A DNA stretch of 64,000 nt from Elusimicrobia bacterium RIFOXYD2_FULL_34_15. Its GTDB lineage: Bacteria; Elusimicrobiota; UBA8919. The translations under genes and the position numbers were made by a program. Where the stretch lies: contig MGVS01000097.1 in the NCBI GenBank assembly GCA_001800605.1, positions 12,694-76,693 on the forward strand, written 5' to 3'. Of this stretch, positions 1 to 64,000 are shown in pieces. The notes under the pieces are model-generated. The model did no database searches. It was not told the DNA's origin and was given only the letters and a program-made list of their open reading frames with translations. How positions within the stretch are numbered: position 1 is the stretch's first letter; every line of letters starts with the position of its first letter.

Positions 1-51
1 ATGATGCCTTATCTGTTGCCTAAGTTTCTCAATTTTTTGTTTTACGTCCAT
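1..51 (-). CDS. ligA: NAD-dependent DNA ligase LigA, N-terminal fragment (gene continues beyond window start)
   Basis: Minus-strand ATG at 51 gives MDVKQKIEKLRQQIRHH..., matching the conserved LigA N-terminus (IEELR..L..H...YY). Only 17 codons are visible. Confidence 0.45.
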   Translation of the reverse strand, partial: MDVKQKIEKLRQQIRHH

Positions 52-113
52 ATCTGCCTCAACTAATCTTTCTTTTTATCTCGAGAGCGTTGAAAAAGCA
101 CTCACCGCTCTTG

Positions 114-174
114 ATTACACAGATTAAAACAAAGATTACACAGATTAGGTCACGATTGTAGTATCTGTGTAATC
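114..174. repeat. Cluster of the dispersed 12-mer: GATTACACAGAT at 114-125 and 134-145 (21 bp spacing), and its inverse ATCTGTGTAATC at 163-174, forming an inverted pair
   Basis: Exact 12-mer matches read directly from the sequence. Located between nusB and the ligA start. Confidence 0.8.
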
Positions 175-194
175 GCCTTTCAAAATCGGCGTAA

Positions 195-626
195 TCAGTG
201 ATTGTTGGGTTTTTCAACAACCACATCTCTTAAACCTTTTATCTTATCCAAAATGCCGTTAACAAATTTTCCGGAATTTTCCGTAGAAAAATCCTTTGCA
301 AGTTCTATCGCTTCATTTATTACAACGTTAGGGGGTGTTTCTGGTGTATAAAGCAATTCGTAAGAAGCAAGCCGTAAAATAGCTCTGTCGATTGATGCCA
401 TTCTGTCTAAATCCCAATTTTCAGCTATTTTTTTCAGATACTCATCTATTTCATTAAGATTACTTATTGTTCCGTCAACTAATTCATTAGCAAAAGAAAC
501 TACATCCCTGTCATAATCATTTGTACTCCAGAATGCTTTTTCGGCTTCTTCTTTACTAACCTTACACACATCTACCGCGTAAAGTATTTGCATTGTACTT
601 TCACGTGACAATCTTCTTGAACCCAT
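195..626 (-). CDS. nusB: Transcription antitermination factor NusB
   Basis: 143 aa. NusB-family sequence. Classic ribH-nusB linkage. Confidence 0.9.
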   Translation of the reverse strand: MGSRRLSRESTMQILYAVDVCKVSKEEAEKAFWSTNDYDRDVVSFANELVDGTISNLNEIDEYLKKIAENWDLDRMASIDRAILRLASYELLYTPETPPNVVINEAIELAKDFSTENSGKFVNGILDKIKGLRDVVVEKPNNH

Positions 627-659
627 TTCTTTTTTACCTCTCTAAGAATTTCTGATTAC

Positions 660-845
660 GAAGATTTAATGGCTAGATTTAATCTGTGCCCGCCACTGAT
701 ACTTTGGCGGGTAAATAATCTCTTTTTCTAATCTGTGTAATCTTGCACACGGAGCTCGCCCGCCTGACTAGCGAAGTCGGGCAGGTAGCTACTGCAACGA
801 GCGAGTATGCAATCCCGATTTATCGGGATAATACCTCTTAATCCC
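660..845. repeat. Composite intergenic element: GC hairpin cccgccactgatactttggcggg, then ATCTGTGTAATC at 731-742, a variable core, and the perfect 7-2-7 inverted repeat TCCCGAT-TT-ATCGGGA followed by ATAATACCTCTT
   Basis: Both ends are shared almost exactly with 60455-60550. Confidence 0.7.
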
Positions 846-1310
846 CTATATTATAGCATTTAAATTTGCCATTTCCATAGCCATATTGGCAGCTTCCGCA
901 CCTTTATTACCGGATTTTGTTCCTGCTCTCTCAATTGCCTGTTCAAGATTCTCTGTTGTTAGTACGCCAAAAATTATCGGTATACCGGTTTTCAGCCCTG
1001 TTGATGCAATACCTTTTGTCACTTCAGATGCGATGTAATCAAAATGAGGTGTGTCGCCCTTTATTACAGCACCAAGGCAAATAACCGCATCGTATTTTTT
1101 TGATGATGCAAGTTTACTTGCAAAAAAAGGAATTTCAAAAGATCCAGGCACCCACACGATATCAATGTTTTTATCGTCTGCATCATGCCTTTTCAATGAA
1201 TCTAAGCATCCGCTTAGTAGTTTAGATGTAATAAATTCATTAAATCTTGAAACTACTATAGCAAATTTTAAACCTTTTGCAACCAGCTTACCTTCAAAAA
1301 CCTTACCCAT
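846..1310 (-). CDS. ribH: 6,7-dimethyl-8-ribityllumazine synthase
   Basis: Lumazine synthase homology from MGKVFEG onwards. The ORF-track start at 1349 adds 13 residues that are just the translation of the GC-rich repeat at 1323-1397, so the start is moved to 1310. Confidence 0.88.
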
Positions 1311-1322
1311 AAATCCTCCCAA

Positions 1323-1397
1323 TCCGACTTGTCGGATTGGCCTCGCCAAAGTTTCAGTGGCGGGCCATCCTTTTGCCTCTTTACCTTTTTACCTGCC
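1323..1397. repeat. GC-rich palindromic element (cctcgccaaagtttcagtggcggg family) plus a ttacc-type tail
   Basis: Shares CCGCCAAAGTTTCAGTGGCGG with 39871-39920 and 40178-40232. Confidence 0.6.
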
Positions 1398-2597
1398 TTA
1401 TAATAAATGGCCGAATTTTTCTTTTTTCGTTTTTAAATATTTTTCTGCTAGTTTTGTTTTTGGTTCTATCTGTATAGATATTCGTCTTGTAATTTCCAAC
1501 CCGTAACCTTCCAACCCAACAATCTTTTTTGGATTATTGGTTAAAAGATGTATCGTAGACAACCCTAAATCAGAAAGAATCTGCGCTCCAATTCCATAAT
1601 CTCTTAAATCGGCTTTAAAACCAAGCTCCAGATTCGCTTCAACGGTATCAAGCCCTCTATCCTGCAATTCGTATGCCTTTATTTTATTTAAAAGTCCGAT
1701 TCCCCTACCTTCCTGATGCATGTAAAGTAAAACACCTAACCCGGTTTTACAAATAATCTGCATCGCTTTTTCTAATTGGTCACCGCAATCGCATCTTAAA
1801 GAATGAAATGTATCACCGGTCAAACATGATGAATGGACTCTAACAATAATATTTTTTTTGCCATTAACATCACCCCTTACTAATGCAACATGGCTTTCTT
1901 TAGTAAGCCTGTCCTGATATAAATGCAATATAAAATCACAATATTGCGTCGGAAAAACTGTTGTCGCTATTCTTTCTACAAGTTTTTCTGTCCGCCTTCT
2001 ATATTCGATAATTTGAGCTATAGTAATTATTTTTAATTTATGTTTTTTGGCAAAACTCATAAGCTGAGGCAATCTTGCCATCGTTCCGTTCTCATTCATA
2101 ATCTCACAAATAACACCAGCAGGATACAAACCGGCCAATTTTGCCATATCAATGCTTGCTTCCGTATGTCCGGCTCTTACAAGCACACCACCTTCTTTAT
2201 ACCTCAAAGGAAAAATATGTCCAGGTTTAATAAAATCTTCCGGTTTTGATTTTTGATTAGTTATTGTTTTTACCGCGAGAGCTCTGTCGTGTGCCGAAAT
2301 ACCGGTTGTTATACCTTTTCTTGCATCGATAGAAACTGTAAATGCCGCCTCTCTTACTTCAACACCGTTTCTTATCATCGGTCCGATTTTAAGCTCGTCC
2401 AGGCGTTTACCTTCAACCGCAATACAAATCAAACCTCTTCCGAATTTAGCCATAAAATTTACTTTTGCCGATGTTATTTTATCAGCAGCATAAACGATAT
2501 CACCTTCGTTTTCACGGGACGGGTCATCTACAATAATTACTGCCTTGCCTTTTTTGAAATCCGAAATTGCATTTTTAACATCTGAAAATTCAATCAT
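1398..2597 (-). CDS. ribBA: Bifunctional 3,4-dihydroxy-2-butanone-4-phosphate synthase / GTP cyclohydrolase II
   Basis: 399 aa. DHBP synthase N-terminal half and GTP cyclohydrolase II C-terminal half with the Cys cluster CDCGDQ. Confidence 0.95.
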
Positions 2598-3220
2598 AAA
2601 TACCCTGCCTTTTTAAGTTTTTCTTTTGTTATACCCCGGCTTTCAGATCTTTGAAGAACATATTTTGAAAGAATATCCGTCTCTAGATTTATTGCTTCAC
2701 CGGCCTTTTTTATACCTAACGTAGTATTTTTCAATGTGTGCGGAATTAGAGAAACTTTAAATGATGTCGGACTTTTTTCAGCAATTGTCAAACTTATTCC
2801 GTCAATAGCTATTGAACCTTTTTCTACAATGTAAACAGATAAATCTTCGGGATTTGAAAATTCCCAAACTTCAGAATTTGCTAATCTTTTAATTGACAAA
2901 ATCTTCCCCGTAGCTTCAACATGCCCATTAACAAAATGCCCGCCGAATCTTCCATCCGCTTTCATCGCTCTTTCAAGATTTACTCTATCACCAACCTTCA
3001 ATTTCCCAAGATTGGTTCTCTTCAAAGTTTCTTCTGAAACATCGAAAGTAATTTGAAATTCATTTTTTGTTAATTTTTCAATTTTTATAGCAGTCAAACA
3101 AGAACCATTGATAGAAACACTATCTCCGATTTTAATATCATCGAGTAGAGTATTAATGGTTATATTTTTTTTATCTATTTTTATGACTGTTCCTAAATCT
3201 TCAATTATTCCAGTAAACAT
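2594..3220 (-). CDS. ribE: Riboflavin synthase alpha subunit
   Basis: 208 aa, begins [10 protein letters not shown], with the internal lumazine-binding duplication. 4-nt overlap with ribBA. Confidence 0.9.
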
Positions 3221-3273
3221 AAACTCACCAATTAACCTATCTACCCTTCTACCTTTTTACCTTTCTACCTAAG

Positions 3274-4326
3274 TTATTTCAGGTAGCCTTCGTATAATAA
3301 ATCATTCTCTATTTTTTTAACAGAAACATTTTTTACTATAATAGCATCTTTGACATATTTTTCATTATTAATTATTTTCGGACAAATAAAGAAATTTATT
3401 TTATCAACCAACCTTGCTTTTAAAAATGCCCTGGCAACCGTTTCGCCGCCTTCAACAATAAGTGATGAAATTTCCAATTTTCCAAGTTCAACAAGAAGCT
3501 TTTTTAAATCTATAAAACCATTATTATCAGGTAATTCCAGAATTTTAACTCCTAAATTACTTAGTTTTTCTTTTTTCTTTCTGTCTGACTGTTTAGATGT
3601 AGCGATAATGGTTTTAGCTTCATTATTTAATACATTTGAGTTAAAAGGGGTTTCAAGATTTGCATCGAGTACAACTCTCCTTGGATTTTTCCCTATTCCG
3701 TGCGATGTTAAACTTGGATTATCTACCAACACTGTATTTGAACCCACAAGAATAGCATCAGTTATACTTCTTAATTTATGAACAATCTTTCTTGAACTTT
3801 CTGAACTAATCCATTTGGAATCACCGGTAAATGTCTTTGTTTTACCATCTATAGAAAATGCTAATTTAAGAATAACAAACGGTATTTTTTTTGTAATATA
3901 TTTTATATAAGTTTCATTTAATTTTTCTGCTTCTTCTTCCAAAATACCGATTTCAACTTTTACATTATTTACTCTTAATTGTTTGATGCCTTTTCCCGAA
4001 ACAAGCGGATTAGGGTCTTTCATCGCAACCACAACTTTTTTAATCCCTAATTTTATAATTTCCGGAACGCAAGGCGGTGTCTTTTTATTATAATGGCAGC
4101 ATGGTTCAAGATTTACATACATCGTTGCACCTTCTGGATTCTTGCAATTATTTAGTGCATCAATCTCTGCATGTGATCCGCCAAAATGCTTATGATAACC
4201 TGTTGCAATTATCTTATTATTTCTTACAATAACACAGCCAACCTGCGGATTAGGGCTTACTTTCCCAACTCCTTTTTTAGCAAGCTTTAGTGCGAGTTGC
4301 ATATATTTAATATCGTTGTTGTTCAT
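3274..4326 (-). CDS. ribD: Bifunctional diaminohydroxyphosphoribosylaminopyrimidine deaminase / 5-amino-6-(5-phosphoribosylamino)uracil reductase
   Basis: 350 aa. CMP/dCMP deaminase zinc motifs (HAE...PCxxC) followed by the RibD C-terminal reductase domain. Confidence 0.92.
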   Translation of the reverse strand: MNNNDIKYMQLALKLAKKGVGKVSPNPQVGCVIVRNNKIIATGYHKHFGGSHAEIDALNNCKNPEGATMYVNLEPCCHYNKKTPPCVPEIIKLGIKKVVVAMKDPNPLVSGKGIKQLRVNNVKVEIGILEEEAEKLNETYIKYITKKIPFVILKLAFSIDGKTKTFTGDSKWISSESSRKIVHKLRSITDAILVGSNTVLVDNPSLTSHGIGKNPRRVVLDANLETPFNSNVLNNEAKTIIATSKQSDRKKKEKLSNLGVKILELPDNNGFIDLKKLLVELGKLEISSLIVEGGETVARAFLKARLVDKINFFICPKIINNEKYVKDAIIVKNVSVKKIENDLLYEGYLK

Positions 4327-4361
4327 ATATTATGATTAATCTGTTCTTTTTTTGCCATAAG

Positions 4362-4399
4362 GGCAAAAAAAGAACCCTAAAGATATTTCTTCAGGGTTA
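4362..4399 (-). terminator. Intrinsic terminator (attenuator) of the FMN riboswitch expression platform
   Basis: Minus-strand hairpin AACCCTgaagaaatatctttAGGGTT followed by cTTTTTTTg, immediately upstream of the ribD ATG. Confidence 0.6.
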
Positions 4400-4427
4400 A
4401 AACAAAATACTACTTACTGCACTATTC

Positions 4428-4545
4428 TCTTCTTTCATCCGGACTTTACCGTCGGTATCTGAGTTTCACAGATTCGATCCCATATTTTTTATGGGACTCG
4501 CGGACTTTAACCGCCGATTGGGAATTTCACCCAACCCCGAAGAGT
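4428..4545 (-). promoter_or_regulatory. FMN riboswitch (RFN element) aptamer controlling the rib operon
   Basis: Minus strand reads cttcggggttgGGTGAAATTCCCaatCGGCGGTtAAAGTCCGCGAGtcccat...atgggaTCgAATCtGTGAAAcTCaGAtaCCGACGGTaAAAGTCCGGATGaAAGAaGAGA. This matches the conserved RFN core blocks. A TATAAT lies about 12 nt upstream. Confidence 0.85.
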
Positions 4546-4576
4546 TTTAACTACGATTATAACGATTTTAAAATCT

Positions 4577-4588
4577 GATTACACAGAT
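4577..4588. repeat. 12-mer GATTACACAGAT in the divergent ribD / mntA promoter region
   Basis: Exact match. It overlaps the -35 position relative to the TATAAT upstream of the FMN riboswitch. Confidence 0.8.
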
Positions 4589-4725
4589 ACATCAAAATAT
4601 TTTAATCACTGTAGTCAAATAACTATATAGTTATTATAAACATATTCCACAAAAAGTCAAGAAAAAAAAATCTTGATAATTACCTGATAATTATATATAA
4701 TTTTTATAGTGATGGAAGATACTTT

Positions 4726-5019
4726 ATGAAAAAACTTGAAAAAATAGAAAATATTATAAAAGAGCACAAAACAGAACTAAAAAAAGATTTTAATATTAAA
4801 CGTATTGGTATATTTGGTTCTTATATTAGAGGTGAGCAAAGTAATAAAAGCGACCTTGATGTTCTTGTTGAATTTAAAGAACCTATTAGTTTGTTAAAAC
4901 AAGCCGCTTTATGGAATTATCTATCTGAACTACTAAGAATTAAAATTGACCTTGTATGTAAGAGAAAAATTAGGCCCGAATTGAAACATAATATATTGCG
5001 AGAGGTTGTATATTTATGA
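4726..5019 (+). CDS. MntA-like nucleotidyltransferase antitoxin (type VII TA)
   Basis: 97 aa. Minimal nucleotidyltransferase fold motif GIFGSYIRGEQSNKSDLDVLVEF. 4-nt overlap with the downstream HEPN gene. Confidence 0.8.
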   Translation: MKKLEKIENIIKEHKTELKKDFNIKRIGIFGSYIRGEQSNKSDLDVLVEFKEPISLLKQAALWNYLSELLRIKIDLVCKRKIRPELKHNILREVVYL

Positions 5020-5360
5020 AAAGAAACACACTACTTTATTTTAAAGATATATTAGATAATATGAAAAAAGCAGAAACTTTTCTTAAAGATGTTAATTATC
5101 AAGATTTTGCCAAAGATGAAGAAAAAAATTATGCTATTGTAAGATGTATAGAAATAATAGGTGAAGCTTCAAAAAATATTCCCAAATTCATTATTGAAAA
5201 ATATCCTGATGTACCCTGGAGGGATATAATCAGAACAAGAGATTTAATATCTCACCATTATGATATAGTTGATTCGCGTGAAATTTGGGATATAGTAAAA
5301 AAAGATATTCCGAGTATAAAACTTTTTATTCAAAAAGCATATAAAGATCTAAAAAAGTAA
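5016..5360 (+). CDS. HepT-like HEPN (DUF86) RNase toxin
   Basis: 114 aa. HEPN Rx4-6H motif RTRDLISHH. Classic MNT-HEPN pairing. These are the only plus-strand genes in the window. Confidence 0.8.
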   Translation: MKRNTLLYFKDILDNMKKAETFLKDVNYQDFAKDEEKNYAIVRCIEIIGEASKNIPKFIIEKYPDVPWRDIIRTRDLISHHYDIVDSREIWDIVKKDIPSIKLFIQKAYKDLKK

Positions 5361-5391
5361 TTTTTTAATATCGCTAATAAATGAGTTCTTT

Positions 5392-5419
5392 CAAAAATAG
5401 GGTAACACCTATTTTTTTA
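5392..5419. terminator. Bidirectional intrinsic terminator between convergent hepT and the small minus-strand ORF
   Basis: caaaaATAGGgtaacaCCTATttttttt: a 5-bp stem with an A-run on one side and a T-run on the other. Confidence 0.45.
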
Positions 5420-5458
5420 TTGAATATAGGTCTATTAACTATAAAAGTGATCTTATAG

Positions 5459-5629
5459 TCAAATTCTTTCAATACCTTCCGTACGCTTGTACAAATACGA
5501 CTGCATTCTACTACTTGGAGTAAACGAATAATATGCGTTGTAATCCACGCACCCGCACGTAGAAAATATCGTGATAGAGCAGCTGTACCAGTTCTTAAAA
5601 CATTTTACTGCCTTTTCAACTTTATTCAT
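5459..5629 (-). CDS. Cys-rich 56-aa micro-ORF (MNKVEKAVKCFKNWYSCSITIFSTCGCVDYNAYYSFTPSSRMQSYLYKRTEGIERI), not in the ORF track
   Basis: Its ATG overlaps the TGA of the upstream 927-aa gene in an ATGA arrangement, suggesting translational coupling. Four Cys in 26 residues. No homology is recognisable by eye. Confidence 0.3.
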   Translation of the reverse strand: MNKVEKAVKCFKNWYSCSITIFSTCGCVDYNAYYSFTPSSRMQSYLYKRTEGIERI

Positions 5630-8409
5630 AATTTTTTTAGTAATTTGATTTTTTCTTGAATAAACTGATTATTTGGCGATAATTTTAAAGCGGTTTCAAA
5701 TTCCTGAAGTGCTTTGTTATATTTTTTCTGTATATAATAAAAATTTCCAAAATTACTGTGAGCTTCTAAAAGATTTGGATTTATCGTCACAGCTTTCTTG
5801 AATTCTATCTCTGCTTCATCAATTCTATTTGTATCGCACAATAAAATACCAAGATTACAGTGTGCATCTACAAAATTTGGATTTATCTTTATGGCATTTC
5901 TATATTCTTTTTCTGCTTTAGCAATTCGTTTTGAATTATATAACAAGATTCCGAGATTATTGTGCGCATCTGAAAGATTTGGATTTATCTTTATTGCTTT
6001 CCTATATTCTTTCTCCGCTTCATTAATTCTGTTTAATTTGTACAATAAATATCCGAGATTATTGTGCGCATCTGCAGATCTGGGATTTGCTTGGACATAC
6101 TTATAGAAATCAGTTATAGAATTTTGATAGTCACCTACTGATAAATACAGACTACCTCGCTTAAAATACGCCCCGGCATTTTCAGGATTAAATTCAATAA
6201 CCTTATTAAAATCTAATATTGCGTTACTAAAATTATGCACTTTATCATAAGCTACTCCGCGGTAATAATATGCCTTAACATAATTATTATCACGTTTAAT
6301 CGCAAGATTAAAATCAGAAATTGCTTCACTAATTTTACTTTCTTTTAGAAAAGAAGCACCGCGAATAAAATAATCCTTAGCATCTTTGCTTTTTGTAGAT
6401 ATTTTTTTAAATTTAATATCATTTTTTTGTAAAATTGAGGCTTTTTCAAAACATGCTACAGCTTCATGCATCATCTTCAATTTACTCATTGCCCAGCCCT
6501 TACCTTCCCATGCATGAATGTAGTTTGGATTTATTTTTATTGCATTGTCAAAAGCTTTAGACGCATTATCAAAATCATATAACCCATAAAGTTCTTCTCC
6601 TTTTTTGTACCAAGATTCGGCCGATACAGGTTCGTCCTGTTTTGTCTCTGCAGTTTCCTTCTTTCTATACGATTTTAAATTTTGGTAAGGCGAATATTTT
6701 AATAATATTCTTTGTTTTGTTGCTTTTGTGAATTGGTCATCTATGTAAACGGTTAATAAACCCCATTTTTCTGGTGTCCAATCTTTATTTAATGTAATTC
6801 CGGGTATCTTATCTGCTACTTCCCAGCCGGGAAAGTAATTAATATTGATTGGTATTTGCAATTGTTTTTCTTTTATATTTGAAATTTCTACTGAAATCTT
6901 GGATGGTGAAACCCACTCTATTTTTATATCCGGATTTGTGTTAAATATGTCAAGCTTTCCGCTTTTTACTTGGGAATGCCGCAAAAAACCAAACTCATCA
7001 TAACCAAAAATACCATCATAGAATTGCATAATACCTTCGTTTTTTTGAAGATATGTAAACATTATGTCACTTTCAAAACATATTTTATCCTGAATTGAAA
7101 ATAGGTTCCAGTCAGGACCTTTATCATGTTCAAATATTTCATTTTTATTAAAATATGCATTGTTATTAAGCGTGAATATGCTCTGAATATAATCTGTATT
7201 TGGTTTGTTTACTTTGAAGTAATCATAAAATATAAATGTACAAATAATAATTAATATCAGATTGGTTTTTCCCTTAAATATTTTACTGATATTAAAAAGT
7301 GCTTCAGTAGAAAAATATGTTACCGGTAATATTAATAGACCGACAAACCAGGTTGGCATGTGCAGTGAGCCAAGAATTAGATTCTTTGAAAATAGTTTCC
7401 AAAACGGATTTAACCCGCCTGGATAGAGAAATAACGCAACAACAATTACTATAAACATAGAAATACTAAAATTAGGATATCTGTGTTTTTTATATTTGAT
7501 TATGGAAATAATTGCCAATATTAATACAAATATCCCTATATAACAGTTTAATAAATATACTTCCAACGAAGGTGCATATTTATACGGAGTGTCATACCAC
7601 GTCTGATTAGGCCATACAAGAGAAGTAATTAATGTGTGTAAAGTACCTGCCCAGGATTGTGATACATAGCCCATATCTAAGTTTCTCGGAAACCAGGAAA
7701 GTAATTGATATGAAAATATCAATTTTGGTGCTGATAACACTATTGCTAAAAATCCATATATTAAAAATCTTTTTATTTTGTAAAATGTTAAAAAAGATAA
7801 CATTATAATAACTACGGATATTGATGTCGCATTAATGCCTGCGTAAACCATTATTGCAAGCCATACAGGAATAGCGTACGAAAATTTATTATTCTTATAT
7901 GACCACAACAATGCAGAAACAAGATACGGGACATAAACCATGTTTTGAACCCAAAAATGCCCCACCGTCAATTGAGACACTAAATAGCCGGAAAATGTAT
8001 AGACTATTGCTCCAAATAAGCGGCACCAGAAATTATCTATTTTAAGCTGTTTTAAAAGGGTAAACATTCCTAACATACTTATTATTGATAGAGTTACTAT
8101 TGAAATACGGAGAGCTAACCACTGGTTATTTATTAATAATGAGAAAAACTGAGGGATGCTGATAAACATATTTGACGGGTTTGCCCATAAAGGAAATCCT
8201 CCTCCAATGTATGAGCTAAAAAACGGAAATTCGTGATAATACAAAAACGAGATTTTATTGGCAAATAAGTTAGTTGCATCGTAATCAAAATTTCCGAATA
8301 GATATCTATAAGGATATTTAAATAACGAACCCCAAAATAAAAATGAAACCAATATACTGCTCAATATCTCAGGTATGTTATTAAGAATAATTTCTTTTAT
8401 TTTTTTCAT
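5626..8409 (-). CDS. Polytopic membrane protein with a C-terminal TPR array (TMTC / DUF2723-like GT-C fold putative glycosyltransferase)
   Basis: 927 aa. About 12 TM helices in the first ~400 residues, then a soluble domain and at least 8 TPR repeats. 4-nt overlap with the upstream HExxH protein gene. Confidence 0.75.
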   Translation of the reverse strand: MKKIKEIILNNIPEILSSILVSFLFWGSLFKYPYRYLFGNFDYDATNLFANKISFLYYHEFPFFSSYIGGGFPLWANPSNMFISIPQFFSLLINNQWLALRISIVTLSIISMLGMFTLLKQLKIDNFWCRLFGAIVYTFSGYLVSQLTVGHFWVQNMVYVPYLVSALLWSYKNNKFSYAIPVWLAIMVYAGINATSISVVIIMLSFLTFYKIKRFLIYGFLAIVLSAPKLIFSYQLLSWFPRNLDMGYVSQSWAGTLHTLITSLVWPNQTWYDTPYKYAPSLEVYLLNCYIGIFVLILAIISIIKYKKHRYPNFSISMFIVIVVALFLYPGGLNPFWKLFSKNLILGSLHMPTWFVGLLILPVTYFSTEALFNISKIFKGKTNLILIIICTFIFYDYFKVNKPNTDYIQSIFTLNNNAYFNKNEIFEHDKGPDWNLFSIQDKICFESDIMFTYLQKNEGIMQFYDGIFGYDEFGFLRHSQVKSGKLDIFNTNPDIKIEWVSPSKISVEISNIKEKQLQIPININYFPGWEVADKIPGITLNKDWTPEKWGLLTVYIDDQFTKATKQRILLKYSPYQNLKSYRKKETAETKQDEPVSAESWYKKGEELYGLYDFDNASKAFDNAIKINPNYIHAWEGKGWAMSKLKMMHEAVACFEKASILQKNDIKFKKISTKSKDAKDYFIRGASFLKESKISEAISDFNLAIKRDNNYVKAYYYRGVAYDKVHNFSNAILDFNKVIEFNPENAGAYFKRGSLYLSVGDYQNSITDFYKYVQANPRSADAHNNLGYLLYKLNRINEAEKEYRKAIKINPNLSDAHNNLGILLYNSKRIAKAEKEYRNAIKINPNFVDAHCNLGILLCDTNRIDEAEIEFKKAVTINPNLLEAHSNFGNFYYIQKKYNKALQEFETALKLSPNNQFIQEKIKLLKKL

Positions 8410-9575
8410 TTCGGTTTTGCGTATCGGATTTTTGTGAATAGTTTGCCGTATTCTTGGTTATCAAATATGTTTTGTTGTTTACAGGCATCTGCCCATATAT
8501 CATCCACGACTTTTGAGGCCGCTTTATCTACTTTTGTATATGCTTCCATAAGTTCGGGCCCTACAAATCCCAAATCGGCAGAAACACCAACTTCCCCTAA
8601 TTTAATTTCTATTCTTTTAAGTGCATAGTTGCTTATACTAGCATGCTTGTATTCGTGTGTCCATAATTCTTTTAGAAAAGCATTCCAATAAAATAACTGA
8701 TTTTCATCAACGTTTTCCGGTATATCCCAATAGGGCAATAATATCTTATTTTGGTATGTTACTTTTATTTCAGTTATTTTTATTTTAGGAATTACATTGT
8801 ATTCCGTGTAATATTTGTATGATATATCAGGTTTTATGGTGCACATTGCTATTGCTTTTCCATTGTCAAAATCAGGCGTTACCTCGAGTACATTTTTGAA
8901 TGCTTCATCAAAATCATTGCCAGTTATATAATAGTATTCGTAAACCAATTTTGAATATCCCACATTCGCCAATAACGGCATTTCTTTATAAAATTTGAAT
9001 CTATCATAAACTCTTTTTTTCGGTTGTATATTATCCGGTGCATTTATCAATTTTATTTTCATCTGTTCGTCAATTATTGTTCCAGGGGTTATTTGCTTTT
9101 CGGTATCTTTGACTGTTTCAGTTGAATCACTTATTATTTCAAAATACCATGTAGTTGATTGGATTATTTGGTCATCAGATGCAATAACTTTCACCTCATA
9201 ACGTCCGGGATTCAGTGAATCGTTTAGTCCATGAAAATATCTATTTCTATTTTCTGCTGTCGGAGTCATTGGTGCTTTATATATTTTATGCACACCTTGT
9301 ATTATCAACTCAACAGAATAACCATATTTTGAATTTTCATTTGGATTTATCGTTACCGCTATCATAGGATTTGTTTCGGTTATTGCGCTGTTTTCTACCG
9401 GCTTGAAGTCGCTGAATTGGGAGGACGTTATTGCTTGTGTATCTGTTATTGTTTGATATGATTCTTGCCTATTGATATTTTTATTTTTTAATTTATACGA
9501 TATTGGCATTACCATATGTGCCATTAGCCATATAATTAATGCAAAAATAACTAATATTACCGCTAATCCCTTCAT
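8406..9575 (-). CDS. Membrane-anchored or secreted putative zinc metalloprotease (HExxH, DUF922-like)
   Basis: 389 aa. N-terminal TM segment, and a C-terminal WTHEYKHASISNY carrying an HExxH motif. Confidence 0.65.
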   Translation of the reverse strand: MKGLAVILVIFALIIWLMAHMVMPISYKLKNKNINRQESYQTITDTQAITSSQFSDFKPVENSAITETNPMIAVTINPNENSKYGYSVELIIQGVHKIYKAPMTPTAENRNRYFHGLNDSLNPGRYEVKVIASDDQIIQSTTWYFEIISDSTETVKDTEKQITPGTIIDEQMKIKLINAPDNIQPKKRVYDRFKFYKEMPLLANVGYSKLVYEYYYITGNDFDEAFKNVLEVTPDFDNGKAIAMCTIKPDISYKYYTEYNVIPKIKITEIKVTYQNKILLPYWDIPENVDENQLFYWNAFLKELWTHEYKHASISNYALKRIEIKLGEVGVSADLGFVGPELMEAYTKVDKAASKVVDDIWADACKQQNIFDNQEYGKLFTKIRYAKPK

Positions 9576-9648
9576 AAAAATCAGGTTAAATTAAAAGTTC
9601 AAAGTTTAAATTAAGTCTTTTTATTTTTATTTTAACTTTTAATTGCCG

Positions 9649-10437
9649 TTATAGTGCTACTATGCAAATATTGTTTTCGTTTGCGAAGTTTATGACTTTA
9701 TCAATTTCTAAGATAAGTGTTTTGCCGGATTCTACTGCGAGGACCGAAGCGCCTGCTTCTTTTATAGTTTCAACTGTTTTTATACCTATAATTGGTATGT
9801 CAAACCTCATATCCTGTTTTGGTCTTGCAACCTTTGCTACTACAAAATCGCTTGTTATTATACCAGCCCGTTTTATGCATTCGTCCGTTCCTTCCATTGC
9901 CTCAACCGCAACTATGGATTGGTCTTTTACACAAACAGTTTGGCCTGCATCCACTTGTGCAATTTTTTTTGCAGTTTCAAGGCCAAATTCAATATCTTCT
10001 TTTTGGTTTTTGTCGGGATGTCGTTTGGTTAAGTTGCCTTTTTTAGGAATAAAATCAGTAAGATACGTGTTTGATGGTATGAATTCGATTCCGTATTTTT
10101 TAAGTTCATCGCATACAGCAGAAAGTATTGAGTCGGCAGTTTTTGACTTGAGTTTTGTTAGAAGTGCTAATGCTTTTAAATCCGGTTTTACTGAAAATAG
10201 TTTAGTATGTTTTACCTGGCCTGCCATTACACATTTTATTATATTTTCTTTTTTAAGTATTTCGATTAGTTTTGAAAATTGTCCGACATTTATCCAGTAG
10301 GTTTTGTCAGCGATTTGTTCAATTGCTTTATCTGTTTCATCATGAAGAGCAATTGCTATTACACTTTCACCGGTTTTTTTGGCTTGTTTTGCAAATATTA
10401 AAGGAAAATTCCCGTTACCTGCTATTAGTCCTAACAT
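9649..10437 (-). CDS. lpxI: UDP-2,3-diacylglucosamine hydrolase LpxI (DUF1009)
   Basis: 262 aa. Begins MLGLIAGNGNFPLIF, typical of LpxI. Adjacent to lpxA. Confidence 0.8.
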   Translation of the reverse strand: MLGLIAGNGNFPLIFAKQAKKTGESVIAIALHDETDKAIEQIADKTYWINVGQFSKLIEILKKENIIKCVMAGQVKHTKLFSVKPDLKALALLTKLKSKTADSILSAVCDELKKYGIEFIPSNTYLTDFIPKKGNLTKRHPDKNQKEDIEFGLETAKKIAQVDAGQTVCVKDQSIVAVEAMEGTDECIKRAGIITSDFVVAKVARPKQDMRFDIPIIGIKTVETIKEAGASVLAVESGKTLILEIDKVINFANENNICIVAL

Positions 10438-10519
10438 AATATTTTAACTTCAATTCAAAATTAAAAATGTAAAATGTAAAATTTAGGAATAAAACCTTAA
10501 TTTATATTTTTTCCGCTAC

Positions 10520-10592
10520 TAAACCATCAGCGGATCCGCCCCCGCCACTGATACTCTGGCGGGCAAGAACGACTTAGTGGCGGAAACTTTTA
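10520..10592. repeat. GC-rich palindromic element (ccgccactgatactctggcgg ... cttagtggcgg)
   Basis: Same family as 690-712, 11488-11537, 47074-47106 and 61004-61050. Confidence 0.7.
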
Positions 10593-10622
10593 ATTTTAAA
10601 TTTTAAATTGTCTTTATTAGAT

Positions 10623-11414
10623 TTATTCCGCATCATCTTCCGCGGTTCTGCCGGGTCTGGTGATTCCTCTTTTTGAATTTTTTATAAATTCTACAAATTC
10701 TTTTACTTCTTTTGAAGGGTTGGAAGCGATTATCTGGTCTATCGCCTCAATTACAGTTAATCCGGAATTAAATACTATTTTGTATGCTGATTTAATATCA
10801 CTTACTTGTTTATCGGTAAAACCATTTCTCTTAAGACCAACTATATTTAAACCAATCAATTTTGCTCTATCACCCTGTACCTGACAAAAAGGAGGTATAT
10901 CAAGCGGAACCATAGCCCCGCCGCCAAGCATAGCAAAACGGCCTATTCTTACAAACTGATGTATGGCAACAAGCCCGCTTATAACAGCATTATCGTTCAC
11001 TTCTACATGTCCAGCGAGTGTTGCTGCATTAGACATTATTACGTTATTACCTACTATACAGTCATGCCCCACATGCGAATATGCCTGAAACATACAGTTA
11101 CTTCCTATTTCAGTTATTCCGTGAGCAGTAGTACCGCGATTAAGCGTTACACATTCTCTTACTAAGCAGTTGTTACCGATAACAATTTTAGTTTTTTCGT
11201 TTTTATATTTTAGGTCCTGCGGTGCTGTTCCAATAAAAGCAGATGAATATATTTTGCAATTTTTACCTATTTCCGCATATTCAATTACCGTAAATGCACC
11301 AATCTGCGTTCCACTTTGGATTTTTACATCTTTGCCAATTATAGCATATGGTCCAATTTCTACGTCTTTATCTATTTCTGCTGACTTATCTATTATCGCC
11401 GTTTGATGAATCAT
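10623..11414 (-). CDS. lpxA: UDP-N-acetylglucosamine O-acyltransferase
   Basis: Hexapeptide-repeat LpxA. Homology starts at MIHQTAIID. The track start at 11483 reads into the repeat element, so the start is moved to 11414. Confidence 0.9.
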   Translation of the reverse strand: MIHQTAIIDKSAEIDKDVEIGPYAIIGKDVKIQSGTQIGAFTVIEYAEIGKNCKIYSSAFIGTAPQDLKYKNEKTKIVIGNNCLVRECVTLNRGTTAHGITEIGSNCMFQAYSHVGHDCIVGNNVIMSNAATLAGHVEVNDNAVISGLVAIHQFVRIGRFAMLGGGAMVPLDIPPFCQVQGDRAKLIGLNIVGLKRNGFTDKQVSDIKSAYKIVFNSGLTVIEAIDQIIASNPSKEVKEFVEFIKNSKRGITRPGRTAEDDAE

Positions 11415-11487
11415 AAGCACCCCATAAATTAAACAAGTTAAAATTGAAAGTGAAAAACTAAAAATGAATGTAAAAACCTTCATTTTT

Positions 11488-11537
11488 CCGCCACTGTGAC
11501 TTTGGCGGATCCGCCTACAACTTAGTGGCAGAAACTT
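11488..11537. repeat. GC-rich palindromic element (ccgccactgtgactttggcgg ... cttagtggcag)
   Basis: Family member, see 10520-10592. Confidence 0.7.
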
Positions 11538-11556
11538 TTAATTTGCTTTTTTGCCT

Positions 11557-12876
11557 CTAACTGGGTTTATCTACTAAAACAAAGGTAAATTCAGCTTCTG
11601 TTGCTAATTTGCCTTCAATATACGCACAACCTTTTATCATACCTGTTGATTGTTTTGCTTTAAGAACTTCTATTTCCAGATAAAGTGTATCACCGGGTAA
11701 AACAGGTTTTCTGAATTTTACATTATTTATTGACATAAAATAAGCTAATTTTTTATTTTTCAAATCAGATTTTGAGAGAAGTAATACACAAGAGGTTTGC
11801 GCTAATGCTTCTACAATTAATACTCCCGGCATAATTGGTCTTTCAGGAAAATGCCCCTGAAAAAATGGTTCATCGGCAGAAACACTTTTTATTCCAACTG
11901 CTTTTTTTAATTCTTCAACTATTATTACCTTATCCAAAAAAAGAAAAGGGTATCTATGGGGAATTGTCGCCTTGATTTCGTTTATGTCTACTATTCTGCC
12001 TTCCGGAATCTGCCATGAAGATTTATTTTGAGTCAATTTTTGTCCGGTTGCTTCTGCATAAATCTTTTTTGCAAATTCAGTATTATTTTTATGCCCGCAT
12101 TTTATAGCTGTTATATCCATTTTTAGTGAAGAACCGAGTAATGAAGTGTCTCCGATTAAATCAAGTATTTTATGACGGATAAATTCGTCTTCATACCTTA
12201 ACTGAGTATGAATTTTTTTAGCACCTATAACGATTGCATTTTCTAATGTTCCGCCTTTTGCAAGTCCTTTGCTTTTTAATGCTTCGATTTCATGATCAAA
12301 ACAATAAGTTCTTGCAGATGCAATTTCTTTTTCAAATGTCTCAGGTGTTATATCTATGCTTAAAAACTGGTTTTTTAATAATGGATGATTATACATTATT
12401 GTACAATCAATATGGAATCTATCCGAAGGAGTTGCTGTTATTAAGACATCGCCATTTTTATAAACAATAGGCGAAGAAATAGTTAATCCTTGTTTTTTCT
12501 CTGCAGATAGCTCTGTAATTCCGGCTTTTTTTACCAGTTCTACAAAATGCTTTGCACTTCCGTCGCCGATGGGAGGTTCATTGGAATTCATTTCAATTAT
12601 TAAATTATCAATTCCATATACAGCTAAAGTAGCCAATAAATGTTCTATTGTATGTATAGATGTTTTTTCGTCCAAGCCTACAGTAGTTCCTCGAATTGTA
12701 GATATTACATTTGAAATATCCGCTTTTACTTGGGGACTTCCGGGCAAATCGGTTCTTATAAAAACTATACCTGTATTTTCCTGTGCAGGTTTTAATTTTA
12801 TTGTTACATTATTCCCCGTATGCAGTCCGATACCTGAATATGGTACTTCTTTTAAAATAGTTTTTTGTTTTTCCAT
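11557..12876 (-). CDS. lpxC-fabZ: Fused UDP-3-O-acyl-GlcNAc deacetylase / 3-hydroxyacyl-ACP dehydratase (LpxC-FabZ)
   Basis: 439 aa. LpxC N-terminal half and a FabZ hot-dog C-terminal half (HFPERPIMPGVLIVEALAQ). Confidence 0.9.
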   Translation of the reverse strand: MEKQKTILKEVPYSGIGLHTGNNVTIKLKPAQENTGIVFIRTDLPGSPQVKADISNVISTIRGTTVGLDEKTSIHTIEHLLATLAVYGIDNLIIEMNSNEPPIGDGSAKHFVELVKKAGITELSAEKKQGLTISSPIVYKNGDVLITATPSDRFHIDCTIMYNHPLLKNQFLSIDITPETFEKEIASARTYCFDHEIEALKSKGLAKGGTLENAIVIGAKKIHTQLRYEDEFIRHKILDLIGDTSLLGSSLKMDITAIKCGHKNNTEFAKKIYAEATGQKLTQNKSSWQIPEGRIVDINEIKATIPHRYPFLFLDKVIIVEELKKAVGIKSVSADEPFFQGHFPERPIMPGVLIVEALAQTSCVLLLSKSDLKNKKLAYFMSINNVKFRKPVLPGDTLYLEIEVLKAKQSTGMIKGCAYIEGKLATEAEFTFVLVDKPS

Positions 12877-12993
12877 AGATGCTCCTAAAATACTAATTAC
12901 GGGGATTATGAGAAAAAGATTACAGTGATTAAGTCCTCTAAACTATTTAAAAAATCCTCGTAATCATTATTTAAAACCACCGTAATCAGATGT

Positions 12994-14004
12994 TTATTTA
13001 TTGGATTTGAATTTTTTGAATTCTTCAAATAGTTCCGGCAGTTTTTGAATTAAAGCGTAGATTCTCATAGCTTGTTTATGCGGTCTTGCGGGATAACCCG
13101 AAACCGTTTCTTTAGGCGGTACGTTGCCTATTACACCCGCCTGTGCAGCTATTACCGCTCCATCACCAATTATTAAATGGCCGGCAAGCCCGGCCTGCCC
13201 GGCAATAGTTACCCCACTGCCTATTTTCGTGCTCCCTGATATACCTGACTGCGCGATAATTATAGAATTTTCACCGACTTGTACATTATGTGCTATTTGA
13301 ACAAGATTATCTATTTTTGTTCCCTTACCTATAAAAGTTTTTCCCGTTGTTGCCCTATCAATAGTTACATTTGCACCGATTTCAACATTGTCGCTTATTT
13401 CAACGATACCTATCTGCGGAATTTTTTTAAGTTCATTATTTTCAGGAACGTAACCGAAACCGTCAGAACCGATTACAGCACCCGAATGAATTATAACATT
13501 ATTGCCAATTACAATATTTTCTCTAACAGAAACATTCGAATAAATTAAACAATTATTGCCAATTTTAACATTTCTACCGATATAACAGTTTGGATATATA
13601 ATTGTGTCATTGCCTATCTTAGTATTCTCAGAAATAACTGAAAAATCACTTATACTGACATTATTACCTATCACAGCCAAATCGGAGATTGCAGAATTTT
13701 TAGAAATTCCTAAAGGATGTTTTTCCCTTTCTTTTGCAATAATAATTAGTAATTTTGTATATGAAAGATACGGATTCTTTGAAACTATCGCGGGTATTTT
13801 TACTTTCGATTTCTGATCTTCAGATATTATTATGGCCGAGGCTTTTGTTGAATCTATAAATTGAATATATTTAGAATTTGATATGAATGTAATATCTCCG
13901 TTTTTTGCTTCTGTAATTCCGGCGACATTTGTTATTATTGTGTTTTTATCTCCCGAAACCTCACCACCTATTATTTCTGCAATTTCACCCAAAGTCTTTT
14001 TCAT
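12994..14004 (-). CDS. lpxD: UDP-3-O-(3-hydroxyacyl)glucosamine N-acyltransferase
   Basis: 336 aa. LpxD N-terminal domain plus hexapeptide repeats. Confidence 0.9.
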
Positions 14005-14813
14005 TTAAGTTTTTTAATTACCGTTTCAGTTATATCTTCTGAGTCTTCACCATAAATAAGGTTAGATGAATCAATAATAATAGCCAATCCTCTTTCATTT
14101 GCTGTCTCTTTAATTGCATCATAAATTTTCCCTAAAATATTCTTCTTTACTTTACTATTTATTTCTTTTTCATCCTTTTTAGCACCCGCTATGTAATTTT
14201 CTAAATCTTTTTTTTGCTTCTCAATATTTTTAATTTTTAGAGTAATATCATTTTGTGTAAATGACGGTGAAGAAATTTGAACAGGCTCTATTTTTGTAGG
14301 TTCTATTTTCATTTCATCAAATTTACTGGTTACCGCTGTACTAGTAGAAGCCGCAACGCTTCCGGTGGATTTCACAACCGATCCATAAGAGATATTAAAA
14401 GTTTCGGTTGAACTTTCAACCTGTTCCGTTGAAGTGTTCTCATTATTCGAGCTCTGCATAGCCATTTCTGAAATTTCTTGTTCTCTTTTTGCATATTCAT
14501 ATTTTTTTAATTCTTCTTCCATCCTACCTACTTCATCTTCTGCTGCTTCAATATTTTGCTGAAAGATTTTTATATTATCTTTTTTAATTTTCAAATTTGA
14601 AGACAATTCATCTTTCATTTTTTTTGCTTCAGGATATGCTTCCATTATACGATTCATATCGACAGAACCTATTCTCTGAACAGAAATAGCGGCAGGATAA
14701 ACATCAGTAACGAGCAATGTGTAACGGGTAAAAAGAAAACAGCAAATACCTAATAAAGACAATCCCAATCTTTTTAATTTTTTTCTACAATTAACATTTT
14801 TACTTTTTTTCAT
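14001..14813 (-). CDS. skp: OmpH/Skp-family periplasmic chaperone
   Basis: 270 aa. Signal peptide and coiled-coil. Conserved position between bamA and lpxD. Confidence 0.65.
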
Positions 14814-14912
14814 ATTATTAAATATTTAATAAATACTCTTATCAACCACAGTTATTTTTTCTTTTTCCTTCAATGCGCTCGTTACTCATTACCCATTACC
14901 CGTTACTTCTTA

Positions 14913-17180
14913 TTAAAATATCTGGCCCATTGTGAAATAGAACTGGGATAATTGCTCGCCGGGTCTATGGTTTAATCCGTATCCCCAATCGATTCTTATC
15001 GGAAGTACCGGCATAGGCCTTAATCTTATACCAAAGCCAACCCCTGTTTTTATTTGTCTTTCTTCCGGACCGATTTTTAAACTTAGATCGTCATCGCCTC
15101 GCCACGAGCCACCCATATCAGCAAAAAGCACAGCTGATAGAACTGAACGGTTATTTTCTTCAATTATAGGGAATTTATATTCTAAATTTGATATAAAAAT
15201 TATCTTTCCTTTTTCCGGAGGCCCTATTTCGCCAAAATCATAGCCGCGAACCGTATCCGCACCACCCAAAATAAATCTTTCATATATCGGTACATCCTTT
15301 GAAGGTGGAAACTCTTTAACAAAAGAAATACGCGTATTTAAACCTATGATAAATTTCCAGAATGTCGGTATAAATTTTGACAATGATAAGTTCGGTTTAT
15401 AAAAATGTGTATTACCGCCGAAAGGTCCGCCAGCAACTTTTACTGATAGCGAATGCCTGGAGCCGCGGGTTGTATCAAAAACATTGTCTCTGGTATCACG
15501 CGTAATTGCAGATGTTAGAGAAGATGCTATATCTTCAGTACTTTGAATTTGATTTACTAAACCTATATCTATATTAAAAACCCTTACTTCCTCATAAGCA
15601 TATGTAAAATTAAGAGACAGTATATCAGAAAGCGGTTTGCCGATTCTAATGTCTCCGCCTCTTCTTCGCTCCTGGTAAGCATTTATATCTGTTCCGAATG
15701 TTCTCCATGCTGTTGTATTAAAAATATCTACACCAAAAAGCAGTTTTTTGCCAAAAAGATACGGTTCTGTAAAACCTATCTCGTAGTTTTGCTTCCTGGC
15801 ACCAAATTCATACGTTAAATTTAATCTTTGGCCTTTTCCAAAAAGGTTGGTCTCTGTAACCTGAACCGTTCCGACTACCTTATCAACCGAAGAATAACCC
15901 GCACCCAAAGAAACCAGACCTGTTTTATCTTCCTCAACCTCAATTGCCAAATCTGCTTTATCAACTTCTTTTGTTTCCTCAATATCAACCTTCACATCTT
16001 TAAAAAATCCAAGATTATATAGACGTTCCTGGCTTCTTCTAATCCTGCCAACTGCAAAAACATCACCTTGCTTTACAAGAAGTTCGCGTTTTATTACATA
16101 ATCTTTTGTTTTTGTATTGCCATCAATATAAATCTTGTCTATATAAACAACACCATTTTCAATTATATTGATTTTTATATCGACGATTCCGGTCTCATCA
16201 TTTTTAATAATTTCCGGTTCGAATTTTGAACGTATATAACCTCTATCGGCATATAACGATTTTAAATTTCCTTCACTCTCGTCATATTTTGATTGGCTAT
16301 AAACTACATTTTGCTTGAAATTAAAAACTTTTATTAATTGGCTTTCTGTAAATATTGTATTTCCTGTAAAACTAACTTTACCATTTACATATTTTCTTCC
16401 TTCGTCAATTATCACCCTTATGTACATTTTTGTTCGAGATTCATCATACGTAATTCCCGGCTCAAGTATTTTTATATTGATATGGCCGTTATCTTTGTAA
16501 AATGCTTCAACTTTTTTCATGTCATCTTTGAAGGTTTCTTCTTTATAAACTTTTTTCTTCTTAGTTGTAAAGAGTTTTTTAATTTTCTTGTATTTAAAAC
16601 TTTTTATACCTTCTATATTTACGTCACCAATAAGAATTTTATTACCTTCCGCAATTGAAAAAGTAACATTAGCAAAACCAGTGGATTCATCTGTTGTAGA
16701 ATAATCTTCTACCCTTACATCCGCATAACCTTTGTCTTTATAAAGAGTGTTTATTTTTTCTATATCATCTTTAATTTTTCTTATATCATAACCTTCTTTT
16801 TCTTTGGTGGAAATTTCTGATCTTAATTTTCTGCTTGAATATTCTTTATTTCCCTTAAAGTCAATTTTCTTAACAATAAGTTTTTCCTGAACTATAAATA
16901 TTACTTTTACTCCGTCTTTATAATCAGAAACATCGGCAGCAACATCCGAAAAATATCCGAGCTTGTAAATAGCAGAGATATCTTCATCCACAAGTTTCTG
17001 GTCAAAATCTTCCCCGGTATCAATTTTTATTACGTTTTTTACAACGCGTTGTTTTACGTTCTTTAAACCCTGTACTTCGATAGCACGAATTTCTTTTTTT
17101 TGAGTTGAATTTTCAGCAAATAACGTAATACTAAGTAAGAAAACAAAAATGATTATAAATAAATTTTTAAATTTTTTCAT
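14913..17180 (-). CDS. bamA: Outer membrane protein assembly factor BamA
   Basis: 755 aa. Signal peptide, POTRA repeats, and a C-terminal beta-barrel ending ...YFTMGQIF. Confidence 0.9.
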   Translation of the reverse strand: MKKFKNLFIIIFVFLLSITLFAENSTQKKEIRAIEVQGLKNVKQRVVKNVIKIDTGEDFDQKLVDEDISAIYKLGYFSDVAADVSDYKDGVKVIFIVQEKLIVKKIDFKGNKEYSSRKLRSEISTKEKEGYDIRKIKDDIEKINTLYKDKGYADVRVEDYSTTDESTGFANVTFSIAEGNKILIGDVNIEGIKSFKYKKIKKLFTTKKKKVYKEETFKDDMKKVEAFYKDNGHINIKILEPGITYDESRTKMYIRVIIDEGRKYVNGKVSFTGNTIFTESQLIKVFNFKQNVVYSQSKYDESEGNLKSLYADRGYIRSKFEPEIIKNDETGIVDIKINIIENGVVYIDKIYIDGNTKTKDYVIKRELLVKQGDVFAVGRIRRSQERLYNLGFFKDVKVDIEETKEVDKADLAIEVEEDKTGLVSLGAGYSSVDKVVGTVQVTETNLFGKGQRLNLTYEFGARKQNYEIGFTEPYLFGKKLLFGVDIFNTTAWRTFGTDINAYQERRRGGDIRIGKPLSDILSLNFTYAYEEVRVFNIDIGLVNQIQSTEDIASSLTSAITRDTRDNVFDTTRGSRHSLSVKVAGGPFGGNTHFYKPNLSLSKFIPTFWKFIIGLNTRISFVKEFPPSKDVPIYERFILGGADTVRGYDFGEIGPPEKGKIIFISNLEYKFPIIEENNRSVLSAVLFADMGGSWRGDDDLSLKIGPEERQIKTGVGFGIRLRPMPVLPIRIDWGYGLNHRPGEQLSQFYFTMGQIF

Positions 17181-17213
17181 AGTTTTATAATTATAATAAT
17201 TTCATCATAAAAG

Positions 17214-20200
17214 TCAAGGTTTTTCTTCCTGGTTTGACTCTCGGGGAGCTTCCTTAGATGGTTCAGTTCCAAATCTCCAGAATTTTTCAAAGAAGAAGCT
17301 TCTGTTTCTTTGGCCATCTAACTCTTGAGTAGTTTTAAACATCACGCCATTTTTTAGACGGTAAGAAAGTTCGATATCATGCCTCAGTGAAAGTTTGTTT
17401 TCAAATTCATCGAATTTAACGCCATATCCTGCCGAAAAACCGCTTGAAAAAGATTTACCGAATTGAAGTTTTGTACCTTTGTACAAATCCAGTATTGTAG
17501 GTTGTGTACCTCCTGCTAAAGGTGTAGCCGGTGCCTCCCTTTTTATCGCAAATTTATCTATAAAACCGGTTCTTTTAAAGAGCGATTTGACAAATGGTGT
17601 TGTTAAAAGCGTATCTACCGCTTTTGACACCTCTTCAGCTGAAAACGGTTGTTTCTGTTTTGTATCCGCTAATCCCAATGCCGCCTGTGCGGCTGACTGT
17701 TCTTCTTCCTGAGGATTGGTCTTTGAAGAAAATCTCGGTTTGACATTTTCCAGGGGACCTCTATCTAGAGTCAAAACAATAGTATCAGGTATATATTCTG
17801 TAACCATCTGGTGTGTTGCTAGATCCTCCCTTCTTTTTTCTATTTCCGTTTCTGATTCGGCTATTCCTGATAGATACAAATTACTATTTTCCGCTTCAAA
17901 AATAGCTTCTCTAATCGTAAAACTTCTACCGATATAATTGATATCTCCTCTTGTTGATTCAACTTTTCCTGTAACAAATGGTGATGATCCTTTACCGTGA
18001 AGAAGGAGCTCTCCTTTAGTTTCAGCAGAAGCAAAATCGTTTTCATACCAGCAATTCTTGCCGGATATAATTTTAAAATTCCAGCTTGCATTATTAAGAA
18101 AATCCCAGCTGCCTTCACTGCTATCTACACCAGGATATGTAAATCTTGCATCACTCAGCTTCATATAACCGCTGATATTCCAAGAATCAGAAGTTCCTGC
18201 AAATGTTATATCACAACCAACTTTTGCCCTGGAAGGATTAGAGAAAGAAGCATCCGGCACACCCGGGATAATCTTTCCGATACCGCCGGATTTTATTTGT
18301 AAATCATTAATCACTACTCCAATATTTCCGTTCGGGGTTACTACATGTAAATCAAAATCGCCGATATTAAAACCATCAACTACGGAAAGGTAACCGCTTA
18401 TTACGATAGGTTCTTTATCAATCAAAGCACTAACTTCATTCAATTCTATCCTATTACCTGAAAATTTTAATTTACATTTAACATCATTTAACTTTTTAAA
18501 AATATCTTTCATAACAACTTCTTCGGCAGTTGCATTTAATTCGCCGGAAATATCGGGTTTCTTTATATTTCCTCTTACATCTATAGACATTGAAAATTTT
18601 CCCGTTGCTTTTTTTACTACTTTAGAAAAGGAAGTTAATATCGACATATCCCCATCTTTAATTTTTAAAGATATATCTATCGGCCTATCGGATAGCTTTT
18701 TCTTCATTTCAGCGGTCAGCGGCAGAGGTAAAGTACCCTCTCCTTCGACCGAATAAACATTTTTCTGCGATATTTTTAAATGTTTCAATTCAAGAATACT
18801 TTCATTTATTTCAAAAAATATGGATGCTGTATCAAAATCGATATTTTCTAATTCGCCGTTAGAAGAATTTACCATGCAGTTTAGAATCGGATTTTCTCTG
18901 GTACCCGAAATACTTATATTAAAATTCGTGTTGCCTGCTGCTTCGATTTTTGCACCTAAAATGTTAAGCAAATTGCCAAGCGGAATGTTATTACCTTCGG
19001 ACACAATATCAAAAGTATCATTTTTTAATAAACCATTAACAAAAAATATTTTTTTTCCTACCTCAAATATCGAAACATTATCAATTTTTAATTCTGAAAG
19101 TTTTGAAATATCCATACGGCCTACAACTTGTGTTGTTTTTCCCATTTCGGGTATAAAACTTAGAATACCCCCAGAATATTCAACGTGATATCTCCTGTCT
19201 TTTAACTGATATTGGTTAACCCATAAACCAGAAGTTGAGATATCTGCTTTTATTGAATTATCCCAACTGCCTTCTATACTAAGACCACCAAAAAGTATCA
19301 CACCAGGTATTTTAACATTTCTTAATTCCATAACTATTTTAAAAATTGATTCTTTAGAAATATTTATATTTGATTCAGGAAGAATTTTAATCTGGGTTTC
19401 ATCCCACTTAATATTACCCTTTGAAAAAACTACCCGTTTATTCTTATATGTGAATCTGCCGTCCAAAGAATCCACTAATTTTTCTTTTATATGAATATTT
19501 GTTCCGGAAAAACTAACTAAAATCTCCGGATTTTTTAAAGGACCTGTTATGTTAAATTCTACATCTTTAAATTTTCCTGATACCGGAAAAGTAGCTCCGT
19601 ATAATGTATATATTGAATCCGTTTTTAAATCGTCTGCAGATATATTTAATCCTGTAAATTCTCCTTTTCCCAAATCTGCAGTACCTGAAATTGCTATTAC
19701 AGACTTATCCATAATTAATTTTGTATTTTCCACTTTTAGTATCTTTTTATTTACTGATATTTTCCCTGTTCCATGAGAATCCAAGCCATAAATATTGCCT
19801 TCGTATCTATAATTTATCGAAATCAAAGGATTATTTATATCCCCCCTGACTGACATTTCACCTATTAACCTTCCGTCTATTTTTTTATAAATCTCTTCTG
19901 CATTTATTAAAAATTTTATATTTGAAGAAACATATCTTGAATCCAAAAAATAACTAAAATTACCCCTGATTTTGTCTCCCCATATTATTTCTTTAAGATC
20001 TATTTTTTTACCGTCATAAGTTCCTGTTGTTAAAAACTTTTCCCTGACATTATCAACCGATAAATTAGGCGAAGTAATCTTATAATTTATTGTGTTTTCC
20101 GTTTTTTTCCCGTACAAGCTCAAATCTCCGTTTACTATTTTCTTTTGAATTTCCAAATCATTAAGCTTCAATGATAGATTGAAATTATTTTTTTCAATTT

Positions 20201-22106
20201 CTCCGGATAACTTCAGGCAGGTTTTTGACGCTTTTTGCTGAACAGCAAATTCTGAAATTATAAGTTTTGAAAATTTTGATTCAAAAGAAGTAACTATTAA
20301 TTCGTAAGGAATATCCTTTAAAATATTTCCTCTAGTTATAACTATTGTACCAAACGGTTTTGGATCTTTTAAACTACCATCCCAGTTTATTTTACCGGAA
20401 ATGCTGCCTGATAAAATTTCCGGCTTGATACCGATGAACGGCAGGATAAATGCGCTATTGCACTTTGTTAAATTTAAATTTCCGGAGGTTTCTCCTTTGT
20501 TTGGCAAAATCTTTATATTGCCCACTAACCCGTCAAGAGTCAGATTGTTTATATTAATATTATCTTTCGAATACAAAATCTCTCCGGATAAAGAGCCGGA
20601 ATTATTATTGATCGTGATTTGCGGCGATAAGAACTTAGCGTTTAATATCGGTTTTTCTGATAAGGCATTTAAGATACTCCCGGTACAATCTATTAAACCG
20701 GAAAACCTTTCGTCAAAAAATGAAGCATCGATATTATTTGCATTAAAAGTAATTTTTTCATATTTTCCTGAAAGTGTTATATTTGCATCATTATATTTTA
20801 TTCTACAGTTCAATATCTTTGATTTATTAGCTTCAGCATAAATCGAGATATTTTTGCCCCTTAGCTTTAACCGGCCGGTATCATGGACCCAATTAAACTC
20901 TCCATAAATATCTTCGGGTATATTTTGACTTAATCTAAATTTATTTATCTTAACATTACCCGCAATTTTTGGTTTAGCAGAATCTCCTGCTATTCTTATA
21001 TAAAAAGAAAGTGTCCCGGAATTATAATCGGATTTTATTGAAAGATCATTAGCTGACAGCGCAAAATCAACATTGTTTTTTTGGATTTTACCCTCAAGTA
21101 GTACTATACCGCTTAAGATTGTTGCACTAGATGTCACTAACCACTCATTTTCATTATAGGCAAGATTAGTTCTTATATTTTTTATATCCAAATTACCTAA
21201 CGTCTTTAAATAAGGCTGAGTTAAACTAATATTTAATTTCTTATCAGGTAATTCGAAATAGCCGTCGAATGATAATGGTCCCTCGGCATTATATTGAGTT
21301 GTTGTATTATTTAAAAGGTCTGTTATGGTCCGGATATTATAAATATTCCCTGTTGTATAGAATTTAACTTGTTCATTCTGCGGTATAATATTAGATCTTA
21401 TTACTACCGTAGCTTCTTCTGAAGATATGTCGCCAATCATATCCAATTTATCTATGTTGCCTTTAATATTTATCTTACCATTTAGCGGTTTTAATTTCTT
21501 ATAAACTATATCTTTTATTTCACCTTTTAGTTTTATTTCAGATAGATTTTTATTTGCGGTTCCCGCTAATTTCAATCCGCCGGAAAATTCATCAGTACCT
21601 TTGGAGACTGCAGAAAAACCTAATTTAAGAGCGAATATTGTTTTTTTGGGAACAATTTCAATAAATACATTTTTAATATCAAAACTATTAAAAGAAACCT
21701 TTCCTTCGTTTAAAGATATATTTATAGGAGGTAAATTCAACTGCGGTTTCGCTTCGGATTTTGTAACTTTAGATTTAAATATCTCTTCGATTTTCAAATA
21801 GTCAATTTGCGGTTCATTAAGTGTTATTTTTTCGATAGCATTTACACCCTTATTTATTTTCTTCAAATTAACAGTAATTACAGTTTCATCGCAGGAAAAA
21901 CCGGTAAAAGATACTTTCTTCAAGATTAACTTGTTGAAAGGAACCCATACTACTTTTTCTATTTTTGTTTGCTTGCCTGTCATCGTGGTAAGTTGCGATT
22001 GAATAAGATACTTGAGAGAAGACGTAAAGATTTCAAGCCGCACAAAAAGATATAATCCTATTGCAAGGAATACTACTACTGATACCAACAAAGTTACTTT
22101 TTTCAT
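17214..22106 (-). CDS. tamB: TamB / AsmA-like translocation and assembly module protein (DUF490)
   Basis: 1630 aa. N-terminal TM anchor and long beta-rich repetitive body. Directly downstream of bamA. Confidence 0.75.
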   Translation of the reverse strand: MKKVTLLVSVVVFLAIGLYLFVRLEIFTSSLKYLIQSQLTTMTGKQTKIEKVVWVPFNKLILKKVSFTGFSCDETVITVNLKKINKGVNAIEKITLNEPQIDYLKIEEIFKSKVTKSEAKPQLNLPPINISLNEGKVSFNSFDIKNVFIEIVPKKTIFALKLGFSAVSKGTDEFSGGLKLAGTANKNLSEIKLKGEIKDIVYKKLKPLNGKINIKGNIDKLDMIGDISSEEATVVIRSNIIPQNEQVKFYTTGNIYNIRTITDLLNNTTTQYNAEGPLSFDGYFELPDKKLNISLTQPYLKTLGNLDIKNIRTNLAYNENEWLVTSSATILSGIVLLEGKIQKNNVDFALSANDLSIKSDYNSGTLSFYIRIAGDSAKPKIAGNVKINKFRLSQNIPEDIYGEFNWVHDTGRLKLRGKNISIYAEANKSKILNCRIKYNDANITLSGKYEKITFNANNIDASFFDERFSGLIDCTGSILNALSEKPILNAKFLSPQITINNNSGSLSGEILYSKDNININNLTLDGLVGNIKILPNKGETSGNLNLTKCNSAFILPFIGIKPEILSGSISGKINWDGSLKDPKPFGTIVITRGNILKDIPYELIVTSFESKFSKLIISEFAVQQKASKTCLKLSGEIEKNNFNLSLKLNDLEIQKKIVNGDLSLYGKKTENTINYKITSPNLSVDNVREKFLTTGTYDGKKIDLKEIIWGDKIRGNFSYFLDSRYVSSNIKFLINAEEIYKKIDGRLIGEMSVRGDINNPLISINYRYEGNIYGLDSHGTGKISVNKKILKVENTKLIMDKSVIAISGTADLGKGEFTGLNISADDLKTDSIYTLYGATFPVSGKFKDVEFNITGPLKNPEILVSFSGTNIHIKEKLVDSLDGRFTYKNKRVVFSKGNIKWDETQIKILPESNINISKESIFKIVMELRNVKIPGVILFGGLSIEGSWDNSIKADISTSGLWVNQYQLKDRRYHVEYSGGILSFIPEMGKTTQVVGRMDISKLSELKIDNVSIFEVGKKIFFVNGLLKNDTFDIVSEGNNIPLGNLLNILGAKIEAAGNTNFNISISGTRENPILNCMVNSSNGELENIDFDTASIFFEINESILELKHLKISQKNVYSVEGEGTLPLPLTAEMKKKLSDRPIDISLKIKDGDMSILTSFSKVVKKATGKFSMSIDVRGNIKKPDISGELNATAEEVVMKDIFKKLNDVKCKLKFSGNRIELNEVSALIDKEPIVISGYLSVVDGFNIGDFDLHVVTPNGNIGVVINDLQIKSGGIGKIIPGVPDASFSNPSRAKVGCDITFAGTSDSWNISGYMKLSDARFTYPGVDSSEGSWDFLNNASWNFKIISGKNCWYENDFASAETKGELLLHGKGSSPFVTGKVESTRGDINYIGRSFTIREAIFEAENSNLYLSGIAESETEIEKRREDLATHQMVTEYIPDTIVLTLDRGPLENVKPRFSSKTNPQEEEQSAAQAALGLADTKQKQPFSAEEVSKAVDTLLTTPFVKSLFKRTGFIDKFAIKREAPATPLAGGTQPTILDLYKGTKLQFGKSFSSGFSAGYGVKFDEFENKLSLRHDIELSYRLKNGVMFKTTQELDGQRNRSFFFEKFWRFGTEPSKEAPRESNQEEKP

Positions 22107-22149
22107 TCATGTATTGCGTTCAATGCGTTTTTAGAGTTTATAGAGTTTT

Positions 22150-22215
22150 AGAGTTATCGAATTTACTATTACTCATTACCCATTACCCAGCCTGTCCCGA
22201 CTCATCGGGATTACT
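22150..22215. repeat. RPE-like palindromic element ...cattacccattACCCAGCCTGTCCCGActcaTCGGGATTACtCGTTAC...
   Basis: 38-nt core shared with 36385-36440 and, in inverse orientation, with 49218-49274 inside the cca gene. Confidence 0.8.
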
Positions 22216-24676
22216 CGTTACTGACTTTTGTTTCAGAATATATAGTATTAAATATAAGTTTTTTTAACTCAAACGAATAATCTACATTTATTTTAGTGCT
22301 CTTTGGCATTTTTTTAACAAGAAGTTCTTCCGCAAGCCCATCCTCAAGATATTTTGAAATTACCCTGTTTAACGGACGTGCACCATATTGCGAGTCAAAA
22401 CCCTTTTCAAGCAGAAAATTCTTAGCGGGTTCTGTTAATTCTATTACAAAACCCTGTTGTTTGGTCTTTTTTAGTACCCTTTCGAGCATTATATCCAGAA
22501 TTTTCCGCATATGTTCTTTTTCTAACGGATGGAAAACAATAGTATCATCCAAGCGGTTCAAAAATTCAGGATTAAGCGTTTTCTTTAATTCTTCTATCAC
22601 GGTTTCTTTCATTGATAAAAAATCTTTCTGTGTATTACTATCGGGCTGTGTCATAAAACCAAGCGATTTACCTTTAGATATCTGGCGTGCACCAATATTA
22701 GAAGTCATCAAAATTATTGTATTTTTAAAATCAACTTTATGACCAAGGTTATCAGTTAAAATACCGGTATCCATTATCTGTAATAGAATATTCAGCACAT
22801 CAGGGTGCGCCTTTTCTATCTCATCCAAAAGAACCACAGAATAAGGTTTACGCCTTACCTGTTCGGTAAGCTGACCGCCTTCATCATAACCCACGTAACC
22901 GGGAGGTGCGCCTATAAGATGTGAAACAGAAAATTTTTCCATATATTCAGACATATCAAAACGCACCAACGCATCTTCGTGACCGAACATAAATTCTGCG
23001 AGTGCCCTTGCAAGTTCAGTTTTTCCAACACCAGTTGGTCCCAGAAAAATAAAAGCGCCTATAGGTCTTCTCGGATCTTTTAGACCGGTTCTGGTCCGTC
23101 TTATTGCATGAGAAATAGAAACAACCGCCTCATCCTGGCCTATAATCCTTCTATGTAATTCATCTTCCATTTTTAATAATCTTTCTGATTCTTTCTCGGT
23201 CAACTTCATAAGTGGGATATTTGTCCATTTAGAAACTATATTCGCAACATCCTCACCATTAATTGTTGGTTTTATATGGCTTAAACCCTGTCTCCACTTT
23301 TTTCTTTCTTCAGCTAATACTCTTCTAAGTTCTTCTTCTTTATCTCTCAATTTGGCTGCTTTTTCAAATTCCTGTGAATTAACGGATTTGTCTTTGTCGA
23401 CAACAATATTTTCAATTTCTATTTCCTTGTCTTTAAGTTCCTGCGGTAACGAAGTAAGATTAAGATGAGCTCTGCTTCCTGCTTCATCGACTAAATCAAT
23501 AGCTTTATCCGGTAAATATCTCTCGGTTATATACCTATCCGACAGTTCAACCGCTGCTGAAATAGCTTCATCGGTATATTTTACTTTATGATGTGACTCA
23601 TATTTTTCTTTTAGACCGTGCAGAATTTTTATTGTTTCTTCTACCGACGGCGGATTAACCGTTATCGGCTGAAATCTTCTTTCAAGTGCAGCATCGTGCT
23701 CAATATACTTCCTATATTCCGAGAATGTTGTCGCCCCGATGCATTGTAGTTCACCCCGTGCTAACGGCGGTTTTAACATATTCGATGCATCGATAGCACC
23801 CTCTGCAGCACCGGCACCGATTACCGTGTGTAATTCATCGATAAAAATAATTATGCTATTTTTCGACTGTCTTATTTCGTCAATAATATTTTTTAACCGT
23901 TGCTCAAATTCACCCCTGTATTTTGTACCCGCTACCACACCTGACAAATCAAGAGTAACTATTCTTTTGTTCAAAAGAATTTCCTGGGTATCCTGGTTGA
24001 CAATTCTCTGGGCCAAACCTTCTACAATAGCTGTCTTACCAACACCAGGATCTCCCACTAAAACAGGATTATTTTTTGTCCGTCTTGATAACACTTGAAT
24101 CAATCTGTCGATTTCATTATCTCTGCCGATAACAGGATCGAGTTTGCCCTCTCTCGCCATTTCAGTTAAATCCCTACCAAATTCATCAAGGGTTGGCGTC
24201 TTTGACTTATGTTTATGCTGTGGTAACGGTGGTTGTGATGTTTCTCCCATAAGATTAATAATCTCTTCTTTTACAATGTCATATGAAAGTCCGAAATTTT
24301 CCAAAACAACGGTTGTTTTCAATTCGGTATTTTTCAAAAGTCCTAAAAGAATATGCTCCGTTCCGACATAACTGTGCGCCATTTTCTGTGCTTCTTCTAT
24401 TGAATATTCCAATACTTTTCTTGCTTTCGGAGTTAGAGGTAATTCGCCGTATTGAAGTAAATTATCTCCCAGTGGCAGGGTTTTTTCTATTTCTATTCTT
24501 ATACGCGAAGTATGTATTCCAAGATTTGCTATTATCGTAGCTGCTACACCATCGTCAAGATCAAGCAATCCCAATAATATATGTTCGGGAGTAATAAAAT
24601 CGTGGTTTAATCTCTTCGCCTCTTCCTGCGCAAGTCGTATTACCCTTTGTGCTCTTTCTGTAAATCTATTATACAT
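22211..24676 (-). CDS. clpC: ATP-dependent Clp protease ATP-binding subunit ClpC
   Basis: 821 aa. Two Clp_N repeats, a UVR motif and two AAA+ modules. Confidence 0.9.
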   Translation of the reverse strand: MYNRFTERAQRVIRLAQEEAKRLNHDFITPEHILLGLLDLDDGVAATIIANLGIHTSRIRIEIEKTLPLGDNLLQYGELPLTPKARKVLEYSIEEAQKMAHSYVGTEHILLGLLKNTELKTTVVLENFGLSYDIVKEEIINLMGETSQPPLPQHKHKSKTPTLDEFGRDLTEMAREGKLDPVIGRDNEIDRLIQVLSRRTKNNPVLVGDPGVGKTAIVEGLAQRIVNQDTQEILLNKRIVTLDLSGVVAGTKYRGEFEQRLKNIIDEIRQSKNSIIIFIDELHTVIGAGAAEGAIDASNMLKPPLARGELQCIGATTFSEYRKYIEHDAALERRFQPITVNPPSVEETIKILHGLKEKYESHHKVKYTDEAISAAVELSDRYITERYLPDKAIDLVDEAGSRAHLNLTSLPQELKDKEIEIENIVVDKDKSVNSQEFEKAAKLRDKEEELRRVLAEERKKWRQGLSHIKPTINGEDVANIVSKWTNIPLMKLTEKESERLLKMEDELHRRIIGQDEAVVSISHAIRRTRTGLKDPRRPIGAFIFLGPTGVGKTELARALAEFMFGHEDALVRFDMSEYMEKFSVSHLIGAPPGYVGYDEGGQLTEQVRRKPYSVVLLDEIEKAHPDVLNILLQIMDTGILTDNLGHKVDFKNTIILMTSNIGARQISKGKSLGFMTQPDSNTQKDFLSMKETVIEELKKTLNPEFLNRLDDTIVFHPLEKEHMRKILDIMLERVLKKTKQQGFVIELTEPAKNFLLEKGFDSQYGARPLNRVISKYLEDGLAEELLVKKMPKSTKINVDYSFELKKLIFNTIYSETKVSNE

Positions 24677-24694
24677 ATTTGCCTCCAGCAGTAA

Positions 24695-25369
24695 TTACAC
24701 TACCAGGCCATCAATTAATTTTATGGTCCTTGAAAATTTCTTTGCGATTTCCTCGTTATGTGTTGCTACTATCAAAGTAAATTTATAGTTTTTCTGTAAT
24801 TGTAATATTAAATTAATAATATTTTCTCCCGTATGCCTGTCTAAATTTCCTGTTGGTTCGTCAGCAATTAATATTTTTGGTGAATTTATTAGTGCTCTTG
24901 CGATCGCTACCCGTTGCTGTTCACCGCCGGATAATTCTGAAGATAAATGTTCCGTTCTTTTTGAAAGTTCTATTTCTGAAATCAATTTTTGCGCTTTTCC
25001 CCTGGAAATTTCTATACTTTCACCGGAAATCATAGCCGGCATCATAACATTCTCAATCGCAGTAAATTCGGGTAATAAATTATAAAATTGAAAAACAAAA
25101 CCTATCGATTCATTCCTAAACTTTGCCAATATCCTTTCATCTTCAGTATCAGTTATGCCTGTTACCGAAACTACGCCTGTAGTAGGCCTATCCATTAGAC
25201 CAATAATATGCAAAAAGGTTGACTTGCCCGCACCCGAGGGACCTATGACAGATATTGTTTCACCATTTTTTATATCAACAGATATTCCTTTGAGAACTGA
25301 TATATTTGTCTTCCCGATTATATAATCTTTTGTTATATTCTCCGTTTTAATAACGTATTCATTATTCAT
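24695..25369 (-). CDS. lolD: Lipoprotein-releasing ABC transporter ATP-binding protein
   Basis: 224 aa. Walker A GPSGAGKST and the LSGGEQQRVAIARAL signature. 8-nt overlap with the FtsX-like permease gene. Confidence 0.85.
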   Translation of the reverse strand: MNNEYVIKTENITKDYIIGKTNISVLKGISVDIKNGETISVIGPSGAGKSTFLHIIGLMDRPTTGVVSVTGITDTEDERILAKFRNESIGFVFQFYNLLPEFTAIENVMMPAMISGESIEISRGKAQKLISEIELSKRTEHLSSELSGGEQQRVAIARALINSPKILIADEPTGNLDRHTGENIINLILQLQKNYKFTLIVATHNEEIAKKFSRTIKLIDGLVV

Positions 25370-26549
25370 ACATAAGGGCTTCTGTTGGTTCTATCCTACT
25401 GCTTTTCCATGCCGGATATATAGCTGCTAAAACCGTTATAACAATACTTACGCTCACTACCAAAATAACATCCGGAAGCATTATTTTTACAGGCAACTTG
25501 TCAATATAATATACATCTGCAGGCAACGAAATAAATTTGTATTTCTTTAAAATTAGAGATACAAGAATTCCAAGTCCGCAACCCAAGGCCGTACCGGCTG
25601 TGCCGATTATCAATCCTACATTTAAAAATATTTTCATGATAGATTTAGGCTGAGAACCGATTGCTTTAAGAATTCCTATAGAATGAACTTTCTCAATCGT
25701 TGTAACTATTAGAAGCGAAATCACATTAAAAGTTGCGACAATAACAACAAGAATCAATATCAGAAACATAACAAATTTTTCAAGCTTCAGTGCAGAAAAA
25801 AGATTTTTATTCATCTCGCTCCACGATTTTACCGAATATCCAAACCCTAGTTTTTCCCTCAGGTTACGGGCAATCTCATCTGCATTAAAAAGATTATTTG
25901 TCTTAAGTTCAAATCCCTTTATTCCCTCTTTTCCGAATAATTTTTGACCGTCAGAAAAATTCATATAAACAAGATTGGAATCATATTCATACATTCCGGA
26001 GTCAAAAATATCCGCAACTCTAAATTTTTCCATTCTCGGAATTATTCCAAAAGCTGTTGTTTGACCGAACGGCGAAACTAAAATAACATCATCACCCGGA
26101 AAAACTAAAAGATTTTTTGAAAGTTCTGAACCGATAAAAACAGATTTACTTTTTAATTCGTTTACATCTTTGTTTTTAAGTATTTTTTCAAGGTCTATAA
26201 TATTTTTTTCAGTTTGAGGCACTATCCCTTTTACTACCACGCCCGTTGCATTCTTGCCTTTTCTTAAAATCATCTGCCCATAAACAAACTTAGAGTAATT
26301 TGCTATATCTTTGCTTTTCAACACTTCATTGGGTACTTTATCGTCAGCGAAAATGGTAATGTGCGGACTTAAAGACAGAATTTTTTCTTTTATATCCGTC
26401 TGAAATCCATTCATAACGGAAAGTGTTATAATTAAAGCCATTACACCAACAGCAATTCCCGAAATAGATATAATCGTTAAAAGCGCACTAAAGAACTTTT
26501 TTCTCGTAGACCAAAAATATCTTAAAGCAATAAATCTCTCGAAACTCAT
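25362..26549 (-). CDS. lolE: Lipoprotein-releasing system permease LolC/E (FtsX-like)
   Basis: 395 aa. MacB-like periplasmic domain flanked by TM helices. Confidence 0.85.
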   Translation of the reverse strand: MSFERFIALRYFWSTRKKFFSALLTIISISGIAVGVMALIITLSVMNGFQTDIKEKILSLSPHITIFADDKVPNEVLKSKDIANYSKFVYGQMILRKGKNATGVVVKGIVPQTEKNIIDLEKILKNKDVNELKSKSVFIGSELSKNLLVFPGDDVILVSPFGQTTAFGIIPRMEKFRVADIFDSGMYEYDSNLVYMNFSDGQKLFGKEGIKGFELKTNNLFNADEIARNLREKLGFGYSVKSWSEMNKNLFSALKLEKFVMFLILILVVIVATFNVISLLIVTTIEKVHSIGILKAIGSQPKSIMKIFLNVGLIIGTAGTALGCGLGILVSLILKKYKFISLPADVYYIDKLPVKIMLPDVILVVSVSIVITVLAAIYPAWKSSRIEPTEALMYE

Positions 26550-26551
26550 AT

Positions 26552-27994
26552 TTAGTTAAGTGGTTTTAGTAACGGGAACAGAATAACATCTTTTATTGAT
26601 TCCTGTTGTGTCAGGAGAATTATAAGACGGTCAATACCAATACCAAGTCCACCTGCCGGAGGCATCCCGTGTTCAAGTGCCCTAACATAATCTTCATCAA
26701 AAAACTCGGCTTCATCGTCGCCTTTTTCCCGTTCTTTTATCTGATCTTCAAACCGGTTTTTTTGTTCTACCGGGTCGTTTAACTCCGAATAAGCATTAGC
26801 AAGCTCTTCACAGCCGATGTATAATTCAAATCTTTCTGCAATTTCCGGTTTTTCATATTTTGATTTTGTTAATGGACATAAAAATTTTGGCCAATCAATA
26901 ACAAAAGTCGGTTCAATAAGCTTTGGTTTTACCAGTTTATCGAACAAATGATCAAATATTTTTCTTGCAGGGATTTTTTCATAACCTTCTACTTCGAATT
27001 TTTTACCTAATTCTTTCAGTTTTTCTTCACAAAATATATCAGAAAAATTAATTCCTGATTCTGAAAAAGCATTTTCAATTGAAAGCTGTTTCCATTCACC
27101 GAAAATATCAATCTCTTTATCTTTAAAATTAACTTTTGTGATACCGATGGCTTTTGCTGTTTCCTGCATAATGTTTTTGCATAAAGTCATCATATCGTTA
27201 TAATCGGCATATGCCTGATAAACTTCAAGAATTGTAAATTCAGGATTGTGTCTGGTAGAAATTCCTTCATTTCTGAATGTTCTTCCTAACTCATAAACTC
27301 TTTCCATCCCGCCTACTATCAATCTTTTTAAATAGAGTTCCGGTGCGATTCTTAAATATAAATCTATATCAAGCGCATTATGATGAGTCATAAAAGGTTT
27401 CGCTGCCGCGCCGCCGGGTATCGACTGCATCATAGGGGTTTCAACTTCAATAAAACCTGACTGGTTCAGATAGCTTCTTATCGCGGTTATTCCAGATGCT
27501 CTTTTTTTGAATATTTCAATAACCTCATTGTTTGAAATTAAATCCAGATATCTCTGACGGTATCGTGTTTCTATATCTTTCAAGCCATGCCATTTTTCAG
27601 GTAATGCTCTCAATGATTTTGATAAAAGCTGAAATTTTTCTACTTTTATTGTCGTTTCGCCTGTTTTTGTTTTAAAAACTGTTCCTTCGACACCAATAAA
27701 ATCACCTATATCTAAAAGTTCAAAAACCTTATAATTATCCTCACCGACAACATCTTTTTTTATATAAATCTGTATTTTTGCAGTAACATCTTTTATTGTA
27801 AAAAAAGCTGCTTTCCCCATATTCCTTATAGTCATAATTCTGCCGGCAGCAGCAACTTTACCTTCCGGAATTTCTTTTAAAATTTTTTCGGCAGTAAAAG
27901 TAATATCAAATTTTGTAGGGTAAGAATTTATCCCTTTACTTTTTAATTGTGCAATCTTATCCAACCGTTGCGTAAAAATTTCTTCTTCAGCCAT
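26552..27994 (-). CDS. lysS: Lysine--tRNA ligase (class II)
   Basis: 480 aa. OB anticodon-binding domain and class II catalytic core. Confidence 0.95.
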   Translation of the reverse strand: MAEEEIFTQRLDKIAQLKSKGINSYPTKFDITFTAEKILKEIPEGKVAAAGRIMTIRNMGKAAFFTIKDVTAKIQIYIKKDVVGEDNYKVFELLDIGDFIGVEGTVFKTKTGETTIKVEKFQLLSKSLRALPEKWHGLKDIETRYRQRYLDLISNNEVIEIFKKRASGITAIRSYLNQSGFIEVETPMMQSIPGGAAAKPFMTHHNALDIDLYLRIAPELYLKRLIVGGMERVYELGRTFRNEGISTRHNPEFTILEVYQAYADYNDMMTLCKNIMQETAKAIGITKVNFKDKEIDIFGEWKQLSIENAFSESGINFSDIFCEEKLKELGKKFEVEGYEKIPARKIFDHLFDKLVKPKLIEPTFVIDWPKFLCPLTKSKYEKPEIAERFELYIGCEELANAYSELNDPVEQKNRFEDQIKEREKGDDEAEFFDEDYVRALEHGMPPAGGLGIGIDRLIILLTQQESIKDVILFPLLKPLN

Positions 27995-28379
27995 TTCGTA
28001 TTACCTCAGCCACCTTTTCTCTTAATATAATTGGGTCAAAAGGTTTCTCAATATATACTTGAACATTTTTGTCTAATTCAAACATTTGCTGCATTCCGCC
28101 TTTCGCTGTAAGAATTATGGTTGGTATATTTGCAGTATTTTTTTCCAGCTGTAATTGTCTATTAACAGAATATCCATCTAATTTTGGCAGCATAATATCT
28201 AACAAAATTACATCAGGCCTGGTTGTTCTTGCTATATTTAATGCTTGTTCACCGTCATAAGCAGCCAATACAGAATAACCTGCTTTTTCAAACAAAAACT
28301 TAAGCAAATCAGAAATTGCTAAATCATCCTCAACAATAAGAATTGTTTTTTTAGCCATAAATCTATGTTTATAATACAA
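27987..28379 (-). CDS. Stand-alone response-regulator receiver domain protein
   Basis: About 122-130 aa. LIVEDD...D...KLDG CheY-like motifs. Probable start at MAKKTIL. Confidence 0.8.
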   Translation of the reverse strand: MYYKHRFMAKKTILIVEDDLAISDLLKFLFEKAGYSVLAAYDGEQALNIARTTRPDVILLDIMLPKLDGYSVNRQLQLEKNTANIPTIILTAKGGMQQMFELDKNVQVYIEKPFDPIILREKVAEVIRNG

Positions 28380-28417
28380 TATTTACACGGTTTTGTCAAT
28401 GGAAGTTTTACGGTAAC

Positions 28418-29525
28418 TCAGACGGGATTTGATAGTTTCTTTGAGAGAAAGGCATTAATGAAGGAATCGAGGTCACCATCCATAACTTTTGTAACATTTC
28501 CTACTTCATATCCTGTTCTATGGTCTTTTACCAGCTGGTAAGGCATGAAAACATAGCTTCTTATCTGATTAGCCCAGGCAATACTTCCCTTTTCATCGTA
28601 GTGTTTTTCTACCACTGCCCGTTTTCTATCTTGTTCTAATTCATAAAGTTTTGCCTTTAACAATTTCATCGCCGTAGCTTTATTTTTAAATTGTGAGCGT
28701 TCATTTTGCGACTGAACAACAATTCCAGAAGCTAAATGCGTAATTCGCACCGCAGAATCTGTTTTCTGAAGATATTGCCCTCCATGACCGCCGGCTCTGT
28801 AAGTATCAATACGTATTTCGCTTTCTGCCACTACAATTTTTATATCGTCTTCGATTTCCGGAATTACATCTATAGAAGCAAACGAAGTATGTCTTCTTTT
28901 ATTTGCATCAAACGGCGAAATTCTAACCAGCCGATGAACCCCTATTTCAGCCTTCAAATAACCGTAAGCATACTCGCCCTTAACTATCAAAGTTACTGAT
29001 TTTATTCCTGCTTCGTCACCGTCCAAAATATCAACTATCTCAACAGAAAAACTTTTTCTTTCTGCCCAGCGTGTATACATCCTCAAAAGCATCTCAGCCC
29101 AATCACATGCCTCTGTTCCGCCCGCACCAGAATGAATTGAAACAATTGCGTTGCTCTTATCGAACTCTCCGGAAAGTTTCAGCTGTAAATCCATTTCGAT
29201 AATTTCAGAACTTATTTTTTCTATGGAATTTTCTATATCTTTTTCAAGCGAAGTATCATTTTCCGATTCAGCAATAGAAAGCAATTCACTTGTATCATTT
29301 ATTTCTTTTTGTATTTTTTCAAATTTATTGATTTGGGATTTTAAGGAAGTTAATAACTGCATTGTTTTCTGGGCTTCGGCAGGATTATTCCAGAAATTTG
29401 ACTGGAAAGCTTTTTCTTCTAATTTTTTTATTTCTTCAAGTTTTTTTTCTACTTCAAAGATACCTCCCGACATCTTCAACTTTATCCAATAATTTTTTTA
29501 CTTGTCCTTTTAATTCGAATAACAT
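28418..29525 (-). CDS. prfB: Peptide chain release factor 2 with programmed +1 ribosomal frameshift
   Basis: Frame-0 start ATG at 29525 encodes MLFELKGQVKKLLDKVEDVGRYL, then an in-frame TGA. The site reads GGGAGG TAT CTT TGA A at 29454-29459, the canonical SD-CUU-UGA shift site. The +1 frame continues EVEKKLEE... into the 353-aa track ORF. Confidence 0.9.
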
Positions 29526-29545
29526 ATTATTTTTAACAGAATTTA

Positions 29546-29579
29546 ATCTGTGTAATCATCCTCTCTTATCTGTGTAATC
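29546..29579. repeat. Two direct copies of ATCTGTGTAATC, 22 bp apart, immediately upstream of the prfB start
   Basis: Exact 12-mers at 29546-29557 and 29568-29579. Confidence 0.8.
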
Positions 29580-29607
29580 AGAGATTGTTTCGCTTTAAAC
29601 AATCTCA

Positions 29608-30825
29608 CTATTTTAACAATTCGTTCAAATCTATATTTTTTAAACCGATATATTTATCAAAATCTGCATCAGTATCCTGGTGTGATCCTCTTATTTTATT
29701 TGCCTCATTCATATTCATTAAAAATACATCCAAAATATCGGGATCAAAATGCTTTCCTCTGCTTTCTTCCAGTATACTAATCACTTTCTCTTCAGGAAAA
29801 GGTTCCTTGTAACACCTTTTAGAGGAAAGTGCATCAAAAACATCCACAATCGCTACAATTCTACCTTCTATAGGAATTGCTTTGCTTTTCAAACCCTGCG
29901 GATAACCTGTCCCGTCAAATTTCTCATGATGCGTTAATGCAACAATTCTTGACTTTTTCAGAACCTCAGCATCAGAATCTTTTAATACAACCGCTCCTAT
30001 AACACAATGCTGTTCCATTACTTTCCTTTCTTCCGGCGTAAGTATCCCGGGTTTCTGCAATATGCTATCCGGAATACCCAACTTGCCTATATCGTGCATA
30101 GGAACTGCCCAAAAAAGAAGCTCAGCTTCTTCTTTTGAATAGCCTAGTTTCTGAGCAATAAGTTTTGCATAATGACTTACCCTCTTAATATGATTTGCAG
30201 TTTCTTTATCCCTGAACTCAGCCGCAGCGCTTAACTTAAAAATAGTATCCAAATGTGCATTTTTTAAATCATCAGTAAGTTCTGCATTCTGAATTGATAC
30301 CGCTGCCTGCGAAGAAAAAGAAGAAGTAATCTTCTGATGTGCTTCGGTAAAGGGCACAACACTATCGCCAGAAGTGGAATTTATTAATTGAAGTACACCT
30401 ATAATTTTTCTATCACGATTTAACATCGGAAGGACAAGCATGGAAACGGTTTCATAACCGTATTTTTTATCAATTGCCGAATTATAATGAAATTCTGAAT
30501 CAGAAGGTAAATTTCCAACATCAGGGATGTTTAATGCTTTTGCGGTAAGAGCAACATATCCTGCAATACTGTCTTTTGTTATCGGCATTTCAAAACTTCT
30601 GAAAATCTCCCGGGTTTTTGCTTCACCCCATCTTTTAAAATAGGTATTCGAACGGCTTGTCTTAAAAACAAGTTTATCTCCATTAACAAGGTATATTGAA
30701 CCGCTATCAGCATTAGTTAATAGCTGTGCTTCACAAAGAATCTTATCTAAAAGTTCGTCTAATTCCCGGACACCAGAAAGTGCGATTCCAATATCCAACA
30801 ATTTTTCGAAATCTTGTGTTAACAT
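29608..30825 (-). CDS. GAF-domain / HD-GYP cyclic-di-GMP phosphodiesterase-like protein
   Basis: 405 aa. HD motif ...HDIGK... and HHEKFDGTGYP, which is the GYP signature. Confidence 0.85.
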   Translation of the reverse strand: MLTQDFEKLLDIGIALSGVRELDELLDKILCEAQLLTNADSGSIYLVNGDKLVFKTSRSNTYFKRWGEAKTREIFRSFEMPITKDSIAGYVALTAKALNIPDVGNLPSDSEFHYNSAIDKKYGYETVSMLVLPMLNRDRKIIGVLQLINSTSGDSVVPFTEAHQKITSSFSSQAAVSIQNAELTDDLKNAHLDTIFKLSAAAEFRDKETANHIKRVSHYAKLIAQKLGYSKEEAELLFWAVPMHDIGKLGIPDSILQKPGILTPEERKVMEQHCVIGAVVLKDSDAEVLKKSRIVALTHHEKFDGTGYPQGLKSKAIPIEGRIVAIVDVFDALSSKRCYKEPFPEEKVISILEESRGKHFDPDILDVFLMNMNEANKIRGSHQDTDADFDKYIGLKNIDLNELLK

Positions 30826-30950
30826 ATTTTATTTATTATATCATTTTTATATTATTTGTCAAAACAAAAAAGCACCTTTTTATAGGTACTTTTTTATTTG
30901 TGAATTATTAAAAGGCCTGCTCACTGTAGCTTTAGCATAGGCGAACATGC

Positions 30951-30990
30951 TGTATTCTGTGTACTGTGTTCTGTTTTTTAACTGTATCCT
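30951..30990. repeat. Tandem heptamer-type repeats (CTGTATT/CTGTGTA/CTGTGTT)
   Basis: Same family as 53729-53765, 54799-54842 and 58478-58507. Confidence 0.6.
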
Positions 30991-31000
30991 GCTTTTAACA

Positions 31001-32884
31001 TCAATCCCAAAGATACAGATTTATGCCGCCGATAAATGTTCTGCCCGGCAACGGAAAATTTTCTCTTGATACATATCTTTTATTTAAGATGTTTTCAACA
31101 GAAAAAAACAATTCCGACTGTAATACCGGCCTGCTTATTCTGAAATTTAAAAGTGTATATCCAGGCAATTCATGCTTTACAAAATCTTCCCATTTCTGTT
31201 TATGTGTATATTCAACCCCTAATTTTGTTTTCAGCTTTAAGGGTGCCAAATAATTTAATGTATAATTTATTCGATGTCTTGGAGTGTATTGTAAGATTTT
31301 ATATTTACCGGAACTCTTCCCCATACTTTCCAAATAATTATAATTTAAGTTATATTTCAAATTTTTTGTAACTTCATTTTCTAATTCAAATTCAATTCCT
31401 CTTGAAAATGCCTTACCCACATTTACAGGTCTCCATGTATCAATGGTTGGATCAGCCGAAATATTTTGCCATTCAATCAAATCCTTAATATCGTTATAAA
31501 AAAATGTTATTTTCGGGACAAAAACATCACTCAATTTGTATTCTGCTCCGACATCAATACCTATAGATTTTTCCGGTTTTAAATCCTCATTTCCCATGGT
31601 ATTCCCTTCATTTCCGAAAATAGTTGCAGGCCAAGAAGCAAATGGCGAAAACAAATCTTCAAAAGTTGGTGCTCTGAACGCTGTACCAATATTAGAGGAT
31701 AATTTTAATTTCTTTGTTAAATTATAAACAGCTAAAATTCTTGGATTTGTTGAACCCTTATATGATGAATTATAATCATATCTTATTCCTGGTGTAAGTG
31801 ACAATTCTTTAATATCAAAAGTCTTTTGAATAAACATTGCAGAATTATCCCGGGTTTTATTAACTGTTTCCTCTTTATTATCCGTTCTCTTAAAATTTTC
31901 ATTTCTAAAATCAACCCCGGCCACAATATCAGAAAATTCTATTTGCGAGTTAAATCCAGTATTTTCGGGTCTGGACGTAGAGTTTGTAAAAGCATCCGGA
32001 TCTTTATAGTTCTTTTTTTGATAATCCCAATAAATATTTGTTTTTAGTTGCTTATCTTTTAATAATATTCTGTGTTCTAACTGAGCATAATATTTGTTGT
32101 CACTTTGTTTAGCGTTAGGTGTTGATGCAGCTCTTTCCAAATGTTTATCATACTGGCTTATAGGGGTGGAATTTGTACCCGGCACTCCGAGCTTGGAATC
32201 AAAAACACCATTACTCAAGAACAAATCTCCATATTTTTCAAAATCATAACCGATTTTAGAAGTTAGATCTGTTAAAGCATAATTCGAATTTTCCCTGAAA
32301 CCGGTAGCTAAGCTCCTGTTACCTGATAAAAATATATTTACCTTTCCCGGTGTTGCAGACATAGTAAAATCATAAATTCTCGTATGATAATTTTCTATCC
32401 TTGCACCAATTTCCGTTTTAGGTTCTGAAACAGCAGATTTTCGTGTAATTATATTTACTACACCGCCAAGTGCATTTGCGCCATAAAGTGCTGAGGATGG
32501 ACCCCTTAATACCTCAATTTTTTCAATATTTTCAGTCGGTATCTGGGAAAGGTCAGCAAGACCAAGTGAATTATCATTTACAGGACGCCCATCAACCATA
32601 ACCAGCGTTTGTTTTGAAGAATCCCCGCCGCCTCTTATCCGTATACTTGACTCGGAACCAACTGACCCTCTTTTCGAAACTTCTGTTATTCCGCTTTTAT
32701 TTTCTAGAATTTCCCCAACACTCTTGCTATCGGCATTTTTTATTTCGTCTTCTGTAACAACATCTATGTTCGTTGCCGATTTTTCTATCGGCACCTCCTT
32801 TTTTAAACCAATATATATTGTGGTTTCCTCAGCAAAAAGTATTCCCATCCCGCAAAACAACAAAGTTAAAAAAAATTTTTTCAT
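31001..32884 (-). CDS. btuB: TonB-dependent outer membrane receptor (BtuB-like corrinoid receptor)
   Basis: 627 aa. Signal peptide, plug domain and a 22-strand barrel. Sits downstream of a cobalamin riboswitch next to cob genes. Confidence 0.8.
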   Translation of the reverse strand: MKKFFLTLLFCGMGILFAEETTIYIGLKKEVPIEKSATNIDVVTEDEIKNADSKSVGEILENKSGITEVSKRGSVGSESSIRIRGGGDSSKQTLVMVDGRPVNDNSLGLADLSQIPTENIEKIEVLRGPSSALYGANALGGVVNIITRKSAVSEPKTEIGARIENYHTRIYDFTMSATPGKVNIFLSGNRSLATGFRENSNYALTDLTSKIGYDFEKYGDLFLSNGVFDSKLGVPGTNSTPISQYDKHLERAASTPNAKQSDNKYYAQLEHRILLKDKQLKTNIYWDYQKKNYKDPDAFTNSTSRPENTGFNSQIEFSDIVAGVDFRNENFKRTDNKEETVNKTRDNSAMFIQKTFDIKELSLTPGIRYDYNSSYKGSTNPRILAVYNLTKKLKLSSNIGTAFRAPTFEDLFSPFASWPATIFGNEGNTMGNEDLKPEKSIGIDVGAEYKLSDVFVPKITFFYNDIKDLIEWQNISADPTIDTWRPVNVGKAFSRGIEFELENEVTKNLKYNLNYNYLESMGKSSGKYKILQYTPRHRINYTLNYLAPLKLKTKLGVEYTHKQKWEDFVKHELPGYTLLNFRISRPVLQSELFFSVENILNKRYVSRENFPLPGRTFIGGINLYLWD

Positions 32885-32891
32885 TTTTTCT

Positions 32892-33048
32892 CCCGTAGGC
32901 CCTGCCTACCGTCAGGCAGGCTCGCCATAGCTTCACTTTATGAAGCGAAGGCGGGCATTATCAAAAATTTGTTCCATTGTTTCATTATTCTATTGTTCTG
33001 AAAGTAGCCGCAGAGCCTGACTGCCGACAGGCAGGCGATAGCTCTGCT
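32892..33048. repeat. GC-rich palindromic elements (cctgcctaccgtcaggcagg family) inside the btuB leader
   Basis: CCTGCC-N8-GGCAGG inverted repeats at 32901-32920 and 33018-33040. Related to 38225-38242, 42683-42700, 48088-48108 and 49642-49662. Confidence 0.65.
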
Positions 33049-33174
33049 AACATTTGGCAAAGCTTACGCTTTGCTGCTACATATTTCAGAACTCCCTCAT
33101 TTCTATGAACTACGAACTCTTTATTTGCATTTTCCACCTCCCTCTCTCTCGAAGAGACCCGTTTATACGGGACT

Positions 33175-33345
33175 AATAACAAATAGGTTTCCTGACTTAG
33201 GTTTTTTGGAATTTCACCTTCCCAGTTCGCCATAGCGACCAGTGGCATTTAAAATTCCCTGCTCCAAATCATTGGAGCATCACCATTACAGTAGCGGGAC
33301 TGTTCCCGAATTTTATCCTTAGACTCCGCTCAGGATAAGCACGGG
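33175..33345 (-). promoter_or_regulatory. Cobalamin (AdoCbl) riboswitch aptamer
   Basis: Minus strand reads ...AAttcGGGAAcaGTCCCGCtACTGTaAtgg...GCCACTGGtcgctatggcgaaCTGGGAAGGTGAAATTCC...AAGTCAGGAaACCTatt. These are the conserved cobalamin-riboswitch core blocks (the CCCGC.ACTGT block, GCCACTG, GGGAAGG, and a B12 box at 33183-33198). Confidence 0.72.
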
Positions 33346-33370
33346 ATTCTCTATTTTGTTAATTTTTATA

Positions 33371-34096
33371 TCACTTTATATTTAACAATATTAACACTAA
33401 CACTTCTGAAATTTCGTTTATCGCACCTAAAGTATCACCGGTAATACCGTTTATTTTCTTTTTAACATATTTTGTAAATATATATGAGAATACTGAAATA
33501 AACAGAAATATTATAATACCTTTAAATTGAAAAACAAAGGTAGTTATTAAAAATGTAATTATTCCTGATATAACAAAATCTTTTTTTGAAATATTACTTA
33601 AAAAGTAATTTCCCAAACCGGTTTCCTTTGCCGGTTTTGATATTCCCATTGATAAAACCATAGCCCATCTTCCAAGAACCGGAAACAAAATTAAAGATGA
33701 ATTGAACAAAGCAGTATCAATATTATTTAATAAAACAAATTTTGAAAGTATTACCAATGCAATACCAATAACTCCCATAGTACCGATATGACTATCATTC
33801 ATAACTTCTAGTATTTCATCTTTATTTTTTCCGGCATATAAACCGTCAAGCGAATCTGCTAGTCCGTCTAAATGCAAACCACCGTTAATTATTATTGTTA
33901 CGGTAATAATCAATAAATCAACTACTATTTTATAAAACACAAATGAGCAACCAAATTTAATTAGAACAAGAATTCCGCCGATAAAAAGTCCGACAACCGG
34001 GAAAAAAGGCAATATATGTTTTATCCCCTGCCTGTATTTTTTTGGCACAGGTATTATTGTCAGAAAACTAATAGCTGAAAATAAATAATTAATCAT
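33371..34096 (-). CDS. cobS: Adenosylcobinamide-GDP ribazoletransferase (cobalamin synthase)
   Basis: 241 aa polytopic membrane protein. Begins MINYLFSAISFLTIIPVP with the conserved DGLAD...GDxxG motif. Confidence 0.88.
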   Translation of the reverse strand: MINYLFSAISFLTIIPVPKKYRQGIKHILPFFPVVGLFIGGILVLIKFGCSFVFYKIVVDLLIITVTIIINGGLHLDGLADSLDGLYAGKNKDEILEVMNDSHIGTMGVIGIALVILSKFVLLNNIDTALFNSSLILFPVLGRWAMVLSMGISKPAKETGLGNYFLSNISKKDFVISGIITFLITTFVFQFKGIIIFLFISVFSYIFTKYVKKKINGITGDTLGAINEISEVLVLILLNIK

Positions 34097-34139
34097 AAAT
34101 TTGCTTACCTTTTACCCGTTACCCATTACTCGTTACCCG

Positions 34140-35207
34140 TTACTGTTTTGTACTTACTCCTGCACTCTCAAATGTCGCCATCTCATCTAAAATTTTAAGC
34201 GAAACATCTATTAAATTCATTGCTAATGCTGAACCCGTTCCTTCACCTAACCGCATACCTAAATTTAAAAGCGGTTTTAAATTTAAATATTCAAGCATAA
34301 TTCTATGCCCTGGCTCTTTTGAACTATGCGCTGCAATCCAATACTGTTTAGCTAATGGTGAAATTTTGTCAGCTATCAAAGCGGCTGCTCCGGATATAAA
34401 GCCATCGATAACAACAGGTATTTTGTAGCTTGCACCTGCAATCATTATACCTGCTAAACCGCCGATTTCATATCCGCCTATCTTTGATAAAATATCGATT
34501 CCGTCATTAAAATCCGGTTTATTTTTTTCTATACCTCTTTTTATAACATCAATTTTATTTTGTAATGCTTTATCATCAATACCTGTTCCCCTGCCGGTTA
34601 CTTTTTCAGGTTCAATATTACAAATCACCGATGCTATGGCTGCAGATGGCGTTGTATTTCCTATGCCCATATCACCCGTTCCAATCAAATCTATTCCGCC
34701 ATTTTTAACTTCTTCTTCAACAAGTTCAATACCTATCTCAATTGACTTAATCGCTTCTTCTCTTGTCATTGCAGGTCCTTTAGTAAAATTCTTCGTCCCA
34801 AAACCAATTTTTTTAACTTTTAACTTTTCACTTTTAACTTGCAGTTCTTCTCCTACTCCCATATCCACAACAACTACTTTTGCTCCAACATGCCTTGCAA
34901 GAACATTTACTCCAGCACCGCCGTTTATAAAATTGTAAACCATCTGGGGTGTTACTTCTTTTGGATATGCGGAAACCCCTTCCTCAACAACGCCGTGGTC
35001 CCCTGCAAGCGTAAAAATAGTTTTATTTTTCAATGAGGGCTTATCTTTTCCTATAATTGCAACTATTTGTTTTGCAACATCTTCGAGTTGTCCCAAAGAA
35101 CCAAGCGGTTTAGTTAAACTATCAAGCCGTTTTTGAGTTTTATCTAAAAGTACTTTATCTAGCGGTTTAGTATTCCTAATAATTTCTTCTATTTTCTTAC
35201 TTGTCAT
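34140..35207 (-). CDS. cobT: Nicotinate-nucleotide--dimethylbenzimidazole phosphoribosyltransferase
   Basis: 355 aa. CobT fold with GEGTG and GGAA motifs. Confidence 0.88.
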   Translation of the reverse strand: MTSKKIEEIIRNTKPLDKVLLDKTQKRLDSLTKPLGSLGQLEDVAKQIVAIIGKDKPSLKNKTIFTLAGDHGVVEEGVSAYPKEVTPQMVYNFINGGAGVNVLARHVGAKVVVVDMGVGEELQVKSEKLKVKKIGFGTKNFTKGPAMTREEAIKSIEIGIELVEEEVKNGGIDLIGTGDMGIGNTTPSAAIASVICNIEPEKVTGRGTGIDDKALQNKIDVIKRGIEKNKPDFNDGIDILSKIGGYEIGGLAGIMIAGASYKIPVVIDGFISGAAALIADKISPLAKQYWIAAHSSKEPGHRIMLEYLNLKPLLNLGMRLGEGTGSALAMNLIDVSLKILDEMATFESAGVSTKQ

Positions 35208-35881
35208 TTTTCCTCCATATAATATTCTTTTAAGTCAAGAAACCAATGTTTCCAAAAACCGTCTTTAAATATTTTTTCTGTCTTAGTGATTTTAATTTTC
35301 TTTTTAAAAATTGGTCCGTCATAAACAAAAGTATGAAATTCCCCGTTTTCACCGCAGGGACAAATTTTCTTTTCAATTAAAAACCTTACTGCGTCTTTAT
35401 CAAATTCCCTGCCAATAAAAGTGTCATCAAATAAATCCGCTTTTGCACTTACGATAATTGCTTTAAATCCCAAATCGATAAATTCATTTGCAATATTTTC
35501 AGGTTTTAAATTCCATAGTGGTTCCAAAGGTTTTATTCCTATTTCACCGCATACCCTATCGACCCAATTAGTATGTTCCAATAAATATATATCACCAAAA
35601 ACTATACCATTAATATCTTCTTTTTTCAGGTTCAGGACAGCAGATTTAAATTCTTTTTCGTATTCTGCCATATCTGCACTTACTTCATTTTGACAAATAG
35701 GAATCCCTATCGCATCCGACTGAGCTTTCATTAGTTTTGAATCTATTCCGTGAAAACATCCTCTTTTTGTCTCTTCCGAAATAAAGTTTAATAAGCATGA
35801 TATTTCATGACTTTGTTGCATAGCCTTAAAACATGCAAGACATGAATCTTTTCCACCTGACCAGGACGAAATAATTTTCAT
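35204..35881 (-). CDS. PP-loop ATP pyrophosphatase of the Dph6 / MJ0570 (ATP_bind_4) family embedded in the corrinoid operon
   Basis: 225 aa. SWSGGKDS PP-loop at the N-terminus. 4-nt overlaps with both cobT and cobU. Confidence 0.75.
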   Translation of the reverse strand: MKIISSWSGGKDSCLACFKAMQQSHEISCLLNFISEETKRGCFHGIDSKLMKAQSDAIGIPICQNEVSADMAEYEKEFKSAVLNLKKEDINGIVFGDIYLLEHTNWVDRVCGEIGIKPLEPLWNLKPENIANEFIDLGFKAIIVSAKADLFDDTFIGREFDKDAVRFLIEKKICPCGENGEFHTFVYDGPIFKKKIKITKTEKIFKDGFWKHWFLDLKEYYMEEK

Positions 35882-36402
35882 TTTAGTCTCCTTTTTATAC
35901 CTGAAATAAAAAAGTAAAATTCGTTTGAATCCTTAGCAAGTATCTGATTTACCCTGCCGATTATATCCCTGAAATCTCTTCCCAATTTATATGGCGGCAC
36001 AACCCCCATCCCCACTTCATTTGAAACTAAAATAACTTTTCCTTTAATTTTCCGCAGTTTTTTAATTAGATTTTTAATATTTTCTATTATCTTATCTTCA
36101 GTATATTTCTTAAACATCCAATTTGAAACTAAGAAAGTTACACAATCAACAATAACACAATCCGCTTTTTCAAACGATTTTAAATGTTTTATAATATCCT
36201 CTGTCTCTTCAATCGTTTTCCAATGTTTTGGCCTTGATTCTTTATGAACTAAAATTCTCTTATTCATTTCTCTATCCGTTATCTTACCGGCAGTTGCAAT
36301 AAAAACAACTTCTTTGCATTTTTCGGCAAGTTCCAAAGCAAAAGTACTCTTCCCTGACCTCACCCCGCCCGATATAAATATAATTTTTCCCATTTTACCC
36401 AT
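35878..36402 (-). CDS. cobU: Adenosylcobinamide kinase / adenosylcobinamide-phosphate guanylyltransferase
   Basis: About 171 aa. P-loop GGVRSGKS. The first ATG overlaps the repeat, so the likely start is the second Met at 36393. Confidence 0.85.
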   Translation of the reverse strand: MGKMGKIIFISGGVRSGKSTFALELAEKCKEVVFIATAGKITDREMNKRILVHKESRPKHWKTIEETEDIIKHLKSFEKADCVIVDCVTFLVSNWMFKKYTEDKIIENIKNLIKKLRKIKGKVILVSNEVGMGVVPPYKLGRDFRDIIGRVNQILAKDSNEFYFFISGIKRRLK

Positions 36403-36440
36403 TACCCAGCCTGTCCCGATGCATCGGGATTACCCGTTAC
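36385..36440. repeat. RPE-like palindromic element, second copy (ttacccattACCCAGCCTGTCCCGAtgcaTCGGGATTACcCGTTAC)
   Basis: See 22150-22215 and 49218-49274. Confidence 0.8.
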
Positions 36441-37224
36441 TTGTTTTATCCCATTGCGGCACCGATAAAATATGCGGTTTACCCGAAACAGGGTTTTTAT
36501 TTACAACAACAACCGTTTTATAAACATATTCTATATTCTGATAAGTCATAACCTCTTCAGGATTGCCCTCTTTATAAATAGCACCGTTTCTCAAAAGTAA
36601 AATCCTGTCGCAATATTCGCTGGCAAGATTCAAATCATGCATAACTATAATAACAGTAACTTTTTTTTCTATATTTAACCTTTTAATAATATCCAAAATT
36701 TCTATCTGATGGCTTATATCCAAATGTGAAGTCGGTTCATCAAGCAATATAAACTTTGATTGCTGGCAAAGTGCACGCGCAATTACAACCCTCTGTTTTT
36801 CTCCGGAAGAAAGTTCATTTATATATCTTTCGGAAAGTCCTTCAATTTCCAGAAGCTTCAAACTTTCTTCAGCAATTTTAAAACCCTCTTCTTCTTCACT
36901 TAAAAATTGCTTCTGGTACGGATATCTTCCCATCAGAACAATTTCTTTTACAGTAAACGCAAATGTCGTATCAACCTCTTCCGGAACAAAAGAAATATTT
37001 CTAGCCCTTTCTTTGGGTTTCATTTTATAAATATCTTTTTCATCCAGTAAAACTTCACCATTTTGAGGATGATAAAATCCGGAAATTGCTCTTAATAACG
37101 TTGATTTTCCGCTTCCGTTCGGACCTATAATACCAACAAATTCATAGTCGGAAACAGTTAAATTTACATCATTAACAGCAACAAAATTATCGTATTTAAC
37201 TACCAAATCATTAACTTTTAACAT
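36430..37224 (-). CDS. btuD: ABC transporter ATP-binding protein, FecE/BtuD type
   Basis: 264 aa. Walker A GPNGSGKST and LSSGEKQRV signature. The C-terminus reads into the repeat element. Confidence 0.85.
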   Translation of the reverse strand: MLKVNDLVVKYDNFVAVNDVNLTVSDYEFVGIIGPNGSGKSTLLRAISGFYHPQNGEVLLDEKDIYKMKPKERARNISFVPEEVDTTFAFTVKEIVLMGRYPYQKQFLSEEEEGFKIAEESLKLLEIEGLSERYINELSSGEKQRVVIARALCQQSKFILLDEPTSHLDISHQIEILDIIKRLNIEKKVTVIIVMHDLNLASEYCDRILLLRNGAIYKEGNPEEVMTYQNIEYVYKTVVVVNKNPVSGKPHILSVPQWDKTSNG

Positions 37225-38215
37225 TTTTTTTCAATAATAAATAAATAAAAAACGGGACTCCGGTTAGAGCTGTTACGACGCCAACAGGCACTTCAAAAGG
37301 CGAAAAAAGAGTTCTCGATACCGTATCAGCTGTAACTAAAAAACAGCTCCCTAACAAAAAAGATACAACAAGAAATCTTTTATAATTTGCTCCGACAAAT
37401 ACTCTTGCTATATGAGGAATAATCAAGCCCATAAAACCAATAACACCGCTTACTGCGACAATGCTTCCTATTATTATCGAAGAAATAAAAAAAAGAATCC
37501 ATTTTATCTTTTCTACATTTACACCCAGATGATATGCCGTCTCTTCTCCTTGTGAAATGATATTTAATTCGTCTGAATAAAGAAAACTCAAAACAAATCC
37601 GATTAAAACTAAAATCCCTGAAACAATAATAAGTTTTATATTGTTTTCCTGTAAAGAACCCATCAAAAAAAATATTATGTCCTGTGAATCCTGGTAAAAA
37701 ATAGACATCAACAAAAGTACAATCGCATTTGTAAATATATTAACAATAACTCCGGAAAGTATCAAAACCTCTACTTTTGTCTGGCCATGGACTTTTCCGA
37801 TTGAGTATGCAACAATCGTTGATATCGCACTACCGATAATTGCAAGAGGATATATCGCCGAATACGGTAATTTTAAAACAATACCTGTTGCAACACCGAC
37901 TGCAGCACCGCCTGAAGCTCCGAGAATATACGGGTCAGCAAGCGGGTTTTTAGTAATACCCTGGAGTATAGCTCCTGACAAGGCCAGCCCGCAACCCACA
38001 ATCATCCCAAGTATAATTCTTGGCAACCTAATCTTGTAAATAATATCGTAATTTATACCATCAGTTGAACCGAAAAATAAGGAAACAAAAGATATTCCTA
38101 CAAGCAAAATAACTAAAACTAAAACAACTTTTATATATCTTTTATTTGCAACCATAAATTTATTTTTTAGCGTTGAAAAGTCATTACGCTCTTGATTACG
38201 GGGATTTAATGACAT
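37211..38215 (-). CDS. btuC: FecCD-family ABC permease (BtuC-like)
   Basis: 334 aa, about 9 TM helices. FecCD family. Confidence 0.85.
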   Translation of the reverse strand: MSLNPRNQERNDFSTLKNKFMVANKRYIKVVLVLVILLVGISFVSLFFGSTDGINYDIIYKIRLPRIILGMIVGCGLALSGAILQGITKNPLADPYILGASGGAAVGVATGIVLKLPYSAIYPLAIIGSAISTIVAYSIGKVHGQTKVEVLILSGVIVNIFTNAIVLLLMSIFYQDSQDIIFFLMGSLQENNIKLIIVSGILVLIGFVLSFLYSDELNIISQGEETAYHLGVNVEKIKWILFFISSIIIGSIVAVSGVIGFMGLIIPHIARVFVGANYKRFLVVSFLLGSCFLVTADTVSRTLFSPFEVPVGVVTALTGVPFFIYLLLKKNVKS

Positions 38216-38224
38216 GCCCTAACC

Positions 38225-38275
38225 TGCCTACCGTCAGGCAGGTCTGTGTAATCTCTTTTCTTAATCTGTGTAATC
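38225..38275. repeat. cctgcctaccgtcaggcagg hairpin followed by two copies of (A/G)TCTGTGTAATC, 22 bp apart, immediately upstream of btuC
   Basis: 12-mers at 38242-38253 and 38264-38275. Confidence 0.8.
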
Positions 38276-39095
38276 AGTGATTTTTGGATTTTTCAAAAAT
38301 CACTTTATACAAAATATCCATACCTTCAATAATTCGCGGTCCGGGCCTTAAAAATATATCAGGATTGATATTTGCAATTATTCTATTATTTTTTACAGCA
38401 TCAACCGATTCCCATCCCCGCCTTAAAACATTATCCTTATCCTGCATACTTAGAACAACAATCCATTCCGGGTTCTTATTAATTATTGATTCTGCGGTTA
38501 TCTGACAATACGGCAAGGGTAAATCTTTAAAAACATTCTCACAACCGACAATATCAAAAATATCATTTATAAAAGTATCTTTGTTCACTGTCATAAATGG
38601 TTTCGAATAAATCTCAATAAACACCCTTGGTTTCTTTTTGATTTTTTCTGTTTTACTTTTATAATAATTAATTTTACCTTTAATTTTATTAACTAATGAT
38701 TCAGCTTCTTTATTTCTTCCTGTAACATCTCCGATTTTTTTTATAGAAACTATAATCCCTTTAATCGTTTTTGGGTCAACACAAAATATATTAAGTCCTA
38801 GACCTTTCAGTTTTTGATTTAATTTATTTTGCTCCTGATCTGTTGTAAAAATAATATCCGGCTTTAGTGAAAATATCTTTTCAATATCCGGATTACTAAA
38901 TGAACCCACCTTTTCTTTGTTTTTTACTTCAGGCGGATAATTGCAATAAGTTGTAACCGCTACAATATTTTTATCCAGGCCTAATGCAAATAAAATCTCG
39001 GTTGTTGCAGGAGTAAGGGAAATTATTCTCATTTCTTTTTCCGCAAAAAGAAAATCCCCATATAAAAATAAACAAAGTATTATTAAATTCTTCAT
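38274..39095 (-). CDS. btuF: Periplasmic corrinoid/siderophore-type substrate-binding protein (BtuF-like)
   Basis: The class III SBP fold begins at MKNLIILCLFLYGDFLFA, a signal peptide. The track start at 39185 adds 30 residues that are repeat-derived, so the start is moved to 39095. Confidence 0.8.
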   Translation of the reverse strand: MKNLIILCLFLYGDFLFAEKEMRIISLTPATTEILFALGLDKNIVAVTTYCNYPPEVKNKEKVGSFSNPDIEKIFSLKPDIIFTTDQEQNKLNQKLKGLGLNIFCVDPKTIKGIIVSIKKIGDVTGRNKEAESLVNKIKGKINYYKSKTEKIKKKPRVFIEIYSKPFMTVNKDTFINDIFDIVGCENVFKDLPLPYCQITAESIINKNPEWIVVLSMQDKDNVLRRGWESVDAVKNNRIIANINPDIFLRPGPRIIEGMDILYKVIFEKSKNH

Positions 39096-39252
39096 ATTAA
39101 AAACGTAATGTTGAGTAAAGCAACTTAATTCGAGATTCTTCTCCAGATAAATCGGGATCAGAATGACGTCCAAACAAGATGTCATGCTGAGCTATAGTGA
39201 AGCATCTCGACTTATATTCATTATTATAAATATCAATTCTTCTACTTTTTAA

Positions 39253-39264
39253 ATCTGTGTAATC
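39253..39264. repeat. 12-mer ATCTGTGTAATC
   Basis: Exact match, between cobO and btuF. Confidence 0.8.
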
Positions 39265-39271
39265 GTAGTAA

Positions 39272-39784
39272 TTAATATTCGATGCCTTTTCTACATTTAA
39301 CACCTTTTCTATACGGGTGTTTGATTTCTTTTATCTCGGAAACTAAATCTGCTATCTTTATTAATCCTTTTGGAGCATTACGTCCTGTTATAACTACTTC
39401 CATGCTTTTTGGTCTTTTTTCCAATAACGAAATTATCTTTTTAATATCAATGAATTTACCGCAGAGTGCGATATTAAATTCATCCAAAACTAATAAATTA
39501 TAGCTTTTTTCTTTAAATATTTTTTCAATTAATTCTACCGCTTTTTCACATTCCGATTTAACAAATTCTTGCTTTACATTTTTATAAAAACACGGATGCT
39601 TTGGTGTAAAAGAATACATTTTTAAATTCTTTTGTTTTTTTAAAATATTTTGTTCTCCATAATATGCTTTATCTTTAAAAAACTGAACTAAGCAAACTTT
39701 CATTCCGTGTCCCAATGCTCTTATAACCAAACCTACAGCACAGGTTGTCTTGCCTTTTCCGTTTCCGGTATAAATTTCAATCAT
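39272..39784 (-). CDS. cobO: Cob(I)yrinic acid a,c-diamide adenosyltransferase (CobO/BtuR/CobA type)
   Basis: 170 aa. Begins MIEIYTGNGKGKTTCAVGLVIRALGHG, the P-loop typical of CobA/BtuR. Confidence 0.85.
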   Translation of the reverse strand: MIEIYTGNGKGKTTCAVGLVIRALGHGMKVCLVQFFKDKAYYGEQNILKKQKNLKMYSFTPKHPCFYKNVKQEFVKSECEKAVELIEKIFKEKSYNLLVLDEFNIALCGKFIDIKKIISLLEKRPKSMEVVITGRNAPKGLIKIADLVSEIKEIKHPYRKGVKCRKGIEY

Positions 39785-39800
39785 AGTTTGCTCCCTTATT

Positions 39801-39958
39801 AACCCGCCACTGATGCGCCTCCGCCAGTTGGCGGATGGCGGACCGTTGCATGCCCACCTACGCTTTCTTGTCCGCCAAAGTTTCAGTGGCGGAAGTGGCG
39901 GAAGTTGTGGGGCGGGTTAACCCGCCACTGATGCGTTGGCGGGTTAATTTTTGGCAAA
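39801..39958. repeat. Cluster of GC-rich palindromic elements (cccgccactgatgcg..., ccgccaaagtttcagtggcggaagtggcgg, cccgccactgatgcgttggcggg)
   Basis: Multiple CCGCC...GGCGG hairpins. Shares a family with 40177-40231 and 1323-1397. Confidence 0.7.
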
Positions 39959-39960
39959 GC

Positions 39961-40135
39961 CAAAAATTAAAAAAACCTAGCTCTGAGAAGAGTTAGGCTA
40001 ACTAAACTTTCTCCCCTCGGAGTTTTCGTAACTGATAGACCGGGCTTTACCGTTGCGGGGCAGCTTCCGAATTCCCATTTATACTGAGCAACGTCGAACG
40101 TATCAATGGGTCACGGAATTCCTTCAATTACAAAT
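39961..40135 (-). ncRNA. Candidate structured leader RNA, possibly a divergent cobalamin-type riboswitch, ending in an intrinsic terminator, upstream of the cobO-btuFCD-cobU-cobT-cobS operon
   Basis: Minus strand reads ttgaaGGaattCCgtg...tatAAatGGGAAttcGGaaGctgCCCCGCaACgGTaAAGcccgg... This partly resembles the GGGAA...CCCGC.ACTGTAA core of cobalamin riboswitches. It ends in CCTAaCTCTtctcAGAGcTAGG plus TTTTTTTAATTTTTT (39961-39996). No clear B12 box. Confidence 0.35.
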
Positions 40136-40176
40136 TATTTTAAAAACGATTAAAACTGATTAAAAGAACTGATTAT

Positions 40177-40231
40177 TCACCCGCCAAAGATTCCTTGTCC
40201 GCCGATGTTTTAGTGGCGGAAGTGGTGGGCA
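40177..40231. repeat. GC-rich palindromic element (ccgccaaagattccttgtccgccgatgttttagtggcggaagtggtggg)
   Basis: Family member, see 39801-39958. Confidence 0.65.
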
Positions 40232-40282
40232 TAGATTATTATATAAAAATCAAAAAACAAGTCAAGTGAAAAAAATTTATAC

Positions 40283-40340
40283 TGCCGCCTTTGGCGAGCC
40301 TCGCCCCCTTGGGGCGGGAGCCAAACCAAGTCGAAGTATC
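40283..40340. repeat. Direct repeat copy 1 (ctgccgcctttggcgagcctcgcccccttggggcgggagcc...agtcgaagtatc)
   Basis: About 85% identical to 45623-45685. Together they bracket the PHP-PhoH2-RNase J-GIY-YIG block. Confidence 0.75.
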
Positions 40341-41211
40341 AAGAAAAAAATTGGGTATCCACTTTTTTTAAACTATCTCTGCATTTCTTTAAGTCTTCAA
40401 GCACCTCATATTTAACCTTAACAGTGCCCATTATCGCAGGCATACCCTTCAACATAACACCGTGACAATCGGAACCGCCCGTAGCCGCTACTTCAAGCTT
40501 TTCAGCCATTTTTTTTAATTTTTCAGTATCGCTTGTCGAATGTTTTATATGCCAGACTTCAATTCCTTTTAATCCTAGATTGACTAATGATTTAATTTTA
40601 TTATAAGTGATACTGTTGCAGTGCGGGTGAGCTAAAACAGGAATGCCTCCGACATGTAATATCATTTTTATTGCTTCGTCAGGTGCCAGACGCAATTTTG
40701 GAACATAAGCGGGTTTTCCATACCCCAGATATTTTATAAATGCCTCGCTTATATTTTTTACAACTTGTGTTTCAACTAAAACTTTTGCGAAATGAAGACG
40801 TCCGAAAACACCGATACCAACAATTTCTGATAGTCTTTTTTCATTAACATCAATTCCCAGTTTCTTTAATTTTTCAGAAATCTGGTTTGCTCTCTGTAAC
40901 CGTGCTTTCTGGAATATTTTTAATTTTTGCTGAAAGAAAGAATCTTCCCAGTTCATGAAATAACCCAAAATATGCATTTCCTGTTCGGAAATGCTTTGTA
41001 GTGCTACCGATAATTCAACACCCGGTATTATTTCAATATCTAATTTTTTACCTTCTGCTATTGCTTCTGGAAGTCCGTCTGTGGTATCATGGTCGGTTAT
41101 ACTTATTGCGGTAAGCCCAACACTTTTTGCGTATTTTACTGCTTCTTCCGGGGAGAAAGCTCCGTCAGAATATTTGGTGTGTACATGCAAGTCAACATAA
41201 CTGTTTTCCAT
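40339..41211 (-). CDS. PHP-domain phosphoesterase (TrpH/YciV, RNase AM-like)
   Basis: 290 aa. Begins VDLHVHTKYSDG, the PHP N-terminal His motif. Confidence 0.8.
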   Translation of the reverse strand: MENSYVDLHVHTKYSDGAFSPEEAVKYAKSVGLTAISITDHDTTDGLPEAIAEGKKLDIEIIPGVELSVALQSISEQEMHILGYFMNWEDSFFQQKLKIFQKARLQRANQISEKLKKLGIDVNEKRLSEIVGIGVFGRLHFAKVLVETQVVKNISEAFIKYLGYGKPAYVPKLRLAPDEAIKMILHVGGIPVLAHPHCNSITYNKIKSLVNLGLKGIEVWHIKHSTSDTEKLKKMAEKLEVAATGGSDCHGVMLKGMPAIMGTVKVKYEVLEDLKKCRDSLKKVDTQFFS

Positions 41212-42543
41212 TTATAACAATTCTCCGGCTAAAGCAGCCAGATTTGACCTTTCTGTTTTCTTGAAACTTATATGTCCGTAAATCTCCTGACCTTTGAACC
41301 TTTCAACAAGATAAGTAAGCCCGTTTGATTCCGCATCAAGGTACGGATTATCAATTTGATATGGATCGCCGGTTAATACAACTTTGGTACCTTCGCCTGC
41401 TCTGGAAATTATAGTTTTTATTTCATGAGGCGTAAGATTTTGGGCATCGTCTATAACAATGTACTGTTTCGGCAAACTACGCCCTCTTAAATAAGCGAGT
41501 ACTTCAATTTCTATTTTTCCGCTGTCAAAAAAATACTGAACCTTATCTTCCGTGGTTTCGTCCGGGTTGCTTTTATCAACTAAATATTCCAGATTATCAT
41601 ATATTGAACCCATCCATTGCGACATCTTTTCTTCTTTTGTTCCCGGCAAATAACCGATATCTTTCCCTACCGGAGTCACCGACTTCCCAACCAAAAGCCG
41701 CCTATAAATCTTTTCATCAATAGTTTTCTGAAGTCCGGCAGCTAGTGAAAGCAGTGTTTTTCCTGCACCCGGTACCCCTATAAGCGTTACAAGCTGAATA
41801 TTATCCATGAGCAAAAGTTCAAATGCAAACTTTTGTTCAATATTTAACGGTTTTAGTCCCCATATGGGTGATTCTTTATATATCAATGATATCAGCATTT
41901 TTGTTTTTGGATCATATTTAGCAAGCGCAGATTTTGAAGGATTTGCTATATCTTTTAAAATAACAAATTCGTTTGCTGTATATTCGCAAATTGGCAGTTT
42001 ATTTATATCAGTTGCAGGCGGATTTATTGATTTATTCTTGTAGAATTTATCTATAGTCTCAGCATCAACAATAATTTCTTTATAACCCTGATAAAGCTCC
42101 TCCATCTTTATTTTTTCTTTTTCATAATCCTGTGCTTTAATATTTAAAACTTCCGCTTTAATTCTTAAGTTTATATCCTTTGTTATAAATGTTACATTTT
42201 CACCTTTTTTTTGCCTGTTATATGCCGCACAAAGTATAAGATTATCTTTTTTTGAGTTTGAAAAATCGTAAGGCAATTTCATTTCCTGTTCCAGTTCAAT
42301 TATAAGTATTCCGCCATTTTCGAGTGTTATACCCTCGTTGAACTTTCCTTTTTCAGCGAGTTGATTCAGTTTGCGTGAAACATTTCGCGCTGCCCTGCCT
42401 CTTTCATCATGTAATTTTTTTAAATTATCCAATTCTTCTATCACTGCCATTGGTAATACTACAAAATTATCACCAAATGCGGTAAACGCATCCGGGTCAT
42501 GAATCAAAACATTTGTATCCAAAATAAAAGTTTTCTTTGCCAT
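41212..42543 (-). CDS. PhoH2: N-terminal PIN domain fused to a PhoH-like ATPase
   Basis: 443 aa. FILDTNVLIHD is the PIN acidic motif. GVPGAGKT is the Walker A of PhoH. The stop abuts the PHP gene ATG. Confidence 0.85.
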   Translation of the reverse strand: MAKKTFILDTNVLIHDPDAFTAFGDNFVVLPMAVIEELDNLKKLHDERGRAARNVSRKLNQLAEKGKFNEGITLENGGILIIELEQEMKLPYDFSNSKKDNLILCAAYNRQKKGENVTFITKDINLRIKAEVLNIKAQDYEKEKIKMEELYQGYKEIIVDAETIDKFYKNKSINPPATDINKLPICEYTANEFVILKDIANPSKSALAKYDPKTKMLISLIYKESPIWGLKPLNIEQKFAFELLLMDNIQLVTLIGVPGAGKTLLSLAAGLQKTIDEKIYRRLLVGKSVTPVGKDIGYLPGTKEEKMSQWMGSIYDNLEYLVDKSNPDETTEDKVQYFFDSGKIEIEVLAYLRGRSLPKQYIVIDDAQNLTPHEIKTIISRAGEGTKVVLTGDPYQIDNPYLDAESNGLTYLVERFKGQEIYGHISFKKTERSNLAALAGELL

Positions 42544-42638
42544 ATTATTAGAACCTCTCTTTTCAATGTTGCTATTTTACCATTTGACTTATAAAAGTCA
42601 AGAAAAAATATAAAACAACGACTAAGACAGATTAAGTT

Positions 42639-42803
42639 GTCATTGCGAAGCCGATAAAATCGGCTGTGGCAATCCCGAAGGTTGCGAACCTGCCTGACGG
42701 TAGACAGACGGAGTGATCTGTCCTGCGTAGCTTTAGCGAAGTAGGAAGCAATCACATGGGATTGCTTCGTCATCCCGTTTTTTACGGGATTTCTCGCAAT
42801 GAC
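42639..42803. mobile_element. MITE-like element: 165 bp bounded by 10-bp terminal inverted repeats GTCATTGCGA...TCGCAATGAC, with internal palindromes (gccgataaaatcggc, cccgttttttacggg)
   Basis: Perfect 10-bp TIRs at 42639-42648 and 42794-42803. The body is GC-richer than its surroundings and has no coding capacity. Confidence 0.45.
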
Positions 42804-42902
42804 TACACTTGATGAAATATCTAAAAACTATTACCAAAATACTGAACAACTACATTGACGTTAGGCAAGGTCATTTTTGAAAATCTGCTAATCTTTATTT
42901 AT

Positions 42903-44417
42903 TTATACCTCTATTGTTTTTCTCAATATTGAATGTGTTACTTTTGTGCAAAAATCTCCGAACACATCGGCATTTTCAGTATGTACAGGAATAACGCACT
43001 TTGGATTTACATTTTTAATAAACTCTTCTAAATCTTTTCTTGAAACGTGTCCTGATGTATGGGCATATTTCATTTCCAACCCCGTAAGATTTATCCAATT
43101 AACAAGTTTATCGTATGAAAATTCCATTTCTTCATTAAACGGTTCCGCTTTCCCGTAAATATAAGTGCCTTTGATTTTCCCGTTTATCGGCAAAAACTGC
43201 AAAAGCGTAAGCGGTCCGTTTGAAGTATATAAAATATATTTTTCAGGGTTTTTTAAAATTTTATCCCTGCCAATAGGTCCCCATACTATATTACCATCCG
43301 GTATCTTTATTGCATTGGGATGTTTTTCTTCGGCATCCTGTGCAGAAAGTAAAATCCTCTGATAACCGTCCCTTCCGTGAACAAAAGTTTCAATAAACGG
43401 ATTCATAAATGCAAACGGCAGTGCCGAATATTTTTTTGATGTCTTCTTCAACTTCTCACGCCACAAATAAATCTGAAAATCGTCTATAGTAGGCAAATCC
43501 TCTATTAGCTTTTTTTGTTCTTTATAATTAAAATATAAAATAAAATATGCTTTTTTATCATCTAGAACCAGCGTTCTTCCGGTTTCTTTTGCAGCACGCA
43601 CCAGAGTTCTTACTCTGTCAATATCTGCCGGTGATGCGTCATAAATTACCAGCCCTTTTTCACTTCTTGTAAAATCGCAGACAGCTGAAAAAACATCTTC
43701 TTCGGTCTCAAAAACATTTGTATCTTCATTTCTTGAAAGCCGTGTTCCTTCTGTAATTAAAACATCTATCTTTTCCCTGGCAATTTCTTCCATAAAATAT
43801 TCCGTTTCTTTCTGCCTGTAGCCATGAAACCTGAAATCTCCGGAATAAACTATTTTCTTATCTTGAGTTTGAATCAAAAAAGCGCTCGCACCGACAACTG
43901 AATGGTCTACATCAAACCTCTTAACAATTATATTCTTACCGATCTGTATTTCTTCATTAACTTCAAGCGTATTAAAACTTTCCTGTTCAACATCAGCAGC
44001 CCAGTTTTTATTCATATCGCCCCGCAATTTAAGAAATTTCTTAGTAACCCGGGATGAATAAATTGGTATATCCGGTCTTATTAAGCCCAGATAACCCGAA
44101 TGATCCAAATGCCCGTGTGTTAAAAGTATTGCGTCGATTTTTCTTCCCTCAGGACCACCTTCAACTGAAAAATCGCCGTTAGAATTATAATTAACTTTTA
44201 TTCCGGCGCTTTTGTAAAGCCCTTCCATTTCAGGAATTGCACTGATTTTGCGGAGGTCATCTATATTAGTAGGTCTCAGAAGCGGGAATTCAAAATATTT
44301 ACCTTCTGAAGCAAAAGACATTCCAAAATCAAGAAAAATCTTGGTATTACCTTCTTCAAGAAGTATTTTATTACCGCCTATTTCATTTACTCCGCCGTAA
44401 AAAGTTAATTTCGCCAT
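42903..44417 (-). CDS. RNase J-like metallo-beta-lactamase / beta-CASP ribonuclease
   Basis: 504 aa. GGVNEIGGN, THGHLDHSG (HxHxDH), ...GDFRF, ITEGT and AHTSGH beta-CASP motifs. Confidence 0.8.
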   Translation of the reverse strand: MAKLTFYGGVNEIGGNKILLEEGNTKIFLDFGMSFASEGKYFEFPLLRPTNIDDLRKISAIPEMEGLYKSAGIKVNYNSNGDFSVEGGPEGRKIDAILLTHGHLDHSGYLGLIRPDIPIYSSRVTKKFLKLRGDMNKNWAADVEQESFNTLEVNEEIQIGKNIIVKRFDVDHSVVGASAFLIQTQDKKIVYSGDFRFHGYRQKETEYFMEEIAREKIDVLITEGTRLSRNEDTNVFETEEDVFSAVCDFTRSEKGLVIYDASPADIDRVRTLVRAAKETGRTLVLDDKKAYFILYFNYKEQKKLIEDLPTIDDFQIYLWREKLKKTSKKYSALPFAFMNPFIETFVHGRDGYQRILLSAQDAEEKHPNAIKIPDGNIVWGPIGRDKILKNPEKYILYTSNGPLTLLQFLPINGKIKGTYIYGKAEPFNEEMEFSYDKLVNWINLTGLEMKYAHTSGHVSRKDLEEFIKNVNPKCVIPVHTENADVFGDFCTKVTHSILRKTIEV

Positions 44418-44460
44418 AAAATTTTTAGCTATTATATTGTTTCACAATATTCCTAATTAC

Positions 44461-44700
44461 AACACATCAAAAACTGCGGGCTTGCCTGCCGTGGCGGGGC
44501 TTTCGCGCCCCTGCACCCCCGCTAACTTTTCTTTACTTGCCTAAAGCAAAGTTAGCAAAAGAAATGCACCCCGATGGCTATTTCACTCCTAATTTTTCGG
44601 CAACTGTGGAACTTGCCCTTCGGCTTCGCCAGGATGGGCTTCGGACAGTCCTCGCTGACTACCCCGAAAAATTACTCGCTCATTGACAACCATAAGGGGG
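44461..44700 (-). ncRNA. GC-rich structured island, candidate small RNA or repeat-derived element (function unknown)
   Basis: About 240 nt at roughly 55% GC within roughly 30% GC surroundings. It has a long imperfect hairpin, GCTAACTTTgctttaggcaagtaaagaaAAGTTAGC, a GGGGCgcGAAAgcCCCC GNRA-type hairpin and a terminal T-run. No tmRNA, RNase P or SRP signatures were recognised. Confidence 0.2.
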
Positions 44701-44723
44701 ACAATTCAACTTCATTCTTTAAA

Positions 44724-45557
44724 CTATTCTTCTTTAGCCAAGTTATCGTTTATTGTACTTCCATCTTTTTTCTTCCATTCAGCAAGTCCATTTGCGTTTC
44801 TACCCATTACGATAGCTGCTGCCGTTGATGGACTGGAAAAAAGATAATCTTGTGTAAAAATCCAATCTTTTATAATACCTTCAGATGTTAGTTTATTCCT
44901 TTTATTTTTAAAACTAATTGTTATAGAAGGAACTTCTGTAGTAGCAATTTTAGAATTCTTGAGAACTACGAATCCCTCGGAAGTAATCATTCCTTCTGCA
45001 TGTGCCCCGCGAGTAGCTGAAATATAATATCGATCTTGATTTGAATGATTACTCTCAATAAGTTTTTCAAATATTTTATATCCCATTGTACCAACAAGTA
45101 ATTGTAAATTTTTTGAAAATTCTAACATTACAGCTTGATCAGCCTCAGAAATTGCAGGTTCAGTAGGAGTATTATCATTAATTATTTTATATCTTTTAGC
45201 ATCTTTTGCTTGAATATAAAGTCTATATTCAAGAAATTTTACATGTGCTTTATTTAGATTCTCATCTTTGCTAATAAAAGCTAATGCTTCTGACCAAAAA
45301 TCTTTTTCTTGATGTTGGAAAATTCTTTTTAATACTTCTTCAGATTCACCAATATAAACACATTCATTATCATTTTCATCACGACCTATTAAAAAATAAA
45401 TACCTGCTTTTTTCAATTCAGACCTATCTGATGCATTTTTTAATTTATTTTTTGGAATTCTATATCCTTTTCCAGTCCAATTTAATATCTCACAAGCAAT
45501 AATACCATCTGGTGTACCATCAATTAAAAATAGAGATATTGCTTTTCCACTTGCCAT
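44724..45557 (-). CDS. GIY-YIG nuclease-domain protein with a DUF4357-like C-terminal region
   Basis: ...AGIYFLIGRDE...VYIGESEEVLKRIFQH is GIY-YIG-like. AGGAGG lies 7 nt before the ATG at 45557. The track start at 45617 reads through the palindromic element ccaaccccgggttgg. Confidence 0.7.
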   Translation of the reverse strand: MASGKAISLFLIDGTPDGIIACEILNWTGKGYRIPKNKLKNASDRSELKKAGIYFLIGRDENDNECVYIGESEEVLKRIFQHQEKDFWSEALAFISKDENLNKAHVKFLEYRLYIQAKDAKRYKIINDNTPTEPAISEADQAVMLEFSKNLQLLVGTMGYKIFEKLIESNHSNQDRYYISATRGAHAEGMITSEGFVVLKNSKIATTEVPSITISFKNKRNKLTSEGIIKDWIFTQDYLFSSPSTAAAIVMGRNANGLAEWKKKDGSTINDNLAKEE

Positions 45558-45584
45558 TGTAATTCCTCCTAATATCAACTTCCG

Positions 45585-45685
45585 CCAAGTTCCAACCCCG
45601 GGTTGGAACTTTGGCAACTTGTCTGCCGCCTATGGCGAGCCTAGCCCCTTTGGGGCGGGAGCCTATTAAGCAGTCGAAGGATTAT
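45585..45685. repeat. Palindrome ccaaccccgggttgg plus direct repeat copy 2 (ctgccgcctatggcgagcctagcccctttggggcgggagcc...cagtcgaaggatt, 45623-45685)
   Basis: See 40283-40340. Confidence 0.75.
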
Positions 45686-46519
45686 TCACTTAAGAAGTAT
45701 TCTTGCTATTTCATTCCAATCTGATACGTAAGTAACATTTGGAATTACTTTTTCTTCCTTGCCTATTTTTATAACTTTCATATTGTTTGCAAGATATGCT
45801 TCTGTATCGGTGTCTCTATCGCCGATACCAATTGATATATTATCCCATATTTGTTTTAATTTTTTAATTCTTTCTGTTTTATATTTTGCTGAACTTAAAG
45901 GATAATCGCCTAAATCCCAAAAAAATACAGGGACATCCGGAAATTTATTCATTTTTAACCAATTTTCCGTTTTCCAGAGAAATACCTCTTCTCTTTTTGT
46001 TACAAAAACAATATCGTATTTTTGGGAAAGTTTTTGCAGAACTTCCGGAGCGTTTTTAAGAGGTAAAACATCTTTATTCGGCTTAGTCACGTATCCGAAC
46101 CAGCTTACATCAGCTACAGTATGGTCAATATCAACAATGATAGCAGGTCTCTTTTTATAAGAACAAAATACTTTTGCTGATATTGAGTTTGAAATATAAC
46201 CGGAAGCCGTTGATAGTTTTACATTTAGTTCAAATATACCCGGTTTATTGATTGTATACGGTAAAAAGGCAAAACCCTCATTATTAGTTATAGATTCTCC
46301 TATGCTTTTGTTATTAATATAAAAAAAAATCTTCTCATTTTTAATATCCGGTCTTAAAAATAAAATATTCTTTTCTAATTTTGCTCTGAAAATAACTTTT
46401 TCACCGGGAACGGTTATTAAATCATATGCAACCAATCTTGCCGGTTTTTGTGTTTCTGCAAAAAGAATATTAAAACTGCACAAAATCAATATACTGAATA
46501 ATATATTTTTTTTACTCAT
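45686..46519 (-). CDS. Secreted HAD-superfamily (App1/LNS2-like, DxDxT) phosphatase
   Basis: 277 aa. Signal peptide. IVDIDHTV is the DxDxT motif. GDRDTD is the distal Asp motif. Confidence 0.55.
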   Translation of the reverse strand: MSKKNILFSILILCSFNILFAETQKPARLVAYDLITVPGEKVIFRAKLEKNILFLRPDIKNEKIFFYINNKSIGESITNNEGFAFLPYTINKPGIFELNVKLSTASGYISNSISAKVFCSYKKRPAIIVDIDHTVADVSWFGYVTKPNKDVLPLKNAPEVLQKLSQKYDIVFVTKREEVFLWKTENWLKMNKFPDVPVFFWDLGDYPLSSAKYKTERIKKLKQIWDNISIGIGDRDTDTEAYLANNMKVIKIGKEEKVIPNVTYVSDWNEIARILLK

Positions 46520-46645
46520 ATCAACTTTTTATAACTTCCGCCAATTCACTATATTGATGATTTTACAATTATTCACTAAAAATTGCAAGGTAATGAAAAA
46601 AGGATTGTATTTTTGAAGATGTAATTTGCAGATACGTTTAAATAA

Positions 46646-46900
46646 TTAAGTTTTTATCAATACCAGTTTTTTACTTCGTGGCAAACTTTTTATTTCACTT
46701 TCACGTTTCAATGCAGATGATCTGTTGGGATGTTTTTCTGAATAGACACATTTAACAGGTATTTTATTAGATGTGTATTTTGCTCCGTTGCCTTTGTTAT
46801 GTTCGTTAATTCTTCTATTTAAATCAGTTGTAATTCCTGTATAGAGTGTATTATTGGAACATTTTAAGATATAGACAAGGTAGGGTGTGGCTTTTGCCAT
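46646..46900 (-). CDS. Small GIY-YIG nuclease superfamily protein (UPF0213 / YhbQ-like)
   Basis: 84 aa, begins YLVYILKCSNNTLYTGITTDLNRRINEHN. Confidence 0.8.
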   Translation of the reverse strand: MAKATPYLVYILKCSNNTLYTGITTDLNRRINEHNKGNGAKYTSNKIPVKCVYSEKHPNRSSALKRESEIKSLPRSKKLVLIKT

Positions 46901-46942
46901 ATTAGTAAAGTTTTATACTAAAATTCGCGGGATTAAAAATTT

Positions 46943-47013
46943 GAGCGGGTGATGGGAATCGAACCCACGTTTCAAGCTTGGGAAGCTTGCATACTACCAT
47001 TGTACTACACCCG
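46943..47013 (-). tRNA. tRNA-Gly (anticodon CCC)
   Basis: Minus strand: GCGGGTGTAGTACAATGGTAGTATGCAAGCTTCCCAAGCTTGAAACGTGGGTTCGATTCCCATCACCCGCT. 7-bp acceptor stem, anticodon loop TTCCCAA, T-loop GGTTCGATTCC. Confidence 0.85.
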
Positions 47014-47073
47014 CAGAAATTCAATTAAAAATTAAAAATTAGAAATTCAAAATTGTGGTTGTTTTTTATTTAA

Positions 47074-47106
47074 TCCCCGCCAGCCACTAAGTCATTGGCG
47101 GGTAAA
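47074..47106. repeat. GC-rich palindromic element (cccgccagccactaagtcattggcggg)
   Basis: Stem CCCGCCA / TGGCGGG, family of 690-712. Confidence 0.65.
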
Positions 47107-47116
47107 CAATAATTCA

Positions 47117-48019
47117 TTATTTTGCAAATTCGGTTATGTCCTGGAATATCATACCGCTGCCTGCAAGTTTGCCGAATTTATTTTTTATTAATATCGTACC
47201 GTAACCTATCAGAATTCGTTTATCTGTTTTAACAACTAAAAACACTTCCTGCCTGTTTTGTATTTGCTGGTTCATAAAAGCATCAAAAAGTATAGACGGT
47301 ACTTCCGGTTGTCTTATGAATACATCTTTTGCATATTTACCGACTGCCGATGATTTGTTAATTCCCAATATATTCTGCGCCTGAGAATTGAATACGGTTA
47401 TTTTTCCTTCTTTATCTGTAGCTATAAAACCGCCGGGTATACTTTCAATTATATTTTCCACATATTCTTTTGAATATATCATCTCCTGATATAAATCCGA
47501 ATTTTCAAGAGTCATGGCGATGTTGCTTGCAACAGTAATAAGAAATTCTTTATCTAATTCGTCAAAATCAGTTTTTTTATTTATAATTTCAATTACACCG
47601 TAATTTCTATTTTTATGTACGATAGGTACACAAAGTATATTCTTTGCAGTGATTCCGGCAAGAGCATCAACTTCCTTTGAATAATAAGAATTTTTCTGAG
47701 GATCGTTCAATATTTCCGCCTTACCTATTTGAGCTATCCAACCGATCAGTCCGAACCCTAATCTGTGCTTAAGACGCTCCTCTCTTTTAATTATTCCTTC
47801 TTTATGCTTACCTATACTTGTCAAACATGTCAGTTGTTTCTGTTCAAGATCTGATGTATAAATTGTCGCAGTTTCAACTTCAAGCGTAGATAAAACAACC
47901 GTTAATACTTTTCCTGATGATTCTTTAAGTGTCAACCTAAAGCTCAAAAAGAAAGCAATTTCATGAAGTGCTTTTAAATGCTCAATTTCCTTTTTCTTTA
48001 CTGCCGGTATGTATTCCAT
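47117..48019 (-). CDS. GAF-PAS sensor protein without a recognisable output domain
   Basis: 300 aa. GAF-like N-terminal region and a PAS-like C-terminal part (...GGFIATDKEGKITVFNSQAQNILG...). Confidence 0.6.
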   Translation of the reverse strand: MEYIPAVKKKEIEHLKALHEIAFFLSFRLTLKESSGKVLTVVLSTLEVETATIYTSDLEQKQLTCLTSIGKHKEGIIKREERLKHRLGFGLIGWIAQIGKAEILNDPQKNSYYSKEVDALAGITAKNILCVPIVHKNRNYGVIEIINKKTDFDELDKEFLITVASNIAMTLENSDLYQEMIYSKEYVENIIESIPGGFIATDKEGKITVFNSQAQNILGINKSSAVGKYAKDVFIRQPEVPSILFDAFMNQQIQNRQEVFLVVKTDKRILIGYGTILIKNKFGKLAGSGMIFQDITEFAK

Positions 48020-48062
48020 AAATGAACCAAGTTAAAATTCATGTATATTTTCTTATCAATGT

Positions 48063-48125
48063 ACAATTCTCCGCCCCTAAGGGGCGAGACCCTGACTACC
48101 GTTAGGCAGGCTCGCCCATCGGGCG
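48063..48125. repeat. Direct repeat A (ccgcccctaaggggcgagaccctgactaccgttaggcaggctcgcccatcgggcgggc)
   Basis: Differs by 2-3 nt from 49617-49682. The two copies bracket the cca gene precisely. Confidence 0.8.
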
Positions 48126-48167
48126 GGCTCAAAAACACTATCGCACTATTTTTCTAATTATATAAAA

Positions 48168-49610
48168 TTATTTGGTTTTTACAATAGTTTTTAGAAATTT
48201 TATTGCTTCTTCCCTTGTTTTTACTTCTTTAGTTACTTGCGATTCTTCAAGTTTTTTAAGTAATTGTCCGACTTCAGGACCTTGTTCAATTTTTAATATT
48301 TTCATTATTTCATTACCATTTAAAAGTTTTACAGGAAGTATCTTTTCTTTTTTATAAAAATACTTATTCAGCAATTTATTGCCGACTATTCTGTGAAGTG
48401 TCCGTATATTACTTGGTGGATACGTATAAGCATCGCAGATTGATAAAACAATCTGATCTATACCATCTTCACCTAAATCCTTAAAAAATCTCCATACAGC
48501 TTTATCGGTTACTTCTTTTGCACTTGTAAGGTTTCCTAAACGCATATGGTTCTGGATAACTTTTTTTATATATTTTATTTCGTCATTTGAAAACCTTAAC
48601 CTTTTCCCTATTTTATCAATCATTTTGCTTCCCACATCTTCATGCCCGAAAAATCTCAATCTATCACCAATTTTTTCGGCAGATCCGGGTTTTCCTATAT
48701 CGTGTAAAAGCACCGCGTATTTCAAAATTGTTTTCCTTTTTACTGTTCTTGAAATATTACCGTCAAGATGCATCATTATTTTTTTATTGAATCTTGGAAA
48801 AATGTTTTTAAAATTATTTTTATAAAACTTCTCGAGCACTTTCAATGAATCAAAACAATGCCCCAGAAGCCCCATTTTGGGGTAATAACACCTTGCTGTA
48901 TGCCTGGTCGGAATTAACTCCGGAAATATATAATCCAATAATTTCGAATTATGCATTTTCAATATAATGGAATGACTATCTGATAATCCCATTATTAGAT
49001 TTAATTCGTAACTTATTCTTTCTACAGATACTTTTTTTATATATTTCGCATATTTTTTTATAAATTTTTCTGTTTTTGGTTCAATTTTAAAATTTAATTG
49101 CCCGGCAAACCTGTACGCTCTTAAAACTCTTAACGGATCATCAACAAAGTTTTTTTCTTCAATACATCTTATAACCTTGTTCTTTATATCAACTCGTCCA
49201 TCATAAGGATCAATAAGATCGGTAACGGGTAACGCGTAATCCCGAGAAGTCGGGACAGGCTGGGTAATGGGTATCGCAATGGCATTGATAGTAAAATCAC
49301 GTCTTGTTAAATCTTCGATAATATTTTTGCCCTGCATTTTTGAGAAATCGAAGGTTTTGCCATTAATAATCACACGGTAAATTTTGTTGAAGTCGTCTAA
49401 AATTATGAATTTTCCTTTTACTTTTTCGGCAAATGTTTGTGCAACTTTCTGCGTATTGCCGTCAGTAACAAAATCCATATCTTCCGAGATTTTATTAAAA
49501 TACAAATCCCTGATATAGCCCCCGACAATCCAGATATTTTCTTTAGTTTTTAAGTATTTTAATATATCAATATTATTCATAAATAACCTTGCACTATCAC
49601 CCCACCCCAC
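48168..49610 (-). CDS. cca: CCA-adding enzyme / tRNA nucleotidyltransferase (Pol-beta head plus HD domain) carrying an in-frame repeat-element insertion
   Basis: 480 aa. GGYIRD...D.D, the RRDFTINAIA motif and the HD domain LLHDIGK. An extra 19-aa loop (IPITQPVPTSRDYALPVTD) lies between INAIA and LIDPYDG. Confidence 0.85.
   Translation of the reverse strand: MGWGDSARLFMNNIDILKYLKTKENIWIVGGYIRDLYFNKISEDMDFVTDGNTQKVAQTFAEKVKGKFIILDDFNKIYRVIINGKTFDFSKMQGKNIIEDLTRRDFTINAIAIPITQPVPTSRDYALPVTDLIDPYDGRVDIKNKVIRCIEEKNFVDDPLRVLRAYRFAGQLNFKIEPKTEKFIKKYAKYIKKVSVERISYELNLIMGLSDSHSIILKMHNSKLLDYIFPELIPTRHTARCYYPKMGLLGHCFDSLKVLEKFYKNNFKNIFPRFNKKIMMHLDGNISRTVKRKTILKYAVLLHDIGKPGSAEKIGDRLRFFGHEDVGSKMIDKIGKRLRFSNDEIKYIKKVIQNHMRLGNLTSAKEVTDKAVWRFFKDLGEDGIDQIVLSICDAYTYPPSNIRTLHRIVGNKLLNKYFYKKEKILPVKLLNGNEIMKILKIEQGPEVGQLLKKLEESQVTKEVKTREEAIKFLKTIVKTK
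49218..49274. repeat. RPE-like palindromic element inserted in frame within cca (inverse orientation)
   Basis: The reverse complement, atacccattACCCAGCCTGTCCCGActtcTCGGGATTACgCGTTACccgttacc, matches the intergenic copies at 22150-22215 and 36385-36440. It encodes residues 113-131 of Cca. Confidence 0.85.
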
Positions 49611-49616
49611 AATCGC

Positions 49617-49682
49617 ACAATCTTCCGCCCCAAAGGGGCGAGACCCTGACTACCGTTAGGCAGGCTCGCCCATAGGGCGGGC
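49617..49682. repeat. Direct repeat B (ccgccccaaaggggcgagaccctgactaccgttaggcaggctcgcccatagggcgggc)
   Basis: See 48063-48125. Confidence 0.8.
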
Positions 49683-49689
49683 ACTATTT

Positions 49690-50460
49690 TTAAGGCATAA
49701 CCGGTATCGATGAAATTAATTTTTGTGTATACGGATTTCCCGGATTATTTATTATTTCTTCGGATTTGCCATATTCAACTACCTCTCCGTTTTTCATTAT
49801 AGCAATATTATCTGAAATTGCAGCCAGTAAATTTAAGTCATGCAAAATTATTATATATGACAATTTTAGTTTATCTTTTAAATCAAAGAATATATTCATT
49901 ATTTGCGCCTGAATTGATATATCTAGCGAAGACACCGGTTCGTCCGCTATAATTAATTCGGGTTCAGATGCCAAAGCACGCGCAATTGCTATCCTCTGTC
50001 TCTGACCCCCTGAAAACTGATGAGGATATTTTTGTAGTGAATCTTCAGGTAAACCGACAGATTTTAGAATTTCTATTGCCCGTCCAGCTCTATCATTTTT
50101 AACATCCATTGCTTCGTAAACGGTTGTTCCGACAGAAAGTTTAGGATTAAGTGATGAAAATGGATCCTGAAAAATCATCTGAACTTTTCTGGCAAGTTCA
50201 CGCCGTGAATATTCAGAAATATTTTTTTTATCAATAATTATTTCACCGGAATCAAAATTAATTAAACCGGAAATTATTTTTGCAAATGTAGTCTTTCCGC
50301 TTCCGGATTCGCCGGCGATTCCCAATATTTGCCCTCTTTCTAAATCCAAAGATACATTTTTAAGCACGTCTATATAAGCATTTTCCATAGAAAAAATACT
50401 TTTTTCAATTTTAAATTTTTTATTAACATTAACCGCTTTTAATATTAAATCATTCGACAT
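49690..50460 (-). CDS. oppF: Oligopeptide ABC transporter ATP-binding protein OppF
   Basis: 256 aa. Walker A GESGSGKTT and FSGGQRQRIAIARAL signature. Confidence 0.85.
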   Translation of the reverse strand: MSNDLILKAVNVNKKFKIEKSIFSMENAYIDVLKNVSLDLERGQILGIAGESGSGKTTFAKIISGLINFDSGEIIIDKKNISEYSRRELARKVQMIFQDPFSSLNPKLSVGTTVYEAMDVKNDRAGRAIEILKSVGLPEDSLQKYPHQFSGGQRQRIAIARALASEPELIIADEPVSSLDISIQAQIMNIFFDLKDKLKLSYIIILHDLNLLAAISDNIAIMKNGEVVEYGKSEEIINNPGNPYTQKLISSIPVMP

Positions 50461-51184
50461 ACAATTTATTTCCTATATACACAGAACTATAAAGTTTTTT
50501 CATATCTTTTGTACTAAGTTGTATGCAAATATGATTTATTGTATCGTGATATTCTCTATTTTTTGAAGTATCGTGAATTATTAAAAAATCATCAAAATGT
50601 ATGGCATAATTACCTAAAGCACCGACCATTAATCGCTCAGGCGAATTTTCCACTGGAATTTCCTTTGTAATGTCTTCGTATGTCCATTTTGGTTTAACAG
50701 AAGTCGGATTTTTTTCTTTTGCCAATATTTTTAAAACTTTTCTGCTAATTTCGCTTTTTAAAAAGTTTTGAACAGTTTGATCCGTAATGTTAATATCAGA
50801 AACCACTTTACCATTTTTTACAAATTTTAATTTTTTCATCTTTGTATCAAATATCAGTTTTGTTCTTAGAATACTTAAATTTCCCCAGAGCAATCTATTT
50901 GCTTTGAGCAGGTTTTTATTATTTTCAATTAATATTTTTTGGTCCTCTTGTAATTGTGGTAATGTATCCAGTTTAATTGCTTCGTAATCACCTACAACGG
51001 ATTGACTCAATGCAATTTGATACTTTTTCTGATTCATCAGCATTAAAAGTTGTTTTTTTAAATCAGCCGTTTCATCATCAATGTCTTTAGTATAATCCGG
51101 AAGTTTGACATTAATAAATATTGAAATAGCTAAAATCATCAATATAAATATTCTTAATAATATTTTAAAAAATTTAATAAACAT
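50450..51184 (-). CDS. L,D-transpeptidase-like paralog with a divergent catalytic motif (NHICIQL in place of SHGCIRL)
   Basis: 244 aa. TM anchor plus coiled coil plus YkuD-like C-terminal domain. Same architecture as the adjacent LDT. 11-nt overlaps on both sides. Confidence 0.55.
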   Translation of the reverse strand: MFIKFFKILLRIFILMILAISIFINVKLPDYTKDIDDETADLKKQLLMLMNQKKYQIALSQSVVGDYEAIKLDTLPQLQEDQKILIENNKNLLKANRLLWGNLSILRTKLIFDTKMKKLKFVKNGKVVSDINITDQTVQNFLKSEISRKVLKILAKEKNPTSVKPKWTYEDITKEIPVENSPERLMVGALGNYAIHFDDFLIIHDTSKNREYHDTINHICIQLSTKDMKKLYSSVYIGNKLYVE

Positions 51185-51956
51185 AAATAAGTGTTCTATT
51201 AACCTTTGCAGATTTATTAATATATTCTAAATCTTCTGCTCCTAAACGAATACAGCCGTGAGAAACCGCTCTTCCTAACAATTCTTCTTTCTGTGTACCG
51301 TGTATTTTATATCCAAATCCTAAATCTAAAGCATATTTACCTAATTCACCCTCTACTTTCCGTTCAAGAGCATCCGGTAAAGGTATTTCTTTATTTTCTT
51401 CAATAAAAGCCCAATCCGGTTTAAACCAGATTGGATTTTCGATCCTGCTTTTTATTAAAAAAACTCCGCGAGGCGTTACAAACTCCCACTTCCTTCCGGT
51501 TTTTTTATCAACTAAAAGTCCACCCTTACCTACTGAACATTTACATTCTCTTAATATTTTCCCTTTCTGCTTAAGATAAAGTTTGTTTTGTCTTGTATCA
51601 ACTAAAACATATGGTTCATTACTAATAATATCGTTTATACTGGATGATATAAGCAAATTAGCATTTACAAGTTTTATATTTTTTTCAATTAGGTCTTTAT
51701 TTTTTTCAATTAACAAAATTTGACTATTCTTCAAAATAAACGATTGCCTGGAAATAGAATTTTTATCGCTTTCCAGCTGTTTTATTTCGGCAGAGATATT
51801 CAACATTTCATTTTTAATAATTTCTGATTCGTTTTTTGCGTCAATAAAATTATATACATTAATAGCCGTATGTATGAAAACCATTATAAAAACTAACCAA
51901 AATATATTTTTCAATAAATTACTAATTGATTTTTTCATGATATTTATCCTGAGCAA
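51174..51956 (-). CDS. L,D-transpeptidase (YkuD family)
   Basis: 260 aa. Catalytic ...HGTQ...SHGCIRL motif. TM anchor and coiled-coil N-terminal region. Confidence 0.8.
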   Translation of the reverse strand: MLRINIMKKSISNLLKNIFWLVFIMVFIHTAINVYNFIDAKNESEIIKNEMLNISAEIKQLESDKNSISRQSFILKNSQILLIEKNKDLIEKNIKLVNANLLISSSINDIISNEPYVLVDTRQNKLYLKQKGKILRECKCSVGKGGLLVDKKTGRKWEFVTPRGVFLIKSRIENPIWFKPDWAFIEENKEIPLPDALERKVEGELGKYALDLGFGYKIHGTQKEELLGRAVSHGCIRLGAEDLEYINKSAKVNRTLIYVY

Positions 51957-52080
51957 CCTGCCCTGAGCACATTCGACTCCGCTCAGTGCAAGCTTGTCGA
52001 AGGACCAAAGGGAGTCGAAGGATTACCTCGTTACTCCCGCCACTAGGTCTTCGGCGGGCAAGCATTACTCGTTACTACCT
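51957..52080. repeat. Composite GC-rich repeat (tcctgagcaacctgccctgagc...gtcgaagga...gagtcgaaggatta...cccgccactaggtcttcggcggg...ttactcgttac)
   Basis: Contains the AGTCGAAGGAT module, also at the ends of the 40283 and 45623 repeats. Also carries a CCCGCCA/TGGCGGG hairpin and a ttactcgttac tail. Confidence 0.65.
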
Positions 52081-52887
52081 CTAAATTACATTAAATTTCT
52101 TAACTTTTTGTCCTGCCTTAGGAATTACTGATATAAGTGCTTTTGTATATGGATGCTTTGGTATTTTCATTATCTCGGAAGTTTTCCCTTCTTCAACAAT
52201 TTCGCCATTATACATTACCGCAATCCTGCTGCAAATATCATAAACAATGCCAAAATTATGAGTAATAAAAATCATGGTTAAATCGAATTCTTTTATAAGT
52301 TTTTTTAAAAGCTCCAGAATTTCTTTTTGTATCGTTACATCAAGTGCAGTAGTGGGTTCATCTGCAATAAGAATTTCGGGACGTGATGCAAGTGCCTGGG
52401 CAATCATAATTCGCTGTCTCATTCCGCCGGAAAGCTGATGCGGATAAGAATTTTTTATTCTATCAAAATTACCCAACTGAACCATTTCCAAAAGTTCCTT
52501 TATTTTATTATCGGATGAATCCTCATTATGTACTTTTAAAGTTTCTCTTAATTGTTCGGATATTTTTATTACAGGATTTAAAGATGATAACGGATCCTGA
52601 AAAATAACGCTTATTTTTCCACCGCGAAGGTTTTGTAATTCTTTTTTATTTAATCGAAATATATTCTGGTTATGAAATAATATTTCTCCGCTAGAAATTT
52701 TAGCCTCTTTAGGTAAAATATCCAATATCGAAAGCCCAAGAGTCGATTTACCGCTTCCGGATTCGCCTATTATACCGAGCGAATCATTTCTATTAAGCGA
52801 AACTGAAACATTTTTCAATGCAGGTATTATTTTCTTACCAACTTGATATTCAACAGATAGATTTTTAATTTCTAAGATTGTGTCCAT
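52081..52887 (-). CDS. oppD: Oligopeptide ABC transporter ATP-binding protein OppD
   Basis: 268 aa. Walker A GESGSGKST and LSGGMRQRIMIAQAL signature. Confidence 0.85.
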   Translation of the reverse strand: MDTILEIKNLSVEYQVGKKIIPALKNVSVSLNRNDSLGIIGESGSGKSTLGLSILDILPKEAKISSGEILFHNQNIFRLNKKELQNLRGGKISVIFQDPLSSLNPVIKISEQLRETLKVHNEDSSDNKIKELLEMVQLGNFDRIKNSYPHQLSGGMRQRIMIAQALASRPEILIADEPTTALDVTIQKEILELLKKLIKEFDLTMIFITHNFGIVYDICSRIAVMYNGEIVEEGKTSEIMKIPKHPYTKALISVIPKAGQKVKKFNVI

Positions 52888-52889
52888 AT

Positions 52890-53720
52890 TTAGTTCGTTC
52901 TAGGGTCAAAAACATCGCGCAATCCTTCACCTAAAAGATTCCAGCCAAGAACCGTTATTAGAATTGCAAGTCCCGGAAAAAGTGAAAGCCACCACGCAAT
53001 ATGGATATAATCCTTACCGCTTGTCAGAATATTTCCCCATGAAGGTATCGGTGGTTGAACGCCTAATCCCAAAAAAGAAAGCCCCGATTCTGTAAGTATT
53101 GCAGCACCCACTCCTAAAATACTTGATACAAGAATAGGCGATATAACGTTTGGTAAAATATGAACAAAAATAATTCTTCTTTTTCTTAATCCCAATCCCC
53201 GGGCGGCAGTAATAAAATCCCTCTCTTTTATAGTAAGTGTTTCACCTCGTACTAAACGCGCAAGACCTGTCCAGGAGGTAATACCTATAACAATCATAAC
53301 ATTGTAGATATTCGGCTCTAAAAATGCTATTACCATTAAAATTAAAAAGAATGACGGAAAACAAAGCATAATATCCACAAAACGCATAATAATAGAATCC
53401 ACTTTCCCGCCGAAATATCCGGAAATAAGCCCTAAAAAGGTGCCGATAATCAATGAAATTGATACCGCGATAATACCAACCGAAATAGAAATACGTGAAC
53501 CGTAAATCATCCTTGAAAATACATCCCTGCCGATTTCATCAGTTCCTAAAAAATGATTTTTCGAAGGTGCTTGCAATCTTTCCAGAATATTACCTTCAAG
53601 TGGATTATGCATAGTAACTACGGGCGCAAAAATTGCTATAATAACCAGAACAATTATTATAACTGCTCCTGCTATTGCCAGTTTATTTCTCAACAATTTT
53701 TCCAAATATATTTTTAACAT
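52890..53720 (-). CDS. oppC: Oligopeptide ABC transporter permease OppC
   Basis: 276 aa. BPD_transp_1 permease with an EAA-like loop. Confidence 0.85.
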   Translation of the reverse strand: MLKIYLEKLLRNKLAIAGAVIIIVLVIIAIFAPVVTMHNPLEGNILERLQAPSKNHFLGTDEIGRDVFSRMIYGSRISISVGIIAVSISLIIGTFLGLISGYFGGKVDSIIMRFVDIMLCFPSFFLILMVIAFLEPNIYNVMIVIGITSWTGLARLVRGETLTIKERDFITAARGLGLRKRRIIFVHILPNVISPILVSSILGVGAAILTESGLSFLGLGVQPPIPSWGNILTSGKDYIHIAWWLSLFPGLAILITVLGWNLLGEGLRDVFDPRTN

Positions 53721-53728
53721 TTCTTTAA

Positions 53729-53765
53729 CTGTATCCTGTATCCTGTATCCTGTATTCTGTGTACT
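53729..53765. repeat. Tandem 7-mer repeats (CTGTATC x3, then CTGTATT, CTGTGTA) at the oppB-oppC junction
   Basis: On the coding strand this reads GGATACAG x3, ending 9 nt before the oppC ATG. Confidence 0.7.
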
Positions 53766-53768
53766 GCC

Positions 53769-54740
53769 TTATTTGTATCTTATCCTTGGGTCTACATAAG
53801 CATATGCTATATCTGCCAATAAATTTCCTAAAAGTGTCAAAATAGCTACTATTGTACCGACACACATGATAACAGGATAATCTCTTGACATTATCGCTTC
53901 GTAACCAAGCCGGCCCATCCCAGGCCATGCAAATATTGTTTCAAAAATAAAAGAACCGCCAATTAAATCGGGTAGAGTAAGCCCGACAATTGTAACTACC
54001 GGAATAAGTGCATTTTTCAAAGCATGCTTGAATATTACCGTGTTTTCCGGTAGACCTTTTGCTCTGGCAGTTCTTATATAATCCTGATGCAAGACTTCAA
54101 GCATAGATGATTTTGTGTATCTTGAAAGTCCCGCAAGACCTGTGAACGCAGATATAAGAACCGGAAGAACCAGATGCCTTAAGATATCAAGAAGTTTTCC
54201 AATAATTGTAAGTTCATCAAAATTTATTGAACGAAATCCGGAAATAGGAAGCCATCCTAATTGAACACCGAATAAAATCATTAGAAGTATAGCAAGCCAA
54301 AACGTGGGAATCGAAAACCCTAAAAATACGGTAACAGTTGTTATTTTGTCAAAAAGAGTATCTTTTTTTACGGCAGAAAATACACCAATTGGAATTGCAA
54401 GTGCAAAAATAAGAATTATTGAACAAAAATTTAAAAGGAGCGTTACGGGCAACCTTTCTGCTATTTTTTTTATAACCGGCCTGTCATCTTTGAAAGATTT
54501 TCCGAAATCAAATTTTGCCAGCCGTTTAAGCCACATCCCGTATTGAACATAAAACGGTTTATCCAACCCATAAAGAGTTACTAACCTTTGCTTTGCTTCG
54601 GTTGTAATTTTCTGGTTCATATCTGTTAGAACATCAGTTGGTTTTCCGGGAGAAAGATGCATAACAAGAAATGTAATTACAGTTATACCGAAAATAACCG
54701 GAATTGTAAGTAACAATCGTCTAAAAATATAAGTTTTCAT
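53769..54740 (-). CDS. oppB: Oligopeptide ABC transporter permease OppB
   Basis: 323 aa. DppB/OppB-type permease. Confidence 0.85.
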
Positions 54741-54798
54741 TTTAAAGGCAGATCACAGTATACAGTACTCAGGATTCAGCTTTATGAATTATAAAAAG

Positions 54799-54842
54799 CT
54801 GTATGCTGTTTTCTGTATTCTGTATCCTGTATCCTGTGTACT
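54799..54842. repeat. Tandem 7-mer repeats (CTGTATG/CTGTTTT/CTGTATT/CTGTATC x2/CTGTGTA) at the oppA-oppB junction, with a partial inverse copy at 54758-54777
   Basis: Forms a potential long hairpin in the oppA-oppB intercistronic region. Confidence 0.65.
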
Positions 54843-56445
54843 ATTTGCTCATTTCGTATTTTCTTTGTTCATACGGCACGTACCATTCGCGAAAATTCCA
54901 GCCTACGCCTGCGGGTGCAACTTCCGGCCCGGTAAATTTTTTATGGATTACAGGAAGTGCATCCGGAACATACAAAAATGTATACGGTTGTTCATCAGCA
55001 AGTATTTTATGTATTCGCTGGTATATCTTCTGTCTCTTCTTTTCATCAAATATTCTTCGTCCATCTTCAAGAAGCTTATCTACTTCTTTATTTTCATAAT
55101 TTACAAAATTATATTGTCCTTCTTTTTTTTGAGACGAATGCCAAAGTGCATATTGGTCAGGATCCCTTGAGAGGTTCCATCCCAAAATAACCGCATCAAA
55201 ATTCTTTTTATCCACATATTGATGAATAAATGTTGACCACTCCAAAATCCTGATATTAACTTTTATTCCTACTTTTTTAAGATGTTCCTGAATTAATTCA
55301 CAGGCAACGGACCTTGATTTATTCCCCTGATTGGTTATTATTGTAAACTCAAACTTTTTACCGTCTTTATCAAGCCAGCCGTCTTTATTATAATCACTCC
55401 ATCCGTATTTTTTAAATATATTTTTTGCTTTTTCTATATTATATTCATAATCTTTTACTTCAGGATTATATGCCCATGACGTCGGAGGATAAGGACCTGT
55501 TGCAGGCAAACCATAACCAAGCAGAATACCATCTACAATTTCTTTTTTGTTTATTGAATATGCAATTGCCTGTCTGATTTCTTTTTCATTAAAAAGCTGA
55601 TTTAAAAGATTGTAACCAAGATATGTAAAACCAAAAGTAGGATATTTGAACTTACTGTAGTTTTTAAAATAACTTTTATATGCGTTATATTGGTCAGGCG
55701 TTAAATTCATTGAATCAATAGTTTCATTGCGTAACTCCAGAAACTGGACTGACTGGTCGGGTATAATTCGATAGATGTATTTCGAAAGATAAGGCCTGCC
55801 TTCAAAATAATCAGAATTTGCTTCAAGAACTATTTTTTCGTCTGTTTTCCATTCAACAAATTTATAATATCCGGTACCGATAGGTTTTCTGTTTGCAGGA
55901 TGTGTATTAAAATCTCCTTTTTCAAATATATGTTTGGGTATTATTCCCATTCCCCATGAAATAAGCCCCGGTGAAAAAGGTTCCTTATAAACAATTCTTA
56001 TTTTATACGGATTAATAATCTCAAATTTCTTAACAATTTCGAAATCGGACGAATACGGTGTTTTTACTTTCGGGTCAACCAGTTTTTTATAAGTGAACTC
56101 TACATCTTCTGCTGTAAATGATTTGCCGTCGTGCCATTTAACATTTTTTTTTAAATTAAATATTATAATCTTTCCGTCTTCAGATACACTCCACGATTCC
56201 GCCAAATCTCCAATTATTTTTATATTTTTATCATATTTTACAAGCCCGTTGAAAATAAGATTATTTATATCTCCTGAAGCTGAATCGGAAGCTAAAATAG
56301 GATTAAGATATGTTGCATCCCCAATTGACGATTCTACATAATAATCACCGTATTTATCATCTTTTTCCGCTGATTTTACAGGTTCTGATTTTTTACATCC
56401 TATCAAATTTAAAGAAAAAAAAAGCAATAAAATTATTTTTATCAT
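54841..56445 (-). CDS. oppA: Oligopeptide-binding lipoprotein OppA (SBP family 5)
   Basis: 534 aa. Lipobox LIGC at the N-terminus. Family 5 solute-binding fold. Confidence 0.85.
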   Translation of the reverse strand: MIKIILLLFFSLNLIGCKKSEPVKSAEKDDKYGDYYVESSIGDATYLNPILASDSASGDINNLIFNGLVKYDKNIKIIGDLAESWSVSEDGKIIIFNLKKNVKWHDGKSFTAEDVEFTYKKLVDPKVKTPYSSDFEIVKKFEIINPYKIRIVYKEPFSPGLISWGMGIIPKHIFEKGDFNTHPANRKPIGTGYYKFVEWKTDEKIVLEANSDYFEGRPYLSKYIYRIIPDQSVQFLELRNETIDSMNLTPDQYNAYKSYFKNYSKFKYPTFGFTYLGYNLLNQLFNEKEIRQAIAYSINKKEIVDGILLGYGLPATGPYPPTSWAYNPEVKDYEYNIEKAKNIFKKYGWSDYNKDGWLDKDGKKFEFTIITNQGNKSRSVACELIQEHLKKVGIKVNIRILEWSTFIHQYVDKKNFDAVILGWNLSRDPDQYALWHSSQKKEGQYNFVNYENKEVDKLLEDGRRIFDEKKRQKIYQRIHKILADEQPYTFLYVPDALPVIHKKFTGPEVAPAGVGWNFREWYVPYEQRKYEMSK

Positions 56446-56488
56446 TATTATATTTTTTAATCAGTTTTCATCGTTTTTTAAAATCTGA

Positions 56489-57145
56489 CTAAATCGTCTT
56501 TCCCTTTTTCTCAGAATTGCGGTGTCTTAGATACTCAATTACACCGGGTATAACCGAAAGTATGATTATAGCTAAAATGACAAGGGTAAAGTTACGCTTA
56601 ACTACAGGAATATTACCAAAATAGTATCCGCCAAATAGAAAAATTGCAATCCAGGAAATACCACCCACAATGTTATAAACCAAAAATCTAAAATAAGTCA
56701 TTGCACCTATGCCTGCAACGAAAGGTGCAAATGTGCGAATTATCGGTATAAATCTTGCTATTATTATGGTTTTCCCGCCATATTTTTCATAGAATTTATG
56801 TGTTCGCTCAAGATGTTCTTTTTTGAAAAATTTATTATTTTCATAATGAAAAACTTTTGGACCTAAATAATTTCCAATCCAGTAATTTACAGTATCTCCT
56901 GCTATTGCAGCCACACTTAGTAAACCAAATAAAATCCAAGGATTAAAAGCTCCGGTTGCCGCAAATGCACCGGCTGCAAATAGGAGCGAATCGCCGGGCA
57001 AAAACGGCAGTATAACCAAACCAGTCTCACAAAATATTATTAAAAACAATATTAAATATGTCCATAAACCAAAATTCTGTATTATCTGACTAAGATACTT
57101 GTCTAAATGTAAAAAAACATTGATAAAACTTTTAATAATTTCCAT
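56489..57145 (-). CDS. DedA / VTT-domain membrane protein
   Basis: 218 aa polytopic protein. DedA family. Confidence 0.8.
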
Positions 57146-57188
57146 GTATTACTTTCTCCTTAAAATAAGAATTTTTTAAAGCAGTGAA

Positions 57189-58517
57189 TTATTTTAATAT
57201 GAGCGTTGTTGTTTTCTGAGGGTTATAGAATTTTTCAGCAGCTGTTTTTATATCGGCAATTGTAACTGCATCGATATCATCCAAATATTTACTATCGTAT
57301 TCATAACCCTTCCCCATAACTTCCCAAAAGCCGTTCCACCATCCCTGCCTTTGAATTGTCCTATGGTCCATTAAAAAGGTTCCTTTTAAATATACCTTTG
57401 CATTTTTAAGTTCTTCTTCTGAAACCTCTGAAAACTTTTTCATCTCTTCATCAAACGCTTTTTCTACTATTTCAAGATTTTCCTTTGACATTCCTGCATA
57501 AAAAACAAAATCGCTTATTTCTTTTCTTGTCGGATAAAACGAATCGGCTTCATACACCAATCCATTTTGCTCACGCAAAGCATTAAATAATCTCGAACCC
57601 ATTCCACCGCCAACCACGGTATTTATAACTTTAAAAACCACATATTCATTTTGGCTGATATCCGGTGCAAGAAAACCGGTAAAAATATATGCCTGATGGA
57701 ATTTACTTTGAGATATTTCTCTAACCGGTTTATTTTGAGTGATTTTATAGGTTACAGTTCCTAGAAACACATCTTCTGCACCTATAATCTTTATATTTTT
57801 GAAATATTTTTCGACAATTTGTTTTGCTTTATCAAAATTAATATCCCCATTAATACTTAATATCATATTCTCCGGTTTAAAATTTTTTCTATAAATATCC
57901 GATATCTGAGAAATGGTGAGCGATGAAACACTGGATTCGTAACCACTGATAGGCCTATGATACGGATGTTTTTTAAAAATCAACTCATTAAATTGGTCAT
58001 AGGAAATAGAAAAAATATGATCTATCTTTGATTTAATACCGGCGATTGTCCTTACTTTTTCTTTTTCAAACTCATTTTCAGGAAACGTCGGATTATTTAC
58101 AATATCAGCAAAAATATCAAAAGCTGTATCAATATTTTCAGAAGGTACAATTAGCGAAACTTCGGAATAATTATTTGAACAACCCGCTGAAATTGTTGCA
58201 CCGATAGATTCTGTTTCTTCTGCTATCTTTTCCGAATCACGATTGACAGTACCTTTTATCAATATCTGAGTCATCAAACTTGTAACACCTGCTTCTTCGT
58301 CTTTTTCGTTTATGTTACCGCCTTTTATAAACAGATTTACGCTTACTAATCCTACTTTCTCTTTTTCCTGATGAATAAATGTAAATCCATTCTCAAACTG
58401 TACTCTCTTGGTTTCGCAATATAAATTACCAACAGCAAACACTAAAAGGCTTATAGCAACTAAAAACCTTAAAACCTGCGTACTGTGTACTGTATACTGT
58501 ATACTGTTTTTATTCAT
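57189..58517 (-). CDS. M16-family peptidase, non-catalytic partner (no HxxEH motif)
   Basis: 442 aa. Insulinase-like fold. The ATG overlaps the upstream gene's TGA in an ATGA arrangement. The N-terminal coding region contains the 7-mer tandem repeat at 58478-58507. Confidence 0.75.
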   Translation of the reverse strand: MNKNSIQYTVHSTQVLRFLVAISLLVFAVGNLYCETKRVQFENGFTFIHQEKEKVGLVSVNLFIKGGNINEKDEEAGVTSLMTQILIKGTVNRDSEKIAEETESIGATISAGCSNNYSEVSLIVPSENIDTAFDIFADIVNNPTFPENEFEKEKVRTIAGIKSKIDHIFSISYDQFNELIFKKHPYHRPISGYESSVSSLTISQISDIYRKNFKPENMILSINGDINFDKAKQIVEKYFKNIKIIGAEDVFLGTVTYKITQNKPVREISQSKFHQAYIFTGFLAPDISQNEYVVFKVINTVVGGGMGSRLFNALREQNGLVYEADSFYPTRKEISDFVFYAGMSKENLEIVEKAFDEEMKKFSEVSEEELKNAKVYLKGTFLMDHRTIQRQGWWNGFWEVMGKGYEYDSKYLDDIDAVTIADIKTAAEKFYNPQKTTTLILK

Positions 58518-59875
58518 GGCGCCATTATTACCGTTGGAATATTAGGAAATACTAAATATTTAGAAATAACTTTTTTTATATCTTTTATTTCTACTTCCTT
58601 AATCTTTTTTACATAATTATCAGATATTTTTTCAATACCCAATACCGCATAAAAACCCAATTCCCCTGCTTTACCATCCGATGTCTGTGCTTCTAAAAGC
58701 TTATCTCTTATTAAAAGCACTTTTGCTCTATTAAGTTCCTCTTCAGTGACTTGATTTATTGAAAGGTCCAATAATTCAAGTAAAATGCTATTTGATAAAT
58801 TGGATACCTTTTCCGGATTACATTCTCCGTATATATGAAATAACCCTGGACCTCTTTGAGTAGAAAATGAACAAGATATATTTAATGCAAGTTTTGTTTT
58901 TTCAACAAGCTTTTTATTTAAGCGTGAAGCCCTGCCCGCTCCCAAAATGTATGATGCAACATCCAAAGAATATTGTTCACTGCTATCTGCCGGTGCTGCC
59001 GTAAAACCCATCAATATATATCCCTGAGAAACATCTCTTTTAATTATTTTTTTTGCCAAATCTTTTTTATTTTTCGGTTTTAACATTACCGATTTATTTT
59101 TTTCTTTTTTAACTTTTGGAAGCGCTCCAAAATTACTCTCAATTAGATCCATCATTTCTTTTTTAGCAAAATTTCCCGTGATTACTACAAAAATATTTCC
59201 GGATACATAAAACTTATTATGAAATGCAAGCAAATCTTCCCTTTTTAATTTTGAAACGGTCTCTTCAGTGCCTATTACCCGTCTGGCGTATGGTGACTGC
59301 TGATACACTTGTTCATAAAATTCGTCAAAAAGCTGAGATTGCGGATTATCATCTTTTCTCTTTACCTCTTCCAAGACCACCTGGCGTTCTTTTTCAATTT
59401 CTGTTTCCGGAAACGCAGGATTTAATACCACATCCCCTAAAATTTCAAATGCTTTTAAACAGTAACTGCTTGGTACAAGCGTATAGAAAAAAGTATAATC
59501 TTTAGAAGTCGCTGCATTAATTACACCACCCAATCTTTCTATTTCAGGCGCCACGTCTTTTTGCCCTCTTGTTTTTGTTCCTTTGAAAATTGTATGTTCT
59601 ATGTAATGTGAAATTCCGGAATTTATAGCATCCTCGTCAACCGAACCTACTGCAACCCATATTTGAATCGCTGTCAACAAAGAGGACGGATCGTTATCAA
59701 AAATTACACTTACACCATTTTTAAGTTTTGTATTTGATGCATTGGCAAAGGCAGGCAAAGCAAAGATAGGTATTAATGCTATAGTAGAAAACAAATATAG
59801 TAATTTTTTCTTTAAAATCATTTTTTTGGAATTTACCCCGTGTGAAAATGTAGTTACATAATGCTTATAAAACAT
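58514..59875 (-). CDS. M16-family zinc peptidase (HxxEH active site)
   Basis: 453 aa. HYIEHTIFKGT is the inverted zincin motif. Signal-peptide-like N-terminus. An alternative start is at 59821 (MILKKK). Confidence 0.85.
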   Translation of the reverse strand: MFYKHYVTTFSHGVNSKKMILKKKLLYLFSTIALIPIFALPAFANASNTKLKNGVSVIFDNDPSSLLTAIQIWVAVGSVDEDAINSGISHYIEHTIFKGTKTRGQKDVAPEIERLGGVINAATSKDYTFFYTLVPSSYCLKAFEILGDVVLNPAFPETEIEKERQVVLEEVKRKDDNPQSQLFDEFYEQVYQQSPYARRVIGTEETVSKLKREDLLAFHNKFYVSGNIFVVITGNFAKKEMMDLIESNFGALPKVKKEKNKSVMLKPKNKKDLAKKIIKRDVSQGYILMGFTAAPADSSEQYSLDVASYILGAGRASRLNKKLVEKTKLALNISCSFSTQRGPGLFHIYGECNPEKVSNLSNSILLELLDLSINQVTEEELNRAKVLLIRDKLLEAQTSDGKAGELGFYAVLGIEKISDNYVKKIKEVEIKDIKKVISKYLVFPNIPTVIMAP

Positions 59876-59911
59876 TTGTTAATTTCTATAAAAATTTATT
59901 TACAACATTTT

Positions 59912-60352
59912 CTAACGGGCTTTCTTTGCTTTCTTTACTTTTGATTTTTTCGTTTTTGTTGTTTTTTTCTTTGTCTTAACTGATTTTTTTGTAACTGCTT
60001 TTTTACCTTTCATTTCAGCATCAATAATATCAACTGCTTTTTCTGCTTTTGATTTTTCAGCAGCTATAAAAACAACAGTATCATTCTTTTTACATGAAAA
60101 TTCTTTTTCTATTGCTGATTTTTCTTTACTTGTTATACCGTAATGAGGAAGCTCATCGGTTGAAATAAAACCGGCAATTTTTGCACTTTTTGAAATCTTT
60201 TTCTGTAATTCATCAGATAATTTTATATCTTTTACCAGTAATCCTGCTTTTCCTTCTACTTTGATTCCTAACACTATACTGCCAGAAGATATAAGATTTT
60301 TTATTATATTCGATTCTGTATTTTTAAATATTTTGGTAATATCTTTTATCAT
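59912..60352 (-). CDS. Hypothetical protein with a lysine-rich histone H1-like C-terminal tail
   Basis: About 146 aa. The C-terminus is KKAVTKKSVKTKKKTTKTKKSKVKKAKKAR. The track start at 60376 reads into the repeat, so the likely start is MIKDITK at 60352. Confidence 0.55.
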   Translation of the reverse strand: MIKDITKIFKNTESNIIKNLISSGSIVLGIKVEGKAGLLVKDIKLSDELQKKISKSAKIAGFISTDELPHYGITSKEKSAIEKEFSCKKNDTVVFIAAEKSKAEKAVDIIDAEMKGKKAVTKKSVKTKKKTTKTKKSKVKKAKKAR

Positions 60353-60364
60353 CTTTCCCCCCGA

Positions 60365-60550
60365 AGGTCTCGCCAACGCTTTAGTGGTGGACCGAAGGTT
60401 CGCTTATCCCCCTGCGAACCGTAGGCCTCGCCAATGGTTTAGTGGCGGGCTCATTTAAATAATCTGTGTAATCTTGCACTCGAAGTTCGTACCCACTGGA
60501 ACGAACAAGACTGCAATTCCGATTTATCGGAATAATACCTCTTCATCTGC
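60365..60550. repeat. GC-rich palindromic element (60365-60455) followed by a composite element homologous to 660-845: ATCTGTGTAATC at 60462-60473, then TTCCGAT-TT-ATCGGAA and ATAATACCTCTT
   Basis: The inverted repeat covaries with the copy at 815-832 (TCCCGAT-TT-ATCGGGA). Confidence 0.7.
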
Positions 60551-60554
60551 TTCA

Positions 60555-60794
60555 TCATATTGCGGTAGTTACCAATGTTTCGGTAGTAGCAACACCAGAA
60601 TTGGCACGTATTTTATGTACAACTAATGACGTCAATTCCTGAATACTGCTTGCTTCAACATCTATTACTAAATCCCATCTGCCCAATACTGCACTTATGT
60701 GAGTAATACCTCTGATGCTTTTCAACTTATTAAGCGTTTGTTTTTCTTTACCTACAACAAGACGAACAAGTACAAGACCGGAAGCCATCGCCAT
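60555..60794 (-). CDS. Stand-alone RAM-domain protein (Lrp/AsnC C-terminal ligand-binding domain)
   Basis: About 79 aa. GLVLVRLVVGKE...AVLGRWDLVIDVEA...VATTETLVT fits the AsnC_trans_reg fold. GGGAGG lies 8 nt upstream of the ATG at 60794. Confidence 0.65.
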   Translation of the reverse strand: MAMASGLVLVRLVVGKEKQTLNKLKSIRGITHISAVLGRWDLVIDVEASSIQELTSLVVHKIRANSGVATTETLVTTAI

Positions 60795-60960
60795 TATTCT
60801 CACCTCCCAAATATTCACTCAGGATCTCGTTTCGTCAGCACACGGTCCCCTGGTGGGGCCGTCCCCACTCGTTCCGCTGAATGCGTAAGCGGAACTCCGT
60901 GAGGGCATTCCTCAACGAATCCCTCGTTCACCATTATAAGTCAAAATCTAAATTTCTGCT
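60795..60960 (-). ncRNA. Candidate structured 5' leader (unclassified possible riboswitch) of the RAM-domain gene
   Basis: Minus strand reads TATAATggtgaacgagggattcgttgagg...GTTCCGCttacgcattcaGCGGAAC...GTGGGGacggCCCCAC...GGGAGGtgagaataATG. About 55% GC with several perfect hairpins between a -10-like box and the SD. Confidence 0.2.
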
Positions 60961-61003
60961 TCGCTCACCATTAAAGACTAACCTCTCTGCCTTTCTCCCT
61001 TTT

Positions 61004-61108
61004 CCACCACTAAGACTTTGGCGGACCCGCCTATGGTTCAGTGGCGGGCTACCCTTTTACCTTTTACTCGTTACTCCCGCCATAGGCGGGCAAGCATTAC
61101 CCATTACT
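61004..61108. repeat. GC-rich palindromic elements (ccaccactaagactttggcggacccgcctatggttcagtggcggg ... cccgccataggcgggc) with ttactcgttac / ttacccattac tails
   Basis: Family of 10520-10592, plus the ttacYcRttac module. Confidence 0.7.
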
Positions 61109-61753
61109 TGCCTTTATTCCTATATCTACGACAAAAACCTTGCCTGAATATTTTTTCCCGTCATTTATAAGCAAACCTTTTTTTATTGCTGCCATTGTTA
61201 CGGTAATTTTTGCTTTTATTGCAGCCCCTAAATTAAACCCTGTATCTGCATCTATACCTGACGGAATATCTACCGATACAACATTTTTTCTTAGTGAATT
61301 TATTTTTTCAATTATTTTCTTATAAGGCTCCCGTAATCCGCCATTGGCTCCTGTTCCAAGTAATGCATCAACAATTAAATCGGTTTTTAAAACTTTTACC
61401 GGTTCAGATATTTTAATTACCGGTATTTTTAATTTTTCTAATATTTTAAGATTTATCAAAGCATCACCGGCATATTTATTTCTTTTCTGAGCTATATAAA
61501 CTTTTACTTTTACATTATTATTATAAAGATGTCTTGCTATTACAAAACCGTCGCCGCCGTTATTACCGCCGCCGCAGAAAATAGCAACATTTCTTGGGTG
61601 AAACTTGCTGCTTAAAATGATTCCTGCGGTATTCTTTCCTGCATTTTCCATCAGCACAATTGACGGAATTAAATATTTTTCTGTGGCTTTCTTGTCAAAA
61701 TTTCGTGCTTCAGCTGAAGAAACTATTTTGTTTCTCTTAATATTTTTGCGCAT
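61097..61753 (-). CDS. nnrE: NAD(P)H-hydrate epimerase (YjeF N-terminal domain)
   Basis: 218 aa. CGGGNNGGDG motif. Confidence 0.8.
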   Translation of the reverse strand: MRKNIKRNKIVSSAEARNFDKKATEKYLIPSIVLMENAGKNTAGIILSSKFHPRNVAIFCGGGNNGGDGFVIARHLYNNNVKVKVYIAQKRNKYAGDALINLKILEKLKIPVIKISEPVKVLKTDLIVDALLGTGANGGLREPYKKIIEKINSLRKNVVSVDIPSGIDADTGFNLGAAIKAKITVTMAAIKKGLLINDGKKYSGKVFVVDIGIKASNG

Positions 61754-62739
61754 ATTTCAGGTAAAAGCGGCTGGATATGACATCCGGAACCCCATTCAAA
61801 ACCCGTAACTTCACTAATCTGAGGATACACCTCTATGTGCCAGTGATAATCTTCTCTTATTGTCTTCCAATAACCCTGCCTAGGTCTTAAATACGGAATT
61901 GTATGTAAAATATAATTTAAAGGCGGATCTTTTAACGCAGTAGAAATTCTAGCCAAAGATACTTTCAAAATTTGTGCCAGGTTTTTAAGCGAAGATTCAC
62001 TTTCCCAGCAATAATCAGCATTATGATTTTTCGGCATAATAGCTAATTCGAACGCAAATTTTGTCGCGAACGGAACAAATGCTATATAATCAGGATTTTC
62101 TTCTACTATGCGTATTTTGTCTCTTTGCTCCTGCCTTATTATATCGCAGAAAAGACACCTTTCTTTATAAGAATAATACTCCTTCGAAGATAACAACTCA
62201 TCTTTCACAGCTTTTGGTGTAAGCGGTAATGCTGCTAATTGCGAATGGGTATGCCCATATCTAAATGGAGATTTTGGTCTCTGATTCTTAAATATTAAAA
62301 CATATTTTAGACGTTCGTCATTATTCAAATCCCTTATCCTGGTCTGATAAACTTTCAATACAGTTAAAATCTGATCAATAGGAAGTTCGCAGATATTTTT
62401 TACATGCTGCGGCGATTCTATAATAAGTTCGTGTGCGCCGATATTGTTCATCAAATCATAAATTCCTCTTCCAACTTTACCAACTTCACCTTCTATTTTA
62501 AAAACCGCTGATTTCGAAGGAACCACCCTAACCTGCCATCCGGATGTATTAGATCTCGTATCATATCTTCTTATCGAATATATTTCAGGAAGTGTCTGGG
62601 ATTCATGCCCTTCACAAAAAAAACATTCCTCAGCTTCTTCTCTGGGTTTTGGATTTATTGATGCTAAAAATTCTTCTTCTGTTTGGGTACCGGTAATTAC
62701 CCATCTCTGCGATATTAAATCCTTGCGTAATTCAGGCAT
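61723..62739 (-). CDS. galT: Galactose-1-phosphate uridylyltransferase (HIT-like)
   Basis: 338 aa. Cys/His zinc site CxxC, an HxH motif and a duplicated HIT fold. Confidence 0.8.
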   Translation of the reverse strand: MPELRKDLISQRWVITGTQTEEEFLASINPKPREEAEECFFCEGHESQTLPEIYSIRRYDTRSNTSGWQVRVVPSKSAVFKIEGEVGKVGRGIYDLMNNIGAHELIIESPQHVKNICELPIDQILTVLKVYQTRIRDLNNDERLKYVLIFKNQRPKSPFRYGHTHSQLAALPLTPKAVKDELLSSKEYYSYKERCLFCDIIRQEQRDKIRIVEENPDYIAFVPFATKFAFELAIMPKNHNADYCWESESSLKNLAQILKVSLARISTALKDPPLNYILHTIPYLRPRQGYWKTIREDYHWHIEVYPQISEVTGFEWGSGCHIQPLLPEICAKILRETK

Positions 62740-62884
62740 AGTTTCTCCCTCGCCCCATTAGAGAATGTCGTTAATTGACTGGTTGAGATTATTGTAATTA
62801 TATATATTCTATAAAGTTCATTCTCGTACGGGGTAGAAAAATTATATATTTTTTTACTGTTTATGTCAACCATACTGCAGCAAC

Positions 62885-62917
62885 TTATAACCTATAACCG
62901 ATAACCTATAACTTTAT
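62885..62917. repeat. Tandem 7-mer repeats (TATAACC x2, GATAACC, TATAACT)
   Basis: Read directly from the sequence. Upstream of the nfi gene. Confidence 0.6.
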
Positions 62918-62973
62918 AAATGCTTTAAACCATGAACTATCGCACCATCCTACCATCCCACAATCGCACTATT

Positions 62974-63690
62974 TTATTTATTTGCTTCATTATGTGCCAA
63001 CCGCGTTGGTTCCGGAATCCGATATTTTGTAAGACATTTAAATATTATATCCGAACTTATTCTTAGACCCATTCTGTGCCCTTGCGAAATAAATATCGGT
63101 TTTGTATATACCCGCGAACGCATGCAGGTTCCAATTAATGTACCTGCTTCATCCTTTAAAAAAGTATACGCGCCTTTTAAACCAGGCGGCGGTTCTTCAT
63201 ACTCACCGTATAAAAGAGATTTTGCACAACCAATAGACGGCTTATCAAGTATAACACCTAAATGAGACGCAATACCGAAACCTCTCGGATGAGCAATACC
63301 CTGCCCGTCAAAAACAAAAACATCCGGTTCAATTTTTAATCTCTTGATTGCTTCTAATAACGGCGGCCCTTCTCTGAATGAAAGATAACCAGGAATATAA
63401 GGAAAAGTAAATTCACCTTTATATTTAATTTTTACTTTCTCTAAAACTTTTAGAGTATTAAAATCTAAAACAACGATTGCAGCATAAATCTCGGATTTAC
63501 CCCCGCTTTCGCAGTAGGACTCATTTTTGGAATATGAAATATCACAACCCGCTATTGTTTTAATTTGTAAAACATCTTCAAAATCACTTCTCGGAATCAT
63601 CTTTTTCGAAAGATTCTGCTGAATAATTTTTGCTTCTCTTACATCCATAGGTATTTCAAATTTATTTTTTATTTTCATAATTCCTGACAC
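62974..63690 (-). CDS. nfi: Endonuclease V (deoxyinosine 3' endonuclease)
   Basis: 238 aa. Conserved ...AGCDISY...VLD... and GIAHPRGFGIASHLGV blocks. Confidence 0.9.
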   Translation of the reverse strand: MSGIMKIKNKFEIPMDVREAKIIQQNLSKKMIPRSDFEDVLQIKTIAGCDISYSKNESYCESGGKSEIYAAIVVLDFNTLKVLEKVKIKYKGEFTFPYIPGYLSFREGPPLLEAIKRLKIEPDVFVFDGQGIAHPRGFGIASHLGVILDKPSIGCAKSLLYGEYEEPPPGLKGAYTFLKDEAGTLIGTCMRSRVYTKPIFISQGHRMGLRISSDIIFKCLTKYRIPEPTRLAHNEANK

Positions 63691-64000
63691 CAGCCGTTTG
63701 TTAAATTCAATTTATCCACAATTCCCAAAACATTTGAATATTCTTTTTGCGTTATCTTTCTTTCCAATTCGGCGTATTCTTTAGTTCTATTTGCCGGATG
63801 ATATTGAGCCATAACTGAAATGTATGCCTGGGGTGATATTTCTTTAGCAATAAATTCAAAAACTTTCTTTGAACCCGAAATATCGTCCGGTAAAACCAGA
63901 TGCCGTATTAATAATCCCCTAACAGCAATTTTATTTTTAATTTCAAGATTTCCGACCTGCCTATACATCTCTTTAAGTGCAAGCTTGTTTATCTCCCAGT
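63675..64000 (-). CDS. Radical-SAM PflX-like protein, C-terminal part (gene continues beyond window end)
   Basis: RGLLIRHLVLP...YISVMAQYHPA...NGWCQEL matches the C-terminus of PflX-type radical SAM activases. The upstream portion lies outside the window. Confidence 0.45.
   Translation of the reverse strand, partial: WEINKLALKEMYRQVGNLEIKNKIAVRGLLIRHLVLPDDISGSKKVFEFIAKEISPQAYISVMAQYHPANRTKEYAELERKITQKEYSNVLGIVDKLNLTNGWCQEL

Follow-up and report, generated by a model that had tools for sequence, protein, structure and literature searches.

Rickettsia palindromic elements (RPEs) are roughly 100-150 bp long, encode tens of residues and are, to our knowledge, confined to Rickettsia. The small dispersed repeats (SDRs, 21-27 nt) of Nostocaceae, reportedly described by Elhai et al. 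in 2008 (Genome Res 18:1484), possibly lie inside heptamer units, and the tandem heptanucleotide repeats (STRRs) of Nostocaceae are said to have been described by Mazel et al. in 1990. Among insertion sequences, IS608 of the IS200/IS605 family inserts 3' of TTAC using subterminal hairpins.

In-frame colonization of genes by palindromic repeats is already known from RPEs and from REP sequences in open reading frames (ORFs) (PMC3733652); the part of that source devoted to RPEs presents them as selfish DNA lying in frame within protein-coding genes. REP and REPIN sequences are palindromes that bear a GTAG or CGTC tag and are associated with RAYT transposases, and in Xanthomonas recB different REPs occupy about the same site of the gene (PMC3733652, PMC3116915). 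MITEs are defined by a length of 70-300 bp, terminal inverted repeats of 15-30 bp and a target-site duplication (PMC3733652). Xanthomonas has dispersed heptamer tracts of the unit GGGAATC and Nostoc of the unit GGGGAYT; most of them lie between co-directional genes, no further than 50 bp from a gene end (PMC4692102), and PMC5861425 includes a summary of the Nostocaceae SDRs.

We analyzed a palindromic repeat within the cca gene of a groundwater Elusimicrobia bacterium, using a window (the whole stretch of DNA analyzed) of 64 kb. A preliminary description made from the letters of the window had interpreted the segment as a repeat insertion. We consider it likely that a dispersed repeat module with two layers is present here as an in-frame, translated copy, with the origin and the survival filters proposed below.

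Anatomy of the cca loop and copies of the repeat in the window

The cca gene, for which the ORF list gives a GTG start at 49610, encodes a protein (100% identical to P0001 of Elusimicrobia bacterium RIFOXYD2_FULL_34_15) with the Pfam domains PF01743, PF12627, PF01966 and PF13735 (PolyA_pol head, PolyA_pol_RNAbd, HD). Its assignment to class II was assessed by Pfam, an alignment with invariant columns, PDB sequence matches and fold matches. The protein combines the PolyA_pol head with motifs A (GGxxRD...DxD), B (RRDxxxN), C (DxxxGxxD) and D (DDPLRxLRAxRF); the best structural matches of its model were 3WFR and 3WFO, with further fold matches to 3H37 and 1MIV. On this sequence evidence, the host gene product is a class II tRNA nucleotidyltransferase, putatively CCA- or CC-adding. 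The window holds a single tRNA gene and, because this gene has no encoded CCA (Table 1), cca is probably indispensable in its host.

As the preliminary description had stated, 19 residues lie in frame between RRDFTINAIA and the conserved DP motif: the in-frame translation reads IPITQPVPTSRDYALPVTD(LI), motif C is DPYDG, and the cca ORF is intact through the inverted repeat copy. The GC content of the loop-coding stretch is 0.51, compared to 0.31 for the cca gene. The hairpin within it has a perfect 6-bp stem, TCCCGA/TCGGGA (7 bp in the RNA fold), and its deletion from the loop restores a complete heptamer unit, CCA|TTAC. The inserted unit is most likely this 21-nt hairpin rather than the 57-nt segment named at first; the flanking 'cccattac' units belong to a heptamer tract, and in orthologs a comparable tract occupies the corresponding place in identical phase. 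Folding energies relative to shuffled sequences gave z values of -0.9 for the cca copy and of -2.2 and -1.2 for the other two window copies. The small hairpin thus folds with no clear advantage over shuffled sequence, and with values only from -0.9 to -2.2 structure alone would not have flagged the element. If the insert is translated, the expected tryptic peptide is DFTINAIAIPITQPVPTSR.

The AF2 model of the cca protein has a mean pLDDT of 91. Residues about 103-121 are modeled as coil, with a mean pLDDT of 80 in block 101-110 and 57 in block 111-120. Where the preliminary description spoke of a surface loop, the AlphaFold model predicts a low-confidence coil between well-predicted strands.

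Table 1. Coordinates of the cca gene, its loop and the related repeats in the 64-kb window
Feature	Position	Strand	Description
cca	48168..49580	-	predicted class II tRNA nucleotidyltransferase, HD domain at the C-terminus; 470 aa, counted from MNNIDIL
Loop-coding stretch, 63 nt	49212..49274	-	six heptamer units and one 21-nt hairpin; encodes IPITQPVPTSRDYALPVTDLI
Two 5' heptamer units	49261..49274	-	ATACCCA, TTACCCA (gene sense)
21-nt hairpin unit	49240..49260	-	GCCTGTCCCGA-cttc-TCGGGA; presumed inserted element, exact core match
Three 3' heptamer units	49219..49239	-	TTACGCG, TTACCCG, TTACCGA
TCTTATT	49212-49218	-	after the 3' units; encodes the conserved (L/I)I before DP
TRF repeat	49221-49239		period 7, unit GGTAACG
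Exact match of CCAGCCTGTCCCGANNNNTCGGGATTAC in cca	49236-49263	-	
Exact match of CCAGCCTGTCCCGANNNNTCGGGATTAC in copy A	22187-22214	+	
Exact match of CCAGCCTGTCCCGANNNNTCGGGATTAC in copy B	36406-36433	+	
Copy A module	22176..22222	+	hairpin 22190-22210; between two minus-strand genes
Copy B module	36395..36441	+	hairpin 36409-36429; located between cobU and an ABC-transporter ATPase gene (27-nt spacer)
Hairpin-free heptamer tract	14878-14907	+	CGTTACT, CATTACC, CATTACC, CGTTACT; intergenic spacer
Hairpin-free heptamer tract	34103-34144	+	TTACCCG and TTACCCA types; fills a 43-nt spacer between two genes
Triple-hairpin composite, 66 nt	49617..49682	+	three other hairpins; just upstream of cca
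Triple-hairpin composite, second copy, 66 nt	48063-48128	+	downstream of cca; 94% identical to the copy at 49617..49682
tRNA-Gly(CCC)	46943..47014	-	no encoded 3' CCA; acceptor stem and discriminator base, then CAAATT

The core of the repeat, CCAGCCTGTCCCGA-N4-TCGGGATTAC, occurs three times in the window, with the third copy inverted in cca, as described before; the core matched here is 28 nt long. The chance expectation is 0, with no match in 100 dinucleotide-preserving shuffles. The similarity of the intragenic segment to the other copies is real: in addition to the exact core, the inverted-repeat arms of the cca copy match those of the two other copies over 45 nt at 93% and over 50 nt at 86%, and the three aligned copies share a conserved block, TTACCCATTACCCAGCCTGTCCCGA-nnnn-TCGGGATTACnCGTTAC, of about 47 nt. 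Copies A and B were initially taken to be purely intergenic, but both overlap gene ends and give the upstream gene its TAA stop. In copy A the terminal TTAC provides the stop of the gene at 22211-24676, and copy B is the source of the stop for the ABC-transporter ATPase gene; the two products end in ...SNE* and ...SNG*, respectively, and the neighboring genes are co-directional at both sites.

The other window copies of the GCCTGTCCCGA-N4-TCGGGA hairpin family sit in heptamer tracts between genes, and the CDS-internal share of the family within the window is one in three. GC-rich 6-bp hairpins as a whole number 32 in the window, 26 of them intergenic and 5 in CDSs. The composite upstream of cca (also given as 59 nt) breaks an octamer tract that is uninterrupted in the closest relative, L001. 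In Rfam the repeats match no family, and the only matches in the window are two riboswitches and one tRNA.

Repeats can lead assemblers astray and, with a metagenome-assembled genome as the source, the segment might be ascribed to an assembly chimera at the repeat, or to a pseudogene with an untranslated loop. We consider such an artifact extremely improbable. The module of about 47 nt is shorter than a typical sequencing read and has unique gene sequence on either side, the reading frame runs unbroken through 470 codons and no motif is missing, and records of the identical protein exist for 5 contigs of several origins. Furthermore, repeat-derived loops are found at the same place in ten independent assemblies of relatives.

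Turnover of the loop among cca orthologs

A presence or absence polymorphism of the 57-nt segment, as suggested by the preliminary description, was not found among the orthologs. Instead, 8 of the 10 syntenic orthologs carry heptamers of their own at the same place, five of these eight with a hairpin as well, which makes the cca loop a recurrent hot spot that apparently takes up repeat DNA again and again. In several close orthologs the heptamer tract has the same loop position and the same codon phase. Pure 42-nt heptamer tracts occupy the loops of L005 and L019, and the window loop consists of 42 nt of heptamers plus the 21-nt hairpin. The loop of L006 is an L005-type tract with 24 additional nt (TTA[..]CCAC), L005 and L006 forming an empty/filled pair within cca, and that of L002 is a 42-nt tract of a different TTAC/TTGC unit with 24 nt (TTG[..]CAGA). 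Loop repeats also recur at other positions of the same locus: the hairpin of L006 at 2215-2245 and 6040-6070, and the heptamer TTACAAA of L004 at 1992 and 19156. The nearest ortholog of the window cca (76% amino acid identity) has a different module, and no empty-site relative of the window copy was found among the orthologs compared.

Flanks of 300 nt are 92% identical between P0006 and P0005, whose loops are (TTACAAC)n and (GTGGGAA)4, respectively; they are 89% identical between P0006 and P0011, which has no repeat, and 84% identical between P0001 and P0002, in which heptamers and hairpin both differ. Unrelated loops enclosed by flanks of up to 92% identity indicate a fast turnover of the site, and loop type shows no agreement with the protein tree. 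In a more distant relative, L021, the same loop holds a CGTC-tagged REP doublet (starting CGTC-ATTCCGGCGAAAGCCGGAAT), which alone among the inserts tested is strongly structured (folding z of -7.5). A candidate homology between the PTSR motifs of P0015 and P0001 was rejected, the hairpin DNA being unrelated.

The loop of about 6 residues previously attributed to homologs applies only to distant ones; the 17 closest orthologs have 10-28 aa. Across homologs the length varies from 6 to 39 aa, and the modal loop of distant homologs, counted up to the D of DPxxG, is 9 aa (38 of 103 sequences). No other protein in the best 120 matches shares the loop of the window cca. The case of cca points to tolerance of foreign sequence by the catalytic head of a tRNA nucleotidyltransferase just before motif C, as suggested by the model and by the variation in loop length. 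Such repeat-derived loops inflate apparent protein divergence and can mislead the annotation and alignment of proteins from metagenome-assembled genomes.

A functional insert would be a different matter: the head might have gained an adaptive extension, for example for tRNA or partner binding, the mRNA might have gained a hairpin that tunes cca translation, or the heptamers might serve as a frameshift switch in the manner of a contingency locus. The insert site lies between motifs B and C, outside the beta-turn and the flexible loop, and directly before motif C, which is described as a flexible hinge coordinating domain movements (PMC7730189); a long loop is found throughout the clade. Because the 7-nt unit is not a multiple of three, gain or loss of a single unit would turn the gene off, and the L018 loop has four perfect units. 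However, close relatives have loops with unrelated protein sequences and therefore no conserved peptide, the insert peptide is a plain translation of a repeat that lies elsewhere between genes, and the model gives the insert no defined structure. An off-switch is implausible in a gene that is probably indispensable, and the imperfect units of the window copy limit slippage. We regard a function as very unlikely; most likely the 19-21 residues that the insert is predicted to encode are carried as a passenger, either neutral or slightly costly, rather than as a functional addition.

Hairpin insertions at other loci and a proposed origin of the cca module

A metagenome scan returned nine further stretches with the repeat, none of which overlaps the window. 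Most of them contain the unit TTAC-YCA-GCCTGTCCCGA-N4-TCGGGA-TTAC, with similarity stopping directly after the 3' TTAC. A scan of a genome collection gave a single match, in Anditalea andensis (L008). On another contig, an RHS-like ORF (L017) has an exact 21-nt in-frame insertion of the window hairpin, NHLGN-PEVSGQA-VLTTITDRK; 88 of 89 homologous RHS-like sites are uninterrupted, and P0133 (L022) is interrupted at this very codon boundary by a 21-nt hairpin of a second family. Each of the two insertions lies directly 5' of ATTACC or GTTGCC (RTTRCC) and shows no target duplication beyond 1-3 ambiguous bases. The position of the hairpin just 5' of RTTRCC suggests a sequence-targeted insertion. 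A 7-nt target-site duplication as the origin of the heptamer tracts was considered and rejected, as L017 and L022 show no 7-nt duplication.

For 21 specified bases in about a terabase, roughly 0.3 to 1 match is expected by chance, and more for palindromes, and the matches at L017 and L008 could be due to chance. For L017 this is disfavored by the exact 21-nt in-frame insertion. This exact insertion in an unrelated gene is also the reason why the cca hairpin appears to behave as a mobile and selfish sequence comparable to RPEs or to REPs in ORFs.

To identify a candidate enzyme, ten ORFs (eight of 97-174 aa) were scanned with Pfam and proved to be ordinary cellular genes and one toxin-antitoxin pair, with no transposase among them, and a crude HUH/Y1 regular expression run in six frames over all fetched loci found no HUH...Y motif. 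No RAYT gene was seen in the 64-kb window and the scattered loci (eight ORFs of 97-174 aa by Pfam, plus the HUH...Y scan), nor was a TnpA-like gene found in the Pfam-scanned ORFs and motif-scanned fetched loci. A 55-aa concatenate of three frames gave no candidates in a protein database, and since it missed P0001 itself this search was uninformative. With neither a transposase nor another candidate enzyme found, we infer mobility only from filled and empty sites.

The outcome of these Pfam and motif scans would also fit an origin without any dedicated mobile element, in which the heptamers arose in situ as a microsatellite by replication slippage and the hairpin was copied from an intergenic module by short-patch gene conversion, with the shared heptamers as homology. 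The TTAC-type loops of the window, L002, L005, L006 and L019 all have the same phase and six units (42 nt), which differ by 1-3 bases, like arrays homogenized in place, and on either side of the hairpin 14-21 nt of heptamer sequence are common to the cca copy and copies A and B. The RHS-like 21-nt insertions, however, have no surrounding heptamer tract and only the 6-nt RTTRCC, which is too little homology for gene conversion. Moreover, L018 (GTGGGAA) and L020 (GATTGGA) have loops of other than TTAC type, although the sequences flanking them show 83-92% identity to the flanks of TTAC-type loops, and evolution in situ alone leaves unexplained why the loop unit equals that of tracts elsewhere in the respective genome (window, L004). 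We therefore hold slippage and conversion to be an unlikely explanation.

In the two-layer module that we favor, the first layer is the run of six tandem heptamers (TTACNNN, 42 nt) that fills the loop separating motif B from motif C in the nucleotidyltransferase head. The second is the 21-nt GC-rich hairpin GCCTGTCCCGA-N4-TCGGGA, which lies, presumably through insertion, within one TTACCCR heptamer unit, between CCA and TTAC. Hairpins of this type would insert immediately 5' of an RTTRCC motif, which could have been provided by the Leu-Pro codons TTA-CCN at the loop start in a low-GC genome, or by a heptamer tract grown from them. An insert would then survive if its total length is a multiple of three, as it is here, and if its orientation is free of stop codons, which holds for the cca orientation alone: this orientation is open in all three frames, whereas the opposite one has TAA in every frame and is the one used between genes, where it gives stop codons. 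As a third filter, the model and the variation in loop length suggest a tolerant coil outside the catalytic elements.

The cca loop is a conserved, syntenic and easily aligned site at which the process has operated repeatedly among close relatives, and the clean filled/empty pairs define a 21-24-nt unit with the candidate target RTTRC. It is possible, though doubtful, that families of ultra-small (21-24 nt) hairpin elements are harbored by these Elusimicrobia and by certain organisms whose RHS genes are Bacteroidota-like, that the elements integrate sequence-specifically next to RTTRC, the heptamer core, and that hairpins and tracts form one spreading and homogenizing system which repeatedly rewrites a loop of an essential enzyme, at a pace exceeding the divergence of the codons around it. 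In that event it would be the first system of the SDR type outside cyanobacteria, and the cca loop would be a natural recorder of its activity.

Comparison with known repeat systems

The preliminary description compared the element to RPE-style selfish DNA in an essential protein. The comparison is apt in that the element is a true dispersed palindromic repeat, placed in frame in the intact ORF of a conserved and probably essential gene. As with RPEs, copies lie both between genes and in frame in conserved, apparently undamaged genes, and the host genes of both include tRNA-processing enzymes. In contrast to RPEs (100-150 bp, Rickettsia), the window repeat is a 21-nt hairpin in a heptamer tract, with a block of about 47 nt, in Elusimicrobia. 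Its size (far shorter) and its host (another phylum) place it outside the RPE family.

Similar to REPs, the hairpins are short and GC-rich, lie mainly between co-directional genes, and sometimes supply stop codons or sit in frame in ORFs; the element falls within the definition of a 20-40-bp, mainly extragenic palindrome between unidirectional or convergent genes. The CGTC-tagged doublet of L021 in the same cca loop adds to this likeness. The window element, GTAA-TCCCGA...TCGGGA-CAGGC, nevertheless has no GTAG or CGTC tag, and it is a single hairpin embedded in tandem heptamers instead of an inverted doublet. It also differs from MITEs, having a unit of 21-47 nt, a single 6-7-bp stem and, at L017 and L022, no duplication beyond the 1-3 ambiguous bases. 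With IS200/IS605 elements it shares a hairpin-bearing, single-strand-like character and a short TTAC-containing target, a mechanistic analogy only; here the constant RTTRC flank is 3' of the insert, and even the paired ends of an IS exceed the element by far in size.

The heptamer tracts resemble those of Xanthomonas and Nostoc in that one 7-nt unit is found at many loci, with some overlap of stop codons and rare occurrence on the coding strand inside ORFs. The latter tracts are, however, G-rich and discussed as quadruplex formers, and neither embedded hairpins nor a conserved in-frame enzyme site are described for them (PMC4692102). The likeness to the Nostocaceae SDRs extends to very small size (about 21-27 nt), mobility judged from filled and empty sites (21 nt at L017 and L022, 24 nt in L006 vs. 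L005), short specific insertion sequences, and genomes rich in dispersed heptamer tracts; the phylum differs, as presumably do the sequences. By analogy, the repeat is REP/RPE-like and closest to the small dispersed repeats of cyanobacteria.

Repeat module and reading frame

Exact matches to the pattern CCAGCCTGTCCCGANNNNTCGGGATTAC occur three times in the window, and none was obtained in 100 dinucleotide-preserving shuffles of it, which bears out the claim in the preliminary description of a repeat core at two sites outside cca with an inverted copy inside that gene. In the repeat finder, the cca copy aligned with its two counterparts over 45 nt (93%) and 50 nt (86%); alignment of the copies gave the conserved block TTACCCATTACCCAGCCTGTCCCGA-nnnn-TCGGGATTACnCGTTAC, beyond which there is no further similarity. 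The G+C content is about 33% for the window, 31% for cca and 51% for the loop-coding stretch. GC-rich 6-bp hairpins in the window are mostly intergenic (26 of 32), though intergenic DNA makes up 10% of the sequence, and, of those located in coding sequences, that of cca alone matches a repeat family seen here. Tracts of the heptamer TTACCCR are also present without a hairpin (table).

The unit was defined by stacking the three window copies on metagenome copies. Most of these share TTAC-YCA-GCCTGTCCCGA-N4-TCGGGA-TTAC, with right flanks that differ straight after TTAC. Removal of 21 nt (GCCTGTCCCGA-N4-TCGGGA) joins YCA to TTAC and restores a full heptamer; thus, the 63-nt loop consists of six heptamers (42 nt) plus a 21-nt hairpin, which is most likely the inserted unit, rather than the 57-nt segment proposed earlier. 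The pure tracts of orthologs L005 and L019 are likewise 42 nt long, and all TTAC-type loops share one codon phase. In the cca orientation the module is open in all three frames. In the opposite orientation, which is that of the copies between genes, the GGGTAA units give TAA in every frame; at 22211-22222 and 36430-36441, each of these copies gives the gene upstream its TAA stop, and the last residues of that gene, SNE or SNG, are encoded by the heptamers.

Apart from the toxin-antitoxin pair, no clear gene of the window lies on the plus strand; transcription is otherwise from the minus strand, and the GC skew is negative over the whole length. Two long spacers with a GC content of ~0.46 are dense with hairpin repeats; they contain no ORF of at least 90 aa and no Rfam match. 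Several short spacers between co-directional genes are filled by heptamers of another family (CTGTATC and CTGTGTA), and the cca loop of L001 uses a unit of this family in the opposite orientation.

Features of the window and of the comparison loci (L handles; cca loops are listed without positions)
Locus	Feature	Position	Strand	Remarks
Window	FMN riboswitch	4423-4548	-	
Window	Nucleotidyltransferase/HepT-like toxin-antitoxin pair	4726-5360	+	
Window	102-nt tandem repeat	5741-6073		3.3 copies, 75% matches; within 927-aa ORF 5626-8409
Window	TTACCCR tracts without hairpin	14878-14907, 34103-34144		
Window	Pattern match	22187-22214	+	
Window	CTGTATC/CTGTGTA tracts	30957-30977, 53727-53762, 54804-54842, 58476-58510		
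Window	Cobalamin riboswitch	33166-33393	-	
Window	Pattern match	36406-36433	+	
Window	Long spacers	39785-40338, 60377-61096		554 nt, 720 nt
Window	tRNA-Gly(CCC)	46943-47014	-	
Window	66-nt composite	48063-48128, 49617-49682		
Window	cca ORF	48168-49580	-	Pfam PolyA_pol head, PolyA_pol_RNAbd, HD, tRNA_NucTran2_2
Window	Pattern match (cca)	49236-49263	-	
L001	Loop			GATACAG-type units + hairpin of CCGCC...GGCGGGCAAG family
L002	Loop			CAGATTA + CAGATTG units, 24-nt hairpin
L004	Loop			TTACAAA units + CCCGCCgcGGCGGG
L004	TTACAAA tracts in genes	1989-2025, 19140-19200		
L005	Loop			TTACCAC TCACAAC TTACAAC TTACAAC TTACAAA TATAATA
L006	Loop			L005-type tract, 24 nt (TTCGCCtgcGGCGAACCTACTTGG) within one unit
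L006	Relative of loop hairpin	6040-6070		TTCGCCaccgGCGAACCTACATGG
L008	25-nt hairpin core	1462-1486		
L013	Heptamers + window-type hairpin	5876-5980		..SRFFGITLLFFIGC
L018	Loop			(GTGGGAA)x4
L019	Loop			TTATCAT TTATAAC TTACGAT TTACGAC TTACGAA CGTTATA
L020	Loop			(GATTGGA)x3
L021	(CGTTAGT)n tract	5851-5884		
L021	REP doublet	6120-6240		

Position of the insert in the Cca protein

The window Cca is identical to a protein from Elusimicrobia bacterium RIFOXYD2_FULL_34_15. The solved structures nearest to it in both sequence and fold are those of the Aquifex aeolicus CC-adding enzyme (3WFO-3WFS), followed by bacterial CCA-adding enzymes. Since a CCA end is not encoded by tRNA-Gly(CCC), the one tRNA gene of the window, we infer that the predicted tRNA nucleotidyltransferase activity is needed in the host. 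As had been claimed, the insert reads in frame, as IPITQPVPTSRDYALPVTD(LI), with motif B (RRDFTINAIA) on its N-terminal side and motif C (DPYDG) on its C-terminal side. In the published layout of such enzymes, motif A comes first, then the beta-turn and the flexible loop, and after these motifs B, C, D and E, with motif C a flexible hinge (PMC7730189); hence, the insertion site falls outside both beta-turn and flexible loop and, judged from the sequence motifs, is immediately N-terminal to the motif C hinge.

An AlphaFold2 model of the window Cca, with 28 homologs as input, had a mean pLDDT of 91 and a pTM of 0.86. Residues 105-122 were modelled as coil, the mean pLDDT being 80 for block 101-110 and 57 for block 111-120, with adjoining blocks at 92-96. 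The coil with reduced pLDDT agrees with the surface loop suggested previously, its solvent exposure being a prediction from the model. Counted to the D of DPxxG, the loop could be parsed in 103 of the best 120 homologs; it has 9 aa in 38 of these 103, spans 6-39 aa, and has 17 aa in the A. aeolicus enzyme. Length changes would clearly be tolerated at this position.

Turnover of the loop among cca orthologs

We compared the loop DNA of ten syntenic cca loci and of L021, a remoter homolog with other neighbours (40% aa identity). Where flanks were recovered, the gene order is ABC ATPase, cca and then a GAF/PAS gene, the latter in five loci. The expected division of orthologs into carriers and non-carriers of the 57 nt did not emerge: the window's segment was found in none of the ten, nor in L021. 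Plain loops without heptamers occur only in P0011 (L007; 30 nt) and in P0017 (L023; 39 nt), the latter being basal; the other eight carry tandem heptamers of their own, joined in five by a GC-rich hairpin, and units and hairpins vary among loci. The heptamers of L018, L020 and L019 were forecast from protein sequence ahead of the DNA, which agreed. Within cca itself, the empty site of L005 has its filled counterpart in L006. The closest relative of the window Cca is that of L001 (76% aa identity), whose loop hairpin belongs to a family abundant in the window. L021 (GC 0.47; cca product P0022, distant Elusimicrobia) has in the same loop a CGTC-tagged REP doublet that folds into a 21-bp stem with an extra inner helix (-59.5 kcal/mol, z -7.5); its motif A loop contains a tract of (CGTTAGT)n in frame.

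Over the 300 nt flanking the loop, P0006 and P0005 are 92% identical, P0006 and P0011 89%, and the window protein P0001 and P0002 84%, with unrelated loops in each pair. Loop types are dispersed over a neighbour-joining tree of the proteins with the loop excised. Slippage in place, homogenising the heptamers, could account for the small differences among TTAC-type units; however, it leaves unexplained both the non-TTAC units at the same site and the fact that the loop unit is that of tracts at other loci in the same genome.

Proposed insertion of hairpins and relation to known repeats

In L017, a metagenome match, the hairpin lies in an RHS-like ORF reading NHLGN-PEVSGQA-VLTTITDRK. Homologous sites read uninterrupted NHLGNV... 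in 88 of 89 cases, showing the L017 hairpin to be an exact 21-nt insertion. The sole exception, P0133 (L022), is interrupted at that codon boundary too, by another hairpin of 21 nt (A-CCCGCC-tgcct-GGCGGG-AAG). On the element strand, both inserts lie directly 5' of ATTACC or GTTGCC, the same relation that hairpin and heptamer have in the window. On either side of the window cca stands a composite of three hairpins of other families, the two copies being directly repeated and 94% identical. Upstream, the triple hairpin (59 nt) interrupts an octamer tract, (CGATTGTG)n, that is intact in L001; downstream, the L001 spacer holds sequence unrelated to the composite. The L006 loop hairpin and the L004 loop heptamer have further occurrences within their own loci, some inside genes. 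The L017 and L022 sites, the upstream composite and these own-genome relatives suggest that hairpins would insert in a sequence-targeted manner adjoining RTTRC, a motif that the Leu-Pro codons TTA-CCN, opening the loop in many orthologs, may supply or seed. Pfam searches of ten ORFs (eight of 97-174 aa) and a crude HUH...Y motif scan of the fetched loci found no mobilising enzyme.

Related sequences were observed at several other sites. In L004, four perfect TTACAAA units stand at the N-terminus of a solute-binding-protein gene and a degenerate tract lies inside a cobT-like gene. A relative of the L006 loop hairpin falls within the range of an ABC ATPase gene and may be another in-frame copy. 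The L013 element is in an open frame directly upstream of a lipoprotein signal peptide; it may encode part of that peptide, or the true start may be downstream. A 25-nt hairpin core is identical in L008 (Anditalea andensis, Bacteroidota) and L017, and the named nearest homologs of the RHS-like gene of L017 are Bacteroidota; these matches could be either chance or a cross-phylum family.

The window module, one 21-nt hairpin within a tract of heptamers, is most likely a passenger that the gene tolerates, in a loop that repeatedly acquires modules of this kind. Selfish DNA in the style of Rickettsia palindromic elements (RPE), as first proposed, was right in kind and wrong in unit and history, the loop having most likely been recurrently recolonised. 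The mode of hairpin insertion and the sharing of one unit by tracts throughout a genome are reasons to follow the cca locus.

The module is not a MITE. It behaves like RPE and REPs inside ORFs (PMC3733652), but differs from RPE in length and host, and has neither of the REP tags, GTAG and CGTC. In Xanthomonas and Nostoc, too, heptamer tracts are dispersed close to the ends of genes (PMC4692102). In size, mobility evidence and heptamer association, the module appears most similar to the small dispersed repeats described in Nostocaceae.

Follow-up and report, generated by a model that had tools for sequence, protein, structure and literature searches.

The conserved unit at the locus described here is a pair of adjacent genes for L,D-transpeptidases (LDTs), namely, a canonical YkuD-domain protein (LDT1) and its divergent paralog (LDT2, a member of the family denoted here LDT'), and not the linkage of this pair to the oligopeptide permease (opp) genes that surround it in the window, that is, the whole 64,000-nt stretch of elusimicrobial DNA that was analyzed. 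An LDT' gene is located directly downstream of an LDT1-family gene in 78 of 78 loci (68 unique pairs); the loci counted are those in which the LDT1-family gene scores at least 300 bits, and the wider sample comes from a metagenome scan with a broad LDT' alignment. The explanation that appears the best overall, and in which we have moderate confidence, is that a pair of stalked periplasmic peptidoglycan enzymes was inserted into a nutritional opp operon, functional coupling to Opp being unsupported.

Cross-linking of the cell wall, tethering of the outer membrane, and tolerance to beta-lactams are all influenced by L,D-transpeptidases. A canonical YkuD protein together with a Gly-less one, on matched stalks, present phylum-wide and always encoded side by side, would be a new organizational form of this enzyme class; a literature search on L,D-transpeptidases in Elusimicrobia, YkuD genes in oligopeptide operons, and coiled-coil heterodimers retrieved no description of such an arrangement.

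Gene order and the Opp importer

Reading of the open reading frames (ORFs) on the minus strand of the window gives the order oppA-oppB-oppC-oppD-LDT1-LDT2-oppF, within the following set of features:

58514-59875 and 57189-58517, minus strand: the first two genes of the conserved string, both for M16 peptidases (Pfam Peptidase_M16 and M16_C in each)
54841-56445, minus strand: oppA (Pfam SBP_bac_5, E 8.8e-96)
53769-54740, minus strand: oppB, permease (Pfam BPD_transp_1_N and BPD_transp_1)
52890-53720, minus strand: oppC, permease (Pfam OppC_N and BPD_transp_1)
52081-52887, minus strand: oppD, ATPase of 268 aa (Pfam ABC_tran and partial oligo_HPY)
51957-52080, minus strand: spacer from the oppD stop to LDT1, 124 nt, 56% GC (0.556 vs about 0.33 around it)
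51174-51956, minus strand: LDT1 (Pfam YkuD, E 1.2e-17)
51174-51184, minus strand: 11-nt overlap of the LDT1 stop with the LDT2 start, ATGTTTATTAA, read from the sequence
50450-51184, minus strand: LDT2 (Pfam YkuD below threshold; YkuD fold in the AF2 model)
50450-50460, minus strand: 11-nt overlap of the LDT2 stop with the oppF start, ATGTCGAATGA, read from the sequence
49690-50460, minus strand: oppF, ATPase of 256 aa (Pfam ABC_tran, E 3.5e-37, and partial oligo_HPY)

The ORFs and the Pfam matches agree with the preliminary description of this DNA, which had placed the tandem LDT genes between oppD and oppF and had reported the two 11-nt overlaps. There is no overlap between oppD and LDT1 in the window, these genes being separated by a 124-nt gap (51957-52080). 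The start of LDT1 is more likely to be the ATG at 51938 than the TTG at 51956, because AGGA lies 10 nt upstream of the former and the resulting product, at 254 aa, resembles the homologs in length.

The Opp/Dpp-type set is complete in one cluster, with a family-5 solute-binding protein (SBP), two BPD_transp_1 permeases, and two ABC_tran/oligo_HPY ATPases; these are the same five component types, in the canonical order, as in the OppABCDF/MppA importer of Escherichia coli and the AppA importer of Bacillus subtilis, from which the cluster differs, as from Opp, Dpp, and App in general, by two foreign genes between the ATPase genes. The NCBIfam equivalog matches of the Opp genes are all below the curated cut-offs, so that no named ortholog can be assigned; for oppF, the best of these matches are dipeptide/oligopeptide ATPases, likewise below the cut-offs. 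In E. coli DppD and DppF, a [4Fe-4S] cluster is bound by a Cys-rich segment at the C-terminus (PMC12136057); neither of the ATPases encoded in the window has this segment, whereas in six relatives, the tail of OppD is present.

The SBP is closest to AppA. Among the best 60 of the 76 solved chains matched by the oppA product, the top one is 1xoc, B. subtilis AppA (E 3.4e-104), compared with about 1e-25 to 1e-27 for the E. coli-type OppA chains, and no MppA-named chain is found among these 60. Against the NCBIfam model of E. coli OppA, the product scores 98.7 bits, with the cut-off at 947, and thus is not a close sequence relative of E. coli MppA/OppA. Its N-terminal region ends with LIGC, which reads as a lipoprotein lipobox. 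Together, the AppA-like SBP and the two M16 peptidase genes upstream point to general (nutritional) peptide uptake by the products of this cluster.

Conservation of the LDT pair and of its opp linkage

Location of the pair between oppD and oppF was detected only in 8 unique loci in addition to the window, all from one lineage of Elusimicrobia. The core oppB-oppC-oppD-LDT1-LDT'-oppF-cca is common to all 8 of these loci, and the M16 genes, oppA, and a downstream GAF gene are present wherever the opp-embedded locus or contig extends far enough; in particular, the M16 pair is syntenic in L001, L002, L006, L007, and L010. The geometry of the LDT'/oppF overlap is shared by 8 of 8 loci and the window, the LDT1/LDT2 overlap is retained in L006, L007, L009, and L010 and replaced by a short gap in L001, L002, L008, and L012, and in L001 and L002, oppD and LDT1 overlap by 4 nt. 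The LDT' proteins encoded in the opp-embedded loci are 56-90% identical to one another and only 16-26% identical to all others. A scan of genome contigs with a close-clade LDT' alignment reached 7 close relatives only, the peptide patterns derived from it being too specific.

Near the 60 other unique pair loci, we found no Opp or ABC-ATPase-like ORF in any case (0 of 60, with at least 600 nt of flanking sequence on both sides in 34). According to the annotated gene tables, these opp-less pairs lie in at least six unrelated neighborhoods in other Elusimicrobia. Conservation of the opp linkage in relatives had been proposed as a check in the preliminary description: the linkage is kept in the 8 further unique loci and absent from the 60. 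Given this number of opp-less pairs in at least six neighborhoods, the opp position of the pair is a lineage-specific insertion.

Under the favored explanation, LDT1 and LDT' would make up a two-gene cassette that is spread across Elusimicrobia, LDT' being an ancient full-length paralog encoded right after the canonical gene. In a low-GC lineage of this phylum, the cassette would have entered an M16-M16-oppABCDF string for peptide scavenging, at the site between oppD and oppF, to become, presumably, co-transcribed with these genes and translationally coupled with oppF. Embedding in opp then would be a lineage-specific accident of genome organization that warns against reading function from gene neighborhoods.

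Active sites and folds of the two paralogs

LDT1 is recognized by the Pfam YkuD profile (PF03734) at 65.3 bits, well over the 23.4-bit cut-off, whereas LDT2 reaches only 19.0 bits (E 2e-3) against the same cut-off. Nevertheless, the two proteins align in BLASTP at 25% identity over 240 residues (E 9e-18), and the profiles of the two families match each other with 98.9% probability (E 1.5e-17) over 213 columns including the stalk, so that, judging from these alignments, the paralogy of LDT1 and LDT2 extends over the entire proteins and covers the stalk. The AF2 model of LDT2 (pLDDT 89) consists of a helix (residues 2-106) and a beta-rich domain (108-243); that of LDT1 (pLDDT 93.6) similarly contains a helix (3-110) followed by the domain. 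In a Foldseek search of the PDB with the LDT2 model, the 50 best matches are all of the YkuD type, nearly all named L,D-transpeptidases, with probability 1.00, and are headed by Ldtfm, LdtMt2, and YkuD (1zat, 5du7, and 1y7m). As modeled, LDT2 thus has the YkuD three-dimensional fold; at the sequence level, the LDT' profile retrieves a single solved LDT from the PDB, 4lzh, with a marginal E-value of 0.003.

The canonical SHGCIRL motif attributed to the first protein in the preliminary description can be read directly from the LDT1 sequence, with the codon of Cys235 at 51254-51252. Its catalytic residues, His219 and Ser232-His233-Gly234-Cys235-Ile-Arg237, conform to the extended motif (S/T)HGC-h-(R/N) as SHGCIR, which is invariant in the family, and to the minimal motif H(S/G/D)x14-19C as H219-G220...C235; H219, G220, S232, H233, G234, C235, and R237 are all invariant in the alignment of 60 LDT1-family sequences. 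LDT2 contains NHICIQL instead (Cys220 codon, 50527-50525). The residues at its site are His204-Asp205, His213, and Asn217-His218-Ile219-Cys220-Ile221-Gln222, where the Cys is not preceded by Gly and the residue at Cys+2 is not Arg; accordingly, LDT2 departs from the extended motif (NHICIQ) while retaining the minimal one, H204-D205...C220, the His and Cys of which are invariant in both families.

This substitution, noticed previously in the single sequence, holds in the entire alignment of 73 diverse LDT' sequences, which share about 20% identity: the residue before the Cys is V, I, L, A, Y, or T and never Gly, whereas at Cys+2, G or Q predominates, E, N, and C are rare, and R does not occur. 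Invariant in this alignment are R97, L98, L99, E157, P177, R184, G191, H204, H213, H218, C220, and G238. The family is small: it includes at least 304 clusters at 90% identity, a search of 1.84 billion proteins yielded only 29 representatives at E <= 1e-30, and all members that come with a source name are from Elusimicrobia. Public records label these proteins mostly 'hypothetical', and the present analysis supplies a name and a fold for the family.

It is conceivable, albeit in our view unlikely, that LDT' is a pseudoenzyme without catalytic activity, its role being structural or regulatory, in positioning or controlling LDT1 via the shared stalk. The HGC Gly and the Arg at Cys+2, both invariant in the LDT1 family, are missing from every LDT' protein, of which only 8 of 73 reach an E-value of 0.01 against Pfam YkuD, most being below the Pfam threshold; R97-L98-L99 of the stalk, invariant in LDT' only, suggests an interaction surface; and a bulky residue in place of Gly by the oxyanion hole could abolish catalysis. 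However, invariance of His204, His218, and Cys220, along with the extra invariant His213, over 73 sequences with as little as about 20% identity is the pattern expected of a working site, and the minimal motif is intact. Furthermore, the oxyanion hole of YkuD enzymes is formed by backbone amides (PMC4599014), so that a side chain at this position is not necessarily fatal. Because the His/Cys nucleophile pair is kept while the Gly of HGC and the Arg are replaced, LDT' most likely would be active but changed in its specificity for the substrate or the reaction, as in hydrolytic trimming of the L,D-carboxypeptidase type or binding of another acceptor, a dead scaffold being the less likely alternative. 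Should LDT' be active, the finding that the HGC glycine can be replaced would help in understanding YkuD catalysis and in inhibitor design.

A potential model for such an enzyme is Csd6/Pgp2 of Helicobacter and Campylobacter, a YkuD-fold L,D-carboxypeptidase for which the minimal motif H(S/G/D)x14-19C has been formulated (PMC4599014); this enzyme demonstrates that a minimal-motif YkuD domain with altered surroundings can function in hydrolysis instead of transpeptidation. Csd6 differs from LDT' in that it has Gly before the Cys (Lys174-Gly175-Cys176) and an NTF2-like domain, forms homodimers, and possesses neither a membrane stalk nor a paired paralog. The membrane-anchored LDTs Ldtfm of E. 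faecium, LdtMt2 of M. tuberculosis, and YkuD/LdtBs of B. subtilis have the catalytic fold and the His...Cys spacing in common with both LDT1 and LDT2, and the full SHGCxR with LDT1; unlike these known LDTs, the elusimicrobial proteins are diverged paralogs that are invariably encoded by two neighboring genes, and one of them is missing the extended-motif Gly and Arg.

Stalks, topology, and relationship with Opp

Each of the two LDTs consists of a short basic N-tail, one hydrophobic signal-anchor helix, a helical stalk of about 80-86 residues, and the C-terminal YkuD domain, with the anchor and the stalk modeled as a single N-terminal helix of about 105 residues. The architecture common to both proteins that had been proposed from the sequence (transmembrane anchor, coiled coil, YkuD domain) is supported as an anchor, a stalk, and a domain. 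The coiled-coil assignment is based on the long helix in the models and on a hydrophobic period of 3.5-3.6 residues that is marginally significant (p 0.03 and 0.07). Across 45 pairs, the stalk is 86 +/- 3 residues long in LDT1 and 81 +/- 2 in LDT', with poorly conserved sequence; covariation between the two lengths, examined as a sign of heterodimerization (r 0.20, p 0.19), is to be read against their near constancy, which leaves too little variance. Ldtfm and LdtMt2, too, are anchored in the membrane at the N-terminus and have a spacer next to the anchor; the spacer is a single helix in the elusimicrobial pair versus Ig-like, LysM, or PG-binding domains in known LDTs. Some weak Pfam matches of LDT1 (DivIC, HEPN-like_int, and BBS1; E 0.03-0.06) were discounted, being attributed to the low complexity of the helix.

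The appearance of a basic tail with a hydrophobic signal-anchor in both LDTs predicts that the YkuD domains are extracytoplasmic and separated from imported peptides; the bias of net charge toward the N-flank of the anchor, as compared with the C-flank, is weak, with 32 of 60 and 40 of 73 sequences of the two families showing it. In the mechanism that we favor, the two stalks would pair as a parallel coiled coil, the pair probably being heteromeric, and would place the two catalytic domains at the level of the peptidoglycan, some 12 nm above the inner membrane. The activity expected of LDT1 is the usual Cys-His reaction with tetrapeptide stems as substrates, that is, 3-3 cross-linking or attachment of proteins to peptidoglycan. 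A bolder version, which we regard as speculative and rather doubtful, is that LDT1 and LDT' form an obligate heterodimer in which the fixed-length coiled-coil stalk serves as a periplasmic ruler and the two Cys sites are differentiated, with the Gly-less site catalyzing a reaction undescribed for the YkuD fold. Reactions suggested for this site are a different type of cross-link, attachment of outer-membrane proteins, and hydrolytic editing that feeds LDT1. If true, such a heterodimer would represent a way of maturing the cell wall that is peculiar to the phylum Elusimicrobia.

The preliminary description had proposed that the LDT pair and Opp comprise a dedicated module for murein-peptide uptake and remodeling, in which the LDTs use the peptides transported by Opp or exchange D-amino acids; in a variant of this reading, the LDTs produce those peptides. 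This proposal found no support, and we consider it improbable. It draws on the location of the pair between two genes of one transporter, with the 11-nt LDT'/oppF overlap in 9 genomes and the 4-nt oppD/LDT1 overlap in two. Against it, there are 60 unique pair loci without opp genes nearby, the SBP is AppA-like rather than OppA/MppA-like, and the M16 peptidase genes upstream are in keeping with scavenging of peptides in general. Moreover, L,D-transpeptidation releases D-Ala, not an oligopeptide, and YkuD enzymes are not known to free stem peptides from glycan. A recycling route for murein tripeptides via Opp with MppA is known in E. coli (PMC10622912), and the only known precedent for combining the YkuD family with imported murein peptides is ElsL of Acinetobacter baumannii, an L,D-carboxypeptidase that acts in cell-wall recycling (PMC8649774). 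However, ElsL is leaderless and cytoplasmic, whereas in LDT1 and LDT2, the predicted extracytoplasmic domain follows a signal-anchor and a stalk; against the NCBIfam ElsL model, LDT1 scores 27.4 bits, with the cut-off at 270, and LDT2 yields no match, so neither is an ElsL-type protein by this measure. Under the explanation that we prefer, insertion of a peptidoglycan-enzyme cassette into a nutritional operon, the opp position would reflect operon hitch-hiking or, at most, co-regulation, and not a murein-peptide import module.

Coupling at the regulatory level only, whereby a shared opp promoter would tune the mode of cell-wall cross-linking to peptide availability without any common substrate, appears improbable as well, although, with an insertion of such age and stability and with the LDT'/oppF overlap present in all 9 genomes, there may be selection for co-expression with Opp. 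In line with such coupling, the position is stable and translationally coupled over a range of 56-90% LDT' identity, and the terminator scan revealed no intrinsic terminator candidate at either LDT junction. No promoter or regulator was found, however: between 49400 and 60500, the promoter consensus occurs 66 times (49 +/- 6 in shuffles) and the terminator consensus 6 times (5.6 in shuffles), neither being better than shuffled sequence, and scans at the shuffle level in this AT-rich genome say nothing on operon structure. The same gene string also contains other, unrelated insertions (the window has a VTT/DedA gene, L002 has PGA_cap, and both L010 and L012 have extra DNA), and a structured repeat is tolerated between oppD and LDT1 in the window genome. 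The spacer that carries this repeat is absent from the relatives and has no match in Rfam; its RNA folds at -53.1 kcal/mol (z -2.5), and it contains a copy of a dispersed hairpin (CCCGCC...GGCGGG, 52036-52058), a pattern found 7 times in the window vs 0 expected.

Gene order and junctions

ORF calling places every gene between 47 kb and 60 kb of the window on the minus strand, including a canonical L,D-transpeptidase gene (LDT1) and its divergent paralog (LDT2) inside a peptide ABC importer (opp) operon.

Genes of the 47 kb-60 kb region (ORF and domain assignment; for the VTT/DedA domain, Pfam E 8.5e-23)
58514-59875, minus, M16 peptidase
57189-58517, minus, M16 peptidase
56489-57145, minus, VTT/DedA-domain membrane protein
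54841-56445, minus, oppA
53769-54740, minus, oppB
52890-53720, minus, oppC
52081-52887, minus, oppD
51174-51956, minus, LDT1
50450-51184, minus, LDT2
49690-50460, minus, oppF
48168-49610, minus, CCA-adding/poly(A) polymerase-type gene (cca)
47117-48019, minus, GAF-PAS gene

The ORFs and the sequence confirm what the preliminary description reported, namely, a tandem LDT pair within the operon, with 11-nt overlaps at LDT1/LDT2 and LDT2/oppF and the motifs SHGCIRL and NHICIQL, respectively. The pair indeed lies between oppD and oppF, but LDT1 does not directly abut oppD, from which it is separated by a 124-nt spacer (56% GC). The two overlaps share the form tATGTnnAnTrA because the paralogs have homologous C-termini, ...YV[YE]*, and the downstream ATG in each case falls within the codons for Tyr-Val. 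The more likely start of LDT1 is not TTG 51956 but ATG 51938, which is preceded by AGGA 10 nt upstream and yields a product of 254 aa, as in homologs. All 2-kb bins of the window have a negative GC skew, and the long ORFs examined are nearly all on the minus strand; the window belongs to a single replichore and shows a strong gene-strand bias, so that co-directionality by itself is weak operon evidence here.

The oppD-LDT1 spacer holds one copy of a GC-rich hairpin, CCCGCC-(loop, often ACTGATACTYT)-GGCGGG, which occurs seven times in the window compared to 0 expected (689-711, 10541-10563, 39921-39943, 47076-47102, 52036-52058, 61026-61048, 61076-61090), often beside related TCCGCC...GGCGGA hairpins. 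The copies near 52036 and 61076 have longer flanks in common, CTCGTTACTCCCGCC...GGCGGGCAAGCATTAC. This dispersed repeat, which resembles REP or MITE elements, had no match in the Rfam scan of the whole window; the scan identified an FMN riboswitch (4423-4548, minus, 113 bits), a cobalamin riboswitch (33166-33393, minus, 62 bits) and a tRNA (46944-47014, minus). Just downstream of the conserved gene string are ORFs of 297 aa (44724-45617, minus) and 84 aa (46646-46900, minus), the latter being, by position alone, the counterpart of an 85-aa PF01541 (GIY-YIG) gene located after the GAF-PAS gene of the related locus L001.

The conserved LDT1-LDT' pair

We called ORFs in all 97 fetched loci of related DNA (L001-L097) and scored them with HMMs of the LDT1 and LDT2-like (LDT') families, taking at least 300 bits to the LDT1 HMM as the cut-off for an LDT1-family gene. 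All 78 loci with such a gene carry LDT' immediately downstream on the same strand, which amounts to 68 unique pairs; the conserved unit is the LDT1-LDT' pair. In public assemblies, it occurs in six unrelated gene neighbourhoods.

Settings of the pair (public gene tables)
L004/L005, adjoins argR and arginine biosynthesis genes
L013, adjoins ZapA and MgsA-type genes
L014, flanked by SSB and sensor kinase genes
L015, upstream of a radical-SAM gene
L016, downstream of an AI-2E transporter gene
L017, downstream of a response regulator gene

Remoter LDT1-like genes (130-230 bits; L050, L053, L057, L058, L069, L086, L095-L097) have no detected LDT' partner, even in loci that extend further downstream, such as L069 and L096, and may represent an unpaired ancestral form or relatives outside Elusimicrobia. 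All source-named homologs come from Elusimicrobia/Elusimicrobiota metagenome-assembled genomes. Profile search delineated 304 LDT' clusters at 90% identity, and an exhaustive HMMER scan of 1.84 billion representatives retrieved no more than 29 at E <= 1e-30 (51 at E <= 1e-10), so the family is small; its named members are all Elusimicrobia, and most members lack a Pfam assignment and are usually named 'hypothetical protein'.

The pair lies between oppD and oppF only in the window and eight unique loci (L001, L002=L003=L011, L006, L007, L008=L018=L019, L009, L010 and L012, with equal signs joining handles of the same locus). These share the core oppB-oppC-oppD-LDT1-LDT'-oppF-cca and, wherever the contig or locus extends far enough, also have both M16 genes, oppA and, downstream, the GAF gene. 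No ORF resembling the Opp proteins of the window at E 1e-15 was detected in the other 60 unique pair loci, 34 of which are flanked by 600 nt or more on each side. Inside the opp-embedded group, LDT' sequences are 56-90% identical; they share 16-26% with all LDT' outside it, which in turn show 30-95% identity to one another; thus, the embedded group is one deep branch. The most parsimonious history is that an LDT1-LDT' cassette that already existed was inserted once into an oppABCDF operon. The gene string of this clade is a hotspot for insertions: the VTT/DedA gene is found only in the window, the relatives examined running directly from M16 to oppA; between oppA and oppB, L002 contains a PGA_cap (CapA-like) gene (4071-5009), L010 ~1.5 kb of extra DNA with a 126-aa and a 114-aa ORF (4884-6461), and L012 a similar ~1.5 kb (1976-3494).

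Stalked paralogs with different active sites

LDT1 and LDT2 are full-length paralogs with the YkuD fold. They share 25% identity over 240 residues (BLASTP, E 9e-18), and the family profiles align with 98.9% probability (E 1.5e-17, 213 columns), including the stalk, that is, the helix between membrane anchor and YkuD domain, with the catalytic His and Cys in register. The Pfam YkuD match is clear for LDT1 (E 1.2e-17) and falls under the gathering score for LDT2 (19 versus 23.4 bits). The AF2 model of LDT2 (73-sequence alignment, pLDDT 89) consists of a single helix (residues 2-106) followed by a beta-rich domain, and only L,D-transpeptidases are among its best PDB matches (probability 1.00); the LDT1 model (pLDDT 93.6) has the same plan, with the helix spanning residues 3-110. 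Stalk hydrophobicity peaks at a period of 3.5-3.6 residues (p 0.03 and 0.07 against shuffles), which is compatible with a coiled coil without being proof of one. Among 45 pairs, anchor and domain are 86 +/- 3 residues apart in LDT1 and 81 +/- 2 in LDT', or about 12 nm at ~0.15 nm per residue; in LDT1, this length is constant although the stalk sequence is little conserved. In both proteins, the N-terminal tail is short and basic and leads into a hydrophobic helix resembling a signal-anchor, so the YkuD domains are likely periplasmic; the flank charges in the window fit the N-in orientation, and the charge bias across the anchor is weak in both families.

In the LDT1 family, S-H-G-C-x-R is invariant. 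Across 73 diverse LDT' sequences, the consensus is LILHGPP-x5-HEAFPH[VIL]C[AL]GL; the Cys is preceded by V, I, L, A, Y or T, never by G, and position Cys+2 is usually occupied by G or Q, in rare cases by E, N or C, never by R. These departures might signify a dead site, but three His and the Cys do not vary although overall identity is only ~20%, which speaks for a site that still works and has been re-specialised. The invariant residues are H204, H213, H218, C220, R97-L98-L99 of the stalk, E157, P177, R184, G191 and G238. LDT' retains the minimal YkuD motif H(S/G/D)x14-19C, and the oxyanion hole of the fold is made of backbone amides (PMC4599014). As Csd6 illustrates, YkuD domains whose surroundings are altered can function as hydrolases (PMC4599014), a possible model for LDT'.

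The genes are strictly adjacent and their starts and stops often overlap, the stalks match in length, and the RLL motif in the LDT' stalk is invariant; these features suggest that the two stalks pair in a heterodimer, in which a canonical YkuD site and a modified one would be neighbours at the peptidoglycan layer. The proteins belong to a known fold and chemistry; neither the LDT' family nor the obligatory pairing of canonical with Gly-less enzymes on helical stalks appears to have been described. The part of the journal literature covered yielded no publication on Elusimicrobia L,D-transpeptidases, on an LDT within an opp operon or on paired stalked YkuD proteins. The significance lies in the paired cassette rather than in the opp linkage.

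Relation to the peptide importer

The preliminary description interpreted the locus as a dedicated module for murein-peptide uptake and remodelling; this is supported in part, for the tandem paralogs, and a module sharing a substrate with Opp is not supported. B. subtilis AppA is the nearest solved relative of the binding protein (E 3.4e-104; about 1e-25 for E. coli-type OppA), with no chain named MppA among the best 60 of 76 matched, all NCBIfam equivalog matches are under their cut-offs, and two M16 peptidase genes lead the conserved string, which together point to general peptide scavenging. D-Ala, the product released by L,D-transpeptidation, is no Opp substrate. Furthermore, ElsL, the known YkuD link to imported murein peptides, is leaderless and cytoplasmic (PMC8649774), in contrast to the anchored and stalked LDT1 and LDT2. 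The pair probably is co-transcribed and translationally coupled with oppF and has long been retained in this state, so that regulatory coupling with Opp is possible.

A C-terminal tail, ...GCKFNPRCPRKIEKC...RCFNP, is retained by OppD of six relatives and missing from OppD of the window (268 aa) and of L006 (comparison of the window with L001, L002, L006, L007-L010 and L012). The Cys spacing of this tail resembles that of the [4Fe-4S] ligands Cys284, Cys290, Cys297 and Cys315 of E. coli DppD, mutation of which disassembles the transporter (PMC12136057). OppF is short across the whole opp-embedded clade (256-262 aa); with a tail-less OppD and a short OppF, neither ATPase of the window would be expected to bind such a cluster.
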